Shown here: positions 1-37,979 of the stretch, piece after piece
How the letters are laid out: each line of letters opens with the position of its first letter
Position numbering within the stretch: the stretch's first letter is position 1
Source: a virus
Direction: 5' to 3' (one strand)
Length of the DNA: 37,979 nt
Virus record (IMG/VR): IMGVR_UViG_3300017913_000351
Span: 1 to 37,979 of that record
The notes under the pieces: model-generated
Database searches by the model: none
Seen by the model: only the letters and a program-made list of their open reading frames with translations
What the model was told of the DNA's origin: nothing
Made by a program: the position numbers and the translations under genes

Positions 1-141
1 CCGGTCGTCGGTGACGCTAAAGGATTCGCTGAGGCGCGTGATGCGTTCGCTGAAGGTGATTATGGTGAGGCAGCGCTGTTAGGTGGCTTGGGCGTGCTTG
101 GCCTTGTACCGATGCTAGGCGACGTAGCAGCCGGTGCTATC
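1..141. repeat. Terminal direct repeat copy 1, identical to 37839..37979. Interpreted as the contig-end overlap of a circular or circularly permuted genome.
   Basis: Base-by-base reading shows 1..141 equals 37839..37979. The repeat lies inside an open reading frame. Confidence 0.95.
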
Positions 142-1131
142 AAGGGTGCTATGAGCACTGCAGCAGCTCCGATGCGTCAGATCAACCCTAAGTTCTCGAA
201 GCAGATAGAAGGCAGTAATAACCGCAAATTTGATCAAAAACGCGGAGAGGGTATCGATTTCACCGTAGAAGATCGTCCGCTAGAGATTCCGAGCGAGACA
301 CTTTCTTTGGCAGACTTTGAGGGCAGGCCCTATATGTTTGGTCAGTCAGATCGATCGCGTGCAGGCGGTATTCTGACGCAGGTTGGTGGTGCAGATATCA
401 CGCCGATTGATTTGCGTGGCGGTCGAGACTTTATGTTTGATGCGCCATCTCAGGGCATGGTCTGGGCATCAGCACCTGACGTGGTGAACAACATGAGCAA
501 GCAAGCGCAGAGGCTAAAAGACACTTATGGGCAAGATCCGATATTCCTGCCTTACATGATGCAGCCAACTGGGATCGACTTCTCTACGTTCCCCTTGGAT
601 GCAATGATCAATACAGCCCGTGCTGGTATGTCGAAGACCAATATCAAAAAGCTCGATTCCCGCATCCGTAAGGTACTTCCAGAATGGAAGGGCGTTGCAG
701 ATCCAACAGCTAATTACGCGTTCCGCACGGCGACCGGCGACCAACGGAAAGCAATACAGAAAATGATGGATATGGAGTTTAGGGACGTACCCGGCGGCAT
801 GTCGCAGGCGGAAGCTAGGGTCGTGTCGACTGATCCTGCACAGCTAGTCGACGAGGGCGGCATCGTCACAAACGTCGGATTGATCGATACGAGCAGGCCT
901 CTGGTTTATGACAGCGGACACCCAACATATATTCGCGGGCTACCCGGTGAGGGCCTCGGCCGACTAGAGACTCCTGTGACGATCTTCCCTCAATCTCGAT
1001 TGCGCGGTCGTGATATCAGCGACAACCCCACTGATAAACAGCGCGGCGATGCGTTGCGCTCAATGTCGATGAGTCCAGAGGTACAGGAGGGGCTAATCGA
1101 TGAAGAGTTTCTCCGGGCATATTACGACTAG
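1..1131 (+). CDS. C-terminal part of the wrap-around 689-aa virion-associated protein, continuing from 36900..37979. Positions 1..141 duplicate 37839..37979. It carries the end of a pre-toxin-TG-like motif and a ~330-aa domain of unknown function.
   Basis: Codon phase is continuous through the overlap: 36900 and 37839 are both codon starts, and 37839 corresponds to position 1. The stop is TAG at 1129..1131. Track ORF 88..1131 is only the part downstream of an internal TTG. Confidence 0.85.
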   Translation, partial: PVVGDAKGFAEARDAFAEGDYGEAALLGGLGVLGLVPMLGDVAAGAIKGAMSTAAAPMRQINPKFSKQIEGSNNRKFDQKRGEGIDFTVEDRPLEIPSETLSLADFEGRPYMFGQSDRSRAGGILTQVGGADITPIDLRGGRDFMFDAPSQGMVWASAPDVVNNMSKQAQRLKDTYGQDPIFLPYMMQPTGIDFSTFPLDAMINTARAGMSKTNIKKLDSRIRKVLPEWKGVADPTANYAFRTATGDQRKAIQKMMDMEFRDVPGGMSQAEARVVSTDPAQLVDEGGIVTNVGLIDTSRPLVYDSGHPTYIRGLPGEGLGRLETPVTIFPQSRLRGRDISDNPTDKQRGDALRSMSMSPEVQEGLIDEEFLRAYYD

Positions 1132-1148
1132 CACTGAGGTATAATCGA

Positions 1149-1403
1149 ATGAAGCCAGCGAAAGGTAAGGCGAAGGTAAAGCGTACAGCCTCCGGTAAAA
1201 AGGTCTCATATGGACAAGCCGGTAAGGCTAAGGATGGCGGACCGCGAGTAAGGCCCGGAACCAGTAAAGGTAACAGCTATTGTGCTCGTTCCGCTGGTCA
1301 GATGAAGAAGCACCCGAAAGCGGCTGCCAATCCTAACTCACCGCTGCGTCTTTCTCGTAAGCGCTGGAAGTGTTCTGGCACGAAGTCTAGGAGCAAGAAA
1401 TGA
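1149..1403 (+). CDS. Hyper-basic small protein (84 aa), possibly an internal or DNA-associated virion protein.
   Basis: SD-like tgaggt lies about 9 nt upstream. About 30% of residues are K/R. Motifs SYCARSAG and SPLRLSRKRWKC are recalled from small basic proteins of marine phages. The stop overlaps the next ATG (ATGA). Confidence 0.7.
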   Translation: MKPAKGKAKVKRTASGKKVSYGQAGKAKDGGPRVRPGTSKGNSYCARSAGQMKKHPKAAANPNSPLRLSRKRWKCSGTKSRSKK

Positions 1404-1504
1404 AGAAGAAAGGCTTTAAACCATGCGCAGGCTGCACTAGCCCGCAATCATGCCGTAACCGCGGCTCATGTCGAAAGCGAGGTTCAAAAGGCTATGCCAA
1501 GTAA
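1400..1504 (+). CDS. Candidate 34-aa basic, Cys-rich micro-protein.
   Basis: Below the track size cutoff. ATGA-coupled to 1149..1403. Translates as MKKKGFKPCAGCTSPQSCRNRGSCRKRGSKGYAK. It competes with an alternative reading, frame-0 readthrough of the TGA at 1401. Confidence 0.3.
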   Translation: MKKKGFKPCAGCTSPQSCRNRGSCRKRGSKGYAK

Positions 1505-1652
1505 GCGAGGTCTATATGCAAACATTCATGCGAAACGTAAGAGAATTAAAGCGGGCTCTGGCGAAAAAATGCGCAAAGCTGGTAGCAAAGGCGCACCTAC
1601 TGCTAAGCAATTTAAGGCTGCGGCTAAAACAGCTAAGAAGAAGCGTAAGTAA
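1494..1652 (+). CDS. Hyper-basic 52-aa protein with a GLYANIHAKRKR motif.
   Basis: Below the track cutoff. The motif is recalled from many small phage/virus proteins. Its TAA overlaps the ATG of the next gene (TAATG at 1650..1654). Preferred over track ORF 1468..1665. Confidence 0.55.
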   Translation: MPSKRGLYANIHAKRKRIKAGSGEKMRKAGSKGAPTAKQFKAAAKTAKKKRK

Positions 1653-2275
1653 TGGCACTAAGTAACTATACTGAGCTTAAGAGCACTATTGCTGACTTTT
1701 TGAACAGGGACGATCTCACGAGCATCATCCCGGCGTTCATTGAGCTGGCCGAGGCGCAAATGAATCGCGATGTACGGCACTGGCGCATGGAAACGCGCTC
1801 TGTGGGTGACGTAGACAGCGAGTACAGTGCGCTGCCGACTGACTGGATAGAGACCATTAGTCTGCACGTAAACGGCGATGGCACCTCTACGCTCAACCTA
1901 GCAAGCCGGGAAGCGATTGCTAACCGTCGCGCTAAGACTGAAGATGAAAGCGGCCGTCCGAGGCTGTATTCACACGCTGACGGCTCGATCGAATTGTTCC
2001 CGACGCCAGACAAGACATATGAGATAGAGCTGCTGTATTACGCAAAGCTAGACGTTCTCAGCTCTAGTAATGCGACCAACTGGTTACTCGATGAGGCCCC
2101 GGACGTTTACTTGTACGGTGCGTTGATTCACAGCGCCCCCTACCTGCAGGAAGACGCAAGAGCTGGCACATGGGCGTCTATGTACAGTGCTGCAGTGCAA
2201 AAGCTCAATGCGGCCTCGAAGGCTGCACAAATGAGCGGGACCGGGCTTAGATTAAACGTGAGAGGCTTAGGATGA
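1652..2275 (+). CDS. Putative head-tail adaptor or virion structural protein (207 aa).
   Basis: N-terminal pattern NYTELKSTIADFLNRDDL..IPAFIELAEAQMNR and C-terminal NWLLDEAPDVYLYGAL resemble a conserved phage adaptor-like family, recognised from memory. Translationally coupled on both sides. Confidence 0.5.
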   Translation: MALSNYTELKSTIADFLNRDDLTSIIPAFIELAEAQMNRDVRHWRMETRSVGDVDSEYSALPTDWIETISLHVNGDGTSTLNLASREAIANRRAKTEDESGRPRLYSHADGSIELFPTPDKTYEIELLYYAKLDVLSSSNATNWLLDEAPDVYLYGALIHSAPYLQEDARAGTWASMYSAAVQKLNAASKAAQMSGTGLRLNVRGLG

Positions 2276-2685
2276 GCTTTACCAATTACTTAGAGAGCGC
2301 GCTGTTAAACCATGTCTTTGGCGGCACTGATTACACTGCACCGAGTACGCTGTATGTAGGTCTGTTCACAGCGGAGCCCGGTGAGGGCGGTGGCGGCACT
2401 GAAGTGTCCGGTAATGGATATGCCCGTCAGAGCGTAGCAATGAGCGTTAGCGGTACGTCTCCGACAGAGGCAGATAACGACGCTGCTATCGAGTTTCCGA
2501 CTGCTACGGGCTCTCAGGGCACCGTAACGCACGCTGGAGTGTTTGATGCGCTAACCGGCGGCAATCTGCTGGCGTATGCGACTCTCACTGATCCCGACGA
2601 CTTTTCTACAGCCAATCCGAAGGCTATCGGAAGTGGCGACATTTTCCGCATCGCAGTCGGCAATCTGAAAATTAGATTGGATTAA
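2272..2685 (+). CDS. Conserved tail-associated structural protein (137 aa).
   Basis: The pattern LLNHVFGG..YTAPSTLYVGLFT...SGNGYARQ...FP.ATGSQGTVTHAGVFDALTGGNLL is a recurrent family next to fibre genes. ATGA-coupled. Confidence 0.6.
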   Translation: MSFTNYLESALLNHVFGGTDYTAPSTLYVGLFTAEPGEGGGGTEVSGNGYARQSVAMSVSGTSPTEADNDAAIEFPTATGSQGTVTHAGVFDALTGGNLLAYATLTDPDDFSTANPKAIGSGDIFRIAVGNLKIRLD

Positions 2686-2687
2686 GC

Positions 2688-2987
2688 ATGGCGACGATTG
2701 TTACAAGGTCAGGTAAGGGTGCTGCTCTGACGCATACAGAGCTGGACGCTAACTTTACTAACCTTAACACTGCAAAGCTGGAGTCATCCGATCTGGCTGG
2801 CTATGGCAAGACATTCTCTCAATCGACTGCCCCGGCGGCAGCAGATTCGAGTGAAGGCAATCTTTGGTACAAGACTGATACCGAAGATCTCTATGTATAC
2901 CGAGAGGTATCACAGAATGTATTCAATTGGGTGATTCTCTCAACTGGTACAGGTAACTCAGACACATTAGATGGAGGCTCATACTAA
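2688..2987 (+). CDS. Short fibre-like protein (99 aa).
   Basis: The N-terminal motif GAALTHTELDANFTNLN is typical of podophage fibre N-termini. It ends in DTLDGGSY. Its TAA overlaps the next ATG. Confidence 0.6.
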   Translation: MATIVTRSGKGAALTHTELDANFTNLNTAKLESSDLAGYGKTFSQSTAPAAADSSEGNLWYKTDTEDLYVYREVSQNVFNWVILSTGTGNSDTLDGGSY

Positions 2988-4519
2988 TGACCCAGACTAT
3001 CAAGATCAAACGATCCACGGGGTCATCGGCCCCATCAACATTGGCGCAAGGTGAGCTTGCTTACTCGAAAGACGGTAACAAGCTCTTTATTGGTGACCCG
3101 GCGGCGGTCAACACGCCGATACAAATCAACAAAGGCAAGATTGAGGCTATCGATACCTCAGCGGCCGATGTCTTGCAGGTCGATGGTGACAACGAATTAG
3201 CTGGAGTAGATGCAGGTAATGCGGATGCAATTGTCTTTTGGGATGACAGTGCCAGCAAGTTAACCTACATGACGCCAACGAACCTGTTGGATTTTGCCAG
3301 CCTCAACACGACAGACGACGTCACCTTCAATGATTTGACAGTGACCGGAAATCTGACGATCACAGGCGATATCGACTCGTACAACGTCACAAACCTCAAT
3401 GTTCAAGATAAAACCATCACGGTAAACGAAGGCGGCACTGAAGCGGGTAGTGACGGCTCTGGGCTCATTGTTGACCGAGGGACCGCGGACGACGCATTCG
3501 TTAAGTGGGATGAAACGGATGGTCAATTTAATTTCAGTGACGGCATACAGGTAGCGACACAAACGGTCATTTCCGATTCCGGTCGTCATTATGCGTCAGA
3601 CGGTACTGACGTAAAGGCCGCATATGGCTTTGATAGTAGTTCGAGCACAGGTCTTAGCTACGGCTCCAGCGGCAACCGTATTAAGTTCCTGTCGGGCGGC
3701 GCTGTGCGTGCATACATTCAGACGGGCACTGATAACCCGCAAACTGATACGTTCTATGTAGATGGTCGATCTACATTCACTGATCAGATTGCTGTAACCG
3801 GCGATGGTAATTCGGGGAATTGGAAGTCGGCATACGATTGGGGTAACCACGCTTCTGCGGGCTATCTTACAAGCGTAAGCTTCAGTGATATTGATGATGG
3901 TTCTGTTTTGTTATCGACAGAAACCTTTTCTGATAGCGATTCACAGCTTATGTCTGCCGCGGCGATTGATGACCGCATTCAGTCATACGGCTACACAACA
4001 AACGTAGGCGATATTACTGGTGTAACGGCTGGCACAGGTCTCTCAGGTGGTGGTTCGTCTGGTAGCGTCACATTGGCAGTTGATCTGTCAGAGCTAACGG
4101 ACATGACTGCGGATGTTAACTCATCGCAAGACGAGCTTATCCTTTTGGACAACGGCGCTGACCGACGTAAAAAGTTCAACGAGATCCCAATCAATGCCTT
4201 CCGTACCAGCGGTGCTAATGATCTTGAGTTTGAAGACAACTTTTTAAAGCTCAACCAAACATCAACCGTTACCAGTCAGAACGGCGGTCTTTACGTTGCA
4301 CGATCAGGCAGTAACCAAGATGCTGTTTTATTCTGGGATGAGTCACAAAGTAAGTGGAAGTTCGGTACAGAGGGACTCTCTAACTCCGTGGGTATTGGTG
4401 ATATTACTCAGATAGAGATTACCTCTAGCGATGGCAGTATTAGTGGTACTGGCACCACGAACAGCGGTGATGCATCATTCGACCTTGAGGTCGCATCTAT
4501 CGACGGCGGCACGTACTAA
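2987..4519 (+). CDS. Tail fibre protein (510 aa).
   Basis: The N-terminus TIKIKRSTGSSAPSTLAQGELAYSKDGNKLFIGD is a fibre anchor motif, paralogous to the N-terminus of 4532..10324. Ser/Thr/Gly/Asp-rich. Ends in IDGGTY. Confidence 0.75.
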   Translation: MTQTIKIKRSTGSSAPSTLAQGELAYSKDGNKLFIGDPAAVNTPIQINKGKIEAIDTSAADVLQVDGDNELAGVDAGNADAIVFWDDSASKLTYMTPTNLLDFASLNTTDDVTFNDLTVTGNLTITGDIDSYNVTNLNVQDKTITVNEGGTEAGSDGSGLIVDRGTADDAFVKWDETDGQFNFSDGIQVATQTVISDSGRHYASDGTDVKAAYGFDSSSSTGLSYGSSGNRIKFLSGGAVRAYIQTGTDNPQTDTFYVDGRSTFTDQIAVTGDGNSGNWKSAYDWGNHASAGYLTSVSFSDIDDGSVLLSTETFSDSDSQLMSAAAIDDRIQSYGYTTNVGDITGVTAGTGLSGGGSSGSVTLAVDLSELTDMTADVNSSQDELILLDNGADRRKKFNEIPINAFRTSGANDLEFEDNFLKLNQTSTVTSQNGGLYVARSGSNQDAVLFWDESQSKWKFGTEGLSNSVGIGDITQIEITSSDGSISGTGTTNSGDASFDLEVASIDGGTY

Positions 4520-4531
4520 TAGGTAGGAACC

Positions 4532-7500
4532 ATGTCCCAGACGATTAAGCTAAAGCGGGGTACTACTACCCCGACTACTAGTAACATTGTAAGCGGCGAG
4601 GTGGCGATTGATACGTCGGCTCAGAAGCTTTACATCAATGACGCTGGGACAATCAAGGAGATCGGGGGCGGCTTAGGCTCAATCTCGGTCTCTGACGTTC
4701 CTAACCTACCTGCCTCTAAGATTACGAGCGGCACGTTTGCAGCGGCGCGTATACCTAATATATCTGGTGCAAAGATTACGTCCGGGACGGTAGCAGCGGC
4801 TCGCATTGCTAATTTAGCCGCATCTAAGATCACATCCGGTACGTTTGCAACGGCTCGTATACCAAGCTTGGCGGCAAGCAAAATCACGTCTGGCACTTTT
4901 GACGCCGCACGCATACCTAGCCTAGCGGCAAGCAAGATCACGTCCGGTACATTTGATGCGGCCCGTATTCCTACGTTAGACCAGTATGTAAAAACTGCTG
5001 GCGACACAATGTCTGGAAGGCTCGTCATTGAAGACTCTAGCGGCGGAGACGGCAGTTGGACGGGCGGAATATTAATTGACAATACGGCCACCGATGCTGG
5101 CGAACCAGCAATTGCCTTCCAAAACTCCGCAATGGGGTCTAATTACTGGATTGTCGGATCTAATCAAGACAACGAACTGCACTTTTCTTATGGCACCGTA
5201 TTCCAAGATGGCAATACAAAACTAAACTTAAAAAGTGACGGTAAGCTGGGCGTAGGGACAGGTGCGAATGCTTTAACTCACAAGTTTAACGTTACAGGCA
5301 CATCACTTTTAGACGGAGCGGTGCATGTAGCAGAGCATCTGTACCATGCCGATGACACAAACACGTATATCCGGCTTGAGAACGATCAAATCTCAATCGT
5401 CGCGGGAGGAACGACTAAGTTCCACAGCAGTAACACCTACCTAACAACGTCATCTACCATTAATGCCGACACAGTAGATAACCTACATGCGACTTCGTTC
5501 CTGCGCTCTGATGCGAACGATACGGCTACCGGGCAAATAACTATCAGCAATACTGCTGACGCTCAACTAAAACTAACGTCCCCCAGTTCTTGGACAGGCA
5601 TTGGGTTCAATGACTCTGCCGCCGCAGGCTATCAATACATCTGGCACAACGGTGAGCACGGCACATTTGCTATTGGTGGTGGAGGCTCTAACGTATCCGG
5701 CAAAAAACTACACGTAGATGGTGGTATGACCGTCGGTGCCAACATGGACAGCACGGCTACAAACGCAAATGGCTTAACTGTTGAGCAAGACGTAACAGCT
5801 AAGGTTTTTGTAGATAGAGACAATTCTGCGTACTACGTCAATCCAGCAGGTTTACAGCGCCAAGACCAGATTTATGCTAACTGGGTAGGCATCGGCACAA
5901 GCAACAACACGTCGGGAAGCTACAAGCTCAACATGGGCGGCTCCATTGACATGAACAACAACCACGTTCATTACATCAATGAAGCACATTTTAACGGTGG
6001 CTCACGATTTAAAAGTGATGGTGGCGAAGGTCTAATCCTTAGATCTGGTAGTGCCAGTGTTTCTAAAATACGGCTTGGTACGAACAGTGATACGGCTCGT
6101 GGGTACTTGTATGCGAACAGTTCTAATGAAATTGGTTTATTAGACAGTGACCACCAGTGGGCGATCCGGCACTCACGCGACAACTACACTGAATTCCGTA
6201 TCAACAACAGTGTTAAGGCGTACCTGAACAACGACCAGTTCTACCACACGTCTAGCATCCGTTCGCCAATTTTTTACGACAGAAACAACACCAACTACTA
6301 CTTCCACGGTGACAGTGAGTCGCGTCTTGCAAACGCAAGGGTGGAGCGTTACTTCCAGTGGGCGCATGGTAAGCCGACCAACAACCTCGGCGACCCAACT
6401 GTCACTGAAATGGCGTTGTTTGATGAGCAGTTCAACAACAAGACGCTCGAACACGCTACAAGCAAAGTAACCTTCTGGCGACAGCAAACCAGTAGCAGTT
6501 CGTGGACTGAGTACACAGCAGTATCAGACAGTGAAAAGAAACAACTACTCCGAGGCGCTGCCACCTCTAGCCTGTCGATCCCTAATCTTGACTACAAGTT
6601 CCGCATCGAGGTAGACGCAGACGGATATACTTTTGCTAACGCTCTGTATATGTACTGGTCTAGCAACAGCCACAACACGCAGGTTCATATCTACAAGCGA
6701 CGGTGTTCTGATAACGCGTGGATTCAACATACCAGTTCTAGCACCACTGTAAGTAGCTGGCCCGGACATTTGTACCTGCCGTTTTCCAACATCCCGTGGC
6801 ACGAGACAAACACAACGTCTACAGGTCACTTTAACCGGATTCGTATTGAATTTATCCCCAACTGGTCTGGTCACGCTGATTACGGCGACCGTGTTATTAA
6901 CTTGTACAAGATGCAGATCTGGGGCGGCTACCCAGCAGGACGCAGGACGCCGTACTACTACGATGAGAACTTGCAATACTTCTTCCCGCAGAATATTCAG
7001 GCGTACCGCTACTATGACCGTGACAACACGTCTAAGTATGTAGACCCAGCAGGTACATCTGAACTAAGTCACTTGAATGTGGCAAACAACATCACCGCCA
7101 GCGGCAACATTACGGGCGCTCGTGCAGCGTTTGGCGGCACAGCGCTTGGCTCTGGCGAAGACGTTCGTTTAGGCGGCATCCGTGGCAGGTTCTCTAACGA
7201 GCTGATTCACCTTTATAACCGAGTTAATATCGGCTACCCGAGCGGATGGGCTGGGCAAGGTGCACCTAACTACGGGCTGTCAACGCACGGCGGCGCTCAG
7301 TTTAACGTCGGAAATGTGAGCGGTGCTCCATTCACCTTTAATGGGCACACTATCTGGCATGCTGGTAATGATGGTTCCGGTTCCCAGTTGGATGCCGACT
7401 TGCTAGACGGGTTACAGGGTTCCTTCTACTTTAAGTCCTATACAAACAATAATGGCGGCTGGTCTCAGTCCAACAGAAATTTCAGTGTAAGAACTGGCGG

Positions 7501-10324
7501 TAATGCCGCTGGTCTACACATGGAAGAGTCTGACGGTACGTTTGCATTCCAGATATATGGCGACGGTGGAACGTATGGATTCTTAGATGGCGAGTGGGCT
7601 AACTGGGATATTAAGAAAACGAGAAACGGTACATTCCACGTTGACGAAGGCAGCGGTCTAAAGCGTGTTCTTAACGAAGCCAACTGGTCTAGCTATATAA
7701 CAATCCCGACTTCATTACCTGCCAACGGCGGTAACGCAGATACAGTTGATGGGCAACATGCTTCTGCTTTTGCCCCTGCGGGCGGGTCGCTAAATACTAA
7801 CTTCAACGTAAACAAGCTGACCGCAGACTCAGGGGCGAATATCGTTTCTACGTCGGCGAACCCGTTCCGTTGGCAACGAAGTGGAACTGGGCAAACAGGT
7901 CAAGACGATAACGTCACCGTGTTTGTAGATGACTCAAACATCTACTTTACACATAACAATGACGCCGATGGAGACGCATCGAGCTTCCACTTCCGCTACA
8001 CCGCTGGTGGTAATGCGGTCACGATGACCACGATCAATTCGGATTATTTGCATCACTCCTCTGATATCCGTGCGCCCATTTTCTACGACACAGGGAATAC
8101 CGGCTACTACGCAGACCCCAACGGAAACTCACGCTTGTACCGTAGTCACCTTGACTACATAGGTGTCGGCGCTGGTGCAAACAGCTCAGGTTCCTACCGC
8201 ATCAACATGGGCGGTTCGATTGACATGAACGCCAACAACATAGACTACGTTAGTCAGTTGCACTTCAACGACAACGTCCGGTTCTATGATGACGGTAACG
8301 ACAATTACCTTAACTTTAAGTACGGCGACGGCAACTACGGCGGCATCGTAGTTTATAACGGAGGCGGTACTCGCAAGGGGTACTTGTACGCCGACAACAG
8401 CGGCTTTGGTCTGCTAGACAACGACGGTCATTGGGCGCTTCGTACTCAGACAGGCACAAACCCTCTTGAGTTACGCTGTGACAACAACGTCGAATTTCAA
8501 GTCTTTAACTCGTACACGTTGTCGCCCGGATCGTCTCGTGCGCCTGTCTTTTACGATAGTAACAACAGTAGCTACTACGCTAATCCAGCGTCAACGTCTA
8601 ACTTTAATGCCCTAAACGTAGGCGGTAGTCCTGTATGGACAAGTGGTAACGACGGTCCCGGCTCTGGGTTAAATGCCGACCTTTTAGACGGACTTGACCT
8701 GCATACTGGACGGAACAACAACGCAAATAAAGTTGTCCGAACTGACGGTAATGGCTACATACAGGCTGGTTGGATCAATACAACTAGTGGTGCGACAACT
8801 AATACATTAGACAGAATTTACGCTTCTAATGATGGATACATTCGTTACGTAACACCTGCGACTCTAGGCTCGCAACTTAGTTCGCATATCAATTACAACA
8901 ACATCCAGAACAAGCCAACCATACCAGACACGAGCAACCTTGTTACTACCAATACTGCTCAGACAATCTCTGGTGCTAAGACGTTTACTGCAAACGTAGG
9001 TGTAAGCGGAAACATTAGCGCAAACTTCTATGCCTTTAACGGGGCGTACGTTAATGCTACGGCTGATGTACGTGCACCGATTTATTACGATAGAAACAAC
9101 ACAGCTTTTTACATACACGCTGACAGTGAATCGGTACTAGGAAACGTAAGAGCAAACGATTTCCGCTTGTCATCAGGTAATGGCAAAGGTGTACGTTTCT
9201 GGAACAGCAACTCATACAAAATCTATATGTCGTCTACTGGCGATAGTAGCTGGGGCGGACGCGCACCTTACGAGTCTACGTCTGACTACAATATGTACTT
9301 CCGCATGACAGGAGGCACTAACCGTGGTTTTGTGTTCCGTAGCGATACCACCAACGTAGCAGGTATTGACTCTTCCGGTAACTTCAACACAAGCGGAATT
9401 GTTAAAACGGGCAATGGCGCGGCTAGTGCACCAGCTTATTCGTTCACTGCTGACTACGACAGCGGAATGTTTAGTATAGGCAGTAACGCAGTAGGGTTCT
9501 CTACCGGTGGTACTCAAAGATTTAAGATTAACGCTAACGGTCTGTTGTTGACCGGCACTTCATCTCTGTACGTCAACGGTCAGCAGACGATTACGAATAC
9601 TCGCGACATTATGAATGTCGTCAACTACCAGAACACCGATGGTCACATGCAGTTGCACCGCACCGGCGCGGCTCCTTTGATTATTAATCGAAAAGGAACT
9701 ACTGGGTCTTCTGGTACGAGTCGCGGAGAGATACTTAACTTTAAGTCTGCATCTACCAAGATTGGACGCATCGGTTATGCACAGCCTTATGGCGGTTTGC
9801 TTTATTTTGCTACAGGCAACACGTCAGGTTACGGCGTAGGTGTTTATCACTTTTCAACTTCATCAGACCTTCGCCCAGTAACCCATACTGGAGCAAACAA
9901 CGACAATGCTATGGACTTGGGCGCTACGTCTGCTCGATACGATGACGTATACGCTACTAACGGTACGATTCAAACGTCAGACCGTAATGAAAAACAGGAC
10001 ATACAGGCACTAACTGACGCTGAGACACGAGCAGCTACTGCATGTAAGGGGCTGATCCGTAGATTCCGTTGGGTAGACTCTGTTGCAGCAAAAGGCGATG
10101 ACGCTCGTTATCACTTCGGTGCCATCGCACAAGACGTTGAGGCAGCGTTTATCGCCGAGGGACTAGACGCCGGGGACTATGGTCTCTTTATACGAAGCAC
10201 ATGGTGGGAGCACGAGGGGCACTCGTACCCAACAGCAGAGGCAGCACCTACTGGGGCCGTCGAGAAGACTCGGCTGGGTATCCGATACAATCAACTCTTT
10301 GCATTCATTATCAGCACCCTTTAA
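4532..10324 (+). CDS. Giant tail fibre (1930 aa) with an N-terminal anchor, 5 x 18-aa repeats, duplicated modules, a putative carbohydrate-binding insertion and a C-terminal S74 intramolecular chaperone.
   Basis: Single uninterrupted ORF. Fibre motifs include ADTVDGQHASAF, DADLLDGL and R[AS]P[IV]FYD.NNT.YY. The C-terminus reads TSDRNEKQDI...RYHFGAIAQDVE. Confidence 0.9.
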   Translation: MSQTIKLKRGTTTPTTSNIVSGEVAIDTSAQKLYINDAGTIKEIGGGLGSISVSDVPNLPASKITSGTFAAARIPNISGAKITSGTVAAARIANLAASKITSGTFATARIPSLAASKITSGTFDAARIPSLAASKITSGTFDAARIPTLDQYVKTAGDTMSGRLVIEDSSGGDGSWTGGILIDNTATDAGEPAIAFQNSAMGSNYWIVGSNQDNELHFSYGTVFQDGNTKLNLKSDGKLGVGTGANALTHKFNVTGTSLLDGAVHVAEHLYHADDTNTYIRLENDQISIVAGGTTKFHSSNTYLTTSSTINADTVDNLHATSFLRSDANDTATGQITISNTADAQLKLTSPSSWTGIGFNDSAAAGYQYIWHNGEHGTFAIGGGGSNVSGKKLHVDGGMTVGANMDSTATNANGLTVEQDVTAKVFVDRDNSAYYVNPAGLQRQDQIYANWVGIGTSNNTSGSYKLNMGGSIDMNNNHVHYINEAHFNGGSRFKSDGGEGLILRSGSASVSKIRLGTNSDTARGYLYANSSNEIGLLDSDHQWAIRHSRDNYTEFRINNSVKAYLNNDQFYHTSSIRSPIFYDRNNTNYYFHGDSESRLANARVERYFQWAHGKPTNNLGDPTVTEMALFDEQFNNKTLEHATSKVTFWRQQTSSSSWTEYTAVSDSEKKQLLRGAATSSLSIPNLDYKFRIEVDADGYTFANALYMYWSSNSHNTQVHIYKRRCSDNAWIQHTSSSTTVSSWPGHLYLPFSNIPWHETNTTSTGHFNRIRIEFIPNWSGHADYGDRVINLYKMQIWGGYPAGRRTPYYYDENLQYFFPQNIQAYRYYDRDNTSKYVDPAGTSELSHLNVANNITASGNITGARAAFGGTALGSGEDVRLGGIRGRFSNELIHLYNRVNIGYPSGWAGQGAPNYGLSTHGGAQFNVGNVSGAPFTFNGHTIWHAGNDGSGSQLDADLLDGLQGSFYFKSYTNNNGGWSQSNRNFSVRTGGNAAGLHMEESDGTFAFQIYGDGGTYGFLDGEWANWDIKKTRNGTFHVDEGSGLKRVLNEANWSSYITIPTSLPANGGNADTVDGQHASAFAPAGGSLNTNFNVNKLTADSGANIVSTSANPFRWQRSGTGQTGQDDNVTVFVDDSNIYFTHNNDADGDASSFHFRYTAGGNAVTMTTINSDYLHHSSDIRAPIFYDTGNTGYYADPNGNSRLYRSHLDYIGVGAGANSSGSYRINMGGSIDMNANNIDYVSQLHFNDNVRFYDDGNDNYLNFKYGDGNYGGIVVYNGGGTRKGYLYADNSGFGLLDNDGHWALRTQTGTNPLELRCDNNVEFQVFNSYTLSPGSSRAPVFYDSNNSSYYANPASTSNFNALNVGGSPVWTSGNDGPGSGLNADLLDGLDLHTGRNNNANKVVRTDGNGYIQAGWINTTSGATTNTLDRIYASNDGYIRYVTPATLGSQLSSHINYNNIQNKPTIPDTSNLVTTNTAQTISGAKTFTANVGVSGNISANFYAFNGAYVNATADVRAPIYYDRNNTAFYIHADSESVLGNVRANDFRLSSGNGKGVRFWNSNSYKIYMSSTGDSSWGGRAPYESTSDYNMYFRMTGGTNRGFVFRSDTTNVAGIDSSGNFNTSGIVKTGNGAASAPAYSFTADYDSGMFSIGSNAVGFSTGGTQRFKINANGLLLTGTSSLYVNGQQTITNTRDIMNVVNYQNTDGHMQLHRTGAAPLIINRKGTTGSSGTSRGEILNFKSASTKIGRIGYAQPYGGLLYFATGNTSGYGVGVYHFSTSSDLRPVTHTGANNDNAMDLGATSARYDDVYATNGTIQTSDRNEKQDIQALTDAETRAATACKGLIRRFRWVDSVAAKGDDARYHFGAIAQDVEAAFIAEGLDAGDYGLFIRSTWWEHEGHSYPTAEAAPTGAVEKTRLGIRYNQLFAFIISTL
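4706..4975 (+). repeat. Five tandem 54-nt (18-aa) coding repeats, consensus LAASKITSGTF.AARIP.
   Basis: Fibre aa 59-148 form 5 consecutive units. The copies differ mainly at synonymous positions. Confidence 0.9.
9977..10324 (+). other. Peptidase S74-type intramolecular chaperone auto-processing domain. Predicted cleavage is N-terminal to Ser1816.
   Basis: The motif QTSDRNEKQDIQAL (Ser-x-x-x-x-Lys dyad context) is followed by FRW...YHFGAIAQDVEAA, as in endosialidase and fibre C-terminal chaperones. Confidence 0.75.
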
Positions 10325-10348
10325 TCAACATCTCTGGAGGAGATAACA

Positions 10349-10678
10349 ATGTCAATGACATACACATGGGAAGTAACCGGACTGAAGAACACTTCGGACG
10401 GCACCATAGTACAAACGTACTGGAAAAAAACAGGAACTGACACAGACGGTAACAGCGGTTCATTTGCTGGCGCCACTCCTTTTGATAATGGAGATCCTTC
10501 GGACCCTGACTACATTGCGTTTGCAGATTTAACTGAAGCAGACGTGCTTGGCTGGATTCAAGCTGTAGTTGTAGATGACTACGAAGATCATGTAAATGCA
10601 CAAATTCAAAAGCAAATTGACGGACTAGCAGTAACTAATGTCGATATGCCTTGGGCAACTACAGATACAGAAGAGTAA
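10349..10678 (+). CDS. Hypothetical protein downstream of the fibre (109 aa), possibly a fibre accessory protein.
   Basis: Strong SD ggaggag lies 7 nt upstream. Acidic. Position directly after the giant fibre gene. Confidence 0.65.
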   Translation: MSMTYTWEVTGLKNTSDGTIVQTYWKKTGTDTDGNSGSFAGATPFDNGDPSDPDYIAFADLTEADVLGWIQAVVVDDYEDHVNAQIQKQIDGLAVTNVDMPWATTDTEE

Positions 10679-10808
10679 GCGCTAAAAACTGCAATGCGCG
10701 ATCACATGCTTAGTGCGAAGAACGCTGGCACAATGCCGGGTAGCTTCAGTAGCGATCATGTTGTGGTCAGCGAGACTGAGCTGCGTTTCGTAATTTAAGG
10801 AGATACCG

Positions 10809-10988
10809 ATGGAACAAAATGAAATGACTGAAGAACAATTCTTCCTCAACCAGAGGCTTGAGTCTCTGGCGCGTCAAAACGCACAGCAGGCGTTGCGTAT
10901 TGCAAACCTTGAAGCCGAGCTTGACCTCATCAGGGCTCGATCTGAGCAAGACGGCGTAGAGGCTGTCGAAGAGGAAAAGGCGGCCTAA
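10809..10988 (+). CDS. 59-aa coiled-coil protein.
   Basis: Below the track cutoff. SD aaggaga is upstream. Translates as MEQNEMTEEQFFLNQRLESLARQNAQQALRIANLEAELDLIRARSEQ... Its TAA directly abuts the next ATG (TAAATG). Confidence 0.6.
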   Translation: MEQNEMTEEQFFLNQRLESLARQNAQQALRIANLEAELDLIRARSEQDGVEAVEEEKAA

Positions 10989-11459
10989 ATGGCCGTCATT
11001 ACCGCGGCGGCGGTACAGCAAAACAGAACGTATGTGGCGTCGGGCTTTGTTGAGGACGACTACATTAGAGACGATAAGCAGCCTACATCGACATCAATGA
11101 TCGGCAGTGGCTTAGTTCTTCTTGGCGGTCATCTTGCAGAGGCCACATCGACGCAGCTCACGGCGGGTAACTACACCGTTTCCCCGGGATATTTGTCGGC
11201 TAGTGTCGGCAATATGCTTACGAGCGCTAATTTTATTATCAACTTGGCGTCGGTAACGTCAGCGTCAGCGGAAATGGACTGTCCCGGTAGGTTAAAATGG
11301 AACCTAAAAGGCGGTATCCCTACAGAATGGGGTGGTGAGGATACAACTACAGTCACTTGGGAAGATGATGCCCCAGTGACATCGACGTTCACGCGGAGAC
11401 AGGCACAAAGTTCCACGTGGAACAAAGTAGAGATCACAGAGGAGAGCCCTTTCGGGTAA
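10989..11459 (+). CDS. Hypothetical structural protein (156 aa).
   Basis: Coupled to the upstream ORF and lies in the fibre module. No recognisable motif. Confidence 0.6.
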   Translation: MAVITAAAVQQNRTYVASGFVEDDYIRDDKQPTSTSMIGSGLVLLGGHLAEATSTQLTAGNYTVSPGYLSASVGNMLTSANFIINLASVTSASAEMDCPGRLKWNLKGGIPTEWGGEDTTTVTWEDDAPVTSTFTRRQAQSSTWNKVEITEESPFG

Positions 11460-11465
11460 ATAGAT

Positions 11466-12287
11466 ATGGCAGACAGCACTACTACTACGTTTTCGCTGAA
11501 GAAGCCCGAGGTAGGCGCTTCCGAAGACACTTGGGGCGGCAAGCTCAACGATAACTTTGACAAGCTCGATGAGCTGTTAGACGGCACTACGGCCATACAG
11601 CCGAATCTGACCGAAGGCTCGTGGAAGGTAGGTGGCACGGCTATTAGTGCTACTGCAGCAGAGCTGAACACTTTGGACGGCGTAACGGCAACGGCGGCAG
11701 AGCTAAACATCCTCGTTGGCGTGACATCAACTGCTGCAGAGCTAAACATCTTAGACGGCGTTACTGCAGACGCAACAGAGATTAACTTGCTTGATGGTCT
11801 TACTGCGACGACTGACGAATTAAATTATTCGAGCGGGGTCACTTCCGACATACAGACGCAAATCGATGCAAAGACGACGTTATCTGCCGTTTACCCAGTA
11901 GGCTCTATCTATATCAATGCCAGCGATAGCACTAATCCGGGCACCCTATTAGGGTTTGGTACGTGGGAAGCGTTTGGTGCTGGTAAGGTGCCTGTCGGCA
12001 TCGACAGTGCTGATACCGACTTTGACACTGCTGAAGAAACTGGTGGTGCAAAAACCGCTACCGTCGACACAACCGTTCCAGATGATGGATGGGGCTCTAT
12101 ACAAACAAACGGCAAGATGCCTGAGCCAACGACATCTGGGCGTTTAATCACGGGCTCTGGAAATTCAGAAAACAACGAAAATTTAGAGTCTCTTGCGCAC
12201 GCATCTGGCGACCGCACGTTTACGTCAACTTCTGCCGATGTCGTGCAGCCATACATCGTAGTCCATATGTGGAAGCGTACTGCGTAA
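11466..12287 (+). CDS. Tail fibre protein with 5 x 13-aa repeats and a tail-collar-like C-terminus (273 aa).
   Basis: N-terminus reads [25 protein letters not shown]. Repeats follow T.TAAELN.LDGV. The C-terminus [10 protein letters not shown]...[22 protein letters not shown] resembles a phage tail-collar fold. Confidence 0.8.
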
Positions 12288-12296
12288 GGAGTCGTT

Positions 12297-13973
12297 ATGC
12301 CGATGAACACTGTAGACATTCCCGCGGGAGTTTACCGGCACGGTACTGATCTCGAAGGCACCGGCCGTTGGCGTGACGTCAATCTTGTGAGATGGCGTAA
12401 TGGCTCGCTTATGCCTATCGGTGGATGGGAAGAGCGCATCAAGGGTGGAACAACTGACACGTTTACGGCGTCAGCAAATCAAAAAGCGTTTATTTTTACC
12501 TTTGCAACGCCAGATCGCGAGACACAGATTTCGGTATTTAAAAATGGAAATTTGCAGCCAGAAAGCGCGTATTCGATCACTCTCAGCACTAAAAGCGTGG
12601 TGTTTTTTCAGCGCTGTGACGCTGGCGATATTGTGGATATTAAACTGACGCTGCTCGATAAGCCTGTGCGAGGCGTCATCGCTTGGGTCGATAACTCTTT
12701 TAACACGAATATGGCAGTCGGAACCTACGCCAGCCTTTATTACCTCAGCGCCAACAATGCTGTCACCGATATTACGCCATCAGGGTTTACCACAGGGTCA
12801 GAAAACGCTTCGCAACGATCTGGTTTCGGAGCTGCAAATTTTGGTGAGGGTTACTTTGGAACACCAAGAACGTCTACCGGAGAGTTTCAAGAAGCTACAA
12901 CTTGGGCTTTAGATAACTGGGGTGAATATTTAGTCGCGTGTTCTGTTGATGATGGGAAGCTTTACGAATGGCAGTTAGATAACGATACCGCTGCCGCACA
13001 GATTAGTAATGCGCCAGTGAATAATCTTTCTCTCGTTGTGACCGGGGAGCGCTTTTTGTTTGCTCTTGGTGCTGGCGGCAATCCGCGGAAAGTGCAGTGG
13101 TGTGATAAAGAAAACAACACCGATTGGACGCCAACAGCTACGAATGAAGCGGGTGATTTCGAGCTGCAAAGCAATGGCGAAATATTAAGCGGGCATCGTT
13201 TGCGCAGCCGAACGCTGATCCTTACGACAACGGATGCCCATGTGGCTAATTACATCGGTCCACAGCTAGTGTTTAGCTTTGACCGTGTAGGTACTGATTG
13301 CGGTGCCATATCCCGTCACGCGTGTGTTTCGCATATGGAAGGTGCGTATTGGATGGGCTCCAAGAGCTTCTTCTTTTACAACGGAAGCGCCGTGCAAGAA
13401 ATGCCTTGTGATGTGTTGGATTATGTATTCACTGACATTAACAACGACCAGCGCTCTAAGGTCACTGCAATGAATAATGCGCAGTTCGGAGAGGTGTGGT
13501 GGTTTTATCCCTCAGGAGGCAGTGTCGAAAATGATCGCTACGTTGTCTTTAACTATCAAGAGCGCTATTGGAATATTGGTACTCTCGATCGCACTTCTGG
13601 TTTTGATGCTGGTGTTTTGCGTCACCCTATTATGTTCGATTCTGCAGGCAAGTTTTACGATCATGAAAACGGCTTTGATCACGAGGGTAACGCGCCGTTT
13701 GCCGAGTCGGGTCCGATTATCTTCGGGCACAACGTATTCAAGGTAAACGAAATCATCCCGGATGAAAAAAATCAGGGTGATGCTACGCTGACCTTTAAGA
13801 CGCGCTTTTATCCTAACGGCGAAGAAAGCACGCATGGTCCATTCGACACAGCGAACCCAGTAACGACTCGATTTAGCGGGCGTCAGGTGCGTATGCGTGT
13901 AAACGGCACTGAGCTGCGCAACTGGCGTTTTGGTGTTCAGCGCCTCAATGTCATTCCGGGCGGTAATAGATGA
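12297..13973 (+). CDS. Large tail structural protein (558 aa), possibly beta-propeller-like.
   Basis: SD aaggag. Repetitive beta-strand-like W/G/D pattern. Position between fibre genes. Confidence 0.6.
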   Translation: MPMNTVDIPAGVYRHGTDLEGTGRWRDVNLVRWRNGSLMPIGGWEERIKGGTTDTFTASANQKAFIFTFATPDRETQISVFKNGNLQPESAYSITLSTKSVVFFQRCDAGDIVDIKLTLLDKPVRGVIAWVDNSFNTNMAVGTYASLYYLSANNAVTDITPSGFTTGSENASQRSGFGAANFGEGYFGTPRTSTGEFQEATTWALDNWGEYLVACSVDDGKLYEWQLDNDTAAAQISNAPVNNLSLVVTGERFLFALGAGGNPRKVQWCDKENNTDWTPTATNEAGDFELQSNGEILSGHRLRSRTLILTTTDAHVANYIGPQLVFSFDRVGTDCGAISRHACVSHMEGAYWMGSKSFFFYNGSAVQEMPCDVLDYVFTDINNDQRSKVTAMNNAQFGEVWWFYPSGGSVENDRYVVFNYQERYWNIGTLDRTSGFDAGVLRHPIMFDSAGKFYDHENGFDHEGNAPFAESGPIIFGHNVFKVNEIIPDEKNQGDATLTFKTRFYPNGEESTHGPFDTANPVTTRFSGRQVRMRVNGTELRNWRFGVQRLNVIPGGNR

Positions 13974-14623
13974 GCTTCGCACCCCCACCAACGGGTCCAG
14001 AGTGGAAGGGATGGGGGGAGCTGCTCGTGCAGTACCTCAATCGCGTGCGCTCTTTGCTGCAGTGGAAGGAAGGAAATAACACCGCTGCCGATGACGGCAT
14101 GATCCTATGGGATAACACTAACAAGTATCCAGTAGTCAGTTCTGGCGGCGTTTTTAAGCAAATTGTGCTTGCTGACGGTCACGGCGACTTCCAAATTACA
14201 TCAGATTACGCGTATGCGGCCGCTGACACGACGTACACGCTCACTTACACGGGCGATAGTGCAAATCATGGTCTTACGCAAAGCGGCTCTCAAATCGCGT
14301 TTGACGAGCCCGGGCATTACCTTGTGAGCTTCTCTGCGCAGATTTATAGCAGCAGCGCAAGCACGGTAGAGTTTGCATTTTGGCCTAAGGTCAATGGCAG
14401 CAATCTCGGCGGCAGCACAATGCGTGTGGCTCTGCACGGTAACGGGGAGACAACGGTTGTCAGTAGAGCTGTGGTTATTGAGGCAGATGCAGATGATTAT
14501 TTAGAGGTTGCGACAGCCTGTGACAGCACTAATGGCAGCCTAAAAGCGTTTGCTGCCGATGGTATTTCAGATGAGCCTGCGTGCCCGGCGACCACTTTGA
14601 CAATTATACGAGTCCATAGGTGA
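13970..14623 (+). CDS. Small receptor-binding-like protein with a possible C1q/TNF-like jelly-roll C-terminal domain (217 aa).
   Basis: ATGA-coupled. The C-terminal pattern GHYLVSFSAQIY....FAFWPKVNGSNL....DDYLEV resembles C1q-type domains. This is inference. Confidence 0.55.
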   Translation: MSFAPPPTGPEWKGWGELLVQYLNRVRSLLQWKEGNNTAADDGMILWDNTNKYPVVSSGGVFKQIVLADGHGDFQITSDYAYAAADTTYTLTYTGDSANHGLTQSGSQIAFDEPGHYLVSFSAQIYSSSASTVEFAFWPKVNGSNLGGSTMRVALHGNGETTVVSRAVVIEADADDYLEVATACDSTNGSLKAFAADGISDEPACPATTLTIIRVHR

Positions 14624-14628
14624 TATAA

Positions 14629-14997
14629 TTGACTAACTTGATTGATGAGCTGTATCGCTGCAAGCCGTGGATAGAGGCAGCATTAGAAAGAGCTGATGGT
14701 ACGCATACCATGCATGACATCATCGATAGTGTCATCAAAGGAACCATGCAGTTCTGGCCTGCGCCACGAGGATGCGCGATTACAGAGATTATTCAGTACC
14801 CCGGGAAAAAAGTGTTTCATGTTTTTTTAGCAGCCGGGGAGCTTGATCAGATTGTTGATATGGACAGCTCTGCTGTCGAATTTGCAAAAGTAAACGGGTG
14901 CTCTGGAATGAGCATTGCAGGCCGAAGAGGCTGGGCGAAAGTTTTAAAAGATAAGGGTTACAAGGAAACCTTTACCGTACTAACGAAGGATATCTGA
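14629..14997 (+). CDS. Conserved phage protein of unknown function (122 aa), TTG start.
   Basis: SD aggtga lies 5 nt upstream of the TTG. The pattern LYRCKPWIE..L....G....D....I..G..QFW......A.TEI..YPG.KV.HVFLAAGEL...GRRGW is a recurrent phage family, recognised from memory. Confidence 0.6.
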   Translation: MTNLIDELYRCKPWIEAALERADGTHTMHDIIDSVIKGTMQFWPAPRGCAITEIIQYPGKKVFHVFLAAGELDQIVDMDSSAVEFAKVNGCSGMSIAGRRGWAKVLKDKGYKETFTVLTKDI

Positions 14998-14998
14998 T

Positions 14999-15496
14999 AT
15001 GTCAGGTGGCAAGGGCGGAAGCCAAAGCACAAAGGTCAAAATACCGCAGTACATCGAAGACGCTGCACGTCGGAACCTAGCGCGCGCAGAGGAGCTGGCA
15101 GAGGTCGGTTATATGCCGTACTACGGCCCTGAGGTCGCTGCGTTCAATCCAATGCAAACGCAAGCGTTTCAGAATACTGCAAATGCTGCGGCGGCGTTTG
15201 GCCTTGGGGCACCGATGGATGTAATGGCTGGCATGCCGCAGGCGCAAGACTTCGGTAACGGCATGATGGGCTACGGCAGTGGAGATCTTTTCCAAGGTGC
15301 TGTCGATCAGTTCGCTGCTAACAACCCGGCGCAGTACAACCAATATACGCAAAACTTTAGCGGTCCCTTAGCGAGTAACGCACAAGGGCCCTACGGACCA
15401 TATAGCCCTGTGCCCGGTGGCGGCGGCAAAGGTGGTCGTATGCCCACGGGACCATTGGGTGGCGGGATGCCACCCGGATCAGGAGGACAAGTCTAA
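14999..15496 (+). CDS. Gly-rich virion or internal protein (165 aa).
   Basis: SD aagga. Conserved-looking N-terminus IPQYIEDAARRNLARAEELAEVGYMPYYGPEVAAFNPMQ. The TAA overlaps the next ATG. Confidence 0.65.
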   Translation: MSGGKGGSQSTKVKIPQYIEDAARRNLARAEELAEVGYMPYYGPEVAAFNPMQTQAFQNTANAAAAFGLGAPMDVMAGMPQAQDFGNGMMGYGSGDLFQGAVDQFAANNPAQYNQYTQNFSGPLASNAQGPYGPYSPVPGGGGKGGRMPTGPLGGGMPPGSGGQV

Positions 15497-16299
15497 TGGC
15501 AGGAGCAGCTCCAGCAGGCGGTCAGGCGCAAGGCGCTCAAGGCGGTCAGCCAGCGACAGGTGGCAAGGGTGGCGGCGCAGGCGGTCAGCCAAGCGTTTAT
15601 CAGCAAGCGGCCGGTGGTCAAAGTGCGGCAATGGCCGGTACTGCCGCGGGTATGGGTTACAGCCCACAGCAAGTGCAAGCTGGGCAACTAGCTAACACTG
15701 ATCTCAGCGCTTACTACAATCCTTTCGAAAATCAGGTCGTGCAGCAGAGCCTGCAGGACATTGGTCAGTATGCACAGCAGCAAGGCAATCAGCTCGCAGC
15801 GCAAGCGCAGCGCGCGGGTGCGTTCGGTGGGTCGCGTAGTGCCATTTTAGAGTCGCAAGCAAATGAGGCGGCTCTACAGCAAGCGGCACGAACAGCGTCA
15901 GGTCTGCGGTTGGGCGGATTCCAGAATGCACAGCAAATGGCAATGCAGGATATCGGCAACCAACTTAACGCTGATCTTGCCAATCAGGGCGCTGATCTGA
16001 CTGGCGCGAATCTGCGTTTAGGCGCTGCTAATCAGATGGGCGGCTTGGCTAATCAAGCGTTTAATATGGGTAACACCCTCAACAACCAACTAATGACTCA
16101 GGGCACTATGCAGCAAATGTTGCAGCAGCAGATCTTTGATCGAGCCAGAGGTCAATTTGAGGGCTATCAAAACTTCCCGGCGCAGTCGCTTAGCTTCATG
16201 GCTCAAGCGCTGGGTGCGACACCGACACCGCAGTCTCAGACTACGTCGCGCCAGCCCGGCTTGTTTGACTATCTCACCCTCGGATTGAGTGCAATGTAA
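15496..16299 (+). CDS. Gln/Gly/Ala-rich virion or internal protein (267 aa).
   Basis: TAATG-coupled on both sides. Contains the motif AGAFGGSRSAILESQ. Confidence 0.65.
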   Translation: MAGAAPAGGQAQGAQGGQPATGGKGGGAGGQPSVYQQAAGGQSAAMAGTAAGMGYSPQQVQAGQLANTDLSAYYNPFENQVVQQSLQDIGQYAQQQGNQLAAQAQRAGAFGGSRSAILESQANEAALQQAARTASGLRLGGFQNAQQMAMQDIGNQLNADLANQGADLTGANLRLGAANQMGGLANQAFNMGNTLNNQLMTQGTMQQMLQQQIFDRARGQFEGYQNFPAQSLSFMAQALGATPTPQSQTTSRQPGLFDYLTLGLSAM

Positions 16300-16634
16300 T
16301 GGGTGGCTCAGCTTCTACATCATCACCATCACCGGCTCCTAGCGGCGGCGCGCCAGCGAAGAAAGAAGAGTTTGGCATTTTAAATTTTCTCGTCGAAGAC
16401 GAAGAGAAGCGTAAAGAGCTGCGTGCGAAAGCTGAGGCAATGTCGGAAGCAGCAGGGTCAATGAAGCCACTACAGACTGCAGCGCCAGCGCCTATTAACG
16501 TCAATGGAGGGCTTTTACAGCAGCCCGCTATTATACCGATGAGCCCCGCGGGCAGTGGTGTTTACGGAATGGACCCGACCAAGATGGAAGGCGGGCTCGA
16601 TAAATTCATGAAATTAGTGGGGACATTCTTTTGA
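16299..16634 (+). CDS. Small internal or virion protein (111 aa).
   Basis: TAATG coupling. Position within the internal-protein block. Confidence 0.6.
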   Translation: MGGSASTSSPSPAPSGGAPAKKEEFGILNFLVEDEEKRKELRAKAEAMSEAAGSMKPLQTAAPAPINVNGGLLQQPAIIPMSPAGSGVYGMDPTKMEGGLDKFMKLVGTFF

Positions 16635-17983
16635 TTAATCCACAGATGAGTCCAGTAAGCCCTGCTGTTTTGGCAATGCAGGAAGAGATGGAGCGCCGTC
16701 GCTTAGCGAAGGTGCAAGCTGAGAACATGGCAAGCCAGCAAGGCCTGATGGCGAGGCTTGGAATGGGGCCTAAGTTTAATGAGCAGGGTCAGCCCACACT
16801 CATGACGCCAAACCAAGATCAGGCCATCAATGTCGAAATGCAGAAGATGGTCAACTTGCAGGGCGCTCCAGCACGCGAAAACTTTATGCGAGGCATGGCT
16901 GAGGTAGAGGCGGCAACAGCGGCACAAGCGGCTCGAAATGCTCCGCCAAAGCCGACCTTTATGAATCGTGTGGGTGCAGCTATCGGCGACCGAGTACGCG
17001 ATCCAGCATGGCGCGCCCGGATGGCAGCGGCCATGAACAACATGACACTTAATCCGAACCCAGCGTTTCAGCAGGCTATGCTCAATCGCTCTCAGGGTAT
17101 CGTTCAAGGCAGACAGAAGGCTCAGTCAGAGCAGCGCATCGGGAACGCAACCGTAGACTACCTGCGTAAGCAAGGTATGACAGACCTCGCAGCGCTGGTA
17201 GAGAAAGAGCCAACGCTTAGCACTGCCGTAATGTCGTACCTACTACGCGATCCTAAGCAGGCCCCGGCGGTATTGCAGCAATATGCGTTATGGAAGGCTG
17301 AAGGTAATGAGGGTGGTCTGAATGAGTTTTTGACGCTCGCAAGACCAACGACAACTATCGATCTCGGAACGCCACAAAACAAGGCGCTGACAGAGAATTT
17401 AGAAAAATACATGACGTCTGCCAGCACAGCGTCGAACAGCTTACAGGCTCTCGGTTATTTGCAAATGCTAGGCGGCACTGTTGCAACCGGGCCATTTGAG
17501 CAAACGAAGGCAACAGTCCGTTCGTTGGCTGCTAGTTTGGGCGTTCCGGTCGACGAGACACAGCTCGGTAACGCGCAGCAACTAGAGGCATTTACAAACA
17601 ATTTGGTGGCAGAAGAGCTGCGCAAGAATAAAGGTCCGCAAACGGATTTTGACGCACAATTCAGCAAGTCGTTCTTGCCAAGCTTGGGTGACACGCCAGA
17701 AGCGTTCCAAATGAAGCTTAAGTATTTGCGTTCTCGTAATCTCCGCGATGTCCTGATAGGCAACTACGTTAACGACAACATCACCTTTGATGATACGACC
17801 AAAGATTTAGCGACTCGCAAACAAGCTTCGAAGTATGATTTGAGCATTCCTAGTGTTACGCAAATCGAAGGACAATACTTAACGCTTGCCGATTTCTATG
17901 AACAAGGCCGCGGTGATGGTCTCAATGACCAGCAAATTCTCGATGAGTGGTTCGATCTAACAAAAGGTGACTTACGACGATGA
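16631..17983 (+). CDS. Internal virion (ejection-like) protein (450 aa).
   Basis: TTG start overlapping the upstream stop, with an alternative ATG at 16646. Long helical protein upstream of the portal, in a block without other assignment. Confidence 0.6.
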   Translation: MINPQMSPVSPAVLAMQEEMERRRLAKVQAENMASQQGLMARLGMGPKFNEQGQPTLMTPNQDQAINVEMQKMVNLQGAPARENFMRGMAEVEAATAAQAARNAPPKPTFMNRVGAAIGDRVRDPAWRARMAAAMNNMTLNPNPAFQQAMLNRSQGIVQGRQKAQSEQRIGNATVDYLRKQGMTDLAALVEKEPTLSTAVMSYLLRDPKQAPAVLQQYALWKAEGNEGGLNEFLTLARPTTTIDLGTPQNKALTENLEKYMTSASTASNSLQALGYLQMLGGTVATGPFEQTKATVRSLAASLGVPVDETQLGNAQQLEAFTNNLVAEELRKNKGPQTDFDAQFSKSFLPSLGDTPEAFQMKLKYLRSRNLRDVLIGNYVNDNITFDDTTKDLATRKQASKYDLSIPSVTQIEGQYLTLADFYEQGRGDGLNDQQILDEWFDLTKGDLRR

Positions 17984-19887
17984 CGCCAGCAGAAGAGCGA
18001 GCTAAGAGAGCGTTGAGCAGGTCTCAGCCGAGCCAAGAGGCTATGGCTGCCATCTACCCAGAAAGCAGGCCTCAGGACTATGCGCGCAGTATCGCTCAGG
18101 GTGCGACCTTCGGCTTCGGTGATGAAATAGAGGCTGCAATCGCGGCGATCGTTCCCGGCGGCGAGGGCTACGATGATCGAGTAAAGCGCGTTCGCTCAGA
18201 GCTGAAAGCTTGGCAAGAGGCTAACCCCGGAACAGCAATGACAACCGAATTGGCTGGTGCAATTATCCCGGCGATTTTGACCTTCGGTTCTGGCGCAGCC
18301 GTTAGTGGTGGTGGCGCACTGGCTCGCGGCGTTCGTTTAGCGAAGGTAGGAGCTGCTGAAGGCGGTCTAGCTGGTGTTGGCTACTCTAATGCTGAGTCAG
18401 CAAAAGAGGCTGCTGGCGGCTTCATTGGTGGAGCTGCGACAGGCATGATTGTTAGCCCAATACTGGGTGTCGCTGGTTCCGGTGTTGTAGACATCGCAAA
18501 AAATATGTTCGGAAACGGCGCATCAAGCATTGTAAACGCTGAGCTTCGCAGGCTTGCTGAGTCTACTGGAAAGTCGGTAGACCAAATTGTCGATGATGTG
18601 GCGAACGGCCGTATCATGGCTGAAAACGAAACACTCAAGGCGGCCGTGAAGGTTTACACGCAGCGCAGTGGCGCAGAAGGCGTGAAAGCTGTGGAAAAAG
18701 CGAAGGATCGGCAGCGTAGCACCAGCGTGCAGGCTCAAAGAACCATTCGTAAAGGTTTGACGCCGGACAATCTAAAGCTTGACGACAATTTGCGCGCGGC
18801 ATTTAAAAGATCTGATGAAGAGCTACGGCTGCTTGAAAAGCGTGATTATGCTGAAGCGTTTCCAAAGGGAACAATCGTCCCTGATGAATTGAGTCTTTTG
18901 GTAACGGATGCAGCAAATCGCGTACCGCAGGTAATTTCTGACCTAAACAAGATCAGCAGAGCAGAAGGTTTGCCGCCCCTATTCAAGAAAAATAGAGAGA
19001 CCGGCTTTTACGAAGCGACACGTCCGCTCGATATGATGGACGTAGAAACTGCGCGCCGGGTGCTGCGTGATCAGTCTGACTCATTGTTCCGCAGCGGGCA
19101 GGGCACGGTAGGCACTTCGGTAGCATCGATACGAGATGAGCTGCAGGACGCGTTCTACAAAACATATGACGGCTCAGATGGTGGGCGCTCAGTCGAAAGC
19201 GTGGTCAATGCAGCGGCTGTACGGCGACAGCGTAGTGATGCGTTTGAGGAAGGCAGGAAGGCGCTCGGTAAGGGCCTTGAAGACGTTGAGGTGATGGTTG
19301 AAGACTTGTCACCAGAAACAGTGGCTGCGTTCCGGGCGGGTTTCATGTCCGCCATTAGAAACAAGCTGCGAGCGCAAGAAGCGCCAATGGGGCAATTTGC
19401 CAGTGAAAACAGGCTAGGAGCCAAGCTGCGGGTCGTATTCCCGGAGGCGGATCTGCCTACTTTACAGCGCGATCTAGACACGGCTCGCGGCGCGGAAGAG
19501 CTAGTGCAATATTTAAAAGGGCAAAGCTCTACTCAGCCGATGCAAGATGCTGCATCGCAAATTGGAACCGGCACTGTGAATGTCGCGGCTAATTTAGCGA
19601 CTGGAAATATGCTAGGCGCTGCGCAGGCTGGGGTACAAGCGCTGCAAAGGATGGTGGCATCTGCAACACCAGAGTTGACGCAAGAGCAGCACGCGCAAAT
19701 TTTGCGTGTCTTAATGAACGAATCCCCCGGCATGGTAAGAGACGCTCTGACAGACAAAACGCTTGCAGAGCGCATTACGCCAATCATCAGACAAACATCA
19801 GCTAGGCTCGGTCATGGCATAAGACAGCAGGGTGCTGTGCAGGTCGGTGGCAACGTCGGCGGTATCTTGGGTGAGGAATACAGATGA
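17980..19887 (+). CDS. Large internal virion (ejection-like) protein (635 aa) with Gly/Ala-rich hydrophobic segments.
   Basis: ATGA-coupled. N-terminus QGATFGFGDEIEAA and hydrophobic GAIIPAILTFGSGAAVSGGG...GGAATGMIVSPILGVAG. Confidence 0.6.
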   Translation: MTPAEERAKRALSRSQPSQEAMAAIYPESRPQDYARSIAQGATFGFGDEIEAAIAAIVPGGEGYDDRVKRVRSELKAWQEANPGTAMTTELAGAIIPAILTFGSGAAVSGGGALARGVRLAKVGAAEGGLAGVGYSNAESAKEAAGGFIGGAATGMIVSPILGVAGSGVVDIAKNMFGNGASSIVNAELRRLAESTGKSVDQIVDDVANGRIMAENETLKAAVKVYTQRSGAEGVKAVEKAKDRQRSTSVQAQRTIRKGLTPDNLKLDDNLRAAFKRSDEELRLLEKRDYAEAFPKGTIVPDELSLLVTDAANRVPQVISDLNKISRAEGLPPLFKKNRETGFYEATRPLDMMDVETARRVLRDQSDSLFRSGQGTVGTSVASIRDELQDAFYKTYDGSDGGRSVESVVNAAAVRRQRSDAFEEGRKALGKGLEDVEVMVEDLSPETVAAFRAGFMSAIRNKLRAQEAPMGQFASENRLGAKLRVVFPEADLPTLQRDLDTARGAEELVQYLKGQSSTQPMQDAASQIGTGTVNVAANLATGNMLGAAQAGVQALQRMVASATPELTQEQHAQILRVLMNESPGMVRDALTDKTLAERITPIIRQTSARLGHGIRQQGAVQVGGNVGGILGEEYR

Positions 19888-21941
19888 CATTACGGAAACT
19901 CGATGCTGGCGACGTAGAGTCAATCGTCAGAGACGCGGTAACAGAGGCAATTGATTTCGTAGAGTCAGAGATTGCTGACGAGCGAGTCAAGGCGCAGCGC
20001 TATTTCGATGGCGCAGTGGATATTGGTGATGAAGACGGTCGCAGCTCCATTGTTGCGACAAAGGTCCGTGACACTGTCCGAGCTATCAAACCGTCTCTAA
20101 TGCGTGTCTTTTTGTCGACTGACAAGCCCGTCGAGTATGTTCCCCGGGGGCCAGAAGACGTGCAGGTGGCAGAGCAGGCCACAAAGTATATGCACTATCA
20201 GTTCTCTGAGCTAAATGGCTACCGGGTACTCAACGATGCAATGCATGACGCGCTGGTGAAGAAATGCGGTGTCGTAAAGGTTTACTGGGACGATTACGAA
20301 GAGCAAGAGGTTTACGACTTAACCAACCTAAATGATCAAGAGCTAGGCCTACTGATACAAGAGAAGGGCCTTGAGGTGCTTGAGCGTAAGACAGAGATGT
20401 CGATGCAGATCGGTCCTGAGGGTGTAGAGGTCGAGGTGCCATATCACTCAGTAAAAGTGGCCCGGAGCACGTCTAGCGGCAAGATGTGTGTTGAGAGTGT
20501 TCCGCCAGAAGAGTTTTTTGTGAATCGGGACGCTCGGTCTATCGATGATGCTTACATCGTCGCTCACCGCACTGAGATGCGTGTAGGCGACCTCGTGGCT
20601 ATGGGGTACGACTATGACGACGTCTATGACTTAGGCGGCGATAGCGACACTGACAGCTACGCTGAGGCGGAGCGCTTTGAGCGTCGTGGCTATGATGAGA
20701 CTGACGACACACAAAGCTACATGGACCCAACGATGCGTGTTGTGCTCGTAACTGAGTGCTACATGAAAATCGATACAGAGGGCACCGGCATACCGCAGCT
20801 CCACAAAATTACGTTAGGGGGCAACAAGTACAAGCTTCTCGATTACGAGCCTTTTGCTCACATACCGTTTGCTGTGTTTGAAGTCGATCCTGAGCCTCAC
20901 ACATTCTATGGTCGTTCGATTGCTGATCTGATCATTAACGATCAGGATGCTTCGACAGCAATGCTGCGAGGTGTGCTAGATAACGTCGCTTTGACTAACA
21001 ATCCACGTATTGAGATTGTTGATGGCGCTGTCAATGTGGATGATCTACTCAATAATGAGATTGGTGGTGTTATACGTGTCAAACAATCTGGCTCTATAAA
21101 CACGCAGGCTGTCCCATTTGTCGCTGGTCAGACCCTGTCTGCCTTACAGTATTTCGATCAGCAGGTCGAAGACAAAACAGGCGTCACAAAGTCGTCTACC
21201 GGGCTCGCAGCAAATGCCTTGCAAAATCAGACGGCAACAGCAGTACAGGCTACGGTCACAGCGCAGGCTGCACAGATAGAGGTAATGGCGCGCAACCTAG
21301 CAGAAGGCGGTATGCGACAGCTATTCAAACTCATGCTGAAGTGCATGGTTGAGAATGTTGATGAGCAGGTCATGATGCGTCTTAGTGGTGATCAGTATGT
21401 CCCGGTCGATCCTCGATCTTGGAATGCTTCCATGGATCTCAGCATCAACGTAGGGCTCGGAACCGGGCAAGAAGACCAGAAGGTCGCAGTGTTGAATCAA
21501 GCGCTTGGTATGCAAATGCAAATATTTCAAGCGTATGGCCCGGGTAACGGCATGGTGTCGCTAACTAACATTCGTAACACGTTGGCTGATATCCTTGCTA
21601 TATCCGGGGTGCGCAATTCTGACCGTTACTTTATGCCAATGAATCCACAGCTTGAGCAGCAGATGCTGCAGCAGCAACAAGCGGCACAGGGACAGCAGCA
21701 AGCCGATCCTAATGCAGCGTTCTTGCAAGCAGAGCAAATGAAGATGCAGGCTAAAATGCAGTCAGATCAGGCTAAAATGCAGCTAGAGATGCAGAAAGCG
21801 ATTGCGGCAGATGACTTGAAACGCGATCAAATGGACCAAGATTTATTGCTGTCGGCAGCAGAGCTGTTGGGCAAGTATGGAACAGCCGTAGAGGTCGAGC
21901 GCATCAAGCAGATGCAAAACGAGCCTAGATACCAGCAATGA
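19884..21941 (+). CDS. Portal protein, P22-like family (685 aa).
   Basis: N-terminal pattern RYFDG....DGRSSIVATKVRDTVRAIKPSLMRVF...VEYVP..PED...AEQATKY. Size and a Q-rich helical C-terminal tail as in P22-type portals. Followed by scaffold and MCP. Confidence 0.8.
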   Translation: MTLRKLDAGDVESIVRDAVTEAIDFVESEIADERVKAQRYFDGAVDIGDEDGRSSIVATKVRDTVRAIKPSLMRVFLSTDKPVEYVPRGPEDVQVAEQATKYMHYQFSELNGYRVLNDAMHDALVKKCGVVKVYWDDYEEQEVYDLTNLNDQELGLLIQEKGLEVLERKTEMSMQIGPEGVEVEVPYHSVKVARSTSSGKMCVESVPPEEFFVNRDARSIDDAYIVAHRTEMRVGDLVAMGYDYDDVYDLGGDSDTDSYAEAERFERRGYDETDDTQSYMDPTMRVVLVTECYMKIDTEGTGIPQLHKITLGGNKYKLLDYEPFAHIPFAVFEVDPEPHTFYGRSIADLIINDQDASTAMLRGVLDNVALTNNPRIEIVDGAVNVDDLLNNEIGGVIRVKQSGSINTQAVPFVAGQTLSALQYFDQQVEDKTGVTKSSTGLAANALQNQTATAVQATVTAQAAQIEVMARNLAEGGMRQLFKLMLKCMVENVDEQVMMRLSGDQYVPVDPRSWNASMDLSINVGLGTGQEDQKVAVLNQALGMQMQIFQAYGPGNGMVSLTNIRNTLADILAISGVRNSDRYFMPMNPQLEQQMLQQQQAAQGQQQADPNAAFLQAEQMKMQAKMQSDQAKMQLEMQKAIAADDLKRDQMDQDLLLSAAELLGKYGTAVEVERIKQMQNEPRYQQ

Positions 21942-22198
21942 ATATAAAGGATAGAGCGACTCATGTTCGCAGGCTGCAAGAAGATGAGGCCTTCAACATG
22001 ATGATCGAAGAGATTAAGGAGGACGCGGCCAACGTCTTCCTAAACCCGCACTCTTCTAAGGAAGACCGGGAGGAAGCCCATCACTTAGTGAGGGCGTTAG
22101 CAAAGTTCGAGGATCGTATGGCCCAAATCCTAACGGATGAGGCGATCCACGACAGAAACGAGAGGAGATCAGTACCGTGGAAGCGACTGATGAATTGA
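21938..22198 (+). CDS. Hypothetical protein between portal and scaffold (86 aa).
   Basis: ATGA-coupled to the portal gene. Charged and helical. Confidence 0.6.
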   Translation: MNIKDRATHVRRLQEDEAFNMMIEEIKEDAANVFLNPHSSKEDREEAHHLVRALAKFEDRMAQILTDEAIHDRNERRSVPWKRLMN

Positions 22199-23169
22199 GC
22201 AACGACGCAACGATTAACGATGCGCTAGAGTCTTTATTTACACAGCAAGCAGCGGAACCTACTGCTCAGGCAGAGGATACCTACGAGGAAGAGGCCGAAG
22301 AGGCTGAGTACGAAGAGGTAGACGAGTCGGAGGTACAGGAAGAAGAGGTAGACGAGCTTGATGACGATGAAGGCGAGGAAGTCGACGAAGAGGAGGCTGA
22401 AGAGGAGTCTGATACATACACCGTCAAGGTCGACGGCAAGGAGTATGAGGTAACCCTCGAAGAGCTAAAGCGTGGCTACAGCGGGCAAGAATTTATCCAG
22501 AAGGGTATGGCCGAGGTCGCTGAGCAACGTAAAACTTTTGCCGACAAGCTCAAGCTCGCAGAGCAAACTAACGCTCTACTGGAGCAGGCGAAGCAATACC
22601 AAATGCAGTTGAACCAACGACAACAGCAGCCCGGCTTTGGTGTGCCGCCAACACCTCCAGACGAAAGTCTCATTGAAACAGACTTCGTGGCCTACAATCA
22701 GGCAGAGGCTCGCTATAGACGCGAATTGCAGGAGTACCAAGAAGCCGTGCAGCTCCAGCAGCAAACAGAGCAGTATGTCCAGCACGCTCAAGAGCAGGCA
22801 CAAAGGGCATACGTTTCGGAGCAGCTAGAAACTCTCAAAGCAGAGATTCCAGAATTTGCTAACCCGGAAACAGCACCCGCGGCGCGTGATCGCATCTTGC
22901 GCACTGCGGAGAAGTTTGGATTTACGGCAGAAGAGATCGCTGGTGTTACCGATGCACGCACCATTCGTATCCTTCATCGTTTTGCGGAATTGTTAGAGGT
23001 CGAAGCAGGCGCTGACAAAGCCATTAAAGACGCTAAGCCAAAACCCAAGCGCGTTGTGAAAGCGGGCGCAAAGAAGCGGCAAAACCGAAACAAGAAGCAG
23101 CAGGATGCGCGAGCCCGCATGAAAAAGAGCGGGAGCATGGATGATGCTCTCGAATATTTATTTACCTAA
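22177..23169 (+). CDS. Scaffolding protein (330 aa), GTG start.
   Basis: SD gaggag lies 9 nt upstream of the GTG. Long poly-acidic N-terminal tract, Q-rich coiled coil and basic C-terminus. Position between portal and MCP. Confidence 0.7.
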   Translation: MEATDELSNDATINDALESLFTQQAAEPTAQAEDTYEEEAEEAEYEEVDESEVQEEEVDELDDDEGEEVDEEEAEEESDTYTVKVDGKEYEVTLEELKRGYSGQEFIQKGMAEVAEQRKTFADKLKLAEQTNALLEQAKQYQMQLNQRQQQPGFGVPPTPPDESLIETDFVAYNQAEARYRRELQEYQEAVQLQQQTEQYVQHAQEQAQRAYVSEQLETLKAEIPEFANPETAPAARDRILRTAEKFGFTAEEIAGVTDARTIRILHRFAELLEVEAGADKAIKDAKPKPKRVVKAGAKKRQNRNKKQQDARARMKKSGSMDDALEYLFT

Positions 23170-23184
23170 ATTGAGGATATAGTC

Positions 23185-24141
23185 ATGGCACAGGTATCTA
23201 ATACCCATGATTCATACGACATGAATTCAATCCGTGAGGACTTGTCGGATGTGATCTACAACATCTCGCCCACAGAGACACCTTTCCTGTCTTCGTGTGC
23301 AAAAGTTTCAGCGTCTAACACTCTGCACGAGTGGAGCACTGACACGCTTCGCGCGTCAGCAGATAACGCGCACATCGAAGGTGACGAGACCACTTTCGAG
23401 GCACGCACCAGCGTAACTCGCCTCGGAAATCGTACTCAGATCTTTAAGAACGCGGTTATCGTTTCCGACACCGACGCAGGTCTTTCAAAGGCTGGCCGAG
23501 GCAAGGAAATGGGCTACCAAATTCTGCAGGTTCTGTCTGAGCAGAAGCTTGATATGGAGCGCGCGTGCTTCCTAAACCAAGCGGCGGTCACTGGCTCATC
23601 TACTGTGGCTCGCAAGATGGCCGGTCTCGGTGCATGGGTCGCAACTAACACATCAAAGGGCACTGGCGGTGCTGATTCTAGCGGTGACGGCTCTGATGCA
23701 CGTACCGATGGTACTCAGCGTGCGTTTACTCAGGCGCTCTTTGATGACGTTATGCAGTCATGCTGGGAGAGTGGAGGTAACCCCGATAAGGTTTACCTAA
23801 ACGCATTCCAGATGACCAAGGCGCTTGCGTTCACTGGTATGAATAACCAGCGTTCTACTATCGGCGCTTCTGTCGGTGGCACAAACGCTGTAATCAACGC
23901 TGTCGACGTATATGTGACTCCATGGGGGACCGTCGAATTCGTTCCTTCTCGCCAATGTCGTGCGCGTGATGTGTACGTTATCGAGAGCGACAAGTTCGCG
24001 ATTGCGACACTACGTCCAACCAAGCAAACTGAGCTTGCGAAGACTGGTGATGCAGCTAAGCGTCAAGTGGTTACAGAGGCGACTCTGGTTAGCCGCAACG
24101 AAGCAGCTTCTGGTATGGTCGCAGACCTTACAACTTCGTAA
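23185..24141 (+). CDS. Major capsid protein, DUF5309/SU10-type HK97 fold (318 aa).
   Basis: The N-terminal motif REDLSDVIYNISPTETPFLS....NTLHEWSTDTL....NAHIEGDE is typical of this MCP family. SD gagga. Followed by a strong terminator. Confidence 0.8.
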   Translation: MAQVSNTHDSYDMNSIREDLSDVIYNISPTETPFLSSCAKVSASNTLHEWSTDTLRASADNAHIEGDETTFEARTSVTRLGNRTQIFKNAVIVSDTDAGLSKAGRGKEMGYQILQVLSEQKLDMERACFLNQAAVTGSSTVARKMAGLGAWVATNTSKGTGGADSSGDGSDARTDGTQRAFTQALFDDVMQSCWESGGNPDKVYLNAFQMTKALAFTGMNNQRSTIGASVGGTNAVINAVDVYVTPWGTVEFVPSRQCRARDVYVIESDKFAIATLRPTKQTELAKTGDAAKRQVVTEATLVSRNEAASGMVADLTTS

Positions 24142-24156
24142 GAAGCGTGGCACTTA

Positions 24157-24180
24157 GGGCCCTTCGGGGCCCTTTTTTTT
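24157..24180 (+). terminator. Rho-independent terminator after the capsid gene.
   Basis: GGGCCC-TTCG-GGGCCC followed by T8. Confidence 0.85.
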
Positions 24181-24194
24181 AATTGGAGTTAGTT

Positions 24195-24377
24195 ATGTAC
24201 AAGGTAGTTAAGTCGAACATTTGGTATGACTTTAAAAAATACAGCCGTGGCGATCTTATCGATTTGTCAGAAGACGGCGCTAGAATCTTGGGTAACGCCG
24301 TAGAAGAGGTCGATGAGCCCAAACCAAAAGCTAAGCCGAAAGCTAAGCGTGCGCCTAAAAAGAAGGCTGCAGAATGA
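24195..24377 (+). CDS. Small protein with a Lys/Pro-rich basic tail (60 aa).
   Basis: SD ggag lies 6 nt upstream of ATG 24195; the track starts at TTG 24183. Its stop overlaps the next ATG (ATGA). Confidence 0.6.
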   Translation: MYKVVKSNIWYDFKKYSRGDLIDLSEDGARILGNAVEEVDEPKPKAKPKAKRAPKKKAAE

Positions 24378-24664
24378 AGATAAAAGAGAAGGTTAGTGAG
24401 CACGATGGCAAGCTGATCGTCGAAAAGCAGTATGACAATACCGCATATTTGGACCGGGCTAAGCAGCTCCGCGATAGCGGTATCGGCGTCAGCGGAGATA
24501 AAGAAAAGTGGCTAGTCGGTACTGTGCCAATGCATATGCTAGAGCAGTGGATGAAAGACGAGAATGTGGCGTGGGATGATGCTGCAGGACGTCAGCGAGT
24601 AATCCTTAAGTACCTCAACGATCCTAACTTTAAGAAGCTACGTGTTAAAGAAGGCCGAATCTAA
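24374..24664 (+). CDS. Hypothetical protein (96 aa).
   Basis: ATGA-coupled. No recognisable motif. Confidence 0.6.
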   Translation: MKIKEKVSEHDGKLIVEKQYDNTAYLDRAKQLRDSGIGVSGDKEKWLVGTVPMHMLEQWMKDENVAWDDAAGRQRVILKYLNDPNFKKLRVKEGRI

Positions 24665-24845
24665 ATCGGTTTTGCATCTCAAGATCGACGCTCTAAACGA
24701 GCAGATCGAGACGTTAGTCCGCGAGCGTGACGCACTCTACCGGCTGTCGATAGGAGATTTCAATGAAGTCATTACTGATGCGGAGTATTCTGTTGTCGCT
24801 GATAGCGATGTCGGCCTACTCCCAAGAGCCAGAGATTTTACCTGA
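24642..24845 (+). CDS. Doubtful 67-aa coiled-coil ORF.
   Basis: Only GTG or TTG starts are available. It overlaps the well-supported 24763 gene by 83 nt. If it is not real, 24665..24762 is non-coding. Confidence 0.3.
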   Translation: MLKKAESKSVLHLKIDALNEQIETLVRERDALYRLSIGDFNEVITDAEYSVVADSDVGLLPRARDFT

Positions 24846-25422
24846 GGCAGACGGTGTGCCAGAGCCTCGGGGTGACAATGTTGAAGGCGACCTTAACTCG
24901 GTCAACAGCAACAACGGCAACATTAATAACTCTCGCACCTATCAAGGCATGGGCAGTAATGGTATGCCCGTAAATACAGCAGTCGCACCTAGTCTGCTCA
25001 GCTCGGGTGTGCAATCTTGCTTGCGCAGCACATCGAACGGCGTACAGGGCTTTACCTTTGGTATATCCCGGGGCACATACGAGCAAGATCCCATGTGTAA
25101 TTTAAGAGCTAACTCGTTGGTCTTGAATCAGCTCGGACTTAAGATCAGTGCCGTTAGCCTCATGTGCTCCGATCCCGCTGTCTACAAAGCACTACTAATA
25201 TCAGGTTCACCGTGTCCGTTAGTAGAACGTGGTAAAATCGTAGTCGGACGTCGAGCCTACCTAAAGCTTAAAGAAAACCCGGAGCTATATGTGACCGGGT
25301 ATGCTGAAGATAAAGAATGGTACGACGCGATTCTCGGCGTTGGGGAAGAGGATGATGAGGATGTTTTACAAGACACTGGCGGGTCTCTCTCTGATCGTTT
25401 CCGTGCCAGCAGCAGCGAATGA
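24763..25422 (+). CDS. Exported (Sec signal peptide) Cys-containing protein (219 aa).
   Basis: SD aggag lies 7 nt upstream. The N-terminus MKSLLMRSILLSLIAMSAYS/QEP looks like an SPase I signal with no lipobox. Confidence 0.7.
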   Translation: MKSLLMRSILLSLIAMSAYSQEPEILPEADGVPEPRGDNVEGDLNSVNSNNGNINNSRTYQGMGSNGMPVNTAVAPSLLSSGVQSCLRSTSNGVQGFTFGISRGTYEQDPMCNLRANSLVLNQLGLKISAVSLMCSDPAVYKALLISGSPCPLVERGKIVVGRRAYLKLKENPELYVTGYAEDKEWYDAILGVGEEDDEDVLQDTGGSLSDRFRASSSE

Positions 25423-26221
25423 GCTGGACGATCTAGTCAATACGTCTAAGGCGCTTCGTGAGCAATTTGCTAACGGCATCATGGTCGTCGGCGGTGTGGC
25501 GCACTGGGCCCCGATGGGAGGCATTGCCAGCGAAGATATCCTCGCTAACAAAGACGCATATATCACTGCTGAGAAGCAGCTTGCGTACAACCAAGCCGTG
25601 CAGGCAATGAAAGACGCCACATTCAACAACATGGGCGCACAAGAATATTACGATCAACAGGCTCAGGCGGCGATGGATGACGTCAACGAGGCGATTGATA
25701 ACTACGTAGACGCTGCTACAGCGCTGATAGAGGTCGCAACCCTATCTAACCTCGCAGAACAGGAGCAAGGCGCACCAGACGATTCTGGCGCTCTTGAGGT
25801 GCAGAATTACATCGAGGCTAACGATGTCTCTGTGGTTTTGACCGATGAGGAAGTGACGACATACAACCAAGCACTCGATGATGTGACTGATGCTGCAGCT
25901 ACGGCAGCGGCTTTCTATAGTATTGCGAACGATCCTGAGATGATCTCGCAGGCTAACGACAATGCATCACAGTATGCGGCGAGCTTCAGTGAAGCCGACA
26001 ATGCGTATTTCGATCGTGCTGGTGGCGTGGTTAGCGTAGCGTTTGCATCTCATAACATGAGCGTGCTACTCGATGTCAGCGGTGCATACGTCCAAGATAT
26101 CGATATCATGCAGGCAGGATCTGAATCCATGTTTTATTACACGAGCCCGGAAGGCGGTTGTTGGTTCGCTATGGATAAGCAGGCGTGCTTAGAGGAGGCT
26201 GGCGTATATGGCAGCCCTTGA
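25352..26221 (+). CDS. Exported acidic protein (about 289 aa from M at 25352).
   Basis: Track ORF 25301..26221. In-frame ATGs at 25352, 25355 and 25361 precede a signal-like MRMFYKTLAGLSLIVSVPAAA/NE. An SD-like gaagagg is upstream. Confidence 0.65.
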   Translation: MMRMFYKTLAGLSLIVSVPAAANELDDLVNTSKALREQFANGIMVVGGVAHWAPMGGIASEDILANKDAYITAEKQLAYNQAVQAMKDATFNNMGAQEYYDQQAQAAMDDVNEAIDNYVDAATALIEVATLSNLAEQEQGAPDDSGALEVQNYIEANDVSVVLTDEEVTTYNQALDDVTDAAATAAAFYSIANDPEMISQANDNASQYAASFSEADNAYFDRAGGVVSVAFASHNMSVLLDVSGAYVQDIDIMQAGSESMFYYTSPEGGCWFAMDKQACLEEAGVYGSP

Positions 26222-26741
26222 GGACGTCGAGGTAAATGTTGCGGGCACCTCAATTAAGGGTGTTTGGATAGGCATTGTTCTGAGCTTTGGCAGTAGTTTG
26301 GCTGCGGGAATTTATGCGAGCGCAGAGTTTTTTGGCCGACTAGAGGCTCTAGAAGACGCTGTGAGCGGCGCAGAGCAAACGGCCGCTATCTTAGAGGGTA
26401 AGTTCGATTTTCTTGCTGACGCGCAAAATACAAAGCTGCAGGAGTATCAGGTATCAATATCCGGGATGGAGCAGACGCTCCAAGACAATGATATTGCGCA
26501 ACTTGGCGCTAAACTTGCGGAGCTGGGTACGCAGTTAGACGCCATCGTCACTGCGCAGGGCCAGCTCTTAGATATGCGAGAGCGTATAGCTACTATTGAG
26601 CGCACAAACGGCGAGACGGTGCTTACGGTAAAAAACAAAGTAGAGGCACTAGAGCGGTCTGAGACTGTCTTAAAGAGAGTTAATACCGAGATCGAAAATC
26701 TATGGGAGGCATTAGACTCCCTACCATTTAGTAGTGAGTAG
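26208..26741 (+). CDS. Type II membrane protein with a long coiled coil (177 aa). The topology is i-spanin-like, but this is not established.
   Basis: SD gaggagg. One TM segment (VWIGIVLSFGSSLAAGIYASAEFF) is followed by a heptad-rich region. Confidence 0.65.
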   Translation: MAALEDVEVNVAGTSIKGVWIGIVLSFGSSLAAGIYASAEFFGRLEALEDAVSGAEQTAAILEGKFDFLADAQNTKLQEYQVSISGMEQTLQDNDIAQLGAKLAELGTQLDAIVTAQGQLLDMRERIATIERTNGETVLTVKNKVEALERSETVLKRVNTEIENLWEALDSLPFSSE

Positions 26742-26928
26742 TATGAATCAAGCAGAGGAGGCGCTGAAGCGCATCGAGATACACGAGGCTGAATGCAAAA
26801 TGCTGCGAGAGATGATCGATTATCGTCTGGAGCAGGGTCAGCAGCGCTTTAATAAGCTGGAGCGTATGATAATGGCGATGTATCCATTTATGATCGCAGT
26901 GGTCGGTGCAGCGAGCTATTTCGGATGA
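26734..26928 (+). CDS. Small tail-anchored membrane protein (61-64 aa).
   Basis: GTG at 26734 or ATG at 26743. C-terminal TM MIMAMYPFMIAVVGAASYFG. ATGA-coupled to the holin gene. Confidence 0.55.
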   Translation: MSSMNQAEEALKRIEIHEAECKMLREMIDYRLEQGQQRFNKLERMIMAMYPFMIAVVGAASYFG

Positions 26929-27398
26929 ATTTTGACAAGATCAAAGGTTTGGTTGGGAGCTTAGCTCCCACGTTAGGTACAGCTCTTGGTGGCCCCGTAG
27001 GTGGCGCTGCAGCCGGGATGTTGGCAGAGGTGCTGGGTTGTGATCCCACGCCACAAAAGATCGAGCGTGCGCTACAGACTGCGACACCGGAGCAGCTAGC
27101 AGAGATTAAGAAGGCTGAGATAGCGTTCGAGACGCGCATGAAAGAGCTGGAGGTCGATGTCTACGCGTTAGAGACGCAAGACGTACAAGATGCTCGCAGA
27201 AACTTCGCGCGTGATTGGACGGCTCGCATCATTGCCTTAGCGATGGTGTTTTTCTTCTGTGGCTACATAGCGATGATTACGATCATGCCGCCAGAGCAAA
27301 ACAGTATGGAGCTGATAAACCTCGTGCTGGGCTACATGGGCGGGCTAGTTTCCGCGGTAGTGAGCTTCTATTTTGGCAGTAGTCAGGGCCGGGAATGA
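26925..27398 (+). CDS. Holin, GTA_holin_3TM/DUF3154-like (157 aa).
   Basis: Soluble N-terminal half, then hydrophobic helices IIALAMVFFFCGYIAMITIM and LINLVLGYMGGLVSAVVSFYF. The overall pattern resembles the GTA-type holin family. ATGA-coupled to the endolysin. Confidence 0.6.
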   Translation: MNFDKIKGLVGSLAPTLGTALGGPVGGAAAGMLAEVLGCDPTPQKIERALQTATPEQLAEIKKAEIAFETRMKELEVDVYALETQDVQDARRNFARDWTARIIALAMVFFFCGYIAMITIMPPEQNSMELINLVLGYMGGLVSAVVSFYFGSSQGRE

Positions 27399-27820
27399 TG
27401 AACGAAAAGCTCATACAGCAATTGAAGCTGCACGAAGGCGTTCGCACTCACGTATACAAGTGTAGCGCCGGTCTCGAAACGATTGGTGTTGGTCGCTGTA
27501 TCGCGCCCGAGTCGCTAGGCTTGTCGCAAGATGAAATTGAGTACCTGCTCAATAATGACATCAAGCGGTGCTACCGGGAGCTTTTGATCTTCCCGTGGTT
27601 TGTTGATCTCGATACGGTACGGCAAGATGCGATGGTTAACCTCTGCTTCAATCTTGGCATCACCCGTCTAAAGCAATTCAGCAACGCGCTAAGCAGCATG
27701 GAAGTAGGTGCATACTCCGATGCGGCAGAGCATTTTCTGGACTCCCGGTGGGCGCGACAGGTCGGCAAGCGCAGCGAAGACGTTGCACATATGATACGCA
27801 CGGGCACGTACCCAGAATAA
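27395..27820 (+). CDS. Endolysin, GH24 T4-lysozyme-like muramidase (141 aa).
   Basis: LKLHEGVRTHVYKCSAGLETIGVGR aligns with T4L [25 protein letters not shown]. Catalytic Glu and Thr are conserved; the Asp20 position is Cys. Confidence 0.85.
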   Translation: MMNEKLIQQLKLHEGVRTHVYKCSAGLETIGVGRCIAPESLGLSQDEIEYLLNNDIKRCYRELLIFPWFVDLDTVRQDAMVNLCFNLGITRLKQFSNALSSMEVGAYSDAAEHFLDSRWARQVGKRSEDVAHMIRTGTYPE

Positions 27821-27825
27821 AAACC

Positions 27826-27842
27826 GTTGCAATACTTGCAAC
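27826..27842. promoter_or_regulatory. Perfect palindrome GTTGCAA-TAC-TTGCAAC, a candidate operator overlapping the -35 element.
   Basis: 7-bp arms with a 3-bp spacer. The right arm contains the -35 hexamer of the predicted early promoter. Confidence 0.6.
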
Positions 27843-27864
27843 ACTCTCCCCGATAGCCTAATAT
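27836..27864 (+). promoter_or_regulatory. Sigma70-type early promoter.
   Basis: TTGCAA, a 17-nt spacer, then TAATAT. It sits in the 79-nt gap after the lysis genes, about 36 nt upstream of the first early gene. Confidence 0.65.
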
Positions 27865-27899
27865 TCCTTTGTGCAATTCCGCACTTAGGGAGACAGGCT

Positions 27900-28106
27900 A
27901 TGAGTTTCAACACACAAATAGGTCAGTACGAAGAGATCATCGAAAAGCTCGAAGATCTCATGACCGAAGTTCACAAGGCTGATCTGCATTTCGGGCTCAC
28001 CGATGTGCAAGGTCAGATGCAAGTTCAGCTCCGTGATTGGTACAACTACACCACGGGCGAATTGCTCGATCTCGAAAGTCGCTATGTAGGAGAGAGAGAT
28101 GAGTAA
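27900..28106 (+). CDS. Small acidic early protein (68 aa).
   Basis: SD TTAGGGAGA lies 6 nt upstream. First gene after the early promoter. Net charge is about -10. Confidence 0.7.
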   Translation: MSFNTQIGQYEEIIEKLEDLMTEVHKADLHFGLTDVQGQMQVQLRDWYNYTTGELLDLESRYVGERDE

Positions 28107-28431
28107 GTTCACCGAACCTAAGCTGATATCGCAAGAAGAGATGGATGCACTGCATGGCAGTATTGAGGCCTTGCAGGCGCTATCCGCATACAGCAAGCCC
28201 GCTGCTGTACGAATCCAAGAAGCTGAAATGCACGCTCGTGCTCAAGACTACATAGAGGTCGCTGAGCAAGACTATATTCGAGGCTGGACGGATTGCGAGA
28301 TCGGCAAAAGTCATTTAGATGCAAGTGATGCATACAACGCAGGTTATGGCGACTGTTATGAGTATGAACAGCGTCAAAACATCGAGCCAGTAATTGGTTC
28401 TTACGAAGAAATGTCTAAGGGAGACAAATAA
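28099..28431 (+). CDS. Small acidic early protein (110 aa).
   Basis: Its start overlaps the upstream gene. Net charge is about -12. Confidence 0.7.
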   Translation: MSKFTEPKLISQEEMDALHGSIEALQALSAYSKPAAVRIQEAEMHARAQDYIEVAEQDYIRGWTDCEIGKSHLDASDAYNAGYGDCYEYEQRQNIEPVIGSYEEMSKGDK

Positions 28432-29186
28432 TGGAAGTAACATTTAAAGAGTTATCCGAAATCGATTGTTCTGAGTACATCGAAAAACGGCCTCAAGGTA
28501 AAAAAGATCTGAGCTACATATCGTGGTCAGACGCGTGGCAGTTACTTAAAGAGAATTGCCCGGATGCAACCTACGAGCATCACCCATGGCAGACCCTGCC
28601 GTCCGGTGAGGTGATGTGCTACTGCTCTGTGACTGTGGGCGGTGTTTCGCATACAGCTCACTTGCCAGTGCTCGACGGCTTTCGGCCGGTAGTAAATCCT
28701 AATGCTTTCGAGATCAACAGGACGATGCAGCGATGCTTTGCAAAGGCGATCGGTATGCATGGCCTCGGTCTCTACATTTACCGGGGAGAAGATCTGCCGC
28801 CATCGGAGACGATGTATGAGCTTGCAATGCAGCATCTCGAAGAGAGCGAGTACGAGGCTGCTATGTGGTATATGCAGCTATCCGAACAGGACCAAGGTCT
28901 TGTCAAGAAAACCGCACCTCAGGGCAAGAAAACAGAGATCCAAAATCGCTTGAGGGACGTCGTCAGCGCTGCTCACGATGTTCTCGATGCAGCGGCTATG
29001 GACATCAATAAGTATTTTGGTGCCGATGACATCCCCGGGGTCGCTCAGGTTTGGAATGAGCTAACGGTGTTTGAGAAGGGCCTAGTTTTTGCGCGACTGG
29101 GCGGTGAAGGCCAAGAGAAGCTAAACGCGCTGCTGAACAAGGGCGTAGCACAAGAGGAGGCGACCGATGTCGAGGGGACTGAATAA
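28431..29186 (+). CDS. sak: Single-strand annealing protein, Rad52-like Sak/DUF1071 family (251 aa).
   Basis: Matches the DUF1071 pattern as I remember it: LSYISWSDAWQLLKENCPDATYE....VGGVSHTAHLPVLD.....NPNAFEINRTMQRCFAKAIGMHGLGLYIYRGEDLP. Confidence 0.7.
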   Translation: MEVTFKELSEIDCSEYIEKRPQGKKDLSYISWSDAWQLLKENCPDATYEHHPWQTLPSGEVMCYCSVTVGGVSHTAHLPVLDGFRPVVNPNAFEINRTMQRCFAKAIGMHGLGLYIYRGEDLPPSETMYELAMQHLEESEYEAAMWYMQLSEQDQGLVKKTAPQGKKTEIQNRLRDVVSAAHDVLDAAAMDINKYFGADDIPGVAQVWNELTVFEKGLVFARLGGEGQEKLNALLNKGVAQEEATDVEGTE

Positions 29187-29592
29187 GGTACAGGTCATAG
29201 GTCGTTTGGGCCAAGATCCCGAGGTTAGGACTACGCCAAGCGGTACGACGGTTGCTAACTTCTCTCTGGCTGTAAATGAGAAGCGCAAAGACCCGTCTGG
29301 GCAGTGGGTAGACCACGTCGAGTGGATTAACTTCATTGCCTTTAACAAAAGCGCAGAGCTGATTTCGCAGTTCTGTAGCAAGGGTGATCAAGTCTATATG
29401 GAAGGCAAGCTGCAGACGCGCAGCTATGAAAAGAATGGTGAGAAGCGGTACTCGACTGAGGTCGTCGTTGATAGCCATATTTTTATGTTTGACAAAAAGC
29501 AGCAAGCTCCAGCCCCGGCACCTGCTCCAGCCCCGGCTCCAGTAGCGCCGCCACAACCTCAAGGGTTCCCAGATGACGACATCCCCTTCTAA
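29167..29592 (+). CDS. ssb: Single-stranded DNA-binding protein (141 aa).
   Basis: OB-fold N-terminus NKVQVIGRLGQDPEVRTTPSG..VANFSLAV, an (AP)n linker and the canonical acidic tail DDDIPF. Confidence 0.92.
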   Translation: MSRGLNKVQVIGRLGQDPEVRTTPSGTTVANFSLAVNEKRKDPSGQWVDHVEWINFIAFNKSAELISQFCSKGDQVYMEGKLQTRSYEKNGEKRYSTEVVVDSHIFMFDKKQQAPAPAPAPAPAPVAPPQPQGFPDDDIPF

Positions 29593-29824
29593 ATTGGCAG
29601 CAGAGCGATTCTGTGAGCTTCTGAGGGATTCCTCTGACTCGTCAGGCTTGCACCTAGCACGGCAGCTCGGTGTGCCTAGATCGACGATATGGCGCTGGAA
29701 ACAGCGCCTAGATTCCGTGGATACAATCGGAATGTTGGCGGACTACTTCAAAACAACACCATCAGACTTTCTAAAGGGAGAAAGATATGAGCAACACAAA
29801 CAACCAAAAAAAGCGAATCCTTAA
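29573..29824 (+). CDS. Cro/XRE-type HTH regulator (83 aa).
   Basis: LARQLGVPRSTIWRWKQ ... LADYFKTTPSDFL is typical of HTH_3-type proteins. Confidence 0.6.
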   Translation: MTTSPSKLAAERFCELLRDSSDSSGLHLARQLGVPRSTIWRWKQRLDSVDTIGMLADYFKTTPSDFLKGERYEQHKQPKKANP

Positions 29825-30020
29825 GTTTCTTGAGGAAGGCGGTGTACTCGACAGGGTCGTCGCCTATTACGAGCTGGGCATATGGGAGGCACCAGCACGC
29901 ATCTGGGATCTCCGGGATGACGGCCATGACATTCACACCGAGATGGTGGAGGTCACTAACAGATTCGGGGAAACGACTCGCATCGCAAATTGGACGCTAA
30001 AAAATAAGGCCCCCAAATAG
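29787..30020 (+). CDS. Winged-helix/HTH protein (77 aa), HTH_39-like.
   Basis: SD agggaga. The pattern KRILKFLEEGG.....A..ELGIW.APARIWDLRDDGHDI resembles small phage HTH proteins. Confidence 0.5.
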   Translation: MSNTNNQKKRILKFLEEGGVLDRVVAYYELGIWEAPARIWDLRDDGHDIHTEMVEVTNRFGETTRIANWTLKNKAPK

Positions 30021-30028
30021 GGGGCCTT
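30006..30028. other. GC-rich hairpin AAGGCCCCC-AAATA-GGGGGCCTT overlapping the stop codon.
   Basis: 9-bp stem. An A-run lies upstream (a T-run on the minus strand) and there is no T-run downstream on the + strand. Confidence 0.6.
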
Positions 30029-30084
30029 AAGGGAGTCTTGTCTTGACTAAGGGAGGTCGTGACAAGTAGTCTGAAGTCGGCTAA

Positions 30085-30149
30085 CAAACAGACAGGGTAA
30101 GTATACACGTTAACAAGTGTTAATGCCCGTACCTTCCTGTTTGCTTTTT
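30085..30149 (+). terminator. Long imperfect hairpin plus T5: a candidate intrinsic terminator or structured RNA.
   Basis: CAAACAG (30085-91) pairs with CTGTTTG (30137-43). Inner helix AGGGTA/TACCTT, an apical TTAACA..TGTTAA palindrome, then cTTTTT. Confidence 0.4.
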
Positions 30150-30344
30150 AGTCAGAGATCACTGGGCGTTAGATCGAGGAACCTAAGAACCTCGGAGACG
30201 ACGATACCTGAGAGTGTATGCGCCCCGCAGGCCGAGAGCAGGTCAAGCGGATAGATGTCAAGATTCGATACAGTGATCAACGCTCGTCATTTTTAAACAA
30301 ATAATTTTGTCGCGGCTTGCTGCGACATATAAGGTGAAGTGTGG

Positions 30345-30719
30345 ATGATTATTTTAAAAAACGGAACGTACTACCAACCAACTGATGAGGACATCATCAA
30401 GTGGCAACGAGCTTACGAGAACATCAATGTTCACAAAGAGCTGGAAGCTATTGCTAACTGGTGTGACGCAAACCCAGCAAAAAGAAAGACGAATGGTGCT
30501 CGGTTCTGTGTTAACTGGCTCAAGCGAGCTAACGATGGCGGAGGGTCACCGTTTGCCAAGAAGCAGTCAGAGCAAACTGGTACAATTAGCACCCGGGATA
30601 TGGAGCTTGAGGATGAGCTGTATCACGACTTTCTGGGGACGCATCAGGAATATTTTCTCACTAAGTACGGCCGCTGTTTCACCAAGGCCGGGGAGAGGGT
30701 AACTCGTGAACAGTCATAA
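30345..30719 (+). CDS. Conserved early protein (124 aa), possibly replication-associated.
   Basis: SD aaggtg lies upstream of ATG 30345; the track starts at GTG 30339. The motif ANWCDANPAKRKTNGARFCVNWLKRA recurs in phage replication-module proteins, from memory. Confidence 0.6.
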   Translation: MIILKNGTYYQPTDEDIIKWQRAYENINVHKELEAIANWCDANPAKRKTNGARFCVNWLKRANDGGGSPFAKKQSEQTGTISTRDMELEDELYHDFLGTHQEYFLTKYGRCFTKAGERVTREQS

Positions 30720-31092
30720 TTGGGTAGTAAATAACGAGCTGCAAGCGCGTGAGCTGTGTAACTACATCATGGCGAACGTCGATAAAAAGCTTACCTACAC
30801 GATCAAGCCAGAGCAGCGTACAGCGCAGCAAAACAGAGCTATACACGCGTACTGCAGACACGTAGCCCGGGACATGGAGGCGCATGGCATCGATATGCTA
30901 GAGGCGCTTACCTTGCCGATCTCACCAACAATGGAGACGGTCAAGATGCTTATGTGGGGGAGAATACAAAAGGTGATGTTCGATAAAGACAGCACTGCAG
31001 AGTTAGAGCCAGCCGAGGTAGATCAAATCTATCAGGTCATGGCGCGCCACCTGATCACAGCTCATGGCATCGATATACCGTTCGGTCGATGA
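30706..31092 (+). CDS. ninB: NinB/Orf-like recombination mediator (128 aa), GTG start.
   Basis: TYTIKPEQRTAQQNRAIHAYCRHVARDMEAHG aligns with lambda Orf VVTIQERNRSLDQNRKLWACLGDVSRQVEWHG. SD ggagagg. Confidence 0.6.
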   Translation: MNSHNWVVNNELQARELCNYIMANVDKKLTYTIKPEQRTAQQNRAIHAYCRHVARDMEAHGIDMLEALTLPISPTMETVKMLMWGRIQKVMFDKDSTAELEPAEVDQIYQVMARHLITAHGIDIPFGR

Positions 31093-31283
31093 AACCAAAA
31101 AGACGCTGCATCCACTGTAACGGTGCGATGATCCCCTTCTTCTACAATAAGCAGCCGTACCGATTGCAGGGCTTTAAATGCACCTGCGGAGTATGGGAGG
31201 CTGCAGTCTCTGATGAAAAACGGTGGACAATCGATGATTTCAAAACCAAAACCGAAAGCGAAGAAACAGAAGAGCGTAGCTAA
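31089..31283 (+). CDS. Zinc-ribbon ORF (64 aa) resembling the N-terminal part of NinG.
   Basis: ATGA-coupled to ninB. KRRCIHCNG...FKCTCG resembles the lambda NinG N-terminus (RRKCKVCG...). It overlaps the next ORF by 71 nt in a different frame. Confidence 0.5.
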   Translation: MKPKRRCIHCNGAMIPFFYNKQPYRLQGFKCTCGVWEAAVSDEKRWTIDDFKTKTESEETEERS

Positions 31284-31671
31284 ACTCCGGGATGAAGCGG
31301 CCGTTTTGCTGCAGAAGCTTGTGCGCATGAAGGCTGCAGATGCGGACGGCATAGCCCAGTGCGTAACGTGCGGCAAAAAGCAGCACTATAAAGAGATGGA
31401 TGGCGGACATTTCATAAGCCGCAAATGGACTGCCACCAAGCTCGTCGAGGAAAACATCCACGTGCAGTGCAAAGGCTGCAATCAATACGCTAGCGGCCGG
31501 TACGATGACTACTCGCTATATATGGTCGATACGTATGGCATCGAGATGGTGCGAGAGCTAAATGAGAAGAAGCGTGCGCTCTGTAAACAGAACCGCATCG
31601 AGCTTGAAGAGATGAAGTTAGAGCTACGCAGTCGCATCCGAGAACAAGAAAAACGTCTAGAGGGCGCATAG
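31213..31671 (+). CDS. ninG: NinG/Rap-like recombination endonuclease, C-terminal portion or short form (152 aa; an alternative in-frame ATG at 31234 gives 145 aa).
   Basis: The motifs CVTCGKK....DGGHFISRKW....EENIHVQCKGCNQ..SG match the NinG family pattern. Confidence 0.7.
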   Translation: MKNGGQSMISKPKPKAKKQKSVAKLRDEAAVLLQKLVRMKAADADGIAQCVTCGKKQHYKEMDGGHFISRKWTATKLVEENIHVQCKGCNQYASGRYDDYSLYMVDTYGIEMVRELNEKKRALCKQNRIELEEMKLELRSRIREQEKRLEGA

Positions 31672-31682
31672 GGGGTTGCAGA

Positions 31683-31725
31683 CTGTCTCATATTTTGAGA
31701 CACTATGTGTGTCGGGGATGTCCCG
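31683..31725 (+). promoter_or_regulatory. Conserved 43-nt regulatory element, copy A (two hairpins), 67 nt upstream of ATG 31750.
   Basis: 40/43 identical to 33220..33262. Contains GTCTCA-TATTT-TGAGAC and CGGGG-ATG-TCCCG. Confidence 0.7.
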
Positions 31726-31749
31726 TCGAGTCTTAAGGGAGACTACACA

Positions 31750-32160
31750 ATGGCTAACACTTACAAAATCATCATCGCTCAACTTCACGCTGCGGAGCGT
31801 GAGCTTTTCGAAATGGATATTGACCGTGAGACTGCAAACGCTGTCGTTGCGGCTTGGCCTGAGATCGACGCCGACGTCGATGCATGGTCTGACTATTATC
31901 AGAACAATCAGCAGGCAATCCGGGCACATAACCTTTACGGCAAGATCGATGGCCTCAAGCAGACTCTTGAGACGCCACTTGCAATGCCTCTTACTCGCTA
32001 CGTCATCACTGACGGACCTCTTGTATCGCCTGCTGGCTTTTCTATGGACTCTGGCGTCTATGTCCGCAATGACCATTGGATCGAAACCGATCGTCTGCCG
32101 CGCCATTGGGATGGCAAGGCTTACGACATGGAAAAAGTTCGCAAGGAAATGGCCGCATAA
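31750..32160 (+). CDS. ORFan early protein (136 aa).
   Basis: SD aagggaga lies 7 nt upstream of ATG 31750. The track ORF starts at 31705, inside the regulatory element. Confidence 0.65.
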   Translation: MANTYKIIIAQLHAAERELFEMDIDRETANAVVAAWPEIDADVDAWSDYYQNNQQAIRAHNLYGKIDGLKQTLETPLAMPLTRYVITDGPLVSPAGFSMDSGVYVRNDHWIETDRLPRHWDGKAYDMEKVRKEMAA

Positions 32161-32185
32161 GCGGCCTTCACTTAGGGAGATAGAA

Positions 32186-32485
32186 ATGGCTAACAAAGTA
32201 ACTTATGAATGGCGCGTCAACTTGTGTGACGAGTACGGCGACATCGAAGACTTTTATGTGTTCGATACCTACGCAGAGGCCCGAGAGCATGAGCGTCAGA
32301 CCCACGCACACGGCATTGACCTGCGGCAGTACACAGAGATCGAGCTTGGTCGTGATGAGTGGTGTGAGGATAACGGACTGCAGGACCGCGGGTACGCAAC
32401 CGTCAGTGATGACGGCGCACTACCTGAGCGCTTCTGCTGTGGTAACAAGGTTCCAGCTTACAAGAAGGCGGAGGTGCGACGATGA
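32186..32485 (+). CDS. ORFan early protein (99 aa).
   Basis: SD CACTTAGGGAGA lies 5 nt upstream. This is the C-terminal third of the spurious 269-aa track ORF 31676..32485. Confidence 0.65.
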   Translation: MANKVTYEWRVNLCDEYGDIEDFYVFDTYAEAREHERQTHAHGIDLRQYTEIELGRDEWCEDNGLQDRGYATVSDDGALPERFCCGNKVPAYKKAEVRR

Positions 32486-32715
32486 GCGACGGCAGCCTTA
32501 AAAACGTAATTCGTACATTGGAGTATGCCGGGCACCGGGCATCTATTTGCCGCGGCCCCGGTAACGCAATGTCCGTTCACAGATATAAAGGTGACGACTG
32601 GCTCGGCTCCAAGGTTTTCAATCGCAACCCGTACAGCTCTGCGTGGGGTCATCGCATGGTGGTTGAGCGTTATGCGGAGCAGTTTGTGTTTGGCGTACTA
32701 GAGGAGTCAGAGTAA
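32482..32715 (+). CDS. ORFan early protein (77 aa).
   Basis: ATGA-coupled upstream and TAATG-coupled downstream. Confidence 0.6.
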   Translation: MSDGSLKNVIRTLEYAGHRASICRGPGNAMSVHRYKGDDWLGSKVFNRNPYSSAWGHRMVVERYAEQFVFGVLEESE

Positions 32716-33218
32716 TGATTTTCAATTCACCAGTTGTGCCACAAAAGGGTTCTGAGTTTGCCGATGAATGGCACGTCACCGAAGTTTGGTATTGCGATCA
32801 CCCGGGGTGGATGACTTGGATGGTCACCTGCAAAGATGTAGATGGCGACTGCATCGGCGAGTCGGAGTATTACCATCTAAAGTCTGATGCTCTGCGCTGC
32901 GCTCGTGGCTACCTTAACTCAGGGCGCTGCAAGTTTATGTCAGTCGAAAAGAAAAACGGTGAGCAGCAGTACGTCGAGCCAAAGCCAGTGCAGCGAGAGA
33001 TCGAGGGCGTGTACTGGCGCACCTTCCCGGAGCGGCGTATGTCGAAGGTGCATCTCAGCTTTATTGACGAGGAAACACTCTGCGGCATCGCTACAGTTCA
33101 TAAGCCAAAAAAAGACGTCGAGTATCACCGGGAGTCACCTCACCTAGTCGACTGTGCAGCCTGCAAAAAAATAGCCCGGAGGATTGGAGAGAAGAAAATG
33201 CAAGAGTGGGGCTTGTGA
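32715..33218 (+). CDS. Cys-rich ORFan early protein (167 aa).
   Basis: TAATG coupling. It has 9 Cys, including CAAC near the C-terminus. Confidence 0.6.
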   Translation: MIFNSPVVPQKGSEFADEWHVTEVWYCDHPGWMTWMVTCKDVDGDCIGESEYYHLKSDALRCARGYLNSGRCKFMSVEKKNGEQQYVEPKPVQREIEGVYWRTFPERRMSKVHLSFIDEETLCGIATVHKPKKDVEYHRESPHLVDCAACKKIARRIGEKKMQEWGL

Positions 33219-33219
33219 T

Positions 33220-33262
33220 CTGTCTCATATTTTGAGACACTCTGTGTGTCGGGGGTTTCCCG
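33220..33262 (+). promoter_or_regulatory. Conserved 43-nt regulatory element, copy B, 68 nt upstream of ATG 33288.
   Basis: 40/43 identical to 31683..31725. It starts 2 nt after the upstream stop codon. Confidence 0.7.
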
Positions 33263-33287
33263 GCGCACGATTTAGGGAGAATCGGCT

Positions 33288-34127
33288 ATGAAAAATTTTT
33301 GGAATCACATGGAACAGCGCTTGATAGACTACGACCTCGCTCGCGAGCGTGGCATCAAGGCTTACGACACGCGTCTCCGTAACGCAGCGGCTAACCGTAA
33401 CGACGGCGCTGAGCCAAAGGTCTCACCATTGTCTGGCCGTATGCACGCGCCTTACGATGGCTACGTTTGGGTTTGGATGGAAGGCAATACTGAGTGTGAG
33501 GCTACGTACCTTGCTGGTCAGTACCTTCCTTATCCCAAAGAGCGTGAGTCGCTTTTCTCTGGTGATTTCACCGGGGACCATAGTGTAAGAGTGCCGCTAG
33601 AGCGCGCAGACAAGTTCATACGTATTTGGAAGAGCCTCATCGATCCATTGCACCTCGGCGTCGACGTTTGGCGCTCGCGTCACTGGGACACCGACAAGGG
33701 CCCTTTTTGTTTCTTCAGAATAAGCCGGTGCCCGCAGGATGTCATCAACGACGTCGTCGATTACTTGATTGGCGATATCCTGCGTGACAATGAGGCGGAG
33801 CGTCAGGCGCTGGAAGATGAGCGCGCTGCACGCGACAGTGCTCACGAGAACGGTCAAGATGCGCCGACTGGCCGCGTTGTGATCACCGGACAGTGCTTAC
33901 ACTTCAAGATGCAGGAGTCTATGTACGGCAACGTCGAGAAGATGCTCGTGCAAGATGACCGCGGCTTTCGTGTCTGGGGTACAGTGCCTCGCAGTCTCGA
34001 TGATGCTGAGCGCGGCAGTCGTGTCAGATTTATTGCTCAGATCACTGTGTCTGACGACAACCCTAAGTTTGGCTTCTTCAAGCGCCCAACTAAGGGCGAG
34101 GTGCTAACCTCTGAGGAGGCAGCATGA
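33288..34127 (+). CDS. ORFan early protein (279 aa) with a possible C-terminal OB-fold-like domain.
   Basis: SD ttagggaga. The C-terminal pattern GRVVITG....YGNVEKMLVQDDRGFRVWGTVPRSL...GSRVRFIAQITVSDDNPKFGFFKRPTK recurs in phage proteins, from memory. Confidence 0.6.
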   Translation: MKNFWNHMEQRLIDYDLARERGIKAYDTRLRNAAANRNDGAEPKVSPLSGRMHAPYDGYVWVWMEGNTECEATYLAGQYLPYPKERESLFSGDFTGDHSVRVPLERADKFIRIWKSLIDPLHLGVDVWRSRHWDTDKGPFCFFRISRCPQDVINDVVDYLIGDILRDNEAERQALEDERAARDSAHENGQDAPTGRVVITGQCLHFKMQESMYGNVEKMLVQDDRGFRVWGTVPRSLDDAERGSRVRFIAQITVSDDNPKFGFFKRPTKGEVLTSEEAA

Positions 34128-34333
34128 GAGGCCCGTTAGATGACCAAGCCGAGGCTAAGTGGCAAGAGATAGGGGACGCCATTGGCGTCTCTCGGCAGGG
34201 CGCGAAACACATCTATAACCGCGCTATTGAGAAGCTCCGACGTAACCCGGAGCTTTTGCAGTATTACAAGGACTCTCTGCAGTCTGACGTAGACCCAACA
34301 CAAACAATGATAAAATGGGTGCACCGGGGGTAA
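34124..34333 (+). CDS. Sigma70 region-4-like HTH mini-protein (69 aa).
   Basis: WQEIGDAIGVSRQGAKHIYNRAIEKLRR matches the region 4.2 HTH pattern (eIa..lGvSr..V..i..RAl.KLR). ATGA-coupled. Confidence 0.6.
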   Translation: MRGPLDDQAEAKWQEIGDAIGVSRQGAKHIYNRAIEKLRRNPELLQYYKDSLQSDVDPTQTMIKWVHRG

Positions 34334-34335
34334 AA

Positions 34336-34530
34336 ATGAACCATTGGGATTTAGATCAAAAGCTGCAAATGCAGCAAAGGGCTTGGGCATTGCTACGCGG
34401 AGGGTTTCGGCAGGACGAGGTCGTGTCAAACCTTGAGGTAGAGTTTCCTTGGCTAGACGACATCGAGCGAGAGGACATTCCTCTATTGGTGCGCCGTGTA
34501 TGGCACGAGATAAGAAAGCAGCTCCATTAA
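34336..34530 (+). CDS. Hypothetical small protein (64 aa; the track start at 34315 is also possible).
   Basis: ORF between the two HTH genes. No motif. Confidence 0.5.
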   Translation: MNHWDLDQKLQMQQRAWALLRGGFRQDEVVSNLEVEFPWLDDIEREDIPLLVRRVWHEIRKQLH

Positions 34531-34541
34531 GGAGGGAGCTT

Positions 34542-34745
34542 ATGCCATTTTCTGAGATCGCTCGCGCTCTCGGAATCACTAGGAATGAGGCTATTACAGC
34601 CTACGAAAACGCCGTCGCTAAAATCTATAAACAGAGCGGCAAATTAAGGGAGTATCGGCATGGAACAAAATCAAACATTGCAGGCGATCCTGATTACCTC
34701 ACTTTTTGTGATGGGCTTCGGGATAGTGGGGACGATGGACTATAA
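34542..34745 (+). CDS. Second sigma70 region-4-like or LuxR-type HTH mini-protein (67 aa).
   Basis: Strong SD aaggaggga lies 4 nt upstream of ATG 34542. Contains FSEIARALGITRNEAITAYENAVAKIYK. The track ORF starts upstream at 34449. Confidence 0.55.
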   Translation: MPFSEIARALGITRNEAITAYENAVAKIYKQSGKLREYRHGTKSNIAGDPDYLTFCDGLRDSGDDGL

Positions 34746-34908
34746 CGACGCGCTAGCTCAGGAGAGGCACTACTGCTCATCAGTGGAGCGTTATGAATAC
34801 ACCAATGGGCTAGAGGGTCACCCGGATTACAAGAGCCTCCGTGAGATATGTGGGGGCATGAATGGCATCGAGGAAACTAACGCCGGAAATGGTCGAGGAA
34901 GCGACTGA
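34660..34908 (+). CDS. Small membrane protein (82 aa).
   Basis: SD taagggag lies 7 nt upstream. N-terminal TM LQAILITSLFVMGFGIVG. Confidence 0.6.
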   Translation: MEQNQTLQAILITSLFVMGFGIVGTMDYNDALAQERHYCSSVERYEYTNGLEGHPDYKSLREICGGMNGIEETNAGNGRGSD

Positions 34909-35065
34909 GTTATTACTCACTGGCGTACCAATGGACGCTGCAGCAATGATCTTCGGAGTATCGGAGAGCACTATGCGCAGAACGATACGTCACTTCCAAA
35001 TGTACGGCCGGTCACTATGGACAGAGTATCCGACGTTAGTTGATGACCGGACCGCGGAAGAATAG
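34862..35065 (+). CDS. Small HTH protein (67 aa), either a regulator or a terminase-small-subunit-like DNA-binding protein.
   Basis: LTPEMVEEATELLLTGVPMDAAAMIFGVSESTMRRTI is HTH-like. Confidence 0.5.
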   Translation: MASRKLTPEMVEEATELLLTGVPMDAAAMIFGVSESTMRRTIRHFQMYGRSLWTEYPTLVDDRTAEE

Positions 35066-35097
35066 AATCCGCAGAATGTTGGCATGGGGCAATAGGT

Positions 35098-35304
35098 ATG
35101 CTTCAAGCAGTACAAATCGAATGGCACCCGGTTAGACCGGGCTTGATGCCAAAGCAAGAGGGCACGTACCTCATCGCTTTTGATGATATGACTGTAGAAA
35201 CATATCCGTTGACCACTGACGACATTATGGACGGGGAAGTCAGAGCAGGACGCAGCATTGGGCTGTACTGGGCTACTTCGATACCGCACCCAGATGAGGA
35301 TTAG
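35098..35304 (+). CDS. Hypothetical protein (68 aa).
   Basis: ORF with a weak SD. No motif. Confidence 0.5.
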   Translation: MLQAVQIEWHPVRPGLMPKQEGTYLIAFDDMTVETYPLTTDDIMDGEVRAGRSIGLYWATSIPHPDED

Positions 35305-35309
35305 ACGCT

Positions 35310-35612
35310 ATGGCGCAAACACGAAAGCAAAAGATCAGCGAAGATCTGCAATGGGGTGCTCGACGAGCTGAAGAGCTAGAAGAGCTAAAAACTCAAGTAT
35401 TTGATTCTCAAAAGAAAGTACGTGAGCTGGACCCTGAGGAAAAGTATTTTTACAAGCGGCTTAAGCAGCAAGAGGTACTACAGGCTAGTTACTTCAGGCT
35501 GCTCAATAAGTATTGGCCCGACGTAAAGTCTATCGAAGCAGACCTAACTAGCAGCGATGGCTCAATGAGCCCGCCCACGGTGATCGAGCTTGTCGCAAAA
35601 ACTCTCGATTGA
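35310..35612 (+). CDS. Putative terminase small subunit (100 aa), assigned by position only.
   Basis: SD gagga. Coiled-coil protein immediately upstream of terL and overlapping it. Confidence 0.4.
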   Translation: MAQTRKQKISEDLQWGARRAEELEELKTQVFDSQKKVRELDPEEKYFYKRLKQQEVLQASYFRLLNKYWPDVKSIEADLTSSDGSMSPPTVIELVAKTLD

Positions 35613-36870
35613 ACTACCGCCAAAGCTAACCGAGCTGTTTGCCGGGGAGGCACGTTACCGCTGTTCATACGGTGGCCGCGGCTCAGCCAAGACACGTAGC
35701 TTCGCGCTGATGACCGCTGTCTGGGGTATGCGCTGGGGCATGGCCGGGAAGCAGGGCCAAATACTCTGCGCCCGGGAGCACCTCAATTCGCTCGATGAAT
35801 CATCGATGGAAGAGGTGAAGTCAGCGATACGGTCTGTCCCTCAGCTCGCTGCCTACTACGAGATCGGTGAGCGGTACATTCGATCAAAGGATGGCCGGGT
35901 TACCTATGTCTTTGCCGGGTTACGGCGCAACCTCGACAGCATCAAGTCTAAGGCACGTATCCTGCTCTGCTGGGTAGATGAGGCCGAGACGGTGAGCGAG
36001 ACGGCGTGGCAGAAGCTCATTCCCACAGTGCGAGAGGATGACTCGGAGATCTGGGTTACGTGGAACCCGGAAAACAAGCACAGCCCTACGCACCATAGAT
36101 TCCGTGAGGTGACACCAGAAGGGTGCAAGATCGTCGAGATGAATTGGCGAGACAACCCGTGGTTCCCTGATGTTCTTGAGCGAGAACGGCTTGAGGACAA
36201 AGAGAAGCGCCCGGATGTTTACGAGCATATCTGGGAGGGTGACTTTAAGGTCTTCTCAGAAGGCGCGTATTACACGATAGAGATGGCTAATGCGTTGCAC
36301 GATGGTCGCATAGACCGGGTGCCATACGAGCGCTCTGTGGGCGTTGTGACGGCGTGGGATCTGGGGGTGGGTGACAGCACGGCAATTTGGTTTGCGCAGT
36401 TTGTCGGGCCCGAGGTGCGCGTCATCGACTATTACGAAAACGCTGGTGTGGGTCTGGACCACTATGCACGCGTGCTGCAGGAAAAAGGCTACATCTACGA
36501 CCACCACATCTTGCCGCACGATGTTCGGGTGCGAGAGCTGGGTAGCGGCCGGTCTCGATTAGAGGTGCTCGACAACCTCCGGGTGTCCCCGGTAGAGATA
36601 GCGCCTCAGCTAAACGTAGACGATGGCATACAGGCGGTGCGGTCTATGCTGGACCTTTGCTATTTCGACAAGGAAAAGTGCGAGAAGGGTATCGATTGCC
36701 TGCGCCAGTACCGGCGGCAATACAATGAGACCATGATGGTGTGGGCGGAGAAGCCATTGCACGATTGGACGTCTCACGCTGCAGACGCATTCCGCTACCT
36801 TGCCATCGGTTACCGGGAAACCTCCGACTGGGGCCAGCCCATTAGGCGAAATCTAAAGGGCATTGTTTGA
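35590..36870 (+). CDS. terL: Terminase large subunit (426 aa), TTG start.
   Basis: Walker A-like YGGRGSAKT about 27 aa from the start and Walker B ILLCWVDEAE. Size and C-terminal nuclease-like region fit PBSX/Terminase_3-like TerL. The first in-frame ATG lies beyond Walker A, so the TTG at 35590 (SD-like ggtga upstream) is required. Confidence 0.88.
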   Translation: MSQKLSIELPPKLTELFAGEARYRCSYGGRGSAKTRSFALMTAVWGMRWGMAGKQGQILCAREHLNSLDESSMEEVKSAIRSVPQLAAYYEIGERYIRSKDGRVTYVFAGLRRNLDSIKSKARILLCWVDEAETVSETAWQKLIPTVREDDSEIWVTWNPENKHSPTHHRFREVTPEGCKIVEMNWRDNPWFPDVLERERLEDKEKRPDVYEHIWEGDFKVFSEGAYYTIEMANALHDGRIDRVPYERSVGVVTAWDLGVGDSTAIWFAQFVGPEVRVIDYYENAGVGLDHYARVLQEKGYIYDHHILPHDVRVRELGSGRSRLEVLDNLRVSPVEIAPQLNVDDGIQAVRSMLDLCYFDKEKCEKGIDCLRQYRRQYNETMMVWAEKPLHDWTSHAADAFRYLAIGYRETSDWGQPIRRNLKGIV

Positions 36871-36880
36871 TACAATAGGG

Positions 36881-36895
36881 CCTCCATACTGGAGG
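36881..36895 (+). promoter_or_regulatory. Hairpin CCTCCA-TAC-TGGAGG followed by T4. Its 3' arm is the SD of the next gene.
   Basis: 6-bp stem. GGAGG lies 5 nt upstream of ATG 36900. Confidence 0.55.
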
Positions 36896-36899
36896 TTTT

Positions 36900-37979
36900 A
36901 TGCTTCGCAATCGCGCATCTGGCATTCTTGAAGAGCTATTTAGCTCTGCCAATTCGACGGAAGAGCTTATAAGTGAGTTGACGTATGACCGGGGATATCC
37001 GGGAGAGGTCGCTGAGAAGATCGCTTATGGTGAGCTTGATATGCGGCCCGGAGCTATCGCAGAGCGTAGTGCAGATTTTACTAAGGGCGACCCTACTGTT
37101 TATTTCCACGGCGGGTATATGCCTGCTAATCAATTTCGTGGCGACGGCGATTTAGTCTTCGCGACTCCAGATCCTTTTCTGGCTAACACCTATATACCAA
37201 ATAATGGGGCATTTAACGCGCTGAGTGGACAGCTTTACCCGTTACGCATAGACACGTCTGATTTTTTAAGGACAGACGCGCGCGGCGATAACTGGGGAAT
37301 GATAGAGCTGAACGACATTCTAGGCCCTGATGACAGTGTGTTATATCGTGGAGAGCGTGGCCGGTACTATGAGACCGATCAGCTCGGCGACATGGCAAGG
37401 CATAATAATTTCCCGGGCATTTTTATCGACAACGTAGTTGATGTCGGCGATAACTACCGAATAGCTAATAAAGCACTTCAAGATGCGCAGCACCCACTGC
37501 TTACACGATTTCAGTCGCTAGAAGATGGGTCAGATATAGTTGCTGTCAATGATCCTACTAAAGTTCGTTCGCAGTACGCCGCCTTCGATCCCGAATACAA
37601 AGGGCCTAATCTTCTCGGGGCAACTGCAGCCGCTGGTGTAGGTCTTGGTGCAATGGGTGCGTCAAATGACGCCATGAGCGCAGAAGAGCGCTACGGCACC
37701 ATAGAGCCCTATGAGCCCGGGATGGTCGAAGGTGCAGTTCAGAGTGTTGCTCAGTTCTTCAAAGACGCCGGGCTGACTGACTCCGATTACACCGCAAATC
37801 AAATGGCTGCGAGTCTATCTGATTTGGCAGATTTCACTCCGGTCGTCGGTGACGCTAAAGGATTCGCTGAGGCGCGTGATGCGTTCGCTGAAGGTGATTA
37901 TGGTGAGGCAGCGCTGTTAGGTGGCTTGGGCGTGCTTGGCCTTGTACCGATGCTAGGCGACGTAGCAGCCGGTGCTATC
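36900..37979 (+). CDS. N-terminal 360 aa of the wrap-around 689-aa protein: a putative ART-like (polyvalent-protein-type) domain, Gly-rich hydrophobic segments, and the start of a pre-toxin-TG-like motif.
   Basis: ATG 36900 has a GGAGG SD. The frame is open to the window end, so the ORF is absent from the track. Motifs are VYFHGG, LVFATPDPFLANTY, IVAVNDPTKVRSQYAAFDP and DFTPVVGDAKGFAEA. Confidence 0.85.
   Translation, partial: MLRNRASGILEELFSSANSTEELISELTYDRGYPGEVAEKIAYGELDMRPGAIAERSADFTKGDPTVYFHGGYMPANQFRGDGDLVFATPDPFLANTYIPNNGAFNALSGQLYPLRIDTSDFLRTDARGDNWGMIELNDILGPDDSVLYRGERGRYYETDQLGDMARHNNFPGIFIDNVVDVGDNYRIANKALQDAQHPLLTRFQSLEDGSDIVAVNDPTKVRSQYAAFDPEYKGPNLLGATAAAGVGLGAMGASNDAMSAEERYGTIEPYEPGMVEGAVQSVAQFFKDAGLTDSDYTANQMAASLSDLADFTPVVGDAKGFAEARDAFAEGDYGEAALLGGLGVLGLVPMLGDVAAGAI
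37839..37979. repeat. Terminal direct repeat copy 2, identical to 1..141.
   Basis: Exact identity read directly from the sequence. Confidence 0.95.

What the first reader, a model, noticed from the sequence alone, without database searches (positions are those of the whole stretch)
1..1131. Pre-toxin-TG-like motif followed by an unknown 330-aa C-terminal module: polymorphic-toxin architecture in a virion gene
The junction region reads DFTPVVGDAKGFAEARDAFAEGDYGEAALLGGLGVLGLVPMLGDVAAGAIKG. This closely resembles the PT-TG (pre-toxin TG) module, with its [DN]xIPxVGxxK...E...G.D..(T)G.......A..G signature. In polymorphic toxins such as LXG and MuF-type phage toxins, that module separates a trafficking domain from a variable C-terminal toxin. 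Here it is preceded by Gly-zipper-like hydrophobic stretches (GATAAAGVGLGAMGA). It is followed by about 330 aa with no motif I can place (GRPYMFGQSDRSRAGGILTQVGG...DLRGGRDFMFD...HPTYIRGLPGEG). This C-terminal module is a candidate novel payload or effector injected by the phage. No obvious immunity-like gene follows; the next ORFs are hyper-basic peptides.
Basis: inference. Interest (0 to 1): 0.8.

Follow-up and report, generated by a model that had tools for sequence, protein, structure and literature searches.

The report
Modular phage effector with swappable cassettes
A marine phage gene beside the DNA-packaging gene encodes a multi-part protein whose parts are swapped among closely related phages; it carries a short hydrophobic motif also found in bacterial contact-dependent toxins, plus an unnamed 320-residue domain whose predicted fold matches no solved structure.

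Summary
The motif and the ~330-aa C-terminal region are real. However, the window is a circular contig (141-bp end overlap) and the ORF wraps: the full gene is 36900..37838 + 1..1131 (689 aa). It sits between the large terminase and the head-tail adaptor of a 37.8-kb SU10-like marine podophage. No Pfam or PHROG model hits the protein, so PT-TG (PF14449) membership is not met. Only sub-threshold hits to the first third of that model occur, in relatives. The motif is homologous to a post-VENN segment of CdiA toxins (hhalign 97%). Its ~400 carrier clusters are mostly polyvalent-type effectors (ART-PolyVal, LPD23, GNAT, PBECR5). Cassette swapping is confirmed: phages with ~90% identical terminase carry at least eight architectures at this locus. 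No immunity gene co-varies with the cassette. The C module models confidently (pLDDT 89), matches nothing in the PDB, and recurs only in uncharacterised phage proteins encoded near portal or terminase genes. Best reading: a virion-delivered polyvalent effector, not a classical toxin-immunity system. The C module's activity is unknown.

The parts
36900..37838 (+). 5' part of the gene gpX (aa 1-313). ATG at 36900 with GGAGG 8 nt upstream, 29 nt after the TerL stop.
   Evidence: The same 29-nt spacing is seen in many related loci.
1..1131 (+). 3' part of gpX (aa 314-689 plus the stop codon at 1129-1131). This is the region the finding was given for.
37839..37979 (.). Exact repeat of window 1-141. 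It marks a circular or terminally redundant contig and is not a second gene copy.
36900..37067 (+). Leader, aa 1-56 (M..R..GILEEL...GYP.EVAE.IA.G.LDMRP.A..ER). Nine residues are invariant across 20 diverse homologues. Role unknown; possibly a virion-targeting or docking segment (inference).
   Evidence: invariant M1 P34 A38 E39 I41 G44 L46 M48 R56. The leader is absent from some locus variants.
37068..37571 (+). Divergent ART-PolyVal-like domain, aa 57-224. His69 is retained in the strand-1 FHGG. Phe87 replaces the strand-2 Tyr of canonical members. Asp181 is the conserved candidate for the strand-5 acidic residue.
   Evidence: gpX itself has no Pfam hit. It aligns with homologues in which the same region hits PF18760 (26 of 50). 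The model core has pLDDT 70-92. Foldseek gave only non-significant hits, among them three ADP-ribosyltransferases.
37572..37685 (+). J1 hinge, aa 225-262: the invariant AAFDPEYKG.N.LG followed by the Gly/Ala zipper LLGATAAAGVGLGAMGA. It is the first recombination boundary.
37686..37829 (+). J2, aa 263-310: helical segment EPYEPGMVEGAVQSVAQFFKD...DYTANQMAASLSDLA. It travels together with J3.
   Evidence: In P0058, J2+J3 form the N-terminus of the protein.
1..147 (+). J3, the PT-TG-like motif, aa 314-362. Its first three residues (DFT, aa 311-313) are at 37830-37838. It consists of two tandem units of hydrophobic-P-x-hydrophobic-G-D plus a helix: DFTPVVGDAKGFAEARDAF and GLVPMLGDVAAGAIKG. It is the second recombination boundary.
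61..153 (+). The most hydrophobic stretch of the whole protein, aa 334-364 (YGEAALLGGLGVLGLVPMLGDVAAGAIKGAM). Kyte-Doolittle 19-residue mean reaches 1.78. Candidate membrane-interacting helix.
   Evidence: Sub-threshold DUF4112 match over the overlapping stretch aa 341-368.
172..1128 (+). C module, aa 371-689: a globular alpha/beta domain with no name in Pfam or PHROGs. Invariant residues: G421 G436 G453 G454 W468 A469 S470 M500 T509 M515 P548 R562 H620 Y623 G629 G633. Nearly invariant residues include D430, D506, K563 and R586.
   Evidence: (pLDDT 89, pTM 0.87).
35590..36870 (+). Large terminase subunit, the upstream neighbour.
1149..1403 (+). 84-aa hyper-basic ORF (pI 11.6), the downstream neighbour. 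Its family follows the modular gene whatever the cassette, so it is not an immunity gene.
1494..1652 (+). 52-aa hyper-basic ORF (pI 11.9), member of phrog_16028 (function unknown).
1652..2275 (+). SU10-type head-tail adaptor, the other boundary of the locus.

Best explanation
gpX is a small member of the phage 'polyvalent protein' class. These are modular proteins encoded among late virion genes, and gpX is most likely packaged in the capsid and released into the host cell with the DNA at the start of infection.

It is built from five parts:
- a conserved 56-aa leader;
- a divergent ADP-ribosyltransferase-like domain of the ART-PolyVal type (His kept, strand-2 Tyr replaced by Phe, so possibly altered or inactive);
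- a Gly-rich hinge;
- a roughly 100-aa helical, hydrophobic junction whose core is two Pro-x-x-Gly-Asp units;
- a 320-aa globular C module of unknown biochemistry.

The gene sits at a recombination hot spot between the terminase and the adaptor. Modules are exchanged at two fixed boundaries, after the hinge and after the junction motif. Closely related phages therefore deliver different C-terminal activities: nuclease, metallopeptidase, DUF7178, or this C module.

The junction motif is homologous to a segment of the region of CdiA toxins that carries cargo across the target's inner membrane. I infer that it helps the ejected protein engage or cross the cytoplasmic membrane, or that it marks a flexible processing and hand-over point.

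Shown: the anatomy, the homologies, the modular exchange, the late-gene location, and the lack of a cassette-linked immunity gene. Inferred: packaging and ejection, the membrane role of the junction, and effector activity of the C module.
For: - Genome context: TerL, gpX, basic ORFs, SU10 adaptor, gp80 fibre. Portal, scaffold and major capsid protein are elsewhere. The same synteny is seen in relatives.
- Homologues carry hallmark polyvalent-protein domains. Of 50, 26 hit ART-PolyVal, 6 LPD23, 6 DUF6782, 4 DUF7178 and 1 PBECR5. P0027 also has a ParB-like segment.
- BLAST mapping shows three independently occurring modules.
- Locus survey of 80 IMG/VR contigs with TerL 67-91% identical: at least eight architectures.
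- Identities to gpX are mosaic at nearly constant TerL identity. L029 has ART 95% but C 33%. L019 has C 73% with a different ART. L066 has leader 81% and junction 76% but a different cassette.
- Junction: the phage profile scores 29.1 and 26.5 bits on CdiA post-VENN segments, against a maximum of 10.5 bits in 10,000 shuffles. hhalign gives 97.4% probability and 53% identity over 49 columns.
- There are 399 carrier clusters. A Pfam census of 124 of them gives ART-PolyVal 28, LPD23 9 and several GNAT-type acetyltransferases.
- The hydropathy maximum of the whole protein lies inside the motif. The junction is modelled at pLDDT 28-40, which matches what a 2025 preprint reports for PT-TG (pLDDT <70; 10.1101/2025.10.01.679605).
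- C module: confident model. It recurs inside giant multi-domain phage proteins and one annotated 'structural protein'. It also occurs as stand-alone proteins next to portal or terminase genes.
- Published framework: polyvalent proteins are encoded near virion genes and predicted to be injected with the DNA (PMC5512222). The region between VENN and the toxin in CdiA-CT is the cytoplasm-entry domain (PMC9424206).
Against: - gpX itself hits no Pfam or PHROG model. Its ART assignment is by transitive homology only.
- The N-module fold search gave no significant match, and the profile found nothing among PDB sequences.
- The canonical strand-2 Tyr is Phe in gpX, and some relatives have lost the His, so the ART may be inactive.
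- There is no direct evidence of packaging. The only 'structural protein' label is an unverified annotation of a 13%-identical fold match, and no paper supporting it was found.
- No module is present in every variant at the locus, so no single virion-targeting element can be named.
- The adaptor next door is itself only 46-71% identical among the surveyed phages. TerL identity therefore overstates genome relatedness.
- The CdiA entry-domain analogy rests on about 50 residues. gpX lacks the VENN motif and the Cys pair of such domains.
Confidence: 0.6

Rival explanations
1. Phage-borne polymorphic toxin in the strict sense. A conserved N-terminal trafficking part and a PT-TG pre-toxin module deliver a variable C-terminal toxin, and the C module is a new growth-inhibiting toxin.
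For: - The architecture is a constant N-terminal part, then a junction, then a variable C-terminus, and some cassettes are predicted nucleases or peptidases.
- The junction motif is shared with CdiA toxins.
- Relatives give sub-threshold PT-TG hits.
- The C module has invariant polar residues suggestive of a catalytic site: D430, S470, D506, R562, K563, H620, Y623.
Against: - No PF14449 hit for gpX or for any of its 50 homologues.
- None of 124 motif carriers has PT-TG, PT-VENN or LXG.
- No downstream gene co-varies with the cassette.
- The C module was not found in 185,579 cellular genomes by pattern scans. It is therefore not seen in bacterial toxin loci.
- The C module occurs without the motif more often than with it, and also occurs as a stand-alone protein.
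Confidence: 0.15
2. The C module is a virion-incorporation or head-internal structural domain, playing the role that MuF plays in other polyvalent proteins. It anchors the fused effector domains (here the ART) to the portal or capsid interior and is not itself a payload.
For: - Stand-alone C-module proteins are encoded directly after an SU10-type portal, after a P22-type portal, or between terminase genes and the portal.
- In P0027 the gene lies between portal and capsid.
- The module is fused to ART, ParB-like, acetyltransferase and PcfJ-like domains in giant proteins, as the literature describes for MuF (PMC5512222).
- One fold match is annotated 'structural protein'.
Against: - At this very locus the C module is replaced by a nuclease, a peptidase or other tails, while the rest of the gene and the phage stay similar. 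An indispensable anchor should not be exchangeable.
- No similarity to MuF or any head-protein family in Pfam or PHROGs.
- Its position within proteins varies; it is N-terminal in P0031.
- Many invariant polar residues suit an enzyme better than a scaffold.
Confidence: 0.2
3. A membrane-inserting component of the DNA-ejection apparatus. The hydrophobic junction anchors gpX in the host inner membrane as part of the conduit that podophages build, and the flanking domains are accessory.
For: - The only strongly hydrophobic segment lies in the junction.
- Sub-threshold matches to DUF4112 occur in 7 of 10 motif segments, one of them above the cut-off. That DUF4112 is a membrane-protein family is my recollection, not a tool result.
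- A motif subtype gives weak matches to the diphtheria toxin translocation domain.
- The gene is encoded in the structural module of a podophage.
Against: - The phage already has candidate ejection proteins elsewhere (phrog_4287 matches at 14999-16299, and large unknown ORFs just before the portal).
- Most variants at the locus lack the J3 segment.
- There is only one marginal transmembrane-like segment, and it contains Pro and Asp.
- The architectural turnover is atypical for a core ejection protein.
Confidence: 0.05

Closest known systems
Phage polyvalent proteins (Iyer, Burroughs, Anand, de Souza & Aravind 2017, J Bacteriol; PMC5512222)
   Same: It is a multi-domain protein encoded among late virion genes. 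Its homologues combine ART-PolyVal, LPD23, a zincin-like metallopeptidase (DUF6782), the PBECR5 nuclease, ParB-like and GNAT domains. Domains are extensively shuffled, and there is no immunity partner.
   Different: gpX is short (689 aa) and none of its own segments reaches any Pfam model. Its junction and its C module are not among the named polyvalent-protein domains in Pfam. That paper does not mention PT-TG or pre-toxin modules. No MuF domain is present.
PT-TG pre-toxin domain (Pfam PF14449) of LXG/WXG, T6SS and CDI polymorphic toxins
   Same: It sits between a conserved N-terminal part and variable C-terminal modules. The first unit, DF.P.VGD.KG..E, resembles profile positions 2-25. It is predicted with low structural confidence, as reported for PT-TG (10.1101/2025.10.01.679605).
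   Different: No HMM hit for gpX or its 50 homologues, and only sub-threshold hits (13-18.6 bits against a cut-off of 23.5) in some other carriers. The remaining two thirds of the PT-TG profile are never matched. The carriers are phage effectors, not secreted bacterial toxins, and there is no immunity gene.
Cytoplasm-entry region of CdiA-CT (the segment between VENN and the toxin), as in E. coli pJNE151685-1 CdiA and a Pantoea dispersa orphan CdiA-CT
   Same: About 50 residues are homologous (ADF.PVVGD.K.FAEA ... G.IP..GDVA...IK.A; hhalign 97%). In both cases the segment lies just upstream of an exchangeable C-terminal domain.
   Different: gpX has no VENN motif, no Cys pair and no haemagglutinin repeats. 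It has a 10-residue insertion between the two units. The entry function of this particular CdiA family has not been studied experimentally, as far as I could find.
T4 Alt and other virion-packaged ADP-ribosyltransferases
   Same: An ART-type domain encoded with structural genes and proposed to be injected with the DNA (analogy drawn in PMC5512222, section 'ARTs').
   Different: Alt belongs to the R-S-E clade, whereas ART-PolyVal is H-Y-D. gpX has Phe at the Tyr position. Packaging of gpX has not been shown.
MuF-fused phage toxins and MuF polyvalent proteins
   Same: A variable effector is fused to a conserved part in a head-module gene near the portal or terminase.
   Different: No MuF domain was detected. 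Here both ends of the protein are exchangeable.

Membership tests
PT-TG (Pfam PF14449) | Match to the family HMM at or above the gathering score (23.5 bits) | tested here: not met
   No hit for full-length gpX at E<=10. No hit for the isolated segment aa 280-380 at E<=10. None of 50 homologues hits at E<=1. None of 124 motif carriers hits at E<=0.01.
PT-TG (Pfam PF14449) | Conserved N-terminal loop motif of about 15 residues with Gly and Asp, reported to be more conserved than the TG itself (10.1101/2025.10.01.679605) | tested here: inconclusive
   Sub-threshold matches confined to profile positions 2-25 of 68 occur in 3 of 10 other carriers (18.6, 15.5 and 13.0 bits) and in two CdiA segments (13.9 and 11.5 bits). 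gpX's own unit has the same pattern by eye but gives no reported hit.
PT-TG (Pfam PF14449) | Located between a trafficking or constant region and a polymorphic C-terminal domain | tested here: met
   Module breakpoints fall directly after the motif. Four or more different C-terminal cassettes follow it in relatives.
Polymorphic toxin system | Cognate immunity gene immediately downstream that co-varies with the toxin domain | tested here: not met
   The same 79-84-aa basic ORF family follows the gene whatever the cassette: C, C+J3, DUF7178, LPD23-DUF6782 or other.
Polymorphic toxin system | N-terminal secretion or trafficking domain of a bacterial export system (LXG/WXG, VgrG/PAAR, Rhs, FHA repeats) | tested here: not met
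   None was found in gpX, in its 50 homologues or in 124 motif carriers.
Phage polyvalent proteins (PMC5512222) | Two or more unrelated domains in one polypeptide, drawn from the polyvalent domain network | tested here: met
   gpX has two globular domains plus the junction. Homologues sharing its modules carry ART-PolyVal, LPD23, DUF6782, PBECR5, DUF7178 and ParB-like domains. Caveat: gpX's own domains are below Pfam detection.
Phage polyvalent proteins (PMC5512222) | Encoded among late or virion genes of a phage | tested here: met
   It lies between TerL and the adaptor. Relatives lie next to terminase or portal genes.
Phage polyvalent proteins (PMC5512222) | Packaged in the virion and delivered into the host with the DNA | not testable with these tools
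   This needs virion proteomics or infection assays. The only hint is a 'structural protein' annotation on a distant fold match.
ART-PolyVal (Pfam PF18760) | Match to the family HMM at or above the gathering score (31.2 bits) | tested here: not met
   No hit for gpX. 26 of 50 homologues hit at E<=1 in the aligned region, mostly below the cut-off; P0048 reaches 35.0 bits.
ART-PolyVal (Pfam PF18760) | H (strand 1), Y (strand 2), D (strand 5) active-site configuration (PMC5512222, section 'ARTs') | tested here: inconclusive
   His69 lies in modelled strand 67-71. Phe87 lies in strand 86-89, where canonical members have Tyr. Asp181 is conserved after strand 173-180 but could not be assigned with certainty.
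ART-PolyVal (Pfam PF18760) | ADP-ribosyltransferase fold | tested here: inconclusive
   Foldseek against the PDB gave no significant match. CRM197 (E 1.1), EcPltA (E 3.4) and Arr (E 9.2) are among the weak hits.
CdiA-CT cytoplasm-entry domain | Follows a VENN cleavage motif; helical, usually with a Cys pair; needs a specific inner-membrane protein (PMC9424206) | tested here: not met
   There is no VENN motif upstream in gpX or in the 143 top carriers, and no Cys in the junction. Only the roughly 50-residue motif is shared. Receptor dependence is not testable here.
MuF / minor head protein (for the C module) | Match to the Phage_Mu_F model or to PHROG minor-head families | tested here: not met
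   No Pfam or PHROG hit for gpX or for six other C-module proteins.
DUF4112 (Pfam PF13430) | Match to the family HMM at or above the gathering score (23.3 bits) | tested here: not met
   gpX's segment scores 17.3 bits (E 0.0055) on its second Pro-x-x-Gly-Asp unit. 7 of 10 carriers give hits, and one (P0070) reaches 25.9 bits.

The most novel reading that the evidence does not exclude
The junction (two Pro-x-x-Gly-Asp units plus hydrophobic helices) is a portable membrane-translocation device shared by contact-dependent-inhibition toxins and phage-injected effectors. It would let proteins that a podophage ejects into the periplasm reach the cytoplasm, and it would double as the recombination joint at which effector cassettes are exchanged. 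The C module would be a new enzyme fold that acts on the host early in infection.
Probability: 0.2. Interest if true: 0.8.

Novelty: new variant of a known kind. Interest (0 to 1): 0.58.

Why it matters
- If the reading is right, abundant marine podophages keep a single locus beside the terminase gene where they swap injected effector domains. That would be a compact natural system for studying how phages diversify their early anti-host weapons.
- The junction motif links two fields that have not been connected in the papers I could check: phage polyvalent proteins and the pre-toxin/entry regions of CDI toxins. It offers a short, testable candidate element for protein passage across the inner membrane.
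- The C module is a confidently modelled 320-residue domain with a set of invariant polar residues, no match to any solved structure and no family name. It is widespread next to phage portal and terminase genes, which makes it a clear target for structure determination and biochemistry.

Tried and rejected
- **gpX as the portal.** It follows TerL, but a clear SU10-type portal lies at 19884-21941. Rejected.
- **LPD23 as the PT-TG-like motif.** In P0034 and P0048, LPD23 lies just downstream of the motif, not on it. Rejected.
- **Word-indexed database search with the 65-aa motif profile.** It returned only five short proteins and missed known members, so it was uninformative.
- **tblastn of the motif against GenBank phages:** no match.
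- **Full gpX against GenBank phages:** one weak hit only, Phage C72C1.
- **Motif profile against PDB sequences:** nothing, and no diphtheria toxin. The diphtheria T-domain signal belongs to another motif subtype (P0039/P0054 type) and is weak. I keep it only as a lead.
- **Profiles against PDB sequences:** nothing for the C module or the N module.
- **Foldseek against the PDB:** nothing significant for either model.
- **PHROGs:** nothing for gpX or for six further C-module proteins.
- **Genome scans for the C module in GTDB species representatives.** Retrieval is pattern-limited, so absence is not proven.
- **Literature support for the 'structural protein' label of Flavobacterium phage elemoC_14-1A:** none found.
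- **3D clustering of invariant C-module residues.** Model coordinates are not exposed, so this could not be checked.
- **Downstream-ORF picker.** It takes the first start codon giving at least 40 aa, so 'cluster 1' there is probably a spurious frame. The conclusion rests on cluster 0.
Full report
**1. What is in the sequence**

Frame +1 of window 1-1131 is open from the first base and ends at a stop at 1129-1131. It begins at PVVGDAKG.

The last 141 bases are an exact copy of the first 141. The window is therefore a circular or terminally redundant contig with 37,838 unique bp. The finding's ORF is the 3' part of one gene: ATG at 36900, preceded by GGAGG and lying 29 nt after the previous stop, to 37838, then 1 to 1131. 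I call this 689-aa product gpX.

**2. Genome context**

The window is a podophage of the SU10/GP4 structural type. Its genes include:
- large terminase at 35590-36870;
- gpX;
- two or three hyper-basic small ORFs at 1149-1652;
- SU10-type adaptor at 1652-2275;
- GP4 gp80-like fibre protein;
- long fibres, including a 1930-aa protein with an S74 chaperone domain;
- candidate ejection proteins;
- SU10-type portal at 19884-21941;
- scaffold;
- SU10-type major capsid protein.

gpX is therefore a late-module gene, but it is not the portal. The nearest cultured phage by portal is Octadecabacter Antarctic DB virus 2, at 46% identity. An 81%-identical homologue with the same synteny comes from a TARA Oceans sample.

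**3. Direct family tests**

Full-length gpX hits no Pfam-A family at E<=10 and no PHROG at E<=1.

**4. Homologues and modules**

Fifty homologues were found, all from metagenomes. GenBank phages gave only one weak hit, Phage C72C1. BLAST mapping, a local profile search and alignments divide gpX into five parts:
- **Leader, aa 1-56.** Nine residues are invariant.
- **N module, aa 57-224.**
- **Hinge J1, aa 225-262.** It has the invariant AAFDPEYKG.N.LG followed by a Gly/Ala zipper.
- **Junction J2+J3, aa 263-366.**
- **C module, aa 371-689.**

Each module occurs without the others:
- The N module and junction occur with LPD23 + DUF6782 metallopeptidase (P0034, P0048), with DUF7178 (P0005, P0020) or, without J2/J3, with the PBECR5 nuclease (P0035).
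- The C module occurs after other N-termini, before an ART domain (P0031), or alone.

In a Pfam census of the 50 homologues, 26 hit ART-PolyVal in the region aligned to gpX's N module, and none hits PT-TG.

**5. The N module**

It is a divergent ART-PolyVal-type domain by transitive homology. Iyer et al. define the active site as His in strand 1, Tyr in strand 2 and Asp in strand 5 (PMC5512222). In gpX:
- His69 sits in modelled strand 67-71.
- Phe87 sits in strand 86-89, where canonical relatives have Tyr.
- Asp181 is the conserved acidic candidate.

Some relatives have lost the His. The model core is fair (pLDDT 70-92). Foldseek gave no significant PDB match. Three ADP-ribosyltransferases appear among the weak hits. 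Whether the domain is active is open.

**6. The junction motif**

- **Conservation.** It is conserved as DF.P.[VI]G.[AV]KG..E..D......G.A......G..G.IP.G. By eye it is two tandem units of hydrophobic-Pro-x-hydrophobic-Gly-Asp followed by a helix.
- **Physical properties.** It contains the only strongly hydrophobic stretch of gpX (aa 334-364, Kyte-Doolittle 19-residue mean up to 1.78). It is modelled with very low confidence (pLDDT 28-40). A 2025 preprint reports the same behaviour for PT-TG, whose function it calls unresolved (10.1101/2025.10.01.679605).
- **Link to CdiA.** A permissive tblastn against plasmids gave weak hits, most of them inside CdiA-type toxin genes. About 60 residues after VENN, an E. 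coli CdiA and a Pantoea orphan CdiA-CT read GADFVPVVGDIKSFAEAQSA..AAVGIIPGAGDVASKTIKAAE.
- **Statistics.** The phage profile scores 29.1 and 26.5 bits on these segments, against a maximum of 10.5 bits in 10,000 shuffles. hhalign gives 97.4% probability and 53% identity over 49 columns, with a 10-residue deletion in CdiA.
- **PT-TG score.** Pfam calls the CdiA segments PT-TG only below threshold (13.9 and 11.5 bits against a cut-off of 23.5), on profile positions 2-24 of 68.
- **Isolated motif segments from ten carriers.** gpX gives no PT-TG hit. Three others give sub-threshold hits to positions 2-25. Seven give hits to DUF4112 on the second unit, one of them above the cut-off.
- **Family size and carriers.** An exhaustive HMMER search found 399 carrier clusters at E<=1e-3. 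The motif usually sits at residues 30-110 of 200-600-aa proteins, with no VENN upstream. A Pfam census of 124 carriers gives ART-PolyVal 28, LPD23 9, DUF3990 5, several GNATs and PBECR5 1. It gives no PT-TG, PT-VENN or LXG.

Conclusion: the motif is a real, widespread module of phage-type effectors. It is homologous to a post-VENN segment of some CDI toxins and lies in the twilight zone of PT-TG (first unit) and DUF4112 (second unit). It is not a member of PF14449 by the family's own test. In CDI toxins the region between VENN and the toxin is the cytoplasm-entry domain that carries cargo across the inner membrane (PMC9424206). That is the basis of my inference that the junction has a membrane role. 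The inference is not shown.

**7. The C module**

- **Conservation.** A 19-sequence alignment shows invariant G421, G436, G453, G454, W468, A469, S470, M500, T509, M515, P548, R562, H620, Y623, G629 and G633. Nearly invariant residues include D430, D506, K563 and R586.
- **Structure.** AlphaFold2 gives a confident alpha/beta model (pLDDT 89, pTM 0.87).
- **Solved structures.** Nothing matches in the PDB by sequence profile or by fold (best E 0.72, TM about 0.1).
- **Viral predicted structures.** In BFVD it matches 17 proteins at E<=1e-3. Fourteen are unnamed or uncharacterised phage proteins. The other three are large phage proteins labelled 'PcfJ-like', 'NAT_SF domain' and 'structural protein'.
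- **Stand-alone forms.** A profile search found further stand-alone 370-490-aa versions, none with a name.
- **Gene position.** These genes lie right after an SU10-type portal, between the small terminase and HNH/large terminase, after a P22-type portal, between portal and capsid, or between terminase genes and the portal in cultured Phage C72C1.
- **Other libraries.** No PHROG covers any of them. Pattern scans of 185,579 cellular species genomes found none.

The module is therefore a common, unnamed domain of phage head or packaging modules with no solved-structure match. Its activity is unknown. Its invariant polar residues suggest an enzyme, while its gene positions equally suit a virion-incorporation domain.

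**8. Cassette exchange, tested systematically**

Eighty IMG/VR loci with TerL 67-91% identical were fetched. The gene next to TerL was classified with module HMMs. Architectures found among complete genes directly after TerL:

| Architecture | Loci |
|---|---|
| leader-ART-J1-C | 17 |
| leader-ART-J1-J3-C (gpX type) | 12 |
| tandem leader-ART-J1 duplication, then C | 2 |
| J3 + LPD23 + DUF6782 | 3 |
| leader-ART-J1-J3 + LPD23 + DUF6782 | 3 |
| leader-ART-J1-J3 + 610-aa DUF7178 tail | 2 |
| leader-ART-J1 + unlabelled tail | 3 |
| C alone | 1 |

Further points:
- One incomplete gene (L053) has leader-ART-J1 followed by PBECR5.
- Where a short ORF follows TerL, the modular gene is often one gene further on.
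- Identities to gpX are mosaic. L029 has ART 95% but C 33%. L019 has C 73% with a different ART. L066 has leader 81% and junction 76% but no C module.
- Breakpoints fall after J1 (..APEEAEA) and after J3 (..KG).
- Caveat: the adaptor is only 46-71% identical among these loci, so TerL identity overstates how close the genomes are.

**9. Immunity**

The 79-84-aa basic ORF family downstream (window 1149-1403) follows the modular gene whatever the cassette. It therefore does not behave as a cognate immunity gene. This, and the absence of bacterial trafficking domains, argues against a classical polymorphic toxin system. It fits the polyvalent-protein model, in which the producing cell is already doomed.

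**10. Verdict**

Three points fall short:
- The PT-TG label fails the HMM test.
- The N-terminal ART-like domain and the wrap-around were missed.
- The C module is not a private payload of this gene.

The best-supported account is a virion-delivered polyvalent effector at a recombination hot spot (confidence about 0.6). The packaging, the membrane role of the junction and the activity of the C module are inferred, not shown.

As far as the two key papers show, three things are new:
- the link between a CDI-toxin/PT-TG-like motif and phage polyvalent proteins;
- the hypervariable terminase-adjacent locus in this marine phage group;
- an unnamed, widespread domain with no match among solved structures.

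Noticed in passing
window 37839-37979 and 1-141: The two ends of the window are an exact 141-bp repeat. The contig is circular or terminally redundant, with 37,838 unique bp. Any feature near either end has to be read across the junction.
   Followed up: yes
window 1149-1403, 1400-1504, 1494-1652: There is a cluster of hyper-basic small ORFs (84 aa, pI 11.6; 52 aa, pI 11.9; and a doubtful 34-aa Cys-rich one). The 52-aa ORF belongs to phrog_16028 (E 3e-28, function unknown). The 84-aa family is conserved downstream of the modular gene in relatives, whatever the cassette. They may be DNA-associated internal proteins.
   Followed up: partly
L013, L015, L065 (IMG/VR relatives): Some relatives carry a tandem duplication of the whole leader-ART-J1 unit before the C module (863-896 aa). 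The leader therefore travels with the ART domain as one unit.
   Followed up: partly
gpX aa 1-56 (window 36900-37067): The leader is strikingly conserved (invariant M1 P34 A38 E39 I41 G44 L46 M48 R56), even where the following ART domain is of a different subtype. Profile positions 15-33 of the N-module alignment, the conserved GYPE.VAERIA.G.L stretch of the leader, weakly resemble an EF-Ts segment (E 0.8), which is probably chance. The leader could be a virion-targeting signal.
   Followed up: no
P0039, P0052, P0054 and other carriers (motif subtype FVPGVGDVTGLAADVDMY..DPESRN): Three of the 124 motif carriers gave weak matches to the diphtheria toxin translocation (T) domain (best E 2e-5). 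P0054, of the FVPGVGDVTG subtype, gives E 0.04. The gpX-type profile does not hit diphtheria toxin among PDB sequences.
   Followed up: partly
window 4532-10324 and 2987-4519: A 1930-aa fibre protein ends in an S74 intramolecular-chaperone domain. The 510-aa fibre-like protein before it has a weak, sub-threshold Mtd_N-like N-terminus.
   Followed up: no
window 16631-19887: Two large ORFs (450 and 635 aa) lie just upstream of the portal. They have no Pfam family; the 635-aa ORF matches phrog_5880 (unknown function). Together with the phrog_4287 'DNA ejection protein' matches at 14999-16299, they are candidate internal or ejection proteins.
   Followed up: no
L002 (E. coli plasmid pJNE151685-1 CdiA) and L003 (Pantoea dispersa plasmid): These CdiA-CT regions combine VENN, a Cys pair (ENC.G.SA.AC), the phage-like Pro-x-x-Gly-Asp motif and a C-terminal toxin (DUF4258 in E. 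coli). In Pantoea the motif-bearing ORF is a separate 'VENN motif pre-toxin' gene followed by an endonuclease gene. I found no experimental study of this apparent entry-domain family.
   Followed up: partly

Follow-up and report, generated by a model that had tools for sequence, protein, structure and literature searches.

The window, i.e. the whole stretch of 37,979 nt of viral DNA analysed here, represents a closed genome in which bases 1-141 recur as 37839-37979, as in a circular or terminally redundant molecule of 37,838 bp. An ORF that crosses the end junction runs on into 88-1131. All plausible genes are on the + strand, and portal, scaffold, capsid, terminase and a 1930-aa tail fibre are encoded. 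The best match of the portal (46%) is to an Octadecabacter virus, with no near relative among cultured phages; in the INPHARED collection of cultured phages neither a near match to the 11-kb right arm nor a distant match to the 81-nt element described below was present. The ORFs of at least 306 aa, all of which were scanned, are structural, packaging or unassigned and none was found to be a phage RNA polymerase. As no ORF of that size matched such an enzyme, the host polymerase must transcribe the genome.

Several further features were recorded along the window. The tail fibre gene (ORF 4532-10324) has a 54-nt unit (18 aa) repeated five times in tandem near the N-terminal end of its product (4698-4971), as well as internal 80-nt repeats at 6260, 8537 and 9071; the C-terminal domain of the protein is a Peptidase_S74 intramolecular chaperone. 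The major capsid gene is followed directly by a canonical intrinsic terminator (GGGCCC-TTCG-GGGCCC plus T8) at 24157-24182. A 10-bp GC hairpin, TAAGGCCCCC-N5-GGGGGCCTTA, occupies 30005-30029, after gene 29787-30020, and past it, at about 30043, there is a possible promoter (TTGACT-18-TAGTCT).

The locus of interest follows NinB and NinG and includes two copies of a short repeat, four ORFans and the gene for a 279-aa protein, behind which come genes for small HTH proteins and then the terminase:

30706..31092, + strand: NinB
31213..31671, + strand: NinG
31683..31725, + strand: repeated element, copy 1
31750..33218, + strand: four-gene ORFan cassette (31750-32160, 32186-32485, 32482-32715 and 32715-33218), no family matches
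33220..33262, + strand: repeated element, copy 2
33288..34127, + strand: 279-aa protein (phrog_4750)

The family of the 279-aa protein numbers 147 cluster representatives and is very common in marine viromes; homologues at 28-32% occur in Pectobacterium, Pseudomonas, Alteromonas and Klebsiella phages, and there are matches in Microbacterium phage records. In an AF2 model (pLDDT 87) a long helix at the N-terminus is followed by a middle domain of mixed alpha/beta structure and, at the C-terminus, an OB fold; a fold search with it returned generic OB-fold matches only, weak ones to IF1, SSB and PriB (best E 1.6e-3). At the first gene junction of the ORFan cassette (32151-32166) another GC hairpin, GGCCGC-AUAA-GCGGCC, holds the TAA of gene 31750-32160 in its loop and is followed by UU and the next SD. 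Sequences 80-100% identical to it stand at unrelated gene junctions in other phages (L003 6763-6805, L007 3593-3631, L013 5827-5864, L025 363-392 and 1231-1249, and L004 upstream of 8001). For this second sequence, roles as an attenuator, as a 3' stabiliser or as a further recombination linker are conceivable.

A pattern search of the window recovered both copies of the 43-nt element where the preliminary description had placed them, on the + strand and 40/43 identical; none of 100 dinucleotide shuffles matched the pattern, so that no chance occurrence is expected. A covariance model built from 12 homologues scored the two copies at 74.7 and 63.4 bits and the next best site of the whole 37.8-kb genome at 13.7 bits, i.e. 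there is no third copy. One of the three differences between the copies falls in the spacer between two hairpins and two fall in the loop of the GC-rich hairpin. Copy 1 begins 11 nt past the stop codon of NinG (31669-31671) and copy 2 begins 1 nt past the TGA at 33216-33218, whereas the next ATGs (31750 and 33288) follow 67 or 68 nt after the copy starts, in agreement with the positions first reported. Folding likewise bore out the two hairpins that had been proposed, TGTCTCA-TATTT-TGAGACA (hairpin 1) and CGGG(G)-loop-(T)CCCG (hairpin 2), with a z-score of about -2.3 for the 43-mer with both hairpins. The flanking sequences had been regarded as unrelated except for GGGG.TTG. That string was found again, but a repeat search extended the similarity to 58 nt (84%; 31671-31728 / 33208-33265), so that it lies inside the repeat and, rather than being flank, contains the -35 box identified below. 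Rfam models run over the whole window at permissive thresholds gave nothing at the element and two weak chance matches elsewhere.

In order to sample relatives, about 165 loci were fetched around homologues of the 279-aa protein, the sequence of the element not being used in their choice; most of these loci lack the element. A scan of IMG/VR added 33 loci, for a total of 36 distinct copies (alignment A3) in 41 distinct element-gene combinations. The search of related genomes that had been proposed thus yielded homologous copies in related marine phage contigs. Every copy is oriented like the gene behind it, and the genes so preceded belong to more than 20 unrelated families. A first IMG/VR pattern, GAGACACTNTGTGTGTCGG, proved too strict and gave no matches. 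Because the pattern that had given the 33 loci demanded promoter bases, a second scan required only the GC hairpin and GGGA, and no promoter bases; it returned 34 loci, 32 of which also fit the independently scanned pattern TTG-N17-TG-NN-A-NNN-T. One of the two others, L200, is an unrelated GC-rich chance match. The second, L201, carries a consensus promoter (TTGACG-16-TAGAAT) 5 nt 5' of the same hairpin, leader and downstream gene. Among 185,579 species genomes the combined promoter-plus-hairpin pattern matched once, at L199 4592-4643 (NZ_JBHWOO010000210.1, a Luteococcus sp. MAG), in a GC-rich sequence with a palindrome of its own (ATACCCC-CA-GGGGTAT) and without SD or ATG behind it; either the match is fortuitous or the contig is mis-binned and holds a diverged relative.

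On the 5' side of the GC hairpin, conservation in the 36-copy alignment peaks at a TTG (31676-31678 / 33213-33215), a TG (31696-31697 / 33233-33234) and bases 2 and 6 of the hexamer behind it, the latter being an invariant A and T four bases apart (A 31700, T 31704 / A 33237, T 33241); one invariant C also stands in the spacer. These positions most likely mark a sigma-70-type extended -10 promoter of the form -35 TTGnnn, 17 nt, TGn, nAnnnT, and both copies can be laid out as follows:

31676..31681, + strand: -35 TTGCAG of copy 1, 17 nt 5' of the -10; its TTG holds 1.7-2.0 bits in A3
31684..31702, + strand: hairpin 1 of copy 1, TGTCTCA-TATTT-TGAGACA, over the spacer, the TG extension and the first 4 nt of the -10
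31696..31704, + strand: extended -10 of copy 1, TG (31696-31697) + n + GACACT (31699-31704)
31711..31727, + strand: predicted start G31711 and stem-loop GUCGGGG-AUG-UCCCGUC of copy 1, with U.U at the second of 7 positions
31728..31752, + strand: rest of the leader of copy 1, with hairpin AGUCUU-AAGG-GAGACU (31729-31744), SD GGGAG (31737-31741) and ATG 31750
33213..33218, + strand: -35 TTGTGA of copy 2, which includes the stop codon TGA of gene 32715-33218
33221..33239, + strand: hairpin 1 of copy 2, identical to that of copy 1
33233..33241, + strand: extended -10 of copy 2, TG + n + GACACT (33236-33241)
33248..33264, + strand: predicted start G33248 and stem-loop GUCGGGG-GUU-UCCCGGC of copy 2, 7 bp without mismatch
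33265..33290, + strand: rest of the leader of copy 2, with hairpin CGAUUU-AGGGA-GAAUCG (33268-33284) containing the SD, and ATG 33288 of the 279-aa OB-fold protein

The spacer measures 17 nt in 34 of the 36 copies and 18 nt in two (16 nt in L201), and the TG extension is present in all copies except that of L075, the -10 of which is TATATT. Among the -35 hexamers TTGCAC (12 copies), TTGCGC (8) and TTGTAC (6) prevail, with GTATAC in two clade-e copies. The -10 is TATCTT in 16 copies, GACACT in seven (both window copies included) and GACATT in five, and rarer forms in relatives are TATATT, TATAGT, GATATT and GATAGT, besides the TAGAAT of L201. In relatives with non-coding sequence upstream the stretch from -59 to -38 has 66% A+T against a background of 50%; in the window the same stretch is coding and has 41% and 55%. 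The window boxes match the consensus weakly, the -10 (GACACT) in three of six positions of TATAAT and the -35 (TTGCAG / TTGTGA) in three of six positions of TTGACA, and it is conceivable that an activator is required. A scan for consensus promoters and terminators (9-of-12 rule) missed the element and the obvious early promoter of the window alike and is uninformative, because both fall below its threshold.

This early promoter offers an internal comparison:

27826..27884, + strand: early promoter, -35 TTGCAA (27836-27841), 17 nt, -10 TAATAT (27859-27864)

Its predicted +1 (G27871), 7 nt past the -10, is the first base of a hairpin, GUGC-AAUUCC-GCAC (27871-27884). The layout is that of the element and occurs also in relatives, but the hairpin is not homologous to that of the element. 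The leader (TTGTGCAAT..CGCACT) is kept in L003, L170, L181, L182, L189 and L192. A perfect inverted repeat, GTTGCAA-TAC-TTGCAAC, spans 27826-27842 over the -35, and in clades a and b, too, a related inverted repeat covers the -35 of the early promoter.

In the element, the predicted starts (G31711 / G33248) are likewise 7 nt past the last T of the -10 and coincide with the first base of the GC hairpin. The start was predicted solely from this 7-nt distance; it leaves no unpaired 5' nucleotide, compared with two if transcription began at G31709 / G33246, and with either start the 5' end would keep to the limit of about 2-4 unpaired nt for a 5'-terminal stabiliser. Hairpin 2 is present as initially noted, but its helix is longer than had been recognized: G at +1 pairs with an invariant C at +17 and U at +2 faces G or A at +16, for 7 positions in all. 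Over the 36 copies 98.4% of cells are paired. The one-sided changes (C to U twice, giving G.U, and G.U to A-U once) all retain pairing in RNA, the U.G and U-A states occur in 21 and 11 copies, and double compensatory changes are absent from the 36 copies. The loop varies (AUG, GCG, GUU, GUG, AUA, UUG, CUG). Minimum free energy folds of the predicted leaders, which are 34-40 nt long in all 36 distinct cases, contain hairpin 2 in 29/36 and pair the 5' G in 28. The suggestion that the repeats could be conserved 5' leader RNAs is thereby borne out in part, the GC hairpin being a conserved structure of the predicted 5' leader.

Hairpin 1 is a different matter. It has 6 bp with 90% of cells paired, three pairs are changed on both sides between clades, and its form falls into classes that track the phage clades:

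Class a: TGTCTCA / TGAGACA, in the window and L003
Class b: GTTTCA / TGAGAC (U.G), in L013, L113, L190 and L192; GTTTCA / TGGGAC in L179
Class c: ATAACA / TGTTAT (three pairs changed on both sides), in 16 copies
Class d: GTGTCA / TGAGAC (G:G mismatch), in L007 and L183-L185
Class e: palindrome absent, in L145, L169, L180, L171, L086 and L075

In clade c the sequence ATAACA-N5-TGTTAT, identical to the palindrome of the clade's own element, also covers the -35 and -10 of the early promoter as a tandem pair 19 bp apart:

L181 8280-8315, L182 9524-9559 and L189 9867-9902: clade-c tandem palindromes

For the AT palindrome we put the chances at about even that it serves as the operator of a phage DNA-binding protein timing these promoters, and we regard a role as an RNA hairpin in read-through transcripts as rather unlikely; the operator is favoured because the same inverted repeat covers the boxes of separate promoters. 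Of the early proposal that the copies are protein-binding sites, this much stands, i.e. the AT palindrome is a plausible, predicted binding site. Further copies of the window palindrome are absent from the genome, where it occurs at the two elements only. A tblastn comparison of the early-region proteins of the window, including all small HTH proteins, with 46 loci linked no regulator cleanly to a palindrome class. Compared by eye, the spacing of the palindrome differs from that of the LexA (CTGT-N8-ACAG) and CRP (TGTGA-N6-TCACA) sites. As an intrinsic terminator hairpin 1 was rejected, with its AU-rich stem of 6-7 bp and no U tract.

Comparison with relatives indicates that the element is also a joint between exchangeable pieces of the genome. 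In L007 and L113 a single copy stands directly between NinG and the 280-aa gene. In L003 there are two copies, one after NinG and one before the gene upstream of the 280-aa gene, with different ORFs between them. The window is homologous to L113, L013 and L192 through NinG as far as 31725, and again from 33220 on, and the single element of these three phages aligns to both window copies. From this it follows that, relative to single-copy relatives, the window carries a 1537-bp insertion bounded by the repeat and consisting of leader 1, the four ORFans and promoter 2. Homologues of the fourth ORFan (32715) are found directly behind an element in L025 and L192. L201 has only window positions 31708-31767 in common with the window (92%), so that a different promoter appears to have been joined at the hairpin, and leader types occur with different palindrome classes. 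The element most likely marks points at which gene cassettes are swapped, as a recombination joint.

The reading that we favour, and hold to be probable, is that of an extended -10 promoter of host type that probably has an operator, and of a leader opening in a 5'-terminal stem-loop, the whole being reused as a recombination-prone cassette. The original idea of a promoter or leader was a sound one, the element being, on this reading, both. Host RNA polymerase with its housekeeping sigma factor would read each copy as a compact expression cassette and start transcription at G31711 / G33248. With the start at the first base of a 7-bp stem-loop the mRNA would begin fully base-paired, and the paired end would guard it against 5'-end-dependent decay (RppH / RNase E). 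Some 20 nt after the 5' stem-loop a small hairpin would present the SD, followed by the ATG; the distance of 67/68 nt would be fixed because promoter, 5' stem-loop, SD hairpin and ATG form one cassette. A phage DNA-binding protein on the AT inverted repeat may time the promoters. The core of about 45 nt could double as a homology patch for recombination, since it is nearly identical wherever it is present. For uncultured marine phages without a cultured relative this provides a working annotation of promoter and leader, predicts two exact transcription start sites and suggests a route by which the ORFan cassette behind NinG is expressed.

Against a generic stabiliser stands the near-invariance of hairpin 2 across clades, which exceeds what such a function needs and hints at either sequence-specific recognition or recent horizontal spread. 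The motif GTGTCGGGG-NNN-TCCCG is nearly invariant over three clades in which the NinG and 280-aa proteins are 33-60% identical or absent. The promoter being real, the GC hairpin and its flanks (GUGUCGGGG-NNN-UCCCGRC at the mRNA 5' ends) could hence be the target of a dedicated, sequence-specific trans-acting factor or could, as RNA, modify the polymerase in cis in the manner of HK022 put, and the promoters would form a small regulon. The absence of compensatory double changes from the hairpin agrees with this. The factor could be a host protein or the 279-aa protein encoded downstream of copy 2, whose predicted C-terminal OB fold is of the IF1 / SSB / PriB type and whose gene directly follows the element in five of the 41 distinct element-gene combinations; the weakness of that OB-fold match counts against it, and autoregulation through this protein, which the predicted fold leaves conceivable as a speculation, would be of low probability. 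The freely varying loop of the hairpin is also unlike the loops of boxB type that proteins recognise, frequent recombination through the element, as seen at the mosaic junctions, could equally account for the invariance, and the unrelated hairpin at the same place in the early promoter argues for a role that depends on position and is independent of sequence. Specific recognition of the hairpin is for these reasons quite unlikely. If it were true, the GUGUCGGGG leader together with the class-specific -10 palindrome would constitute a two-layer regulon (DNA operator plus RNA leader) that is mobile among uncultured marine phages.

Were there no promoter at all, the hairpins would be an RNA element of a read-through transcript, such as an RNase III or RNase E site, an intercistronic stabiliser or an antitermination site of nut/put type. 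Read-through is expected from the single-strand gene layout, both hairpins do fold, and hairpin 1 tolerates U.G pairs on the + strand (in clade b, with two in L179). The invariant TTG 7 nt 5' of hairpin 1 and the fixed 17-nt spacing would nonetheless go unexplained, as would L201, in which a consensus promoter replaces the upstream half. Hairpin 1 is moreover broken in clade d and absent in clade e, and in clade c the same palindrome lies over the boxes of the early promoter. The variable loop and the lack of any Rfam match speak against such an element as well, and by reading, no boxA-like sequence (CGCTCTT) is seen in 31672-31749 or 33219-33287. A pure RNA element is thus very improbable. 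The terminator scan of the window did not report the stem-loops of the element, and by the consensus scan there is no terminator-like site on the + strand within the cassette.

Even a little less plausible is a distinct promoter class that lacks a -10 and needs a phage factor, the interpretation first put forward, for which the region-4-like small proteins at 34124 and 34542 had been named as candidates. In its favour are the weak consensus matches of the window -10 and -35, the several small HTH proteins encoded, one with a sub-threshold match to Sigma70_r4 (21.4 bits vs a cut-off of 24.1), and the sharing of HTH genes 34124, 34542 and 34862 at 78-82% identity by the class-a genomes (window and L003). 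The TTGAGA proposed as its -35, however, is not conserved, reading GTGAGA, ATGAGA or TTGTTA in relatives, and consists of the TG extension and the first bases of the -10. The positions that are conserved match a sigma-70 promoter exactly, one register upstream, and relatives carry near-consensus -10 boxes, or even a full consensus promoter, before the same leader. The candidate factors, at 67-69 aa, are too small for sigma factors, and the element is present in clades without detectable homologues of the small HTH proteins in the stretches compared. Lastly, although the two window copies (40/43 plus GGGG.TTG) are closer to each other than copies from different genomes are, a neutral, functionless remnant of a recent internal duplication, which the preliminary description had allowed for, deserves practically no credence because the element is conserved in other phages, which hold at least 35 further distinct copies, conserved position by position, always in one orientation and at a set distance from the start codon.

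The promoter, operator and leader reading joins known kinds of element, namely sigma-70 promoters, 5' stabilisers and PeSL-like shuffling, and involves no new transcription mechanism. With the extended -10 (TGn) sigma-70 promoters of bacteria and phages the element shares the TG, the invariant A(-11) and T(-7), the 17-nt spacer and the TTG of the -35, although the window hexamer GACACT is a poor match and promoter function is in this case predicted. Promoters of phage-encoded RNA polymerases (T7-like ones and the hairpin promoters of N4) differ in requiring such an enzyme, none of which was matched in this genome. In lambdoid phages Q and pR' lie directly after the nin region, and the element likewise comes directly after NinB and NinG; unlike at the lambdoid late promoter, no Q-like protein was detected, the initial transcribed region shows no -10-like pause element, and a terminator downstream is lacking. 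Lambda nut and HK022 put have a conserved boxB loop or a large two-stem put structure, along with boxA and terminators further on that are to be overridden, whereas the loop of the element varies freely and no Rfam family matches it.

The leader hairpin of T7 phi10 is a 5'-terminal stem-loop stabiliser. In E. coli the classic shield of an mRNA from 5'-end-dependent decay is a stem-loop at its very 5' end (Emory, Bouvet and Belasco 1992; Bouvet and Belasco 1992; both as relayed in PMC3997798). The stabilisers of the ompA and papA 5' UTRs, as the same source presents them, have the stem-loop within about 2 nt of the 5' end and an accessible SD (Emory, Bouvet and Belasco 1992, via PMC3997798), and the element would show the same arrangement if transcription begins at the predicted start; a structural role of this type, however, needs far less sequence conservation than the element displays.

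The closest parallel in terms of shuffling is with the PeSL cassettes of T4-type phages, where an ORFan may lie between two PeSLs in one phage and a relative has a single PeSL (PMC2839356; PMC4122927). Like a PeSL, the present element is a conserved unit of about 60-100 bp that combines a stem-loop and an SD with a sigma-70-like promoter (Arbiol et al. 2010, PMC2839356; Comeau et al. 2014, PMC4122927). Copies of either one bracket ORFans within a variable region, recombination between copies being the presumed mechanism of shuffling, and both have an AT-rich region 5' of the sigma-70-like promoter, seen here in relatives. PeSLs belong to myoviruses of 170-250 kb with dozens of copies, whereas the element occurs in one or two copies in uncultured marine phages of about 38 kb. 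The stem-loop of a PeSL is a terminator upstream of the promoter; those of the element lie in the spacer and -10 and at the predicted +1 to +17, and have no U tract. The element would thus extend the idea of a regulatory unit that is at the same time a recombination joint from T4-type myoviruses to small marine phages, with a different internal layout in which the stem-loop forms the 5' end of the mRNA and not an upstream terminator.

Follow-up and report, generated by a model that had tools for sequence, protein, structure and literature searches.

The window considered here is a viral record of 37,979 nucleotides (IMGVR_UViG_3300017913_000351), the first 141 nt of which (positions 1-141) are an exact copy of the last (37839-37979). 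Because its two ends are identical, the contig is read as circular and 37,838 bp long, with a further 141-nt overlap left by the assembler. The overlap is an artefact that codes only once for residues 314-360 of the protein discussed below, and the junction is present without duplication in Logan contig SRR8557218 (L008; 7,597 bp), the product of an independent assembly. Running through this join on the plus strand is an open reading frame (ORF) of 689 codons (74.9 kDa, pI 4.6), which begins at an ATG at 36900, preceded by a GGAGG at 36891-36895, and ends at a TAG at 1129-1131. Its first part (36900..37979) encodes residues 1-360, and its second part (142..1131), contiguous with the first in L008, encodes residues 361-689 and the stop. 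An in-frame TAG lies upstream at 36876-36878, with no further start codon between it and the ATG. The listing of ORFs supplied with the window omits frames that run off a window end, and the listed ORF at 88..1131 (347 aa, TTG start) is an internal-start remnant of the longer gene. The original prediction had proposed this start and its Shine-Dalgarno sequence, the continuation of the frame into 142..1131 and the truncated nature of the listed ORF from which the full gene was missing, all of which are borne out by the terminal overlap and by L008.

Because a search with the 689-aa protein returns 50 homologues, with E-values down to 0, the ORF is a real gene, split solely by the arbitrary start point of the circular contig. 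The contig break does fall in the segment that is best conserved among differently flanked proteins, a typical branch point of assembly graphs, at which two strains might have been joined where both contig ends carry the conserved sequence of the connector. Such a chimera is, however, extremely improbable, and is ruled out by L008, which is 100% identical over its full 7,597 bp to the circularised window, junction included, and encodes the same unbroken 689-aa ORF. Additional evidence against it comes from a second 689-aa copy of at least 90% identity on a JGI contig of 16,967 bp, and from P0002, a protein of 696 aa and 81% identity that is encoded on a TARA contig and shares this architecture.

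The gene is adjoined upstream by terL, encoding the large terminase subunit (35590..36870, plus strand; phrog_3717 and phrog_2, E 4e-63), which is 55% identical to terL of Paracoccus phage KLEP18-1. Directly downstream lies an 84-aa ORF (1149..1403, plus strand), conserved at this place in relatives, followed by two virion genes of the same operon-like array (1652..2685, plus strand), an SU10-type adaptor at 1652-2275 and a Gp80-like gene at 2272-2685 (phrog_2941 and phrog_240); PF24175 and PF23140 are matched on the identical genes of L008. The order terL, 689-aa-type gene, 84-aa ORF, SU10 adaptor and Gp80 is conserved in four related contigs, so that the predicted position directly after terL holds beyond the window. 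The portal protein, which might be expected after terL, was considered for this slot and ruled out, as the portal is encoded at 19884-21941 (phrog_1216, E 8e-152). A BFVD structural match carries the annotation "Structural protein". Elsewhere in the window, matches to phrog_4287 at 14999-16299 mark candidate ejection proteins.

The sequence TGATACAAT (36868..36876, plus strand), which overlaps the terL stop codon, is a candidate extended -10-like element by its match to the consensus, and is kept as TGATATAAT in relatives, one of which has a different upstream gene. A hairpin at 36876..36900 (plus strand; RNA folding dG -15.3 kcal/mol, z -3.2) pairs the Shine-Dalgarno GGAGG at 36891-36895 with an upstream CCTCC, the 5' arm of which is just partly conserved in relatives. 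On the plus strand, the stretch from terL to the structural genes downstream contains no terminator-like site.

The 689-aa protein is composed of four modules, namely a helical leader, a divergent ADP-ribosyltransferase (ART) domain, a Gly/Ala-rich connector and a C-terminal domain. The leader (residues 1-61; 36900..37082, plus strand) forms four helices in the AlphaFold model, and includes the family's invariant residues P34, A38, E39, I41, G44, L46, M48 and R56 (alignment A1). It is followed by the ART domain (residues 62-232; 37083..37595, plus strand) and then by the connector, which is likewise divided by the join into residues 233-360 (37596..37979, plus strand) and 361-371 (142..174, plus strand). 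The first part of the connector contains the invariant motif AAFDPEYKG-N-LG, a stretch rich in Gly and Ala, and a helical block that is also conserved. Within the connector, a hydrophobic, transmembrane-like segment spans residues 337-362, beginning at 37908, and the Kyte-Doolittle maximum (1.78, 19-residue window) falls at residues 337-356. The connector is the best conserved part of the protein; residues 280-360 are approximately 85% identical to those of P0042 and P0048, despite the differing C-termini of these proteins. The reading made earlier from the window took in approximately a quarter of the protein's length, and overlooked both the connector and the C-terminal domain.

In relatives, the N-terminal part is partnered instead with DUF7178, with PBECR5, or with LPD23 and a DUF6782 peptidase. 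LPD23 was also sought in the 689-aa protein and is absent, as the LPD23 of the relatives starts exactly where their sequence departs from it. The comparison of these proteins shows that relatives swap modules, whereas the place of the gene beside terL is kept. Two features that characterise polyvalent proteins are thus found here: at least two unrelated domains occur in one polypeptide and are recombined across many architectures, and the gene belongs to the late or virion genes of a terminase-portal phage, with terL on one side and the SU10-type adaptor on the other, in the window as in the four related contigs.

The ART domain is not recognised by current family libraries. Scans of the 689-aa protein against Pfam, PHROGs and NCBIfam gave zero matches, and Pfam gave none at E<=1, either with the whole protein or with its N-terminal domain alone. 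Homology is instead traced through relatives. The gathering threshold of ART-PolyVal (PF18760; 31.2) is passed at the homologous position by the full-length relatives P0032, P0046 and P0048 (32-35 bits), and PF18760 is matched in 10 of 22 family members. A hidden Markov model built from the query's own clade alone finds canonical ART-PolyVal members, and hhalign aligns this clade-only profile to canonical relatives at 96-97% (E 1e-9 to 4e-11), with His70 in register with the canonical His. Against four ART-PolyVal domains of unrelated architecture the clade core aligns in the same register, albeit weakly (E 0.003-0.005, probability 7-11%). The motif V-F-D-P-x-x-[IV]-R-S-x-x-A-x-F-D-P is common to the family and to P0024, a member of unrelated architecture. 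The clade itself is rare; in a large homologue search, the clade-only profile of the insert-bearing ART core (A4) returned two further proteins, and none labelled PF18760 at database-wide significance.

The AlphaFold model of the N-terminal domain (pLDDT 80, pTM 0.76) has the order b1-a-b2-a-b3-b4-[insert]-b5-b6, which is compatible with a minimal ART core. The top 50 Foldseek matches of this model in the PDB are all ARTs (ParT and tankyrases), with the ParT toxin as the nearest fold, and none is individually significant (best E 0.25, TM 0.28/0.40). Searches of PDB sequences with profiles of both the N- and C-terminal domains gave matches at chance level only. Taken together, and with the caveat that the evidence is transitive, residues 62-232 appear to constitute a divergent ART-PolyVal domain of the Tox-ART-HYD2 type. 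The original prediction of an ART of the polyvalent class is accordingly supported through intermediates, and its C-terminal [IV]RS....FDP motif proves to be a family feature. The profile and fold searches that it had proposed as a check give a divided answer, as Pfam returns no direct match, and the fold matches, ART-only as they are, stay at E >=0.25.

The other motifs on which that prediction was based are also present, namely FHGG at residues 69-72, LVFATPDPFLANTY at residues 85-98 and IVAVNDPTKVRSQYAAFDP at residues 213-231. From their alignment, the predicted catalytic residues are H70, F87 (a Tyr in canonical proteins), Y98 and D218; the family is defined by an H-Y-D set (PMC5512222). 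His70 of FHGG (37107..37109, plus strand) aligns to the canonical HG[TS] and lies in the modelled strand at residues 67-72, as the strand-1 His; its position is occupied by Lys, Thr or Ser in 4 of the 22 relatives. Phe87 of LVFA (37158..37160, plus strand) occupies the strand-2 Tyr position of canonical ART-PolyVal in both the hhalign and MAFFT registers (modelled strand, residues 86-89). This position is Phe in 14 of the 16 query-clade rows and Tyr in all canonical rows, and the change is a conservative aromatic substitution. A second aromatic residue, Tyr98 of ANTY (37191..37193, plus strand), is nearly invariant in alignment A1. Asp218 of VNDP (37551..37553, plus strand) is, by alignment, the strand-5 Asp; it corresponds to the Asp of the canonical V-F-D-P-x-x-[IV]-R-S, lines up with the FDP both of P0024 and of the canonical rows, and shows a conservation of at least 90% in A1. 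Asp212 and the pair Asp177/Asp181 were considered as the catalytic acid and set aside for Asp218, which is conserved family-wide and appears to match the published "D in strand 5". The predicted assignment to an H..Y..acidic class therefore stands for the His and the Asp, but not for the strand-2 Tyr, which is replaced by F87. Between strands 4 and 5 of the core, this clade carries an insert of approximately 90 residues (about 118-210; 37251..37529, plus strand), modelled with a pLDDT of 83-95, and the match of the clade model to canonical members is accordingly broken into two blocks (HMM positions 4-61 and 155-177). The invariant residues of the family are found mostly outside the catalytic core, a distribution that is also compatible with a structural role.

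The C-terminal domain (residues 372-689, 318 aa; 175..1128, plus strand) belongs to an unnamed family. It is modelled by AlphaFold with a pLDDT of 88.7 and a pTM of 0.86; a fold search of the PDB with this model gave no match (TM <0.13), and Pfam and PHROG scans of the domain gave none. Conserved in it are E420, D430, R431, W468, S470, D506, R562, K563, D570, R574, R586, Q594, H620 and Y623, of which the polar set D430-R431, S470, D506, R562-K563, D570, R574, R586, H620 and Y623 is enzyme-like. In a representative library clustered at 50% identity, the family accounts for at least 2,083 clusters. A tblastn search of 50,697 phage records gave one weak match, to the C-terminal domain of phage C72C1, and Roseobacter phage CRP-902 and one uncultured record were added with P0039 as query. 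In other phages the domain stands alone between terL and portal or just after the portal gene, or is fused after the latter, and its partners include canonical ART-PolyVal, PcfJ or DUF3990, in proteins of up to 1,965 aa.

This gene position is what suggests a role for the C-terminal domain in packaging. Tentatively, it may be a structurally new domain of many podophages that serves either as an anchor for capsid incorporation and ejection of effectors fused to its N- or C-terminal side, analogous to MuF but independently evolved, or else as a novel enzyme. It may also correspond to an LPD that was described by Iyer et al. 2017 but never entered in Pfam. Homology to MuF was itself considered and rejected (hhalign against SPP1 gp7, 1% probability; no Phage_Mu_F match in 16 members at E<=10), as was homology to gp6 of Octadecabacter Antarctic DB virus 2, which occupies the corresponding slot there. 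Were the anchoring role correct, the domain and the near-invariant hydrophobic connector would form a modular delivery system, a "constant chassis plus swappable warhead", of marine roseobacter-type podoviruses.

For the gene as a whole, the preferred reading, which is judged somewhat probable, is a compact "polyvalent" phage protein of the late structural array, the ART of which is packaged, injected and host-modifying. The leader, connector and C-terminal domain, as the constant parts, would carry the protein into the capsid, and the protein would exit with the DNA at infection. Early in infection, the ART domain would then consume NAD+ in the mono-ADP-ribosylation of a macromolecule of the host. 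Comparative arguments have been made for head-packaged ARTs encoded beside terminase and portal genes (PMC5512222, PMC9503650), and the polyvalent protein gp47 of phi24B has been detected in podovirus virions by proteomics.

It is unlikely, though conceivable, that the protein is instead a structural internal or ejection protein in which the ART is a degenerate, catalytically dead scaffold, and in which the leader, hydrophobic connector and C-terminal domain do the work, for example as a conduit across the envelope or by holding the DNA end at the portal. Such a role would suit the gathering of invariant residues in the leader and the post-ART and connector motifs rather than at catalytic positions, the connector with its transmembrane-like segment as the best conserved part, the ability of the C-terminal domain to stand alone beside the portal gene and the proposal of phi24B gp47 as an ejection protein. 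The replacement of Tyr by Phe and the loss of His in 4 of 22 relatives can be read in the same sense, but H70, Y98 and D218 are all retained in the query as well as in the relatives closest to it (60-88% identity), and Phe would still be able to stack on nicotinamide. In diphtheria toxin and exotoxin A, replacing Tyr by Phe has a mild effect. Moreover, the window already codes for candidate ejection proteins, those matched by phrog_4287. Less probable again is an active but unpackaged ART, which would act on host or phage targets, either in the cytoplasm at a late stage of infection or in a lysogen, as in shut-off, superinfection exclusion or toxin-like competition. The HYD2 clade is common to polymorphic toxins and the toxins of toxin-antitoxin systems, ParT is the nearest PDB fold, and the putative extended -10-like element just upstream could allow independent expression. 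Against this, every one of the four related contigs has the gene set tightly within the array of virion genes, no antitoxin-like partner is evident, and the fusion to a domain otherwise encoded beside terminase and portal genes would be left unexplained.

Polyvalent proteins of this host-modifying and probably virion-delivered kind are already known, and the 689-aa protein is a version that escapes current family libraries. Standard annotation misses such genes, here because the gene was split at the linearisation point, and because both the ART and the C-terminal domain are missing from Pfam, PHROGs and NCBIfam. The C-terminal family, with more than 2,000 clusters and no solved fold, thereby represents a sizeable annotation gap in phage head modules. 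Among the protein-modifying warheads sent with DNA by phages and conjugative elements, the ARTs of polyvalent proteins are predicted to be the most common; a literature search found no member of this ART-PolyVal family that has been characterised biochemically or experimentally. The protein described here is small, at 75 kDa and four modules, and comes from a 38-kb podovirus; its module boundaries are clear and natural chimeras exist, so that the roles of its delivery and enzymatic parts could be told apart experimentally.

Among known systems, the best Foldseek matches, ParT and other RES-type ART toxins and the PARP domains of tankyrases, all have ART cores of the H-Y-E type, and the resemblance to them is at the level of the fold only (E >=0.25, TM 0.28/0.40, 6-11% identity). 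The working mode proposed here resembles that of T4 Alt or of MuF-fused effectors, although the protein belongs to neither family. Alt follows the same proposed logic, as an ART that is produced late, travels in the head and is released with the DNA to modify host proteins, and the analogy drawn in the original prediction stands in this functional sense. It does not extend to the family, as Alt belongs to the R-S-E (Alt/VIP2) clade, which is absent from polyvalent proteins (PMC5512222). The 689-aa protein, in contrast, has the configuration H-(F/Y)-D, with neither a sequence match to Alt nor a Pfam ART match, and lacks both a T4-type capsid-targeting sequence and the prohead protease context; its phage is a podovirus, whereas T4 is a myovirus. 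With MuF, represented by SPP1 gp7, the C-terminal domain shares a genomic niche, either the gap between terL and portal or the site just after portal, as well as fusion to variable effectors. It differs in having no detectable sequence similarity to MuF, and in bearing effectors on its N-terminal as well as its C-terminal side.

The virion RNA polymerase gp50 of N4 and gp47 of phi24B are multi-domain proteins of the same class as the 689-aa protein. They are, however, far larger (2,800-3,500 aa) and contain other domains (RNAP, LPD1/5/38, metallopeptidase), whereas the 689-aa protein has no peptidase domain. Homology, through intermediates that pass the threshold, is found with ART-PolyVal (PF18760; Tox-ART-HYD2 clade; Iyer et al. 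2017, PMC5512222), the ART of the polyvalent proteins of phages and conjugative elements (PMC5512222). The present domain departs from it in being unrecognised by the Pfam model, in having Phe for the strand-2 Tyr and an insert of approximately 90 residues before strand 5, and in belonging to a rare clade. The two nevertheless have in common their N-terminal position, the strand-1 HG motif, the S/T-P-x-x-A-x-x-Y helix and the D-P-x-x-[IV]-R-S...A-x-F-D-P tail, and both occur in multi-domain proteins encoded among late genes.

The 689-aa gene directly 3' of terL is read across the ends of the record. Bases 1–141 are identical to the last 141 bases (37839–37979), so that the record represents a circular contig whose true length is 37,838 bp, the repeat being an assembler overlap. 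The ORF starts at ATG 36900, behind a GGAGG Shine-Dalgarno sequence (36891–36895) and an in-frame TAG (36876–36878) with no start codon in between, and, as the original prediction held, continues past the window end into 142..1131, where it stops at TAG 1129–1131. Its product is a Cys-free protein of 74.9 kDa with a pI of 4.6. The ORF listing omits ORFs that run off an end, and for this locus it holds only an internal TTG remnant (88..1131, 347 aa), correctly recognised at the outset as a truncation. The join across the contig ends is real: a separate assembly yielded a 7,597-bp Logan contig (SRR8557218) that matches the junction with 100% identity and has the ORF unbroken, with part of terL on one side and the window's downstream genes on the other. 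A further 689-aa copy lies on a 16,967-bp JGI contig, and a TARA contig encodes a 696-aa version, 81% identical, in the same location. Two shorter homologues, P0225 (415 aa) and P0226 (272 aa, 71% identity to the ART core), each come from an ENA contig 7,845 bp long and may be the two halves of one split copy, frameshifted or mis-called.

The whole protein matched nothing in Pfam, PHROGs or NCBIfam, and a single weak match was obtained among 50,697 phage records. A search of 5.8 billion proteins yielded 50 homologues, and BLAST comparison of the query with these reveals a modular protein. The N-terminal part (aa 1 to ~240) recurs with alternative C-termini, namely DUF7178, a PBECR5 RNase, or LPD23 with a DUF6782 metallopeptidase, and the C-terminal part (aa ~372–689) recurs with alternative N-termini, including canonical ART-PolyVal (PF18760), an ADP-ribosyltransferase (ART) domain. 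Between them lies a near-invariant hydrophobic connector (aa 233–371), newly recognised here, with a Gly+Ala content of 36% and one segment (aa 337–356) whose 19-residue Kyte-Doolittle mean of 1.78 falls in the transmembrane range. Residues 280–360 share ~85% identity with proteins that diverge completely right after ...GD-AAGA-KG. The contig break (37839–37979 = 1–141; aa 314–360) also sits within the connector, the stretch most conserved between differently flanked proteins, and maps to an apparent hot spot of recombination immediately after ...GDVAAGAIKG; it is probably an assembly-graph branch point common to co-occurring phage variants.

An ART-type domain had been proposed for the N-terminal part from motifs that are indeed present at aa 69–72, 85–98 and 213–231. 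The query itself has no Pfam match, but three full-length relatives with 29–36% identity (P0032, P0046 and P0048) exceed the ART-PolyVal gathering score (32–35 bits vs 31.2) at their aa 54–106, which align with query aa ~65–112, and PF18760 matches occur in 10 of the 22 family members. An HMM of aa 62–232, built solely on the insert-bearing clade to which the query belongs (16 sequences), matches these canonical members in two separate stretches (positions 4–61 and 155–177 of the HMM); the query domain is therefore a canonical ART-PolyVal with an insert of ~90 aa. The clade core aligns to the canonical rows with 96–97% hhalign probability (E 1e-9 to 4e-11), even with aa 62–120 alone, and weakly (E 0.003–0.005) on direct comparison with four ART-PolyVal domains of unrelated architectures. 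No PF18760-labelled protein was retrieved by the clade-only profile at database-wide significance. The tail motif V-F-D-P-x-x-[IV]-R-S-x-x-A-x-F-D-P is common to the query family and P0024, in which an ART-PolyVal domain matching Pfam model positions 9–134 is set in a different architecture. In an AlphaFold model of aa 1–245 (pLDDT 80.4, pTM 0.76), the elements follow one another as b1-a-b2-a-b3-b4-[insert]-b5-b6, and the model's 50 best PDB matches by Foldseek are all ARTs, namely the ParT toxin and tankyrase PARP domains, although none is significant (best E 0.25, TM 0.28/0.40). The link to ART-PolyVal is transitive but consistent.

ART-PolyVal is defined by a His in strand 1, a Tyr in strand 2 and an Asp in strand 5, the pattern of the Tox-ART-HYD2 clade (Iyer et al., PMC5512222). 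The query retains H70, a column occupied by K, T or S in 4 of the 22 aligned relatives, which are probably pseudo-enzymes. The strand-2 position is F87: 14 of the 16 clade rows have Phe there, and every canonical row has Tyr. Y98, the aromatic residue that follows, is almost invariant, and D218, at least 90% conserved, aligns with the D of V-F-D-P. In diphtheria toxin and exotoxin A, Tyr-to-Phe replacement at nicotinamide-stacking positions has a mild effect, and activity of the query ART is plausible by this analogy. Most of the residues that are invariant across the family fall in the leader (P34, A38, E39, I41, G44, L46, M48 and R56) and in R223...AAFDP-Y-G-N-LG, which suggests conserved interactions outside catalysis. 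Across the family of window 36900–37632, the leader and post-ART motifs remain invariant though the His column varies.

The C-terminal domain (aa 372–689) is newly recognised here as part of a large family of head-module proteins that has no name and no structural match. A model built on a 16-sequence alignment (pLDDT 88.7, pTM 0.86) had no fold match in the PDB (best E 0.26, TM < 0.13), the domain had no PDB sequence match, and none of the 16 members matched a Pfam or PHROG family. Among predicted viral structures, 17 proteins match at E<=1e-3, nearly all uncharacterised and from uncultured Caudovirales; the remainder are a "Structural protein" of Flavobacterium phage elemoC, a PcfJ-like protein and a NAT_SF protein. 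An exhaustive HMMER search through 1.84 billion representatives brought up 2,083 clusters with E<=1e-3, 726 of them with E<=1e-30, in which the domain is N-terminal, central or C-terminal in proteins of 350 to 1,965 aa, some of them carrying ART-PolyVal, PcfJ or DUF3990. Among 201 members, conservation reaches at least 80% at sixteen polar residues (E420, D430, R431, W468, S470, D506, R562, K563, D570, R574, R586, Q594, N604, H620, Y623 and R666). Two contigs, as well as phage C72C1 (hhalign 99.7%), have the domain as a separate gene of ~460 aa, placed between terL and a portal of SU10 type, and a 1,033-aa fusion lies directly 3' of a P22-type portal and 5' of the capsid gene. MuF/gp7 minor head proteins occupy the same genomic niche; no similarity to SPP1 gp7 was found. 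The family may equal one LPD of Iyer et al. that is absent from Pfam.

The genome is of podovirus type, with a scaffold (22177–23169) and major capsid protein (23185–24141); the portal (19884–21941) ruled out an initial expectation that the 689-aa gene was itself the portal. The closest cultured phages, both with Rhodobacteraceae hosts, are Octadecabacter Antarctic DB virus 2 (46% identity in the portal) and Paracoccus phage KLEP18-1 (55% in terL), and relatives come from marine metagenomes. The array runs from terL (35590–36870) through the 689-aa gene, an 84-aa ORF, the SU10-type adaptor and Gp80-like protein (1652–2685) to the tail genes, among them a 1,930-aa tail fibre with an S74 chaperone (4532–10324), and no + strand terminator-like sites were found to interrupt it. 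This fibre ORF accounts for 15% of the genome; matches to tail-fibre/tail-spike families and to S74 are confined to its last ~460 aa, and its first ~1,460 aa have no family match. The Octadecabacter virus has the same unusual order (terS, terL, slot gene, adaptor, tail genes, portal, capsid), and its slot gene gp6 (2752–4233, 493 aa) is not homologous to the C-terminal domain (hhalign 0.2%); from phage to phage, the slot behind terL appears to be filled by unrelated cargo genes. In the related contig L001, an inserted PAPS-reductase-like gene (5220–5960) separates terL from the polyvalent gene, and another is annotated in phage C72C1 (1–526). The early region encodes a Sak-type single-strand annealing protein (28431–29186; PF06378, E 7e-37), and relatives carry NinB and NinG, which points to a recombination module of lambdoid-like type in these podoviruses. 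Within 36868–36900, an extended -10-like element, TGATACAAT, overlaps the terL stop codon and is kept as TGATATAAT in relatives, including L001 with its PAPS-reductase gene upstream instead of terL. In the hairpin that follows (dG -15.3 kcal/mol, z -3.2), the Shine-Dalgarno sequence for the 689-aa gene is base-paired, and element and hairpin may be a promoter plus translational control heading the structural array.

The gene, its modules, their shuffling, the ART homology and the conserved place in a virion-gene array, directly after terL as originally noted, are established. In the preferred reading, the gene would be co-expressed late with terL, the constant parts (leader, connector and C-terminal domain) would bring the protein into the capsid, and it would be released with the DNA and modify a host target by NAD+-dependent action. 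Comparative support for these steps is found in PMC5512222 and PMC9503650, and one experimental precedent is the detection in virions of the polyvalent protein gp47 (2,811 aa) of podovirus phi24B (bioRxiv 10.64898/2026.04.10.717836). Less probably, the protein could be a dead-enzyme structural or ejection protein, or a non-packaged late ART or toxin. An assembly chimera is excluded by the Logan contig (L008), 100% identical across the join.

The ART domain is a new variant, with Phe for Tyr and a 90-aa insert, that is invisible to Pfam. Sequence intermediates place the protein in the ART-PolyVal family and in the class of polyvalent proteins, each of which was described in 2017 (PMC5512222). 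It would work like T4 Alt and like the MuF-effector fusions, while being a member of neither.
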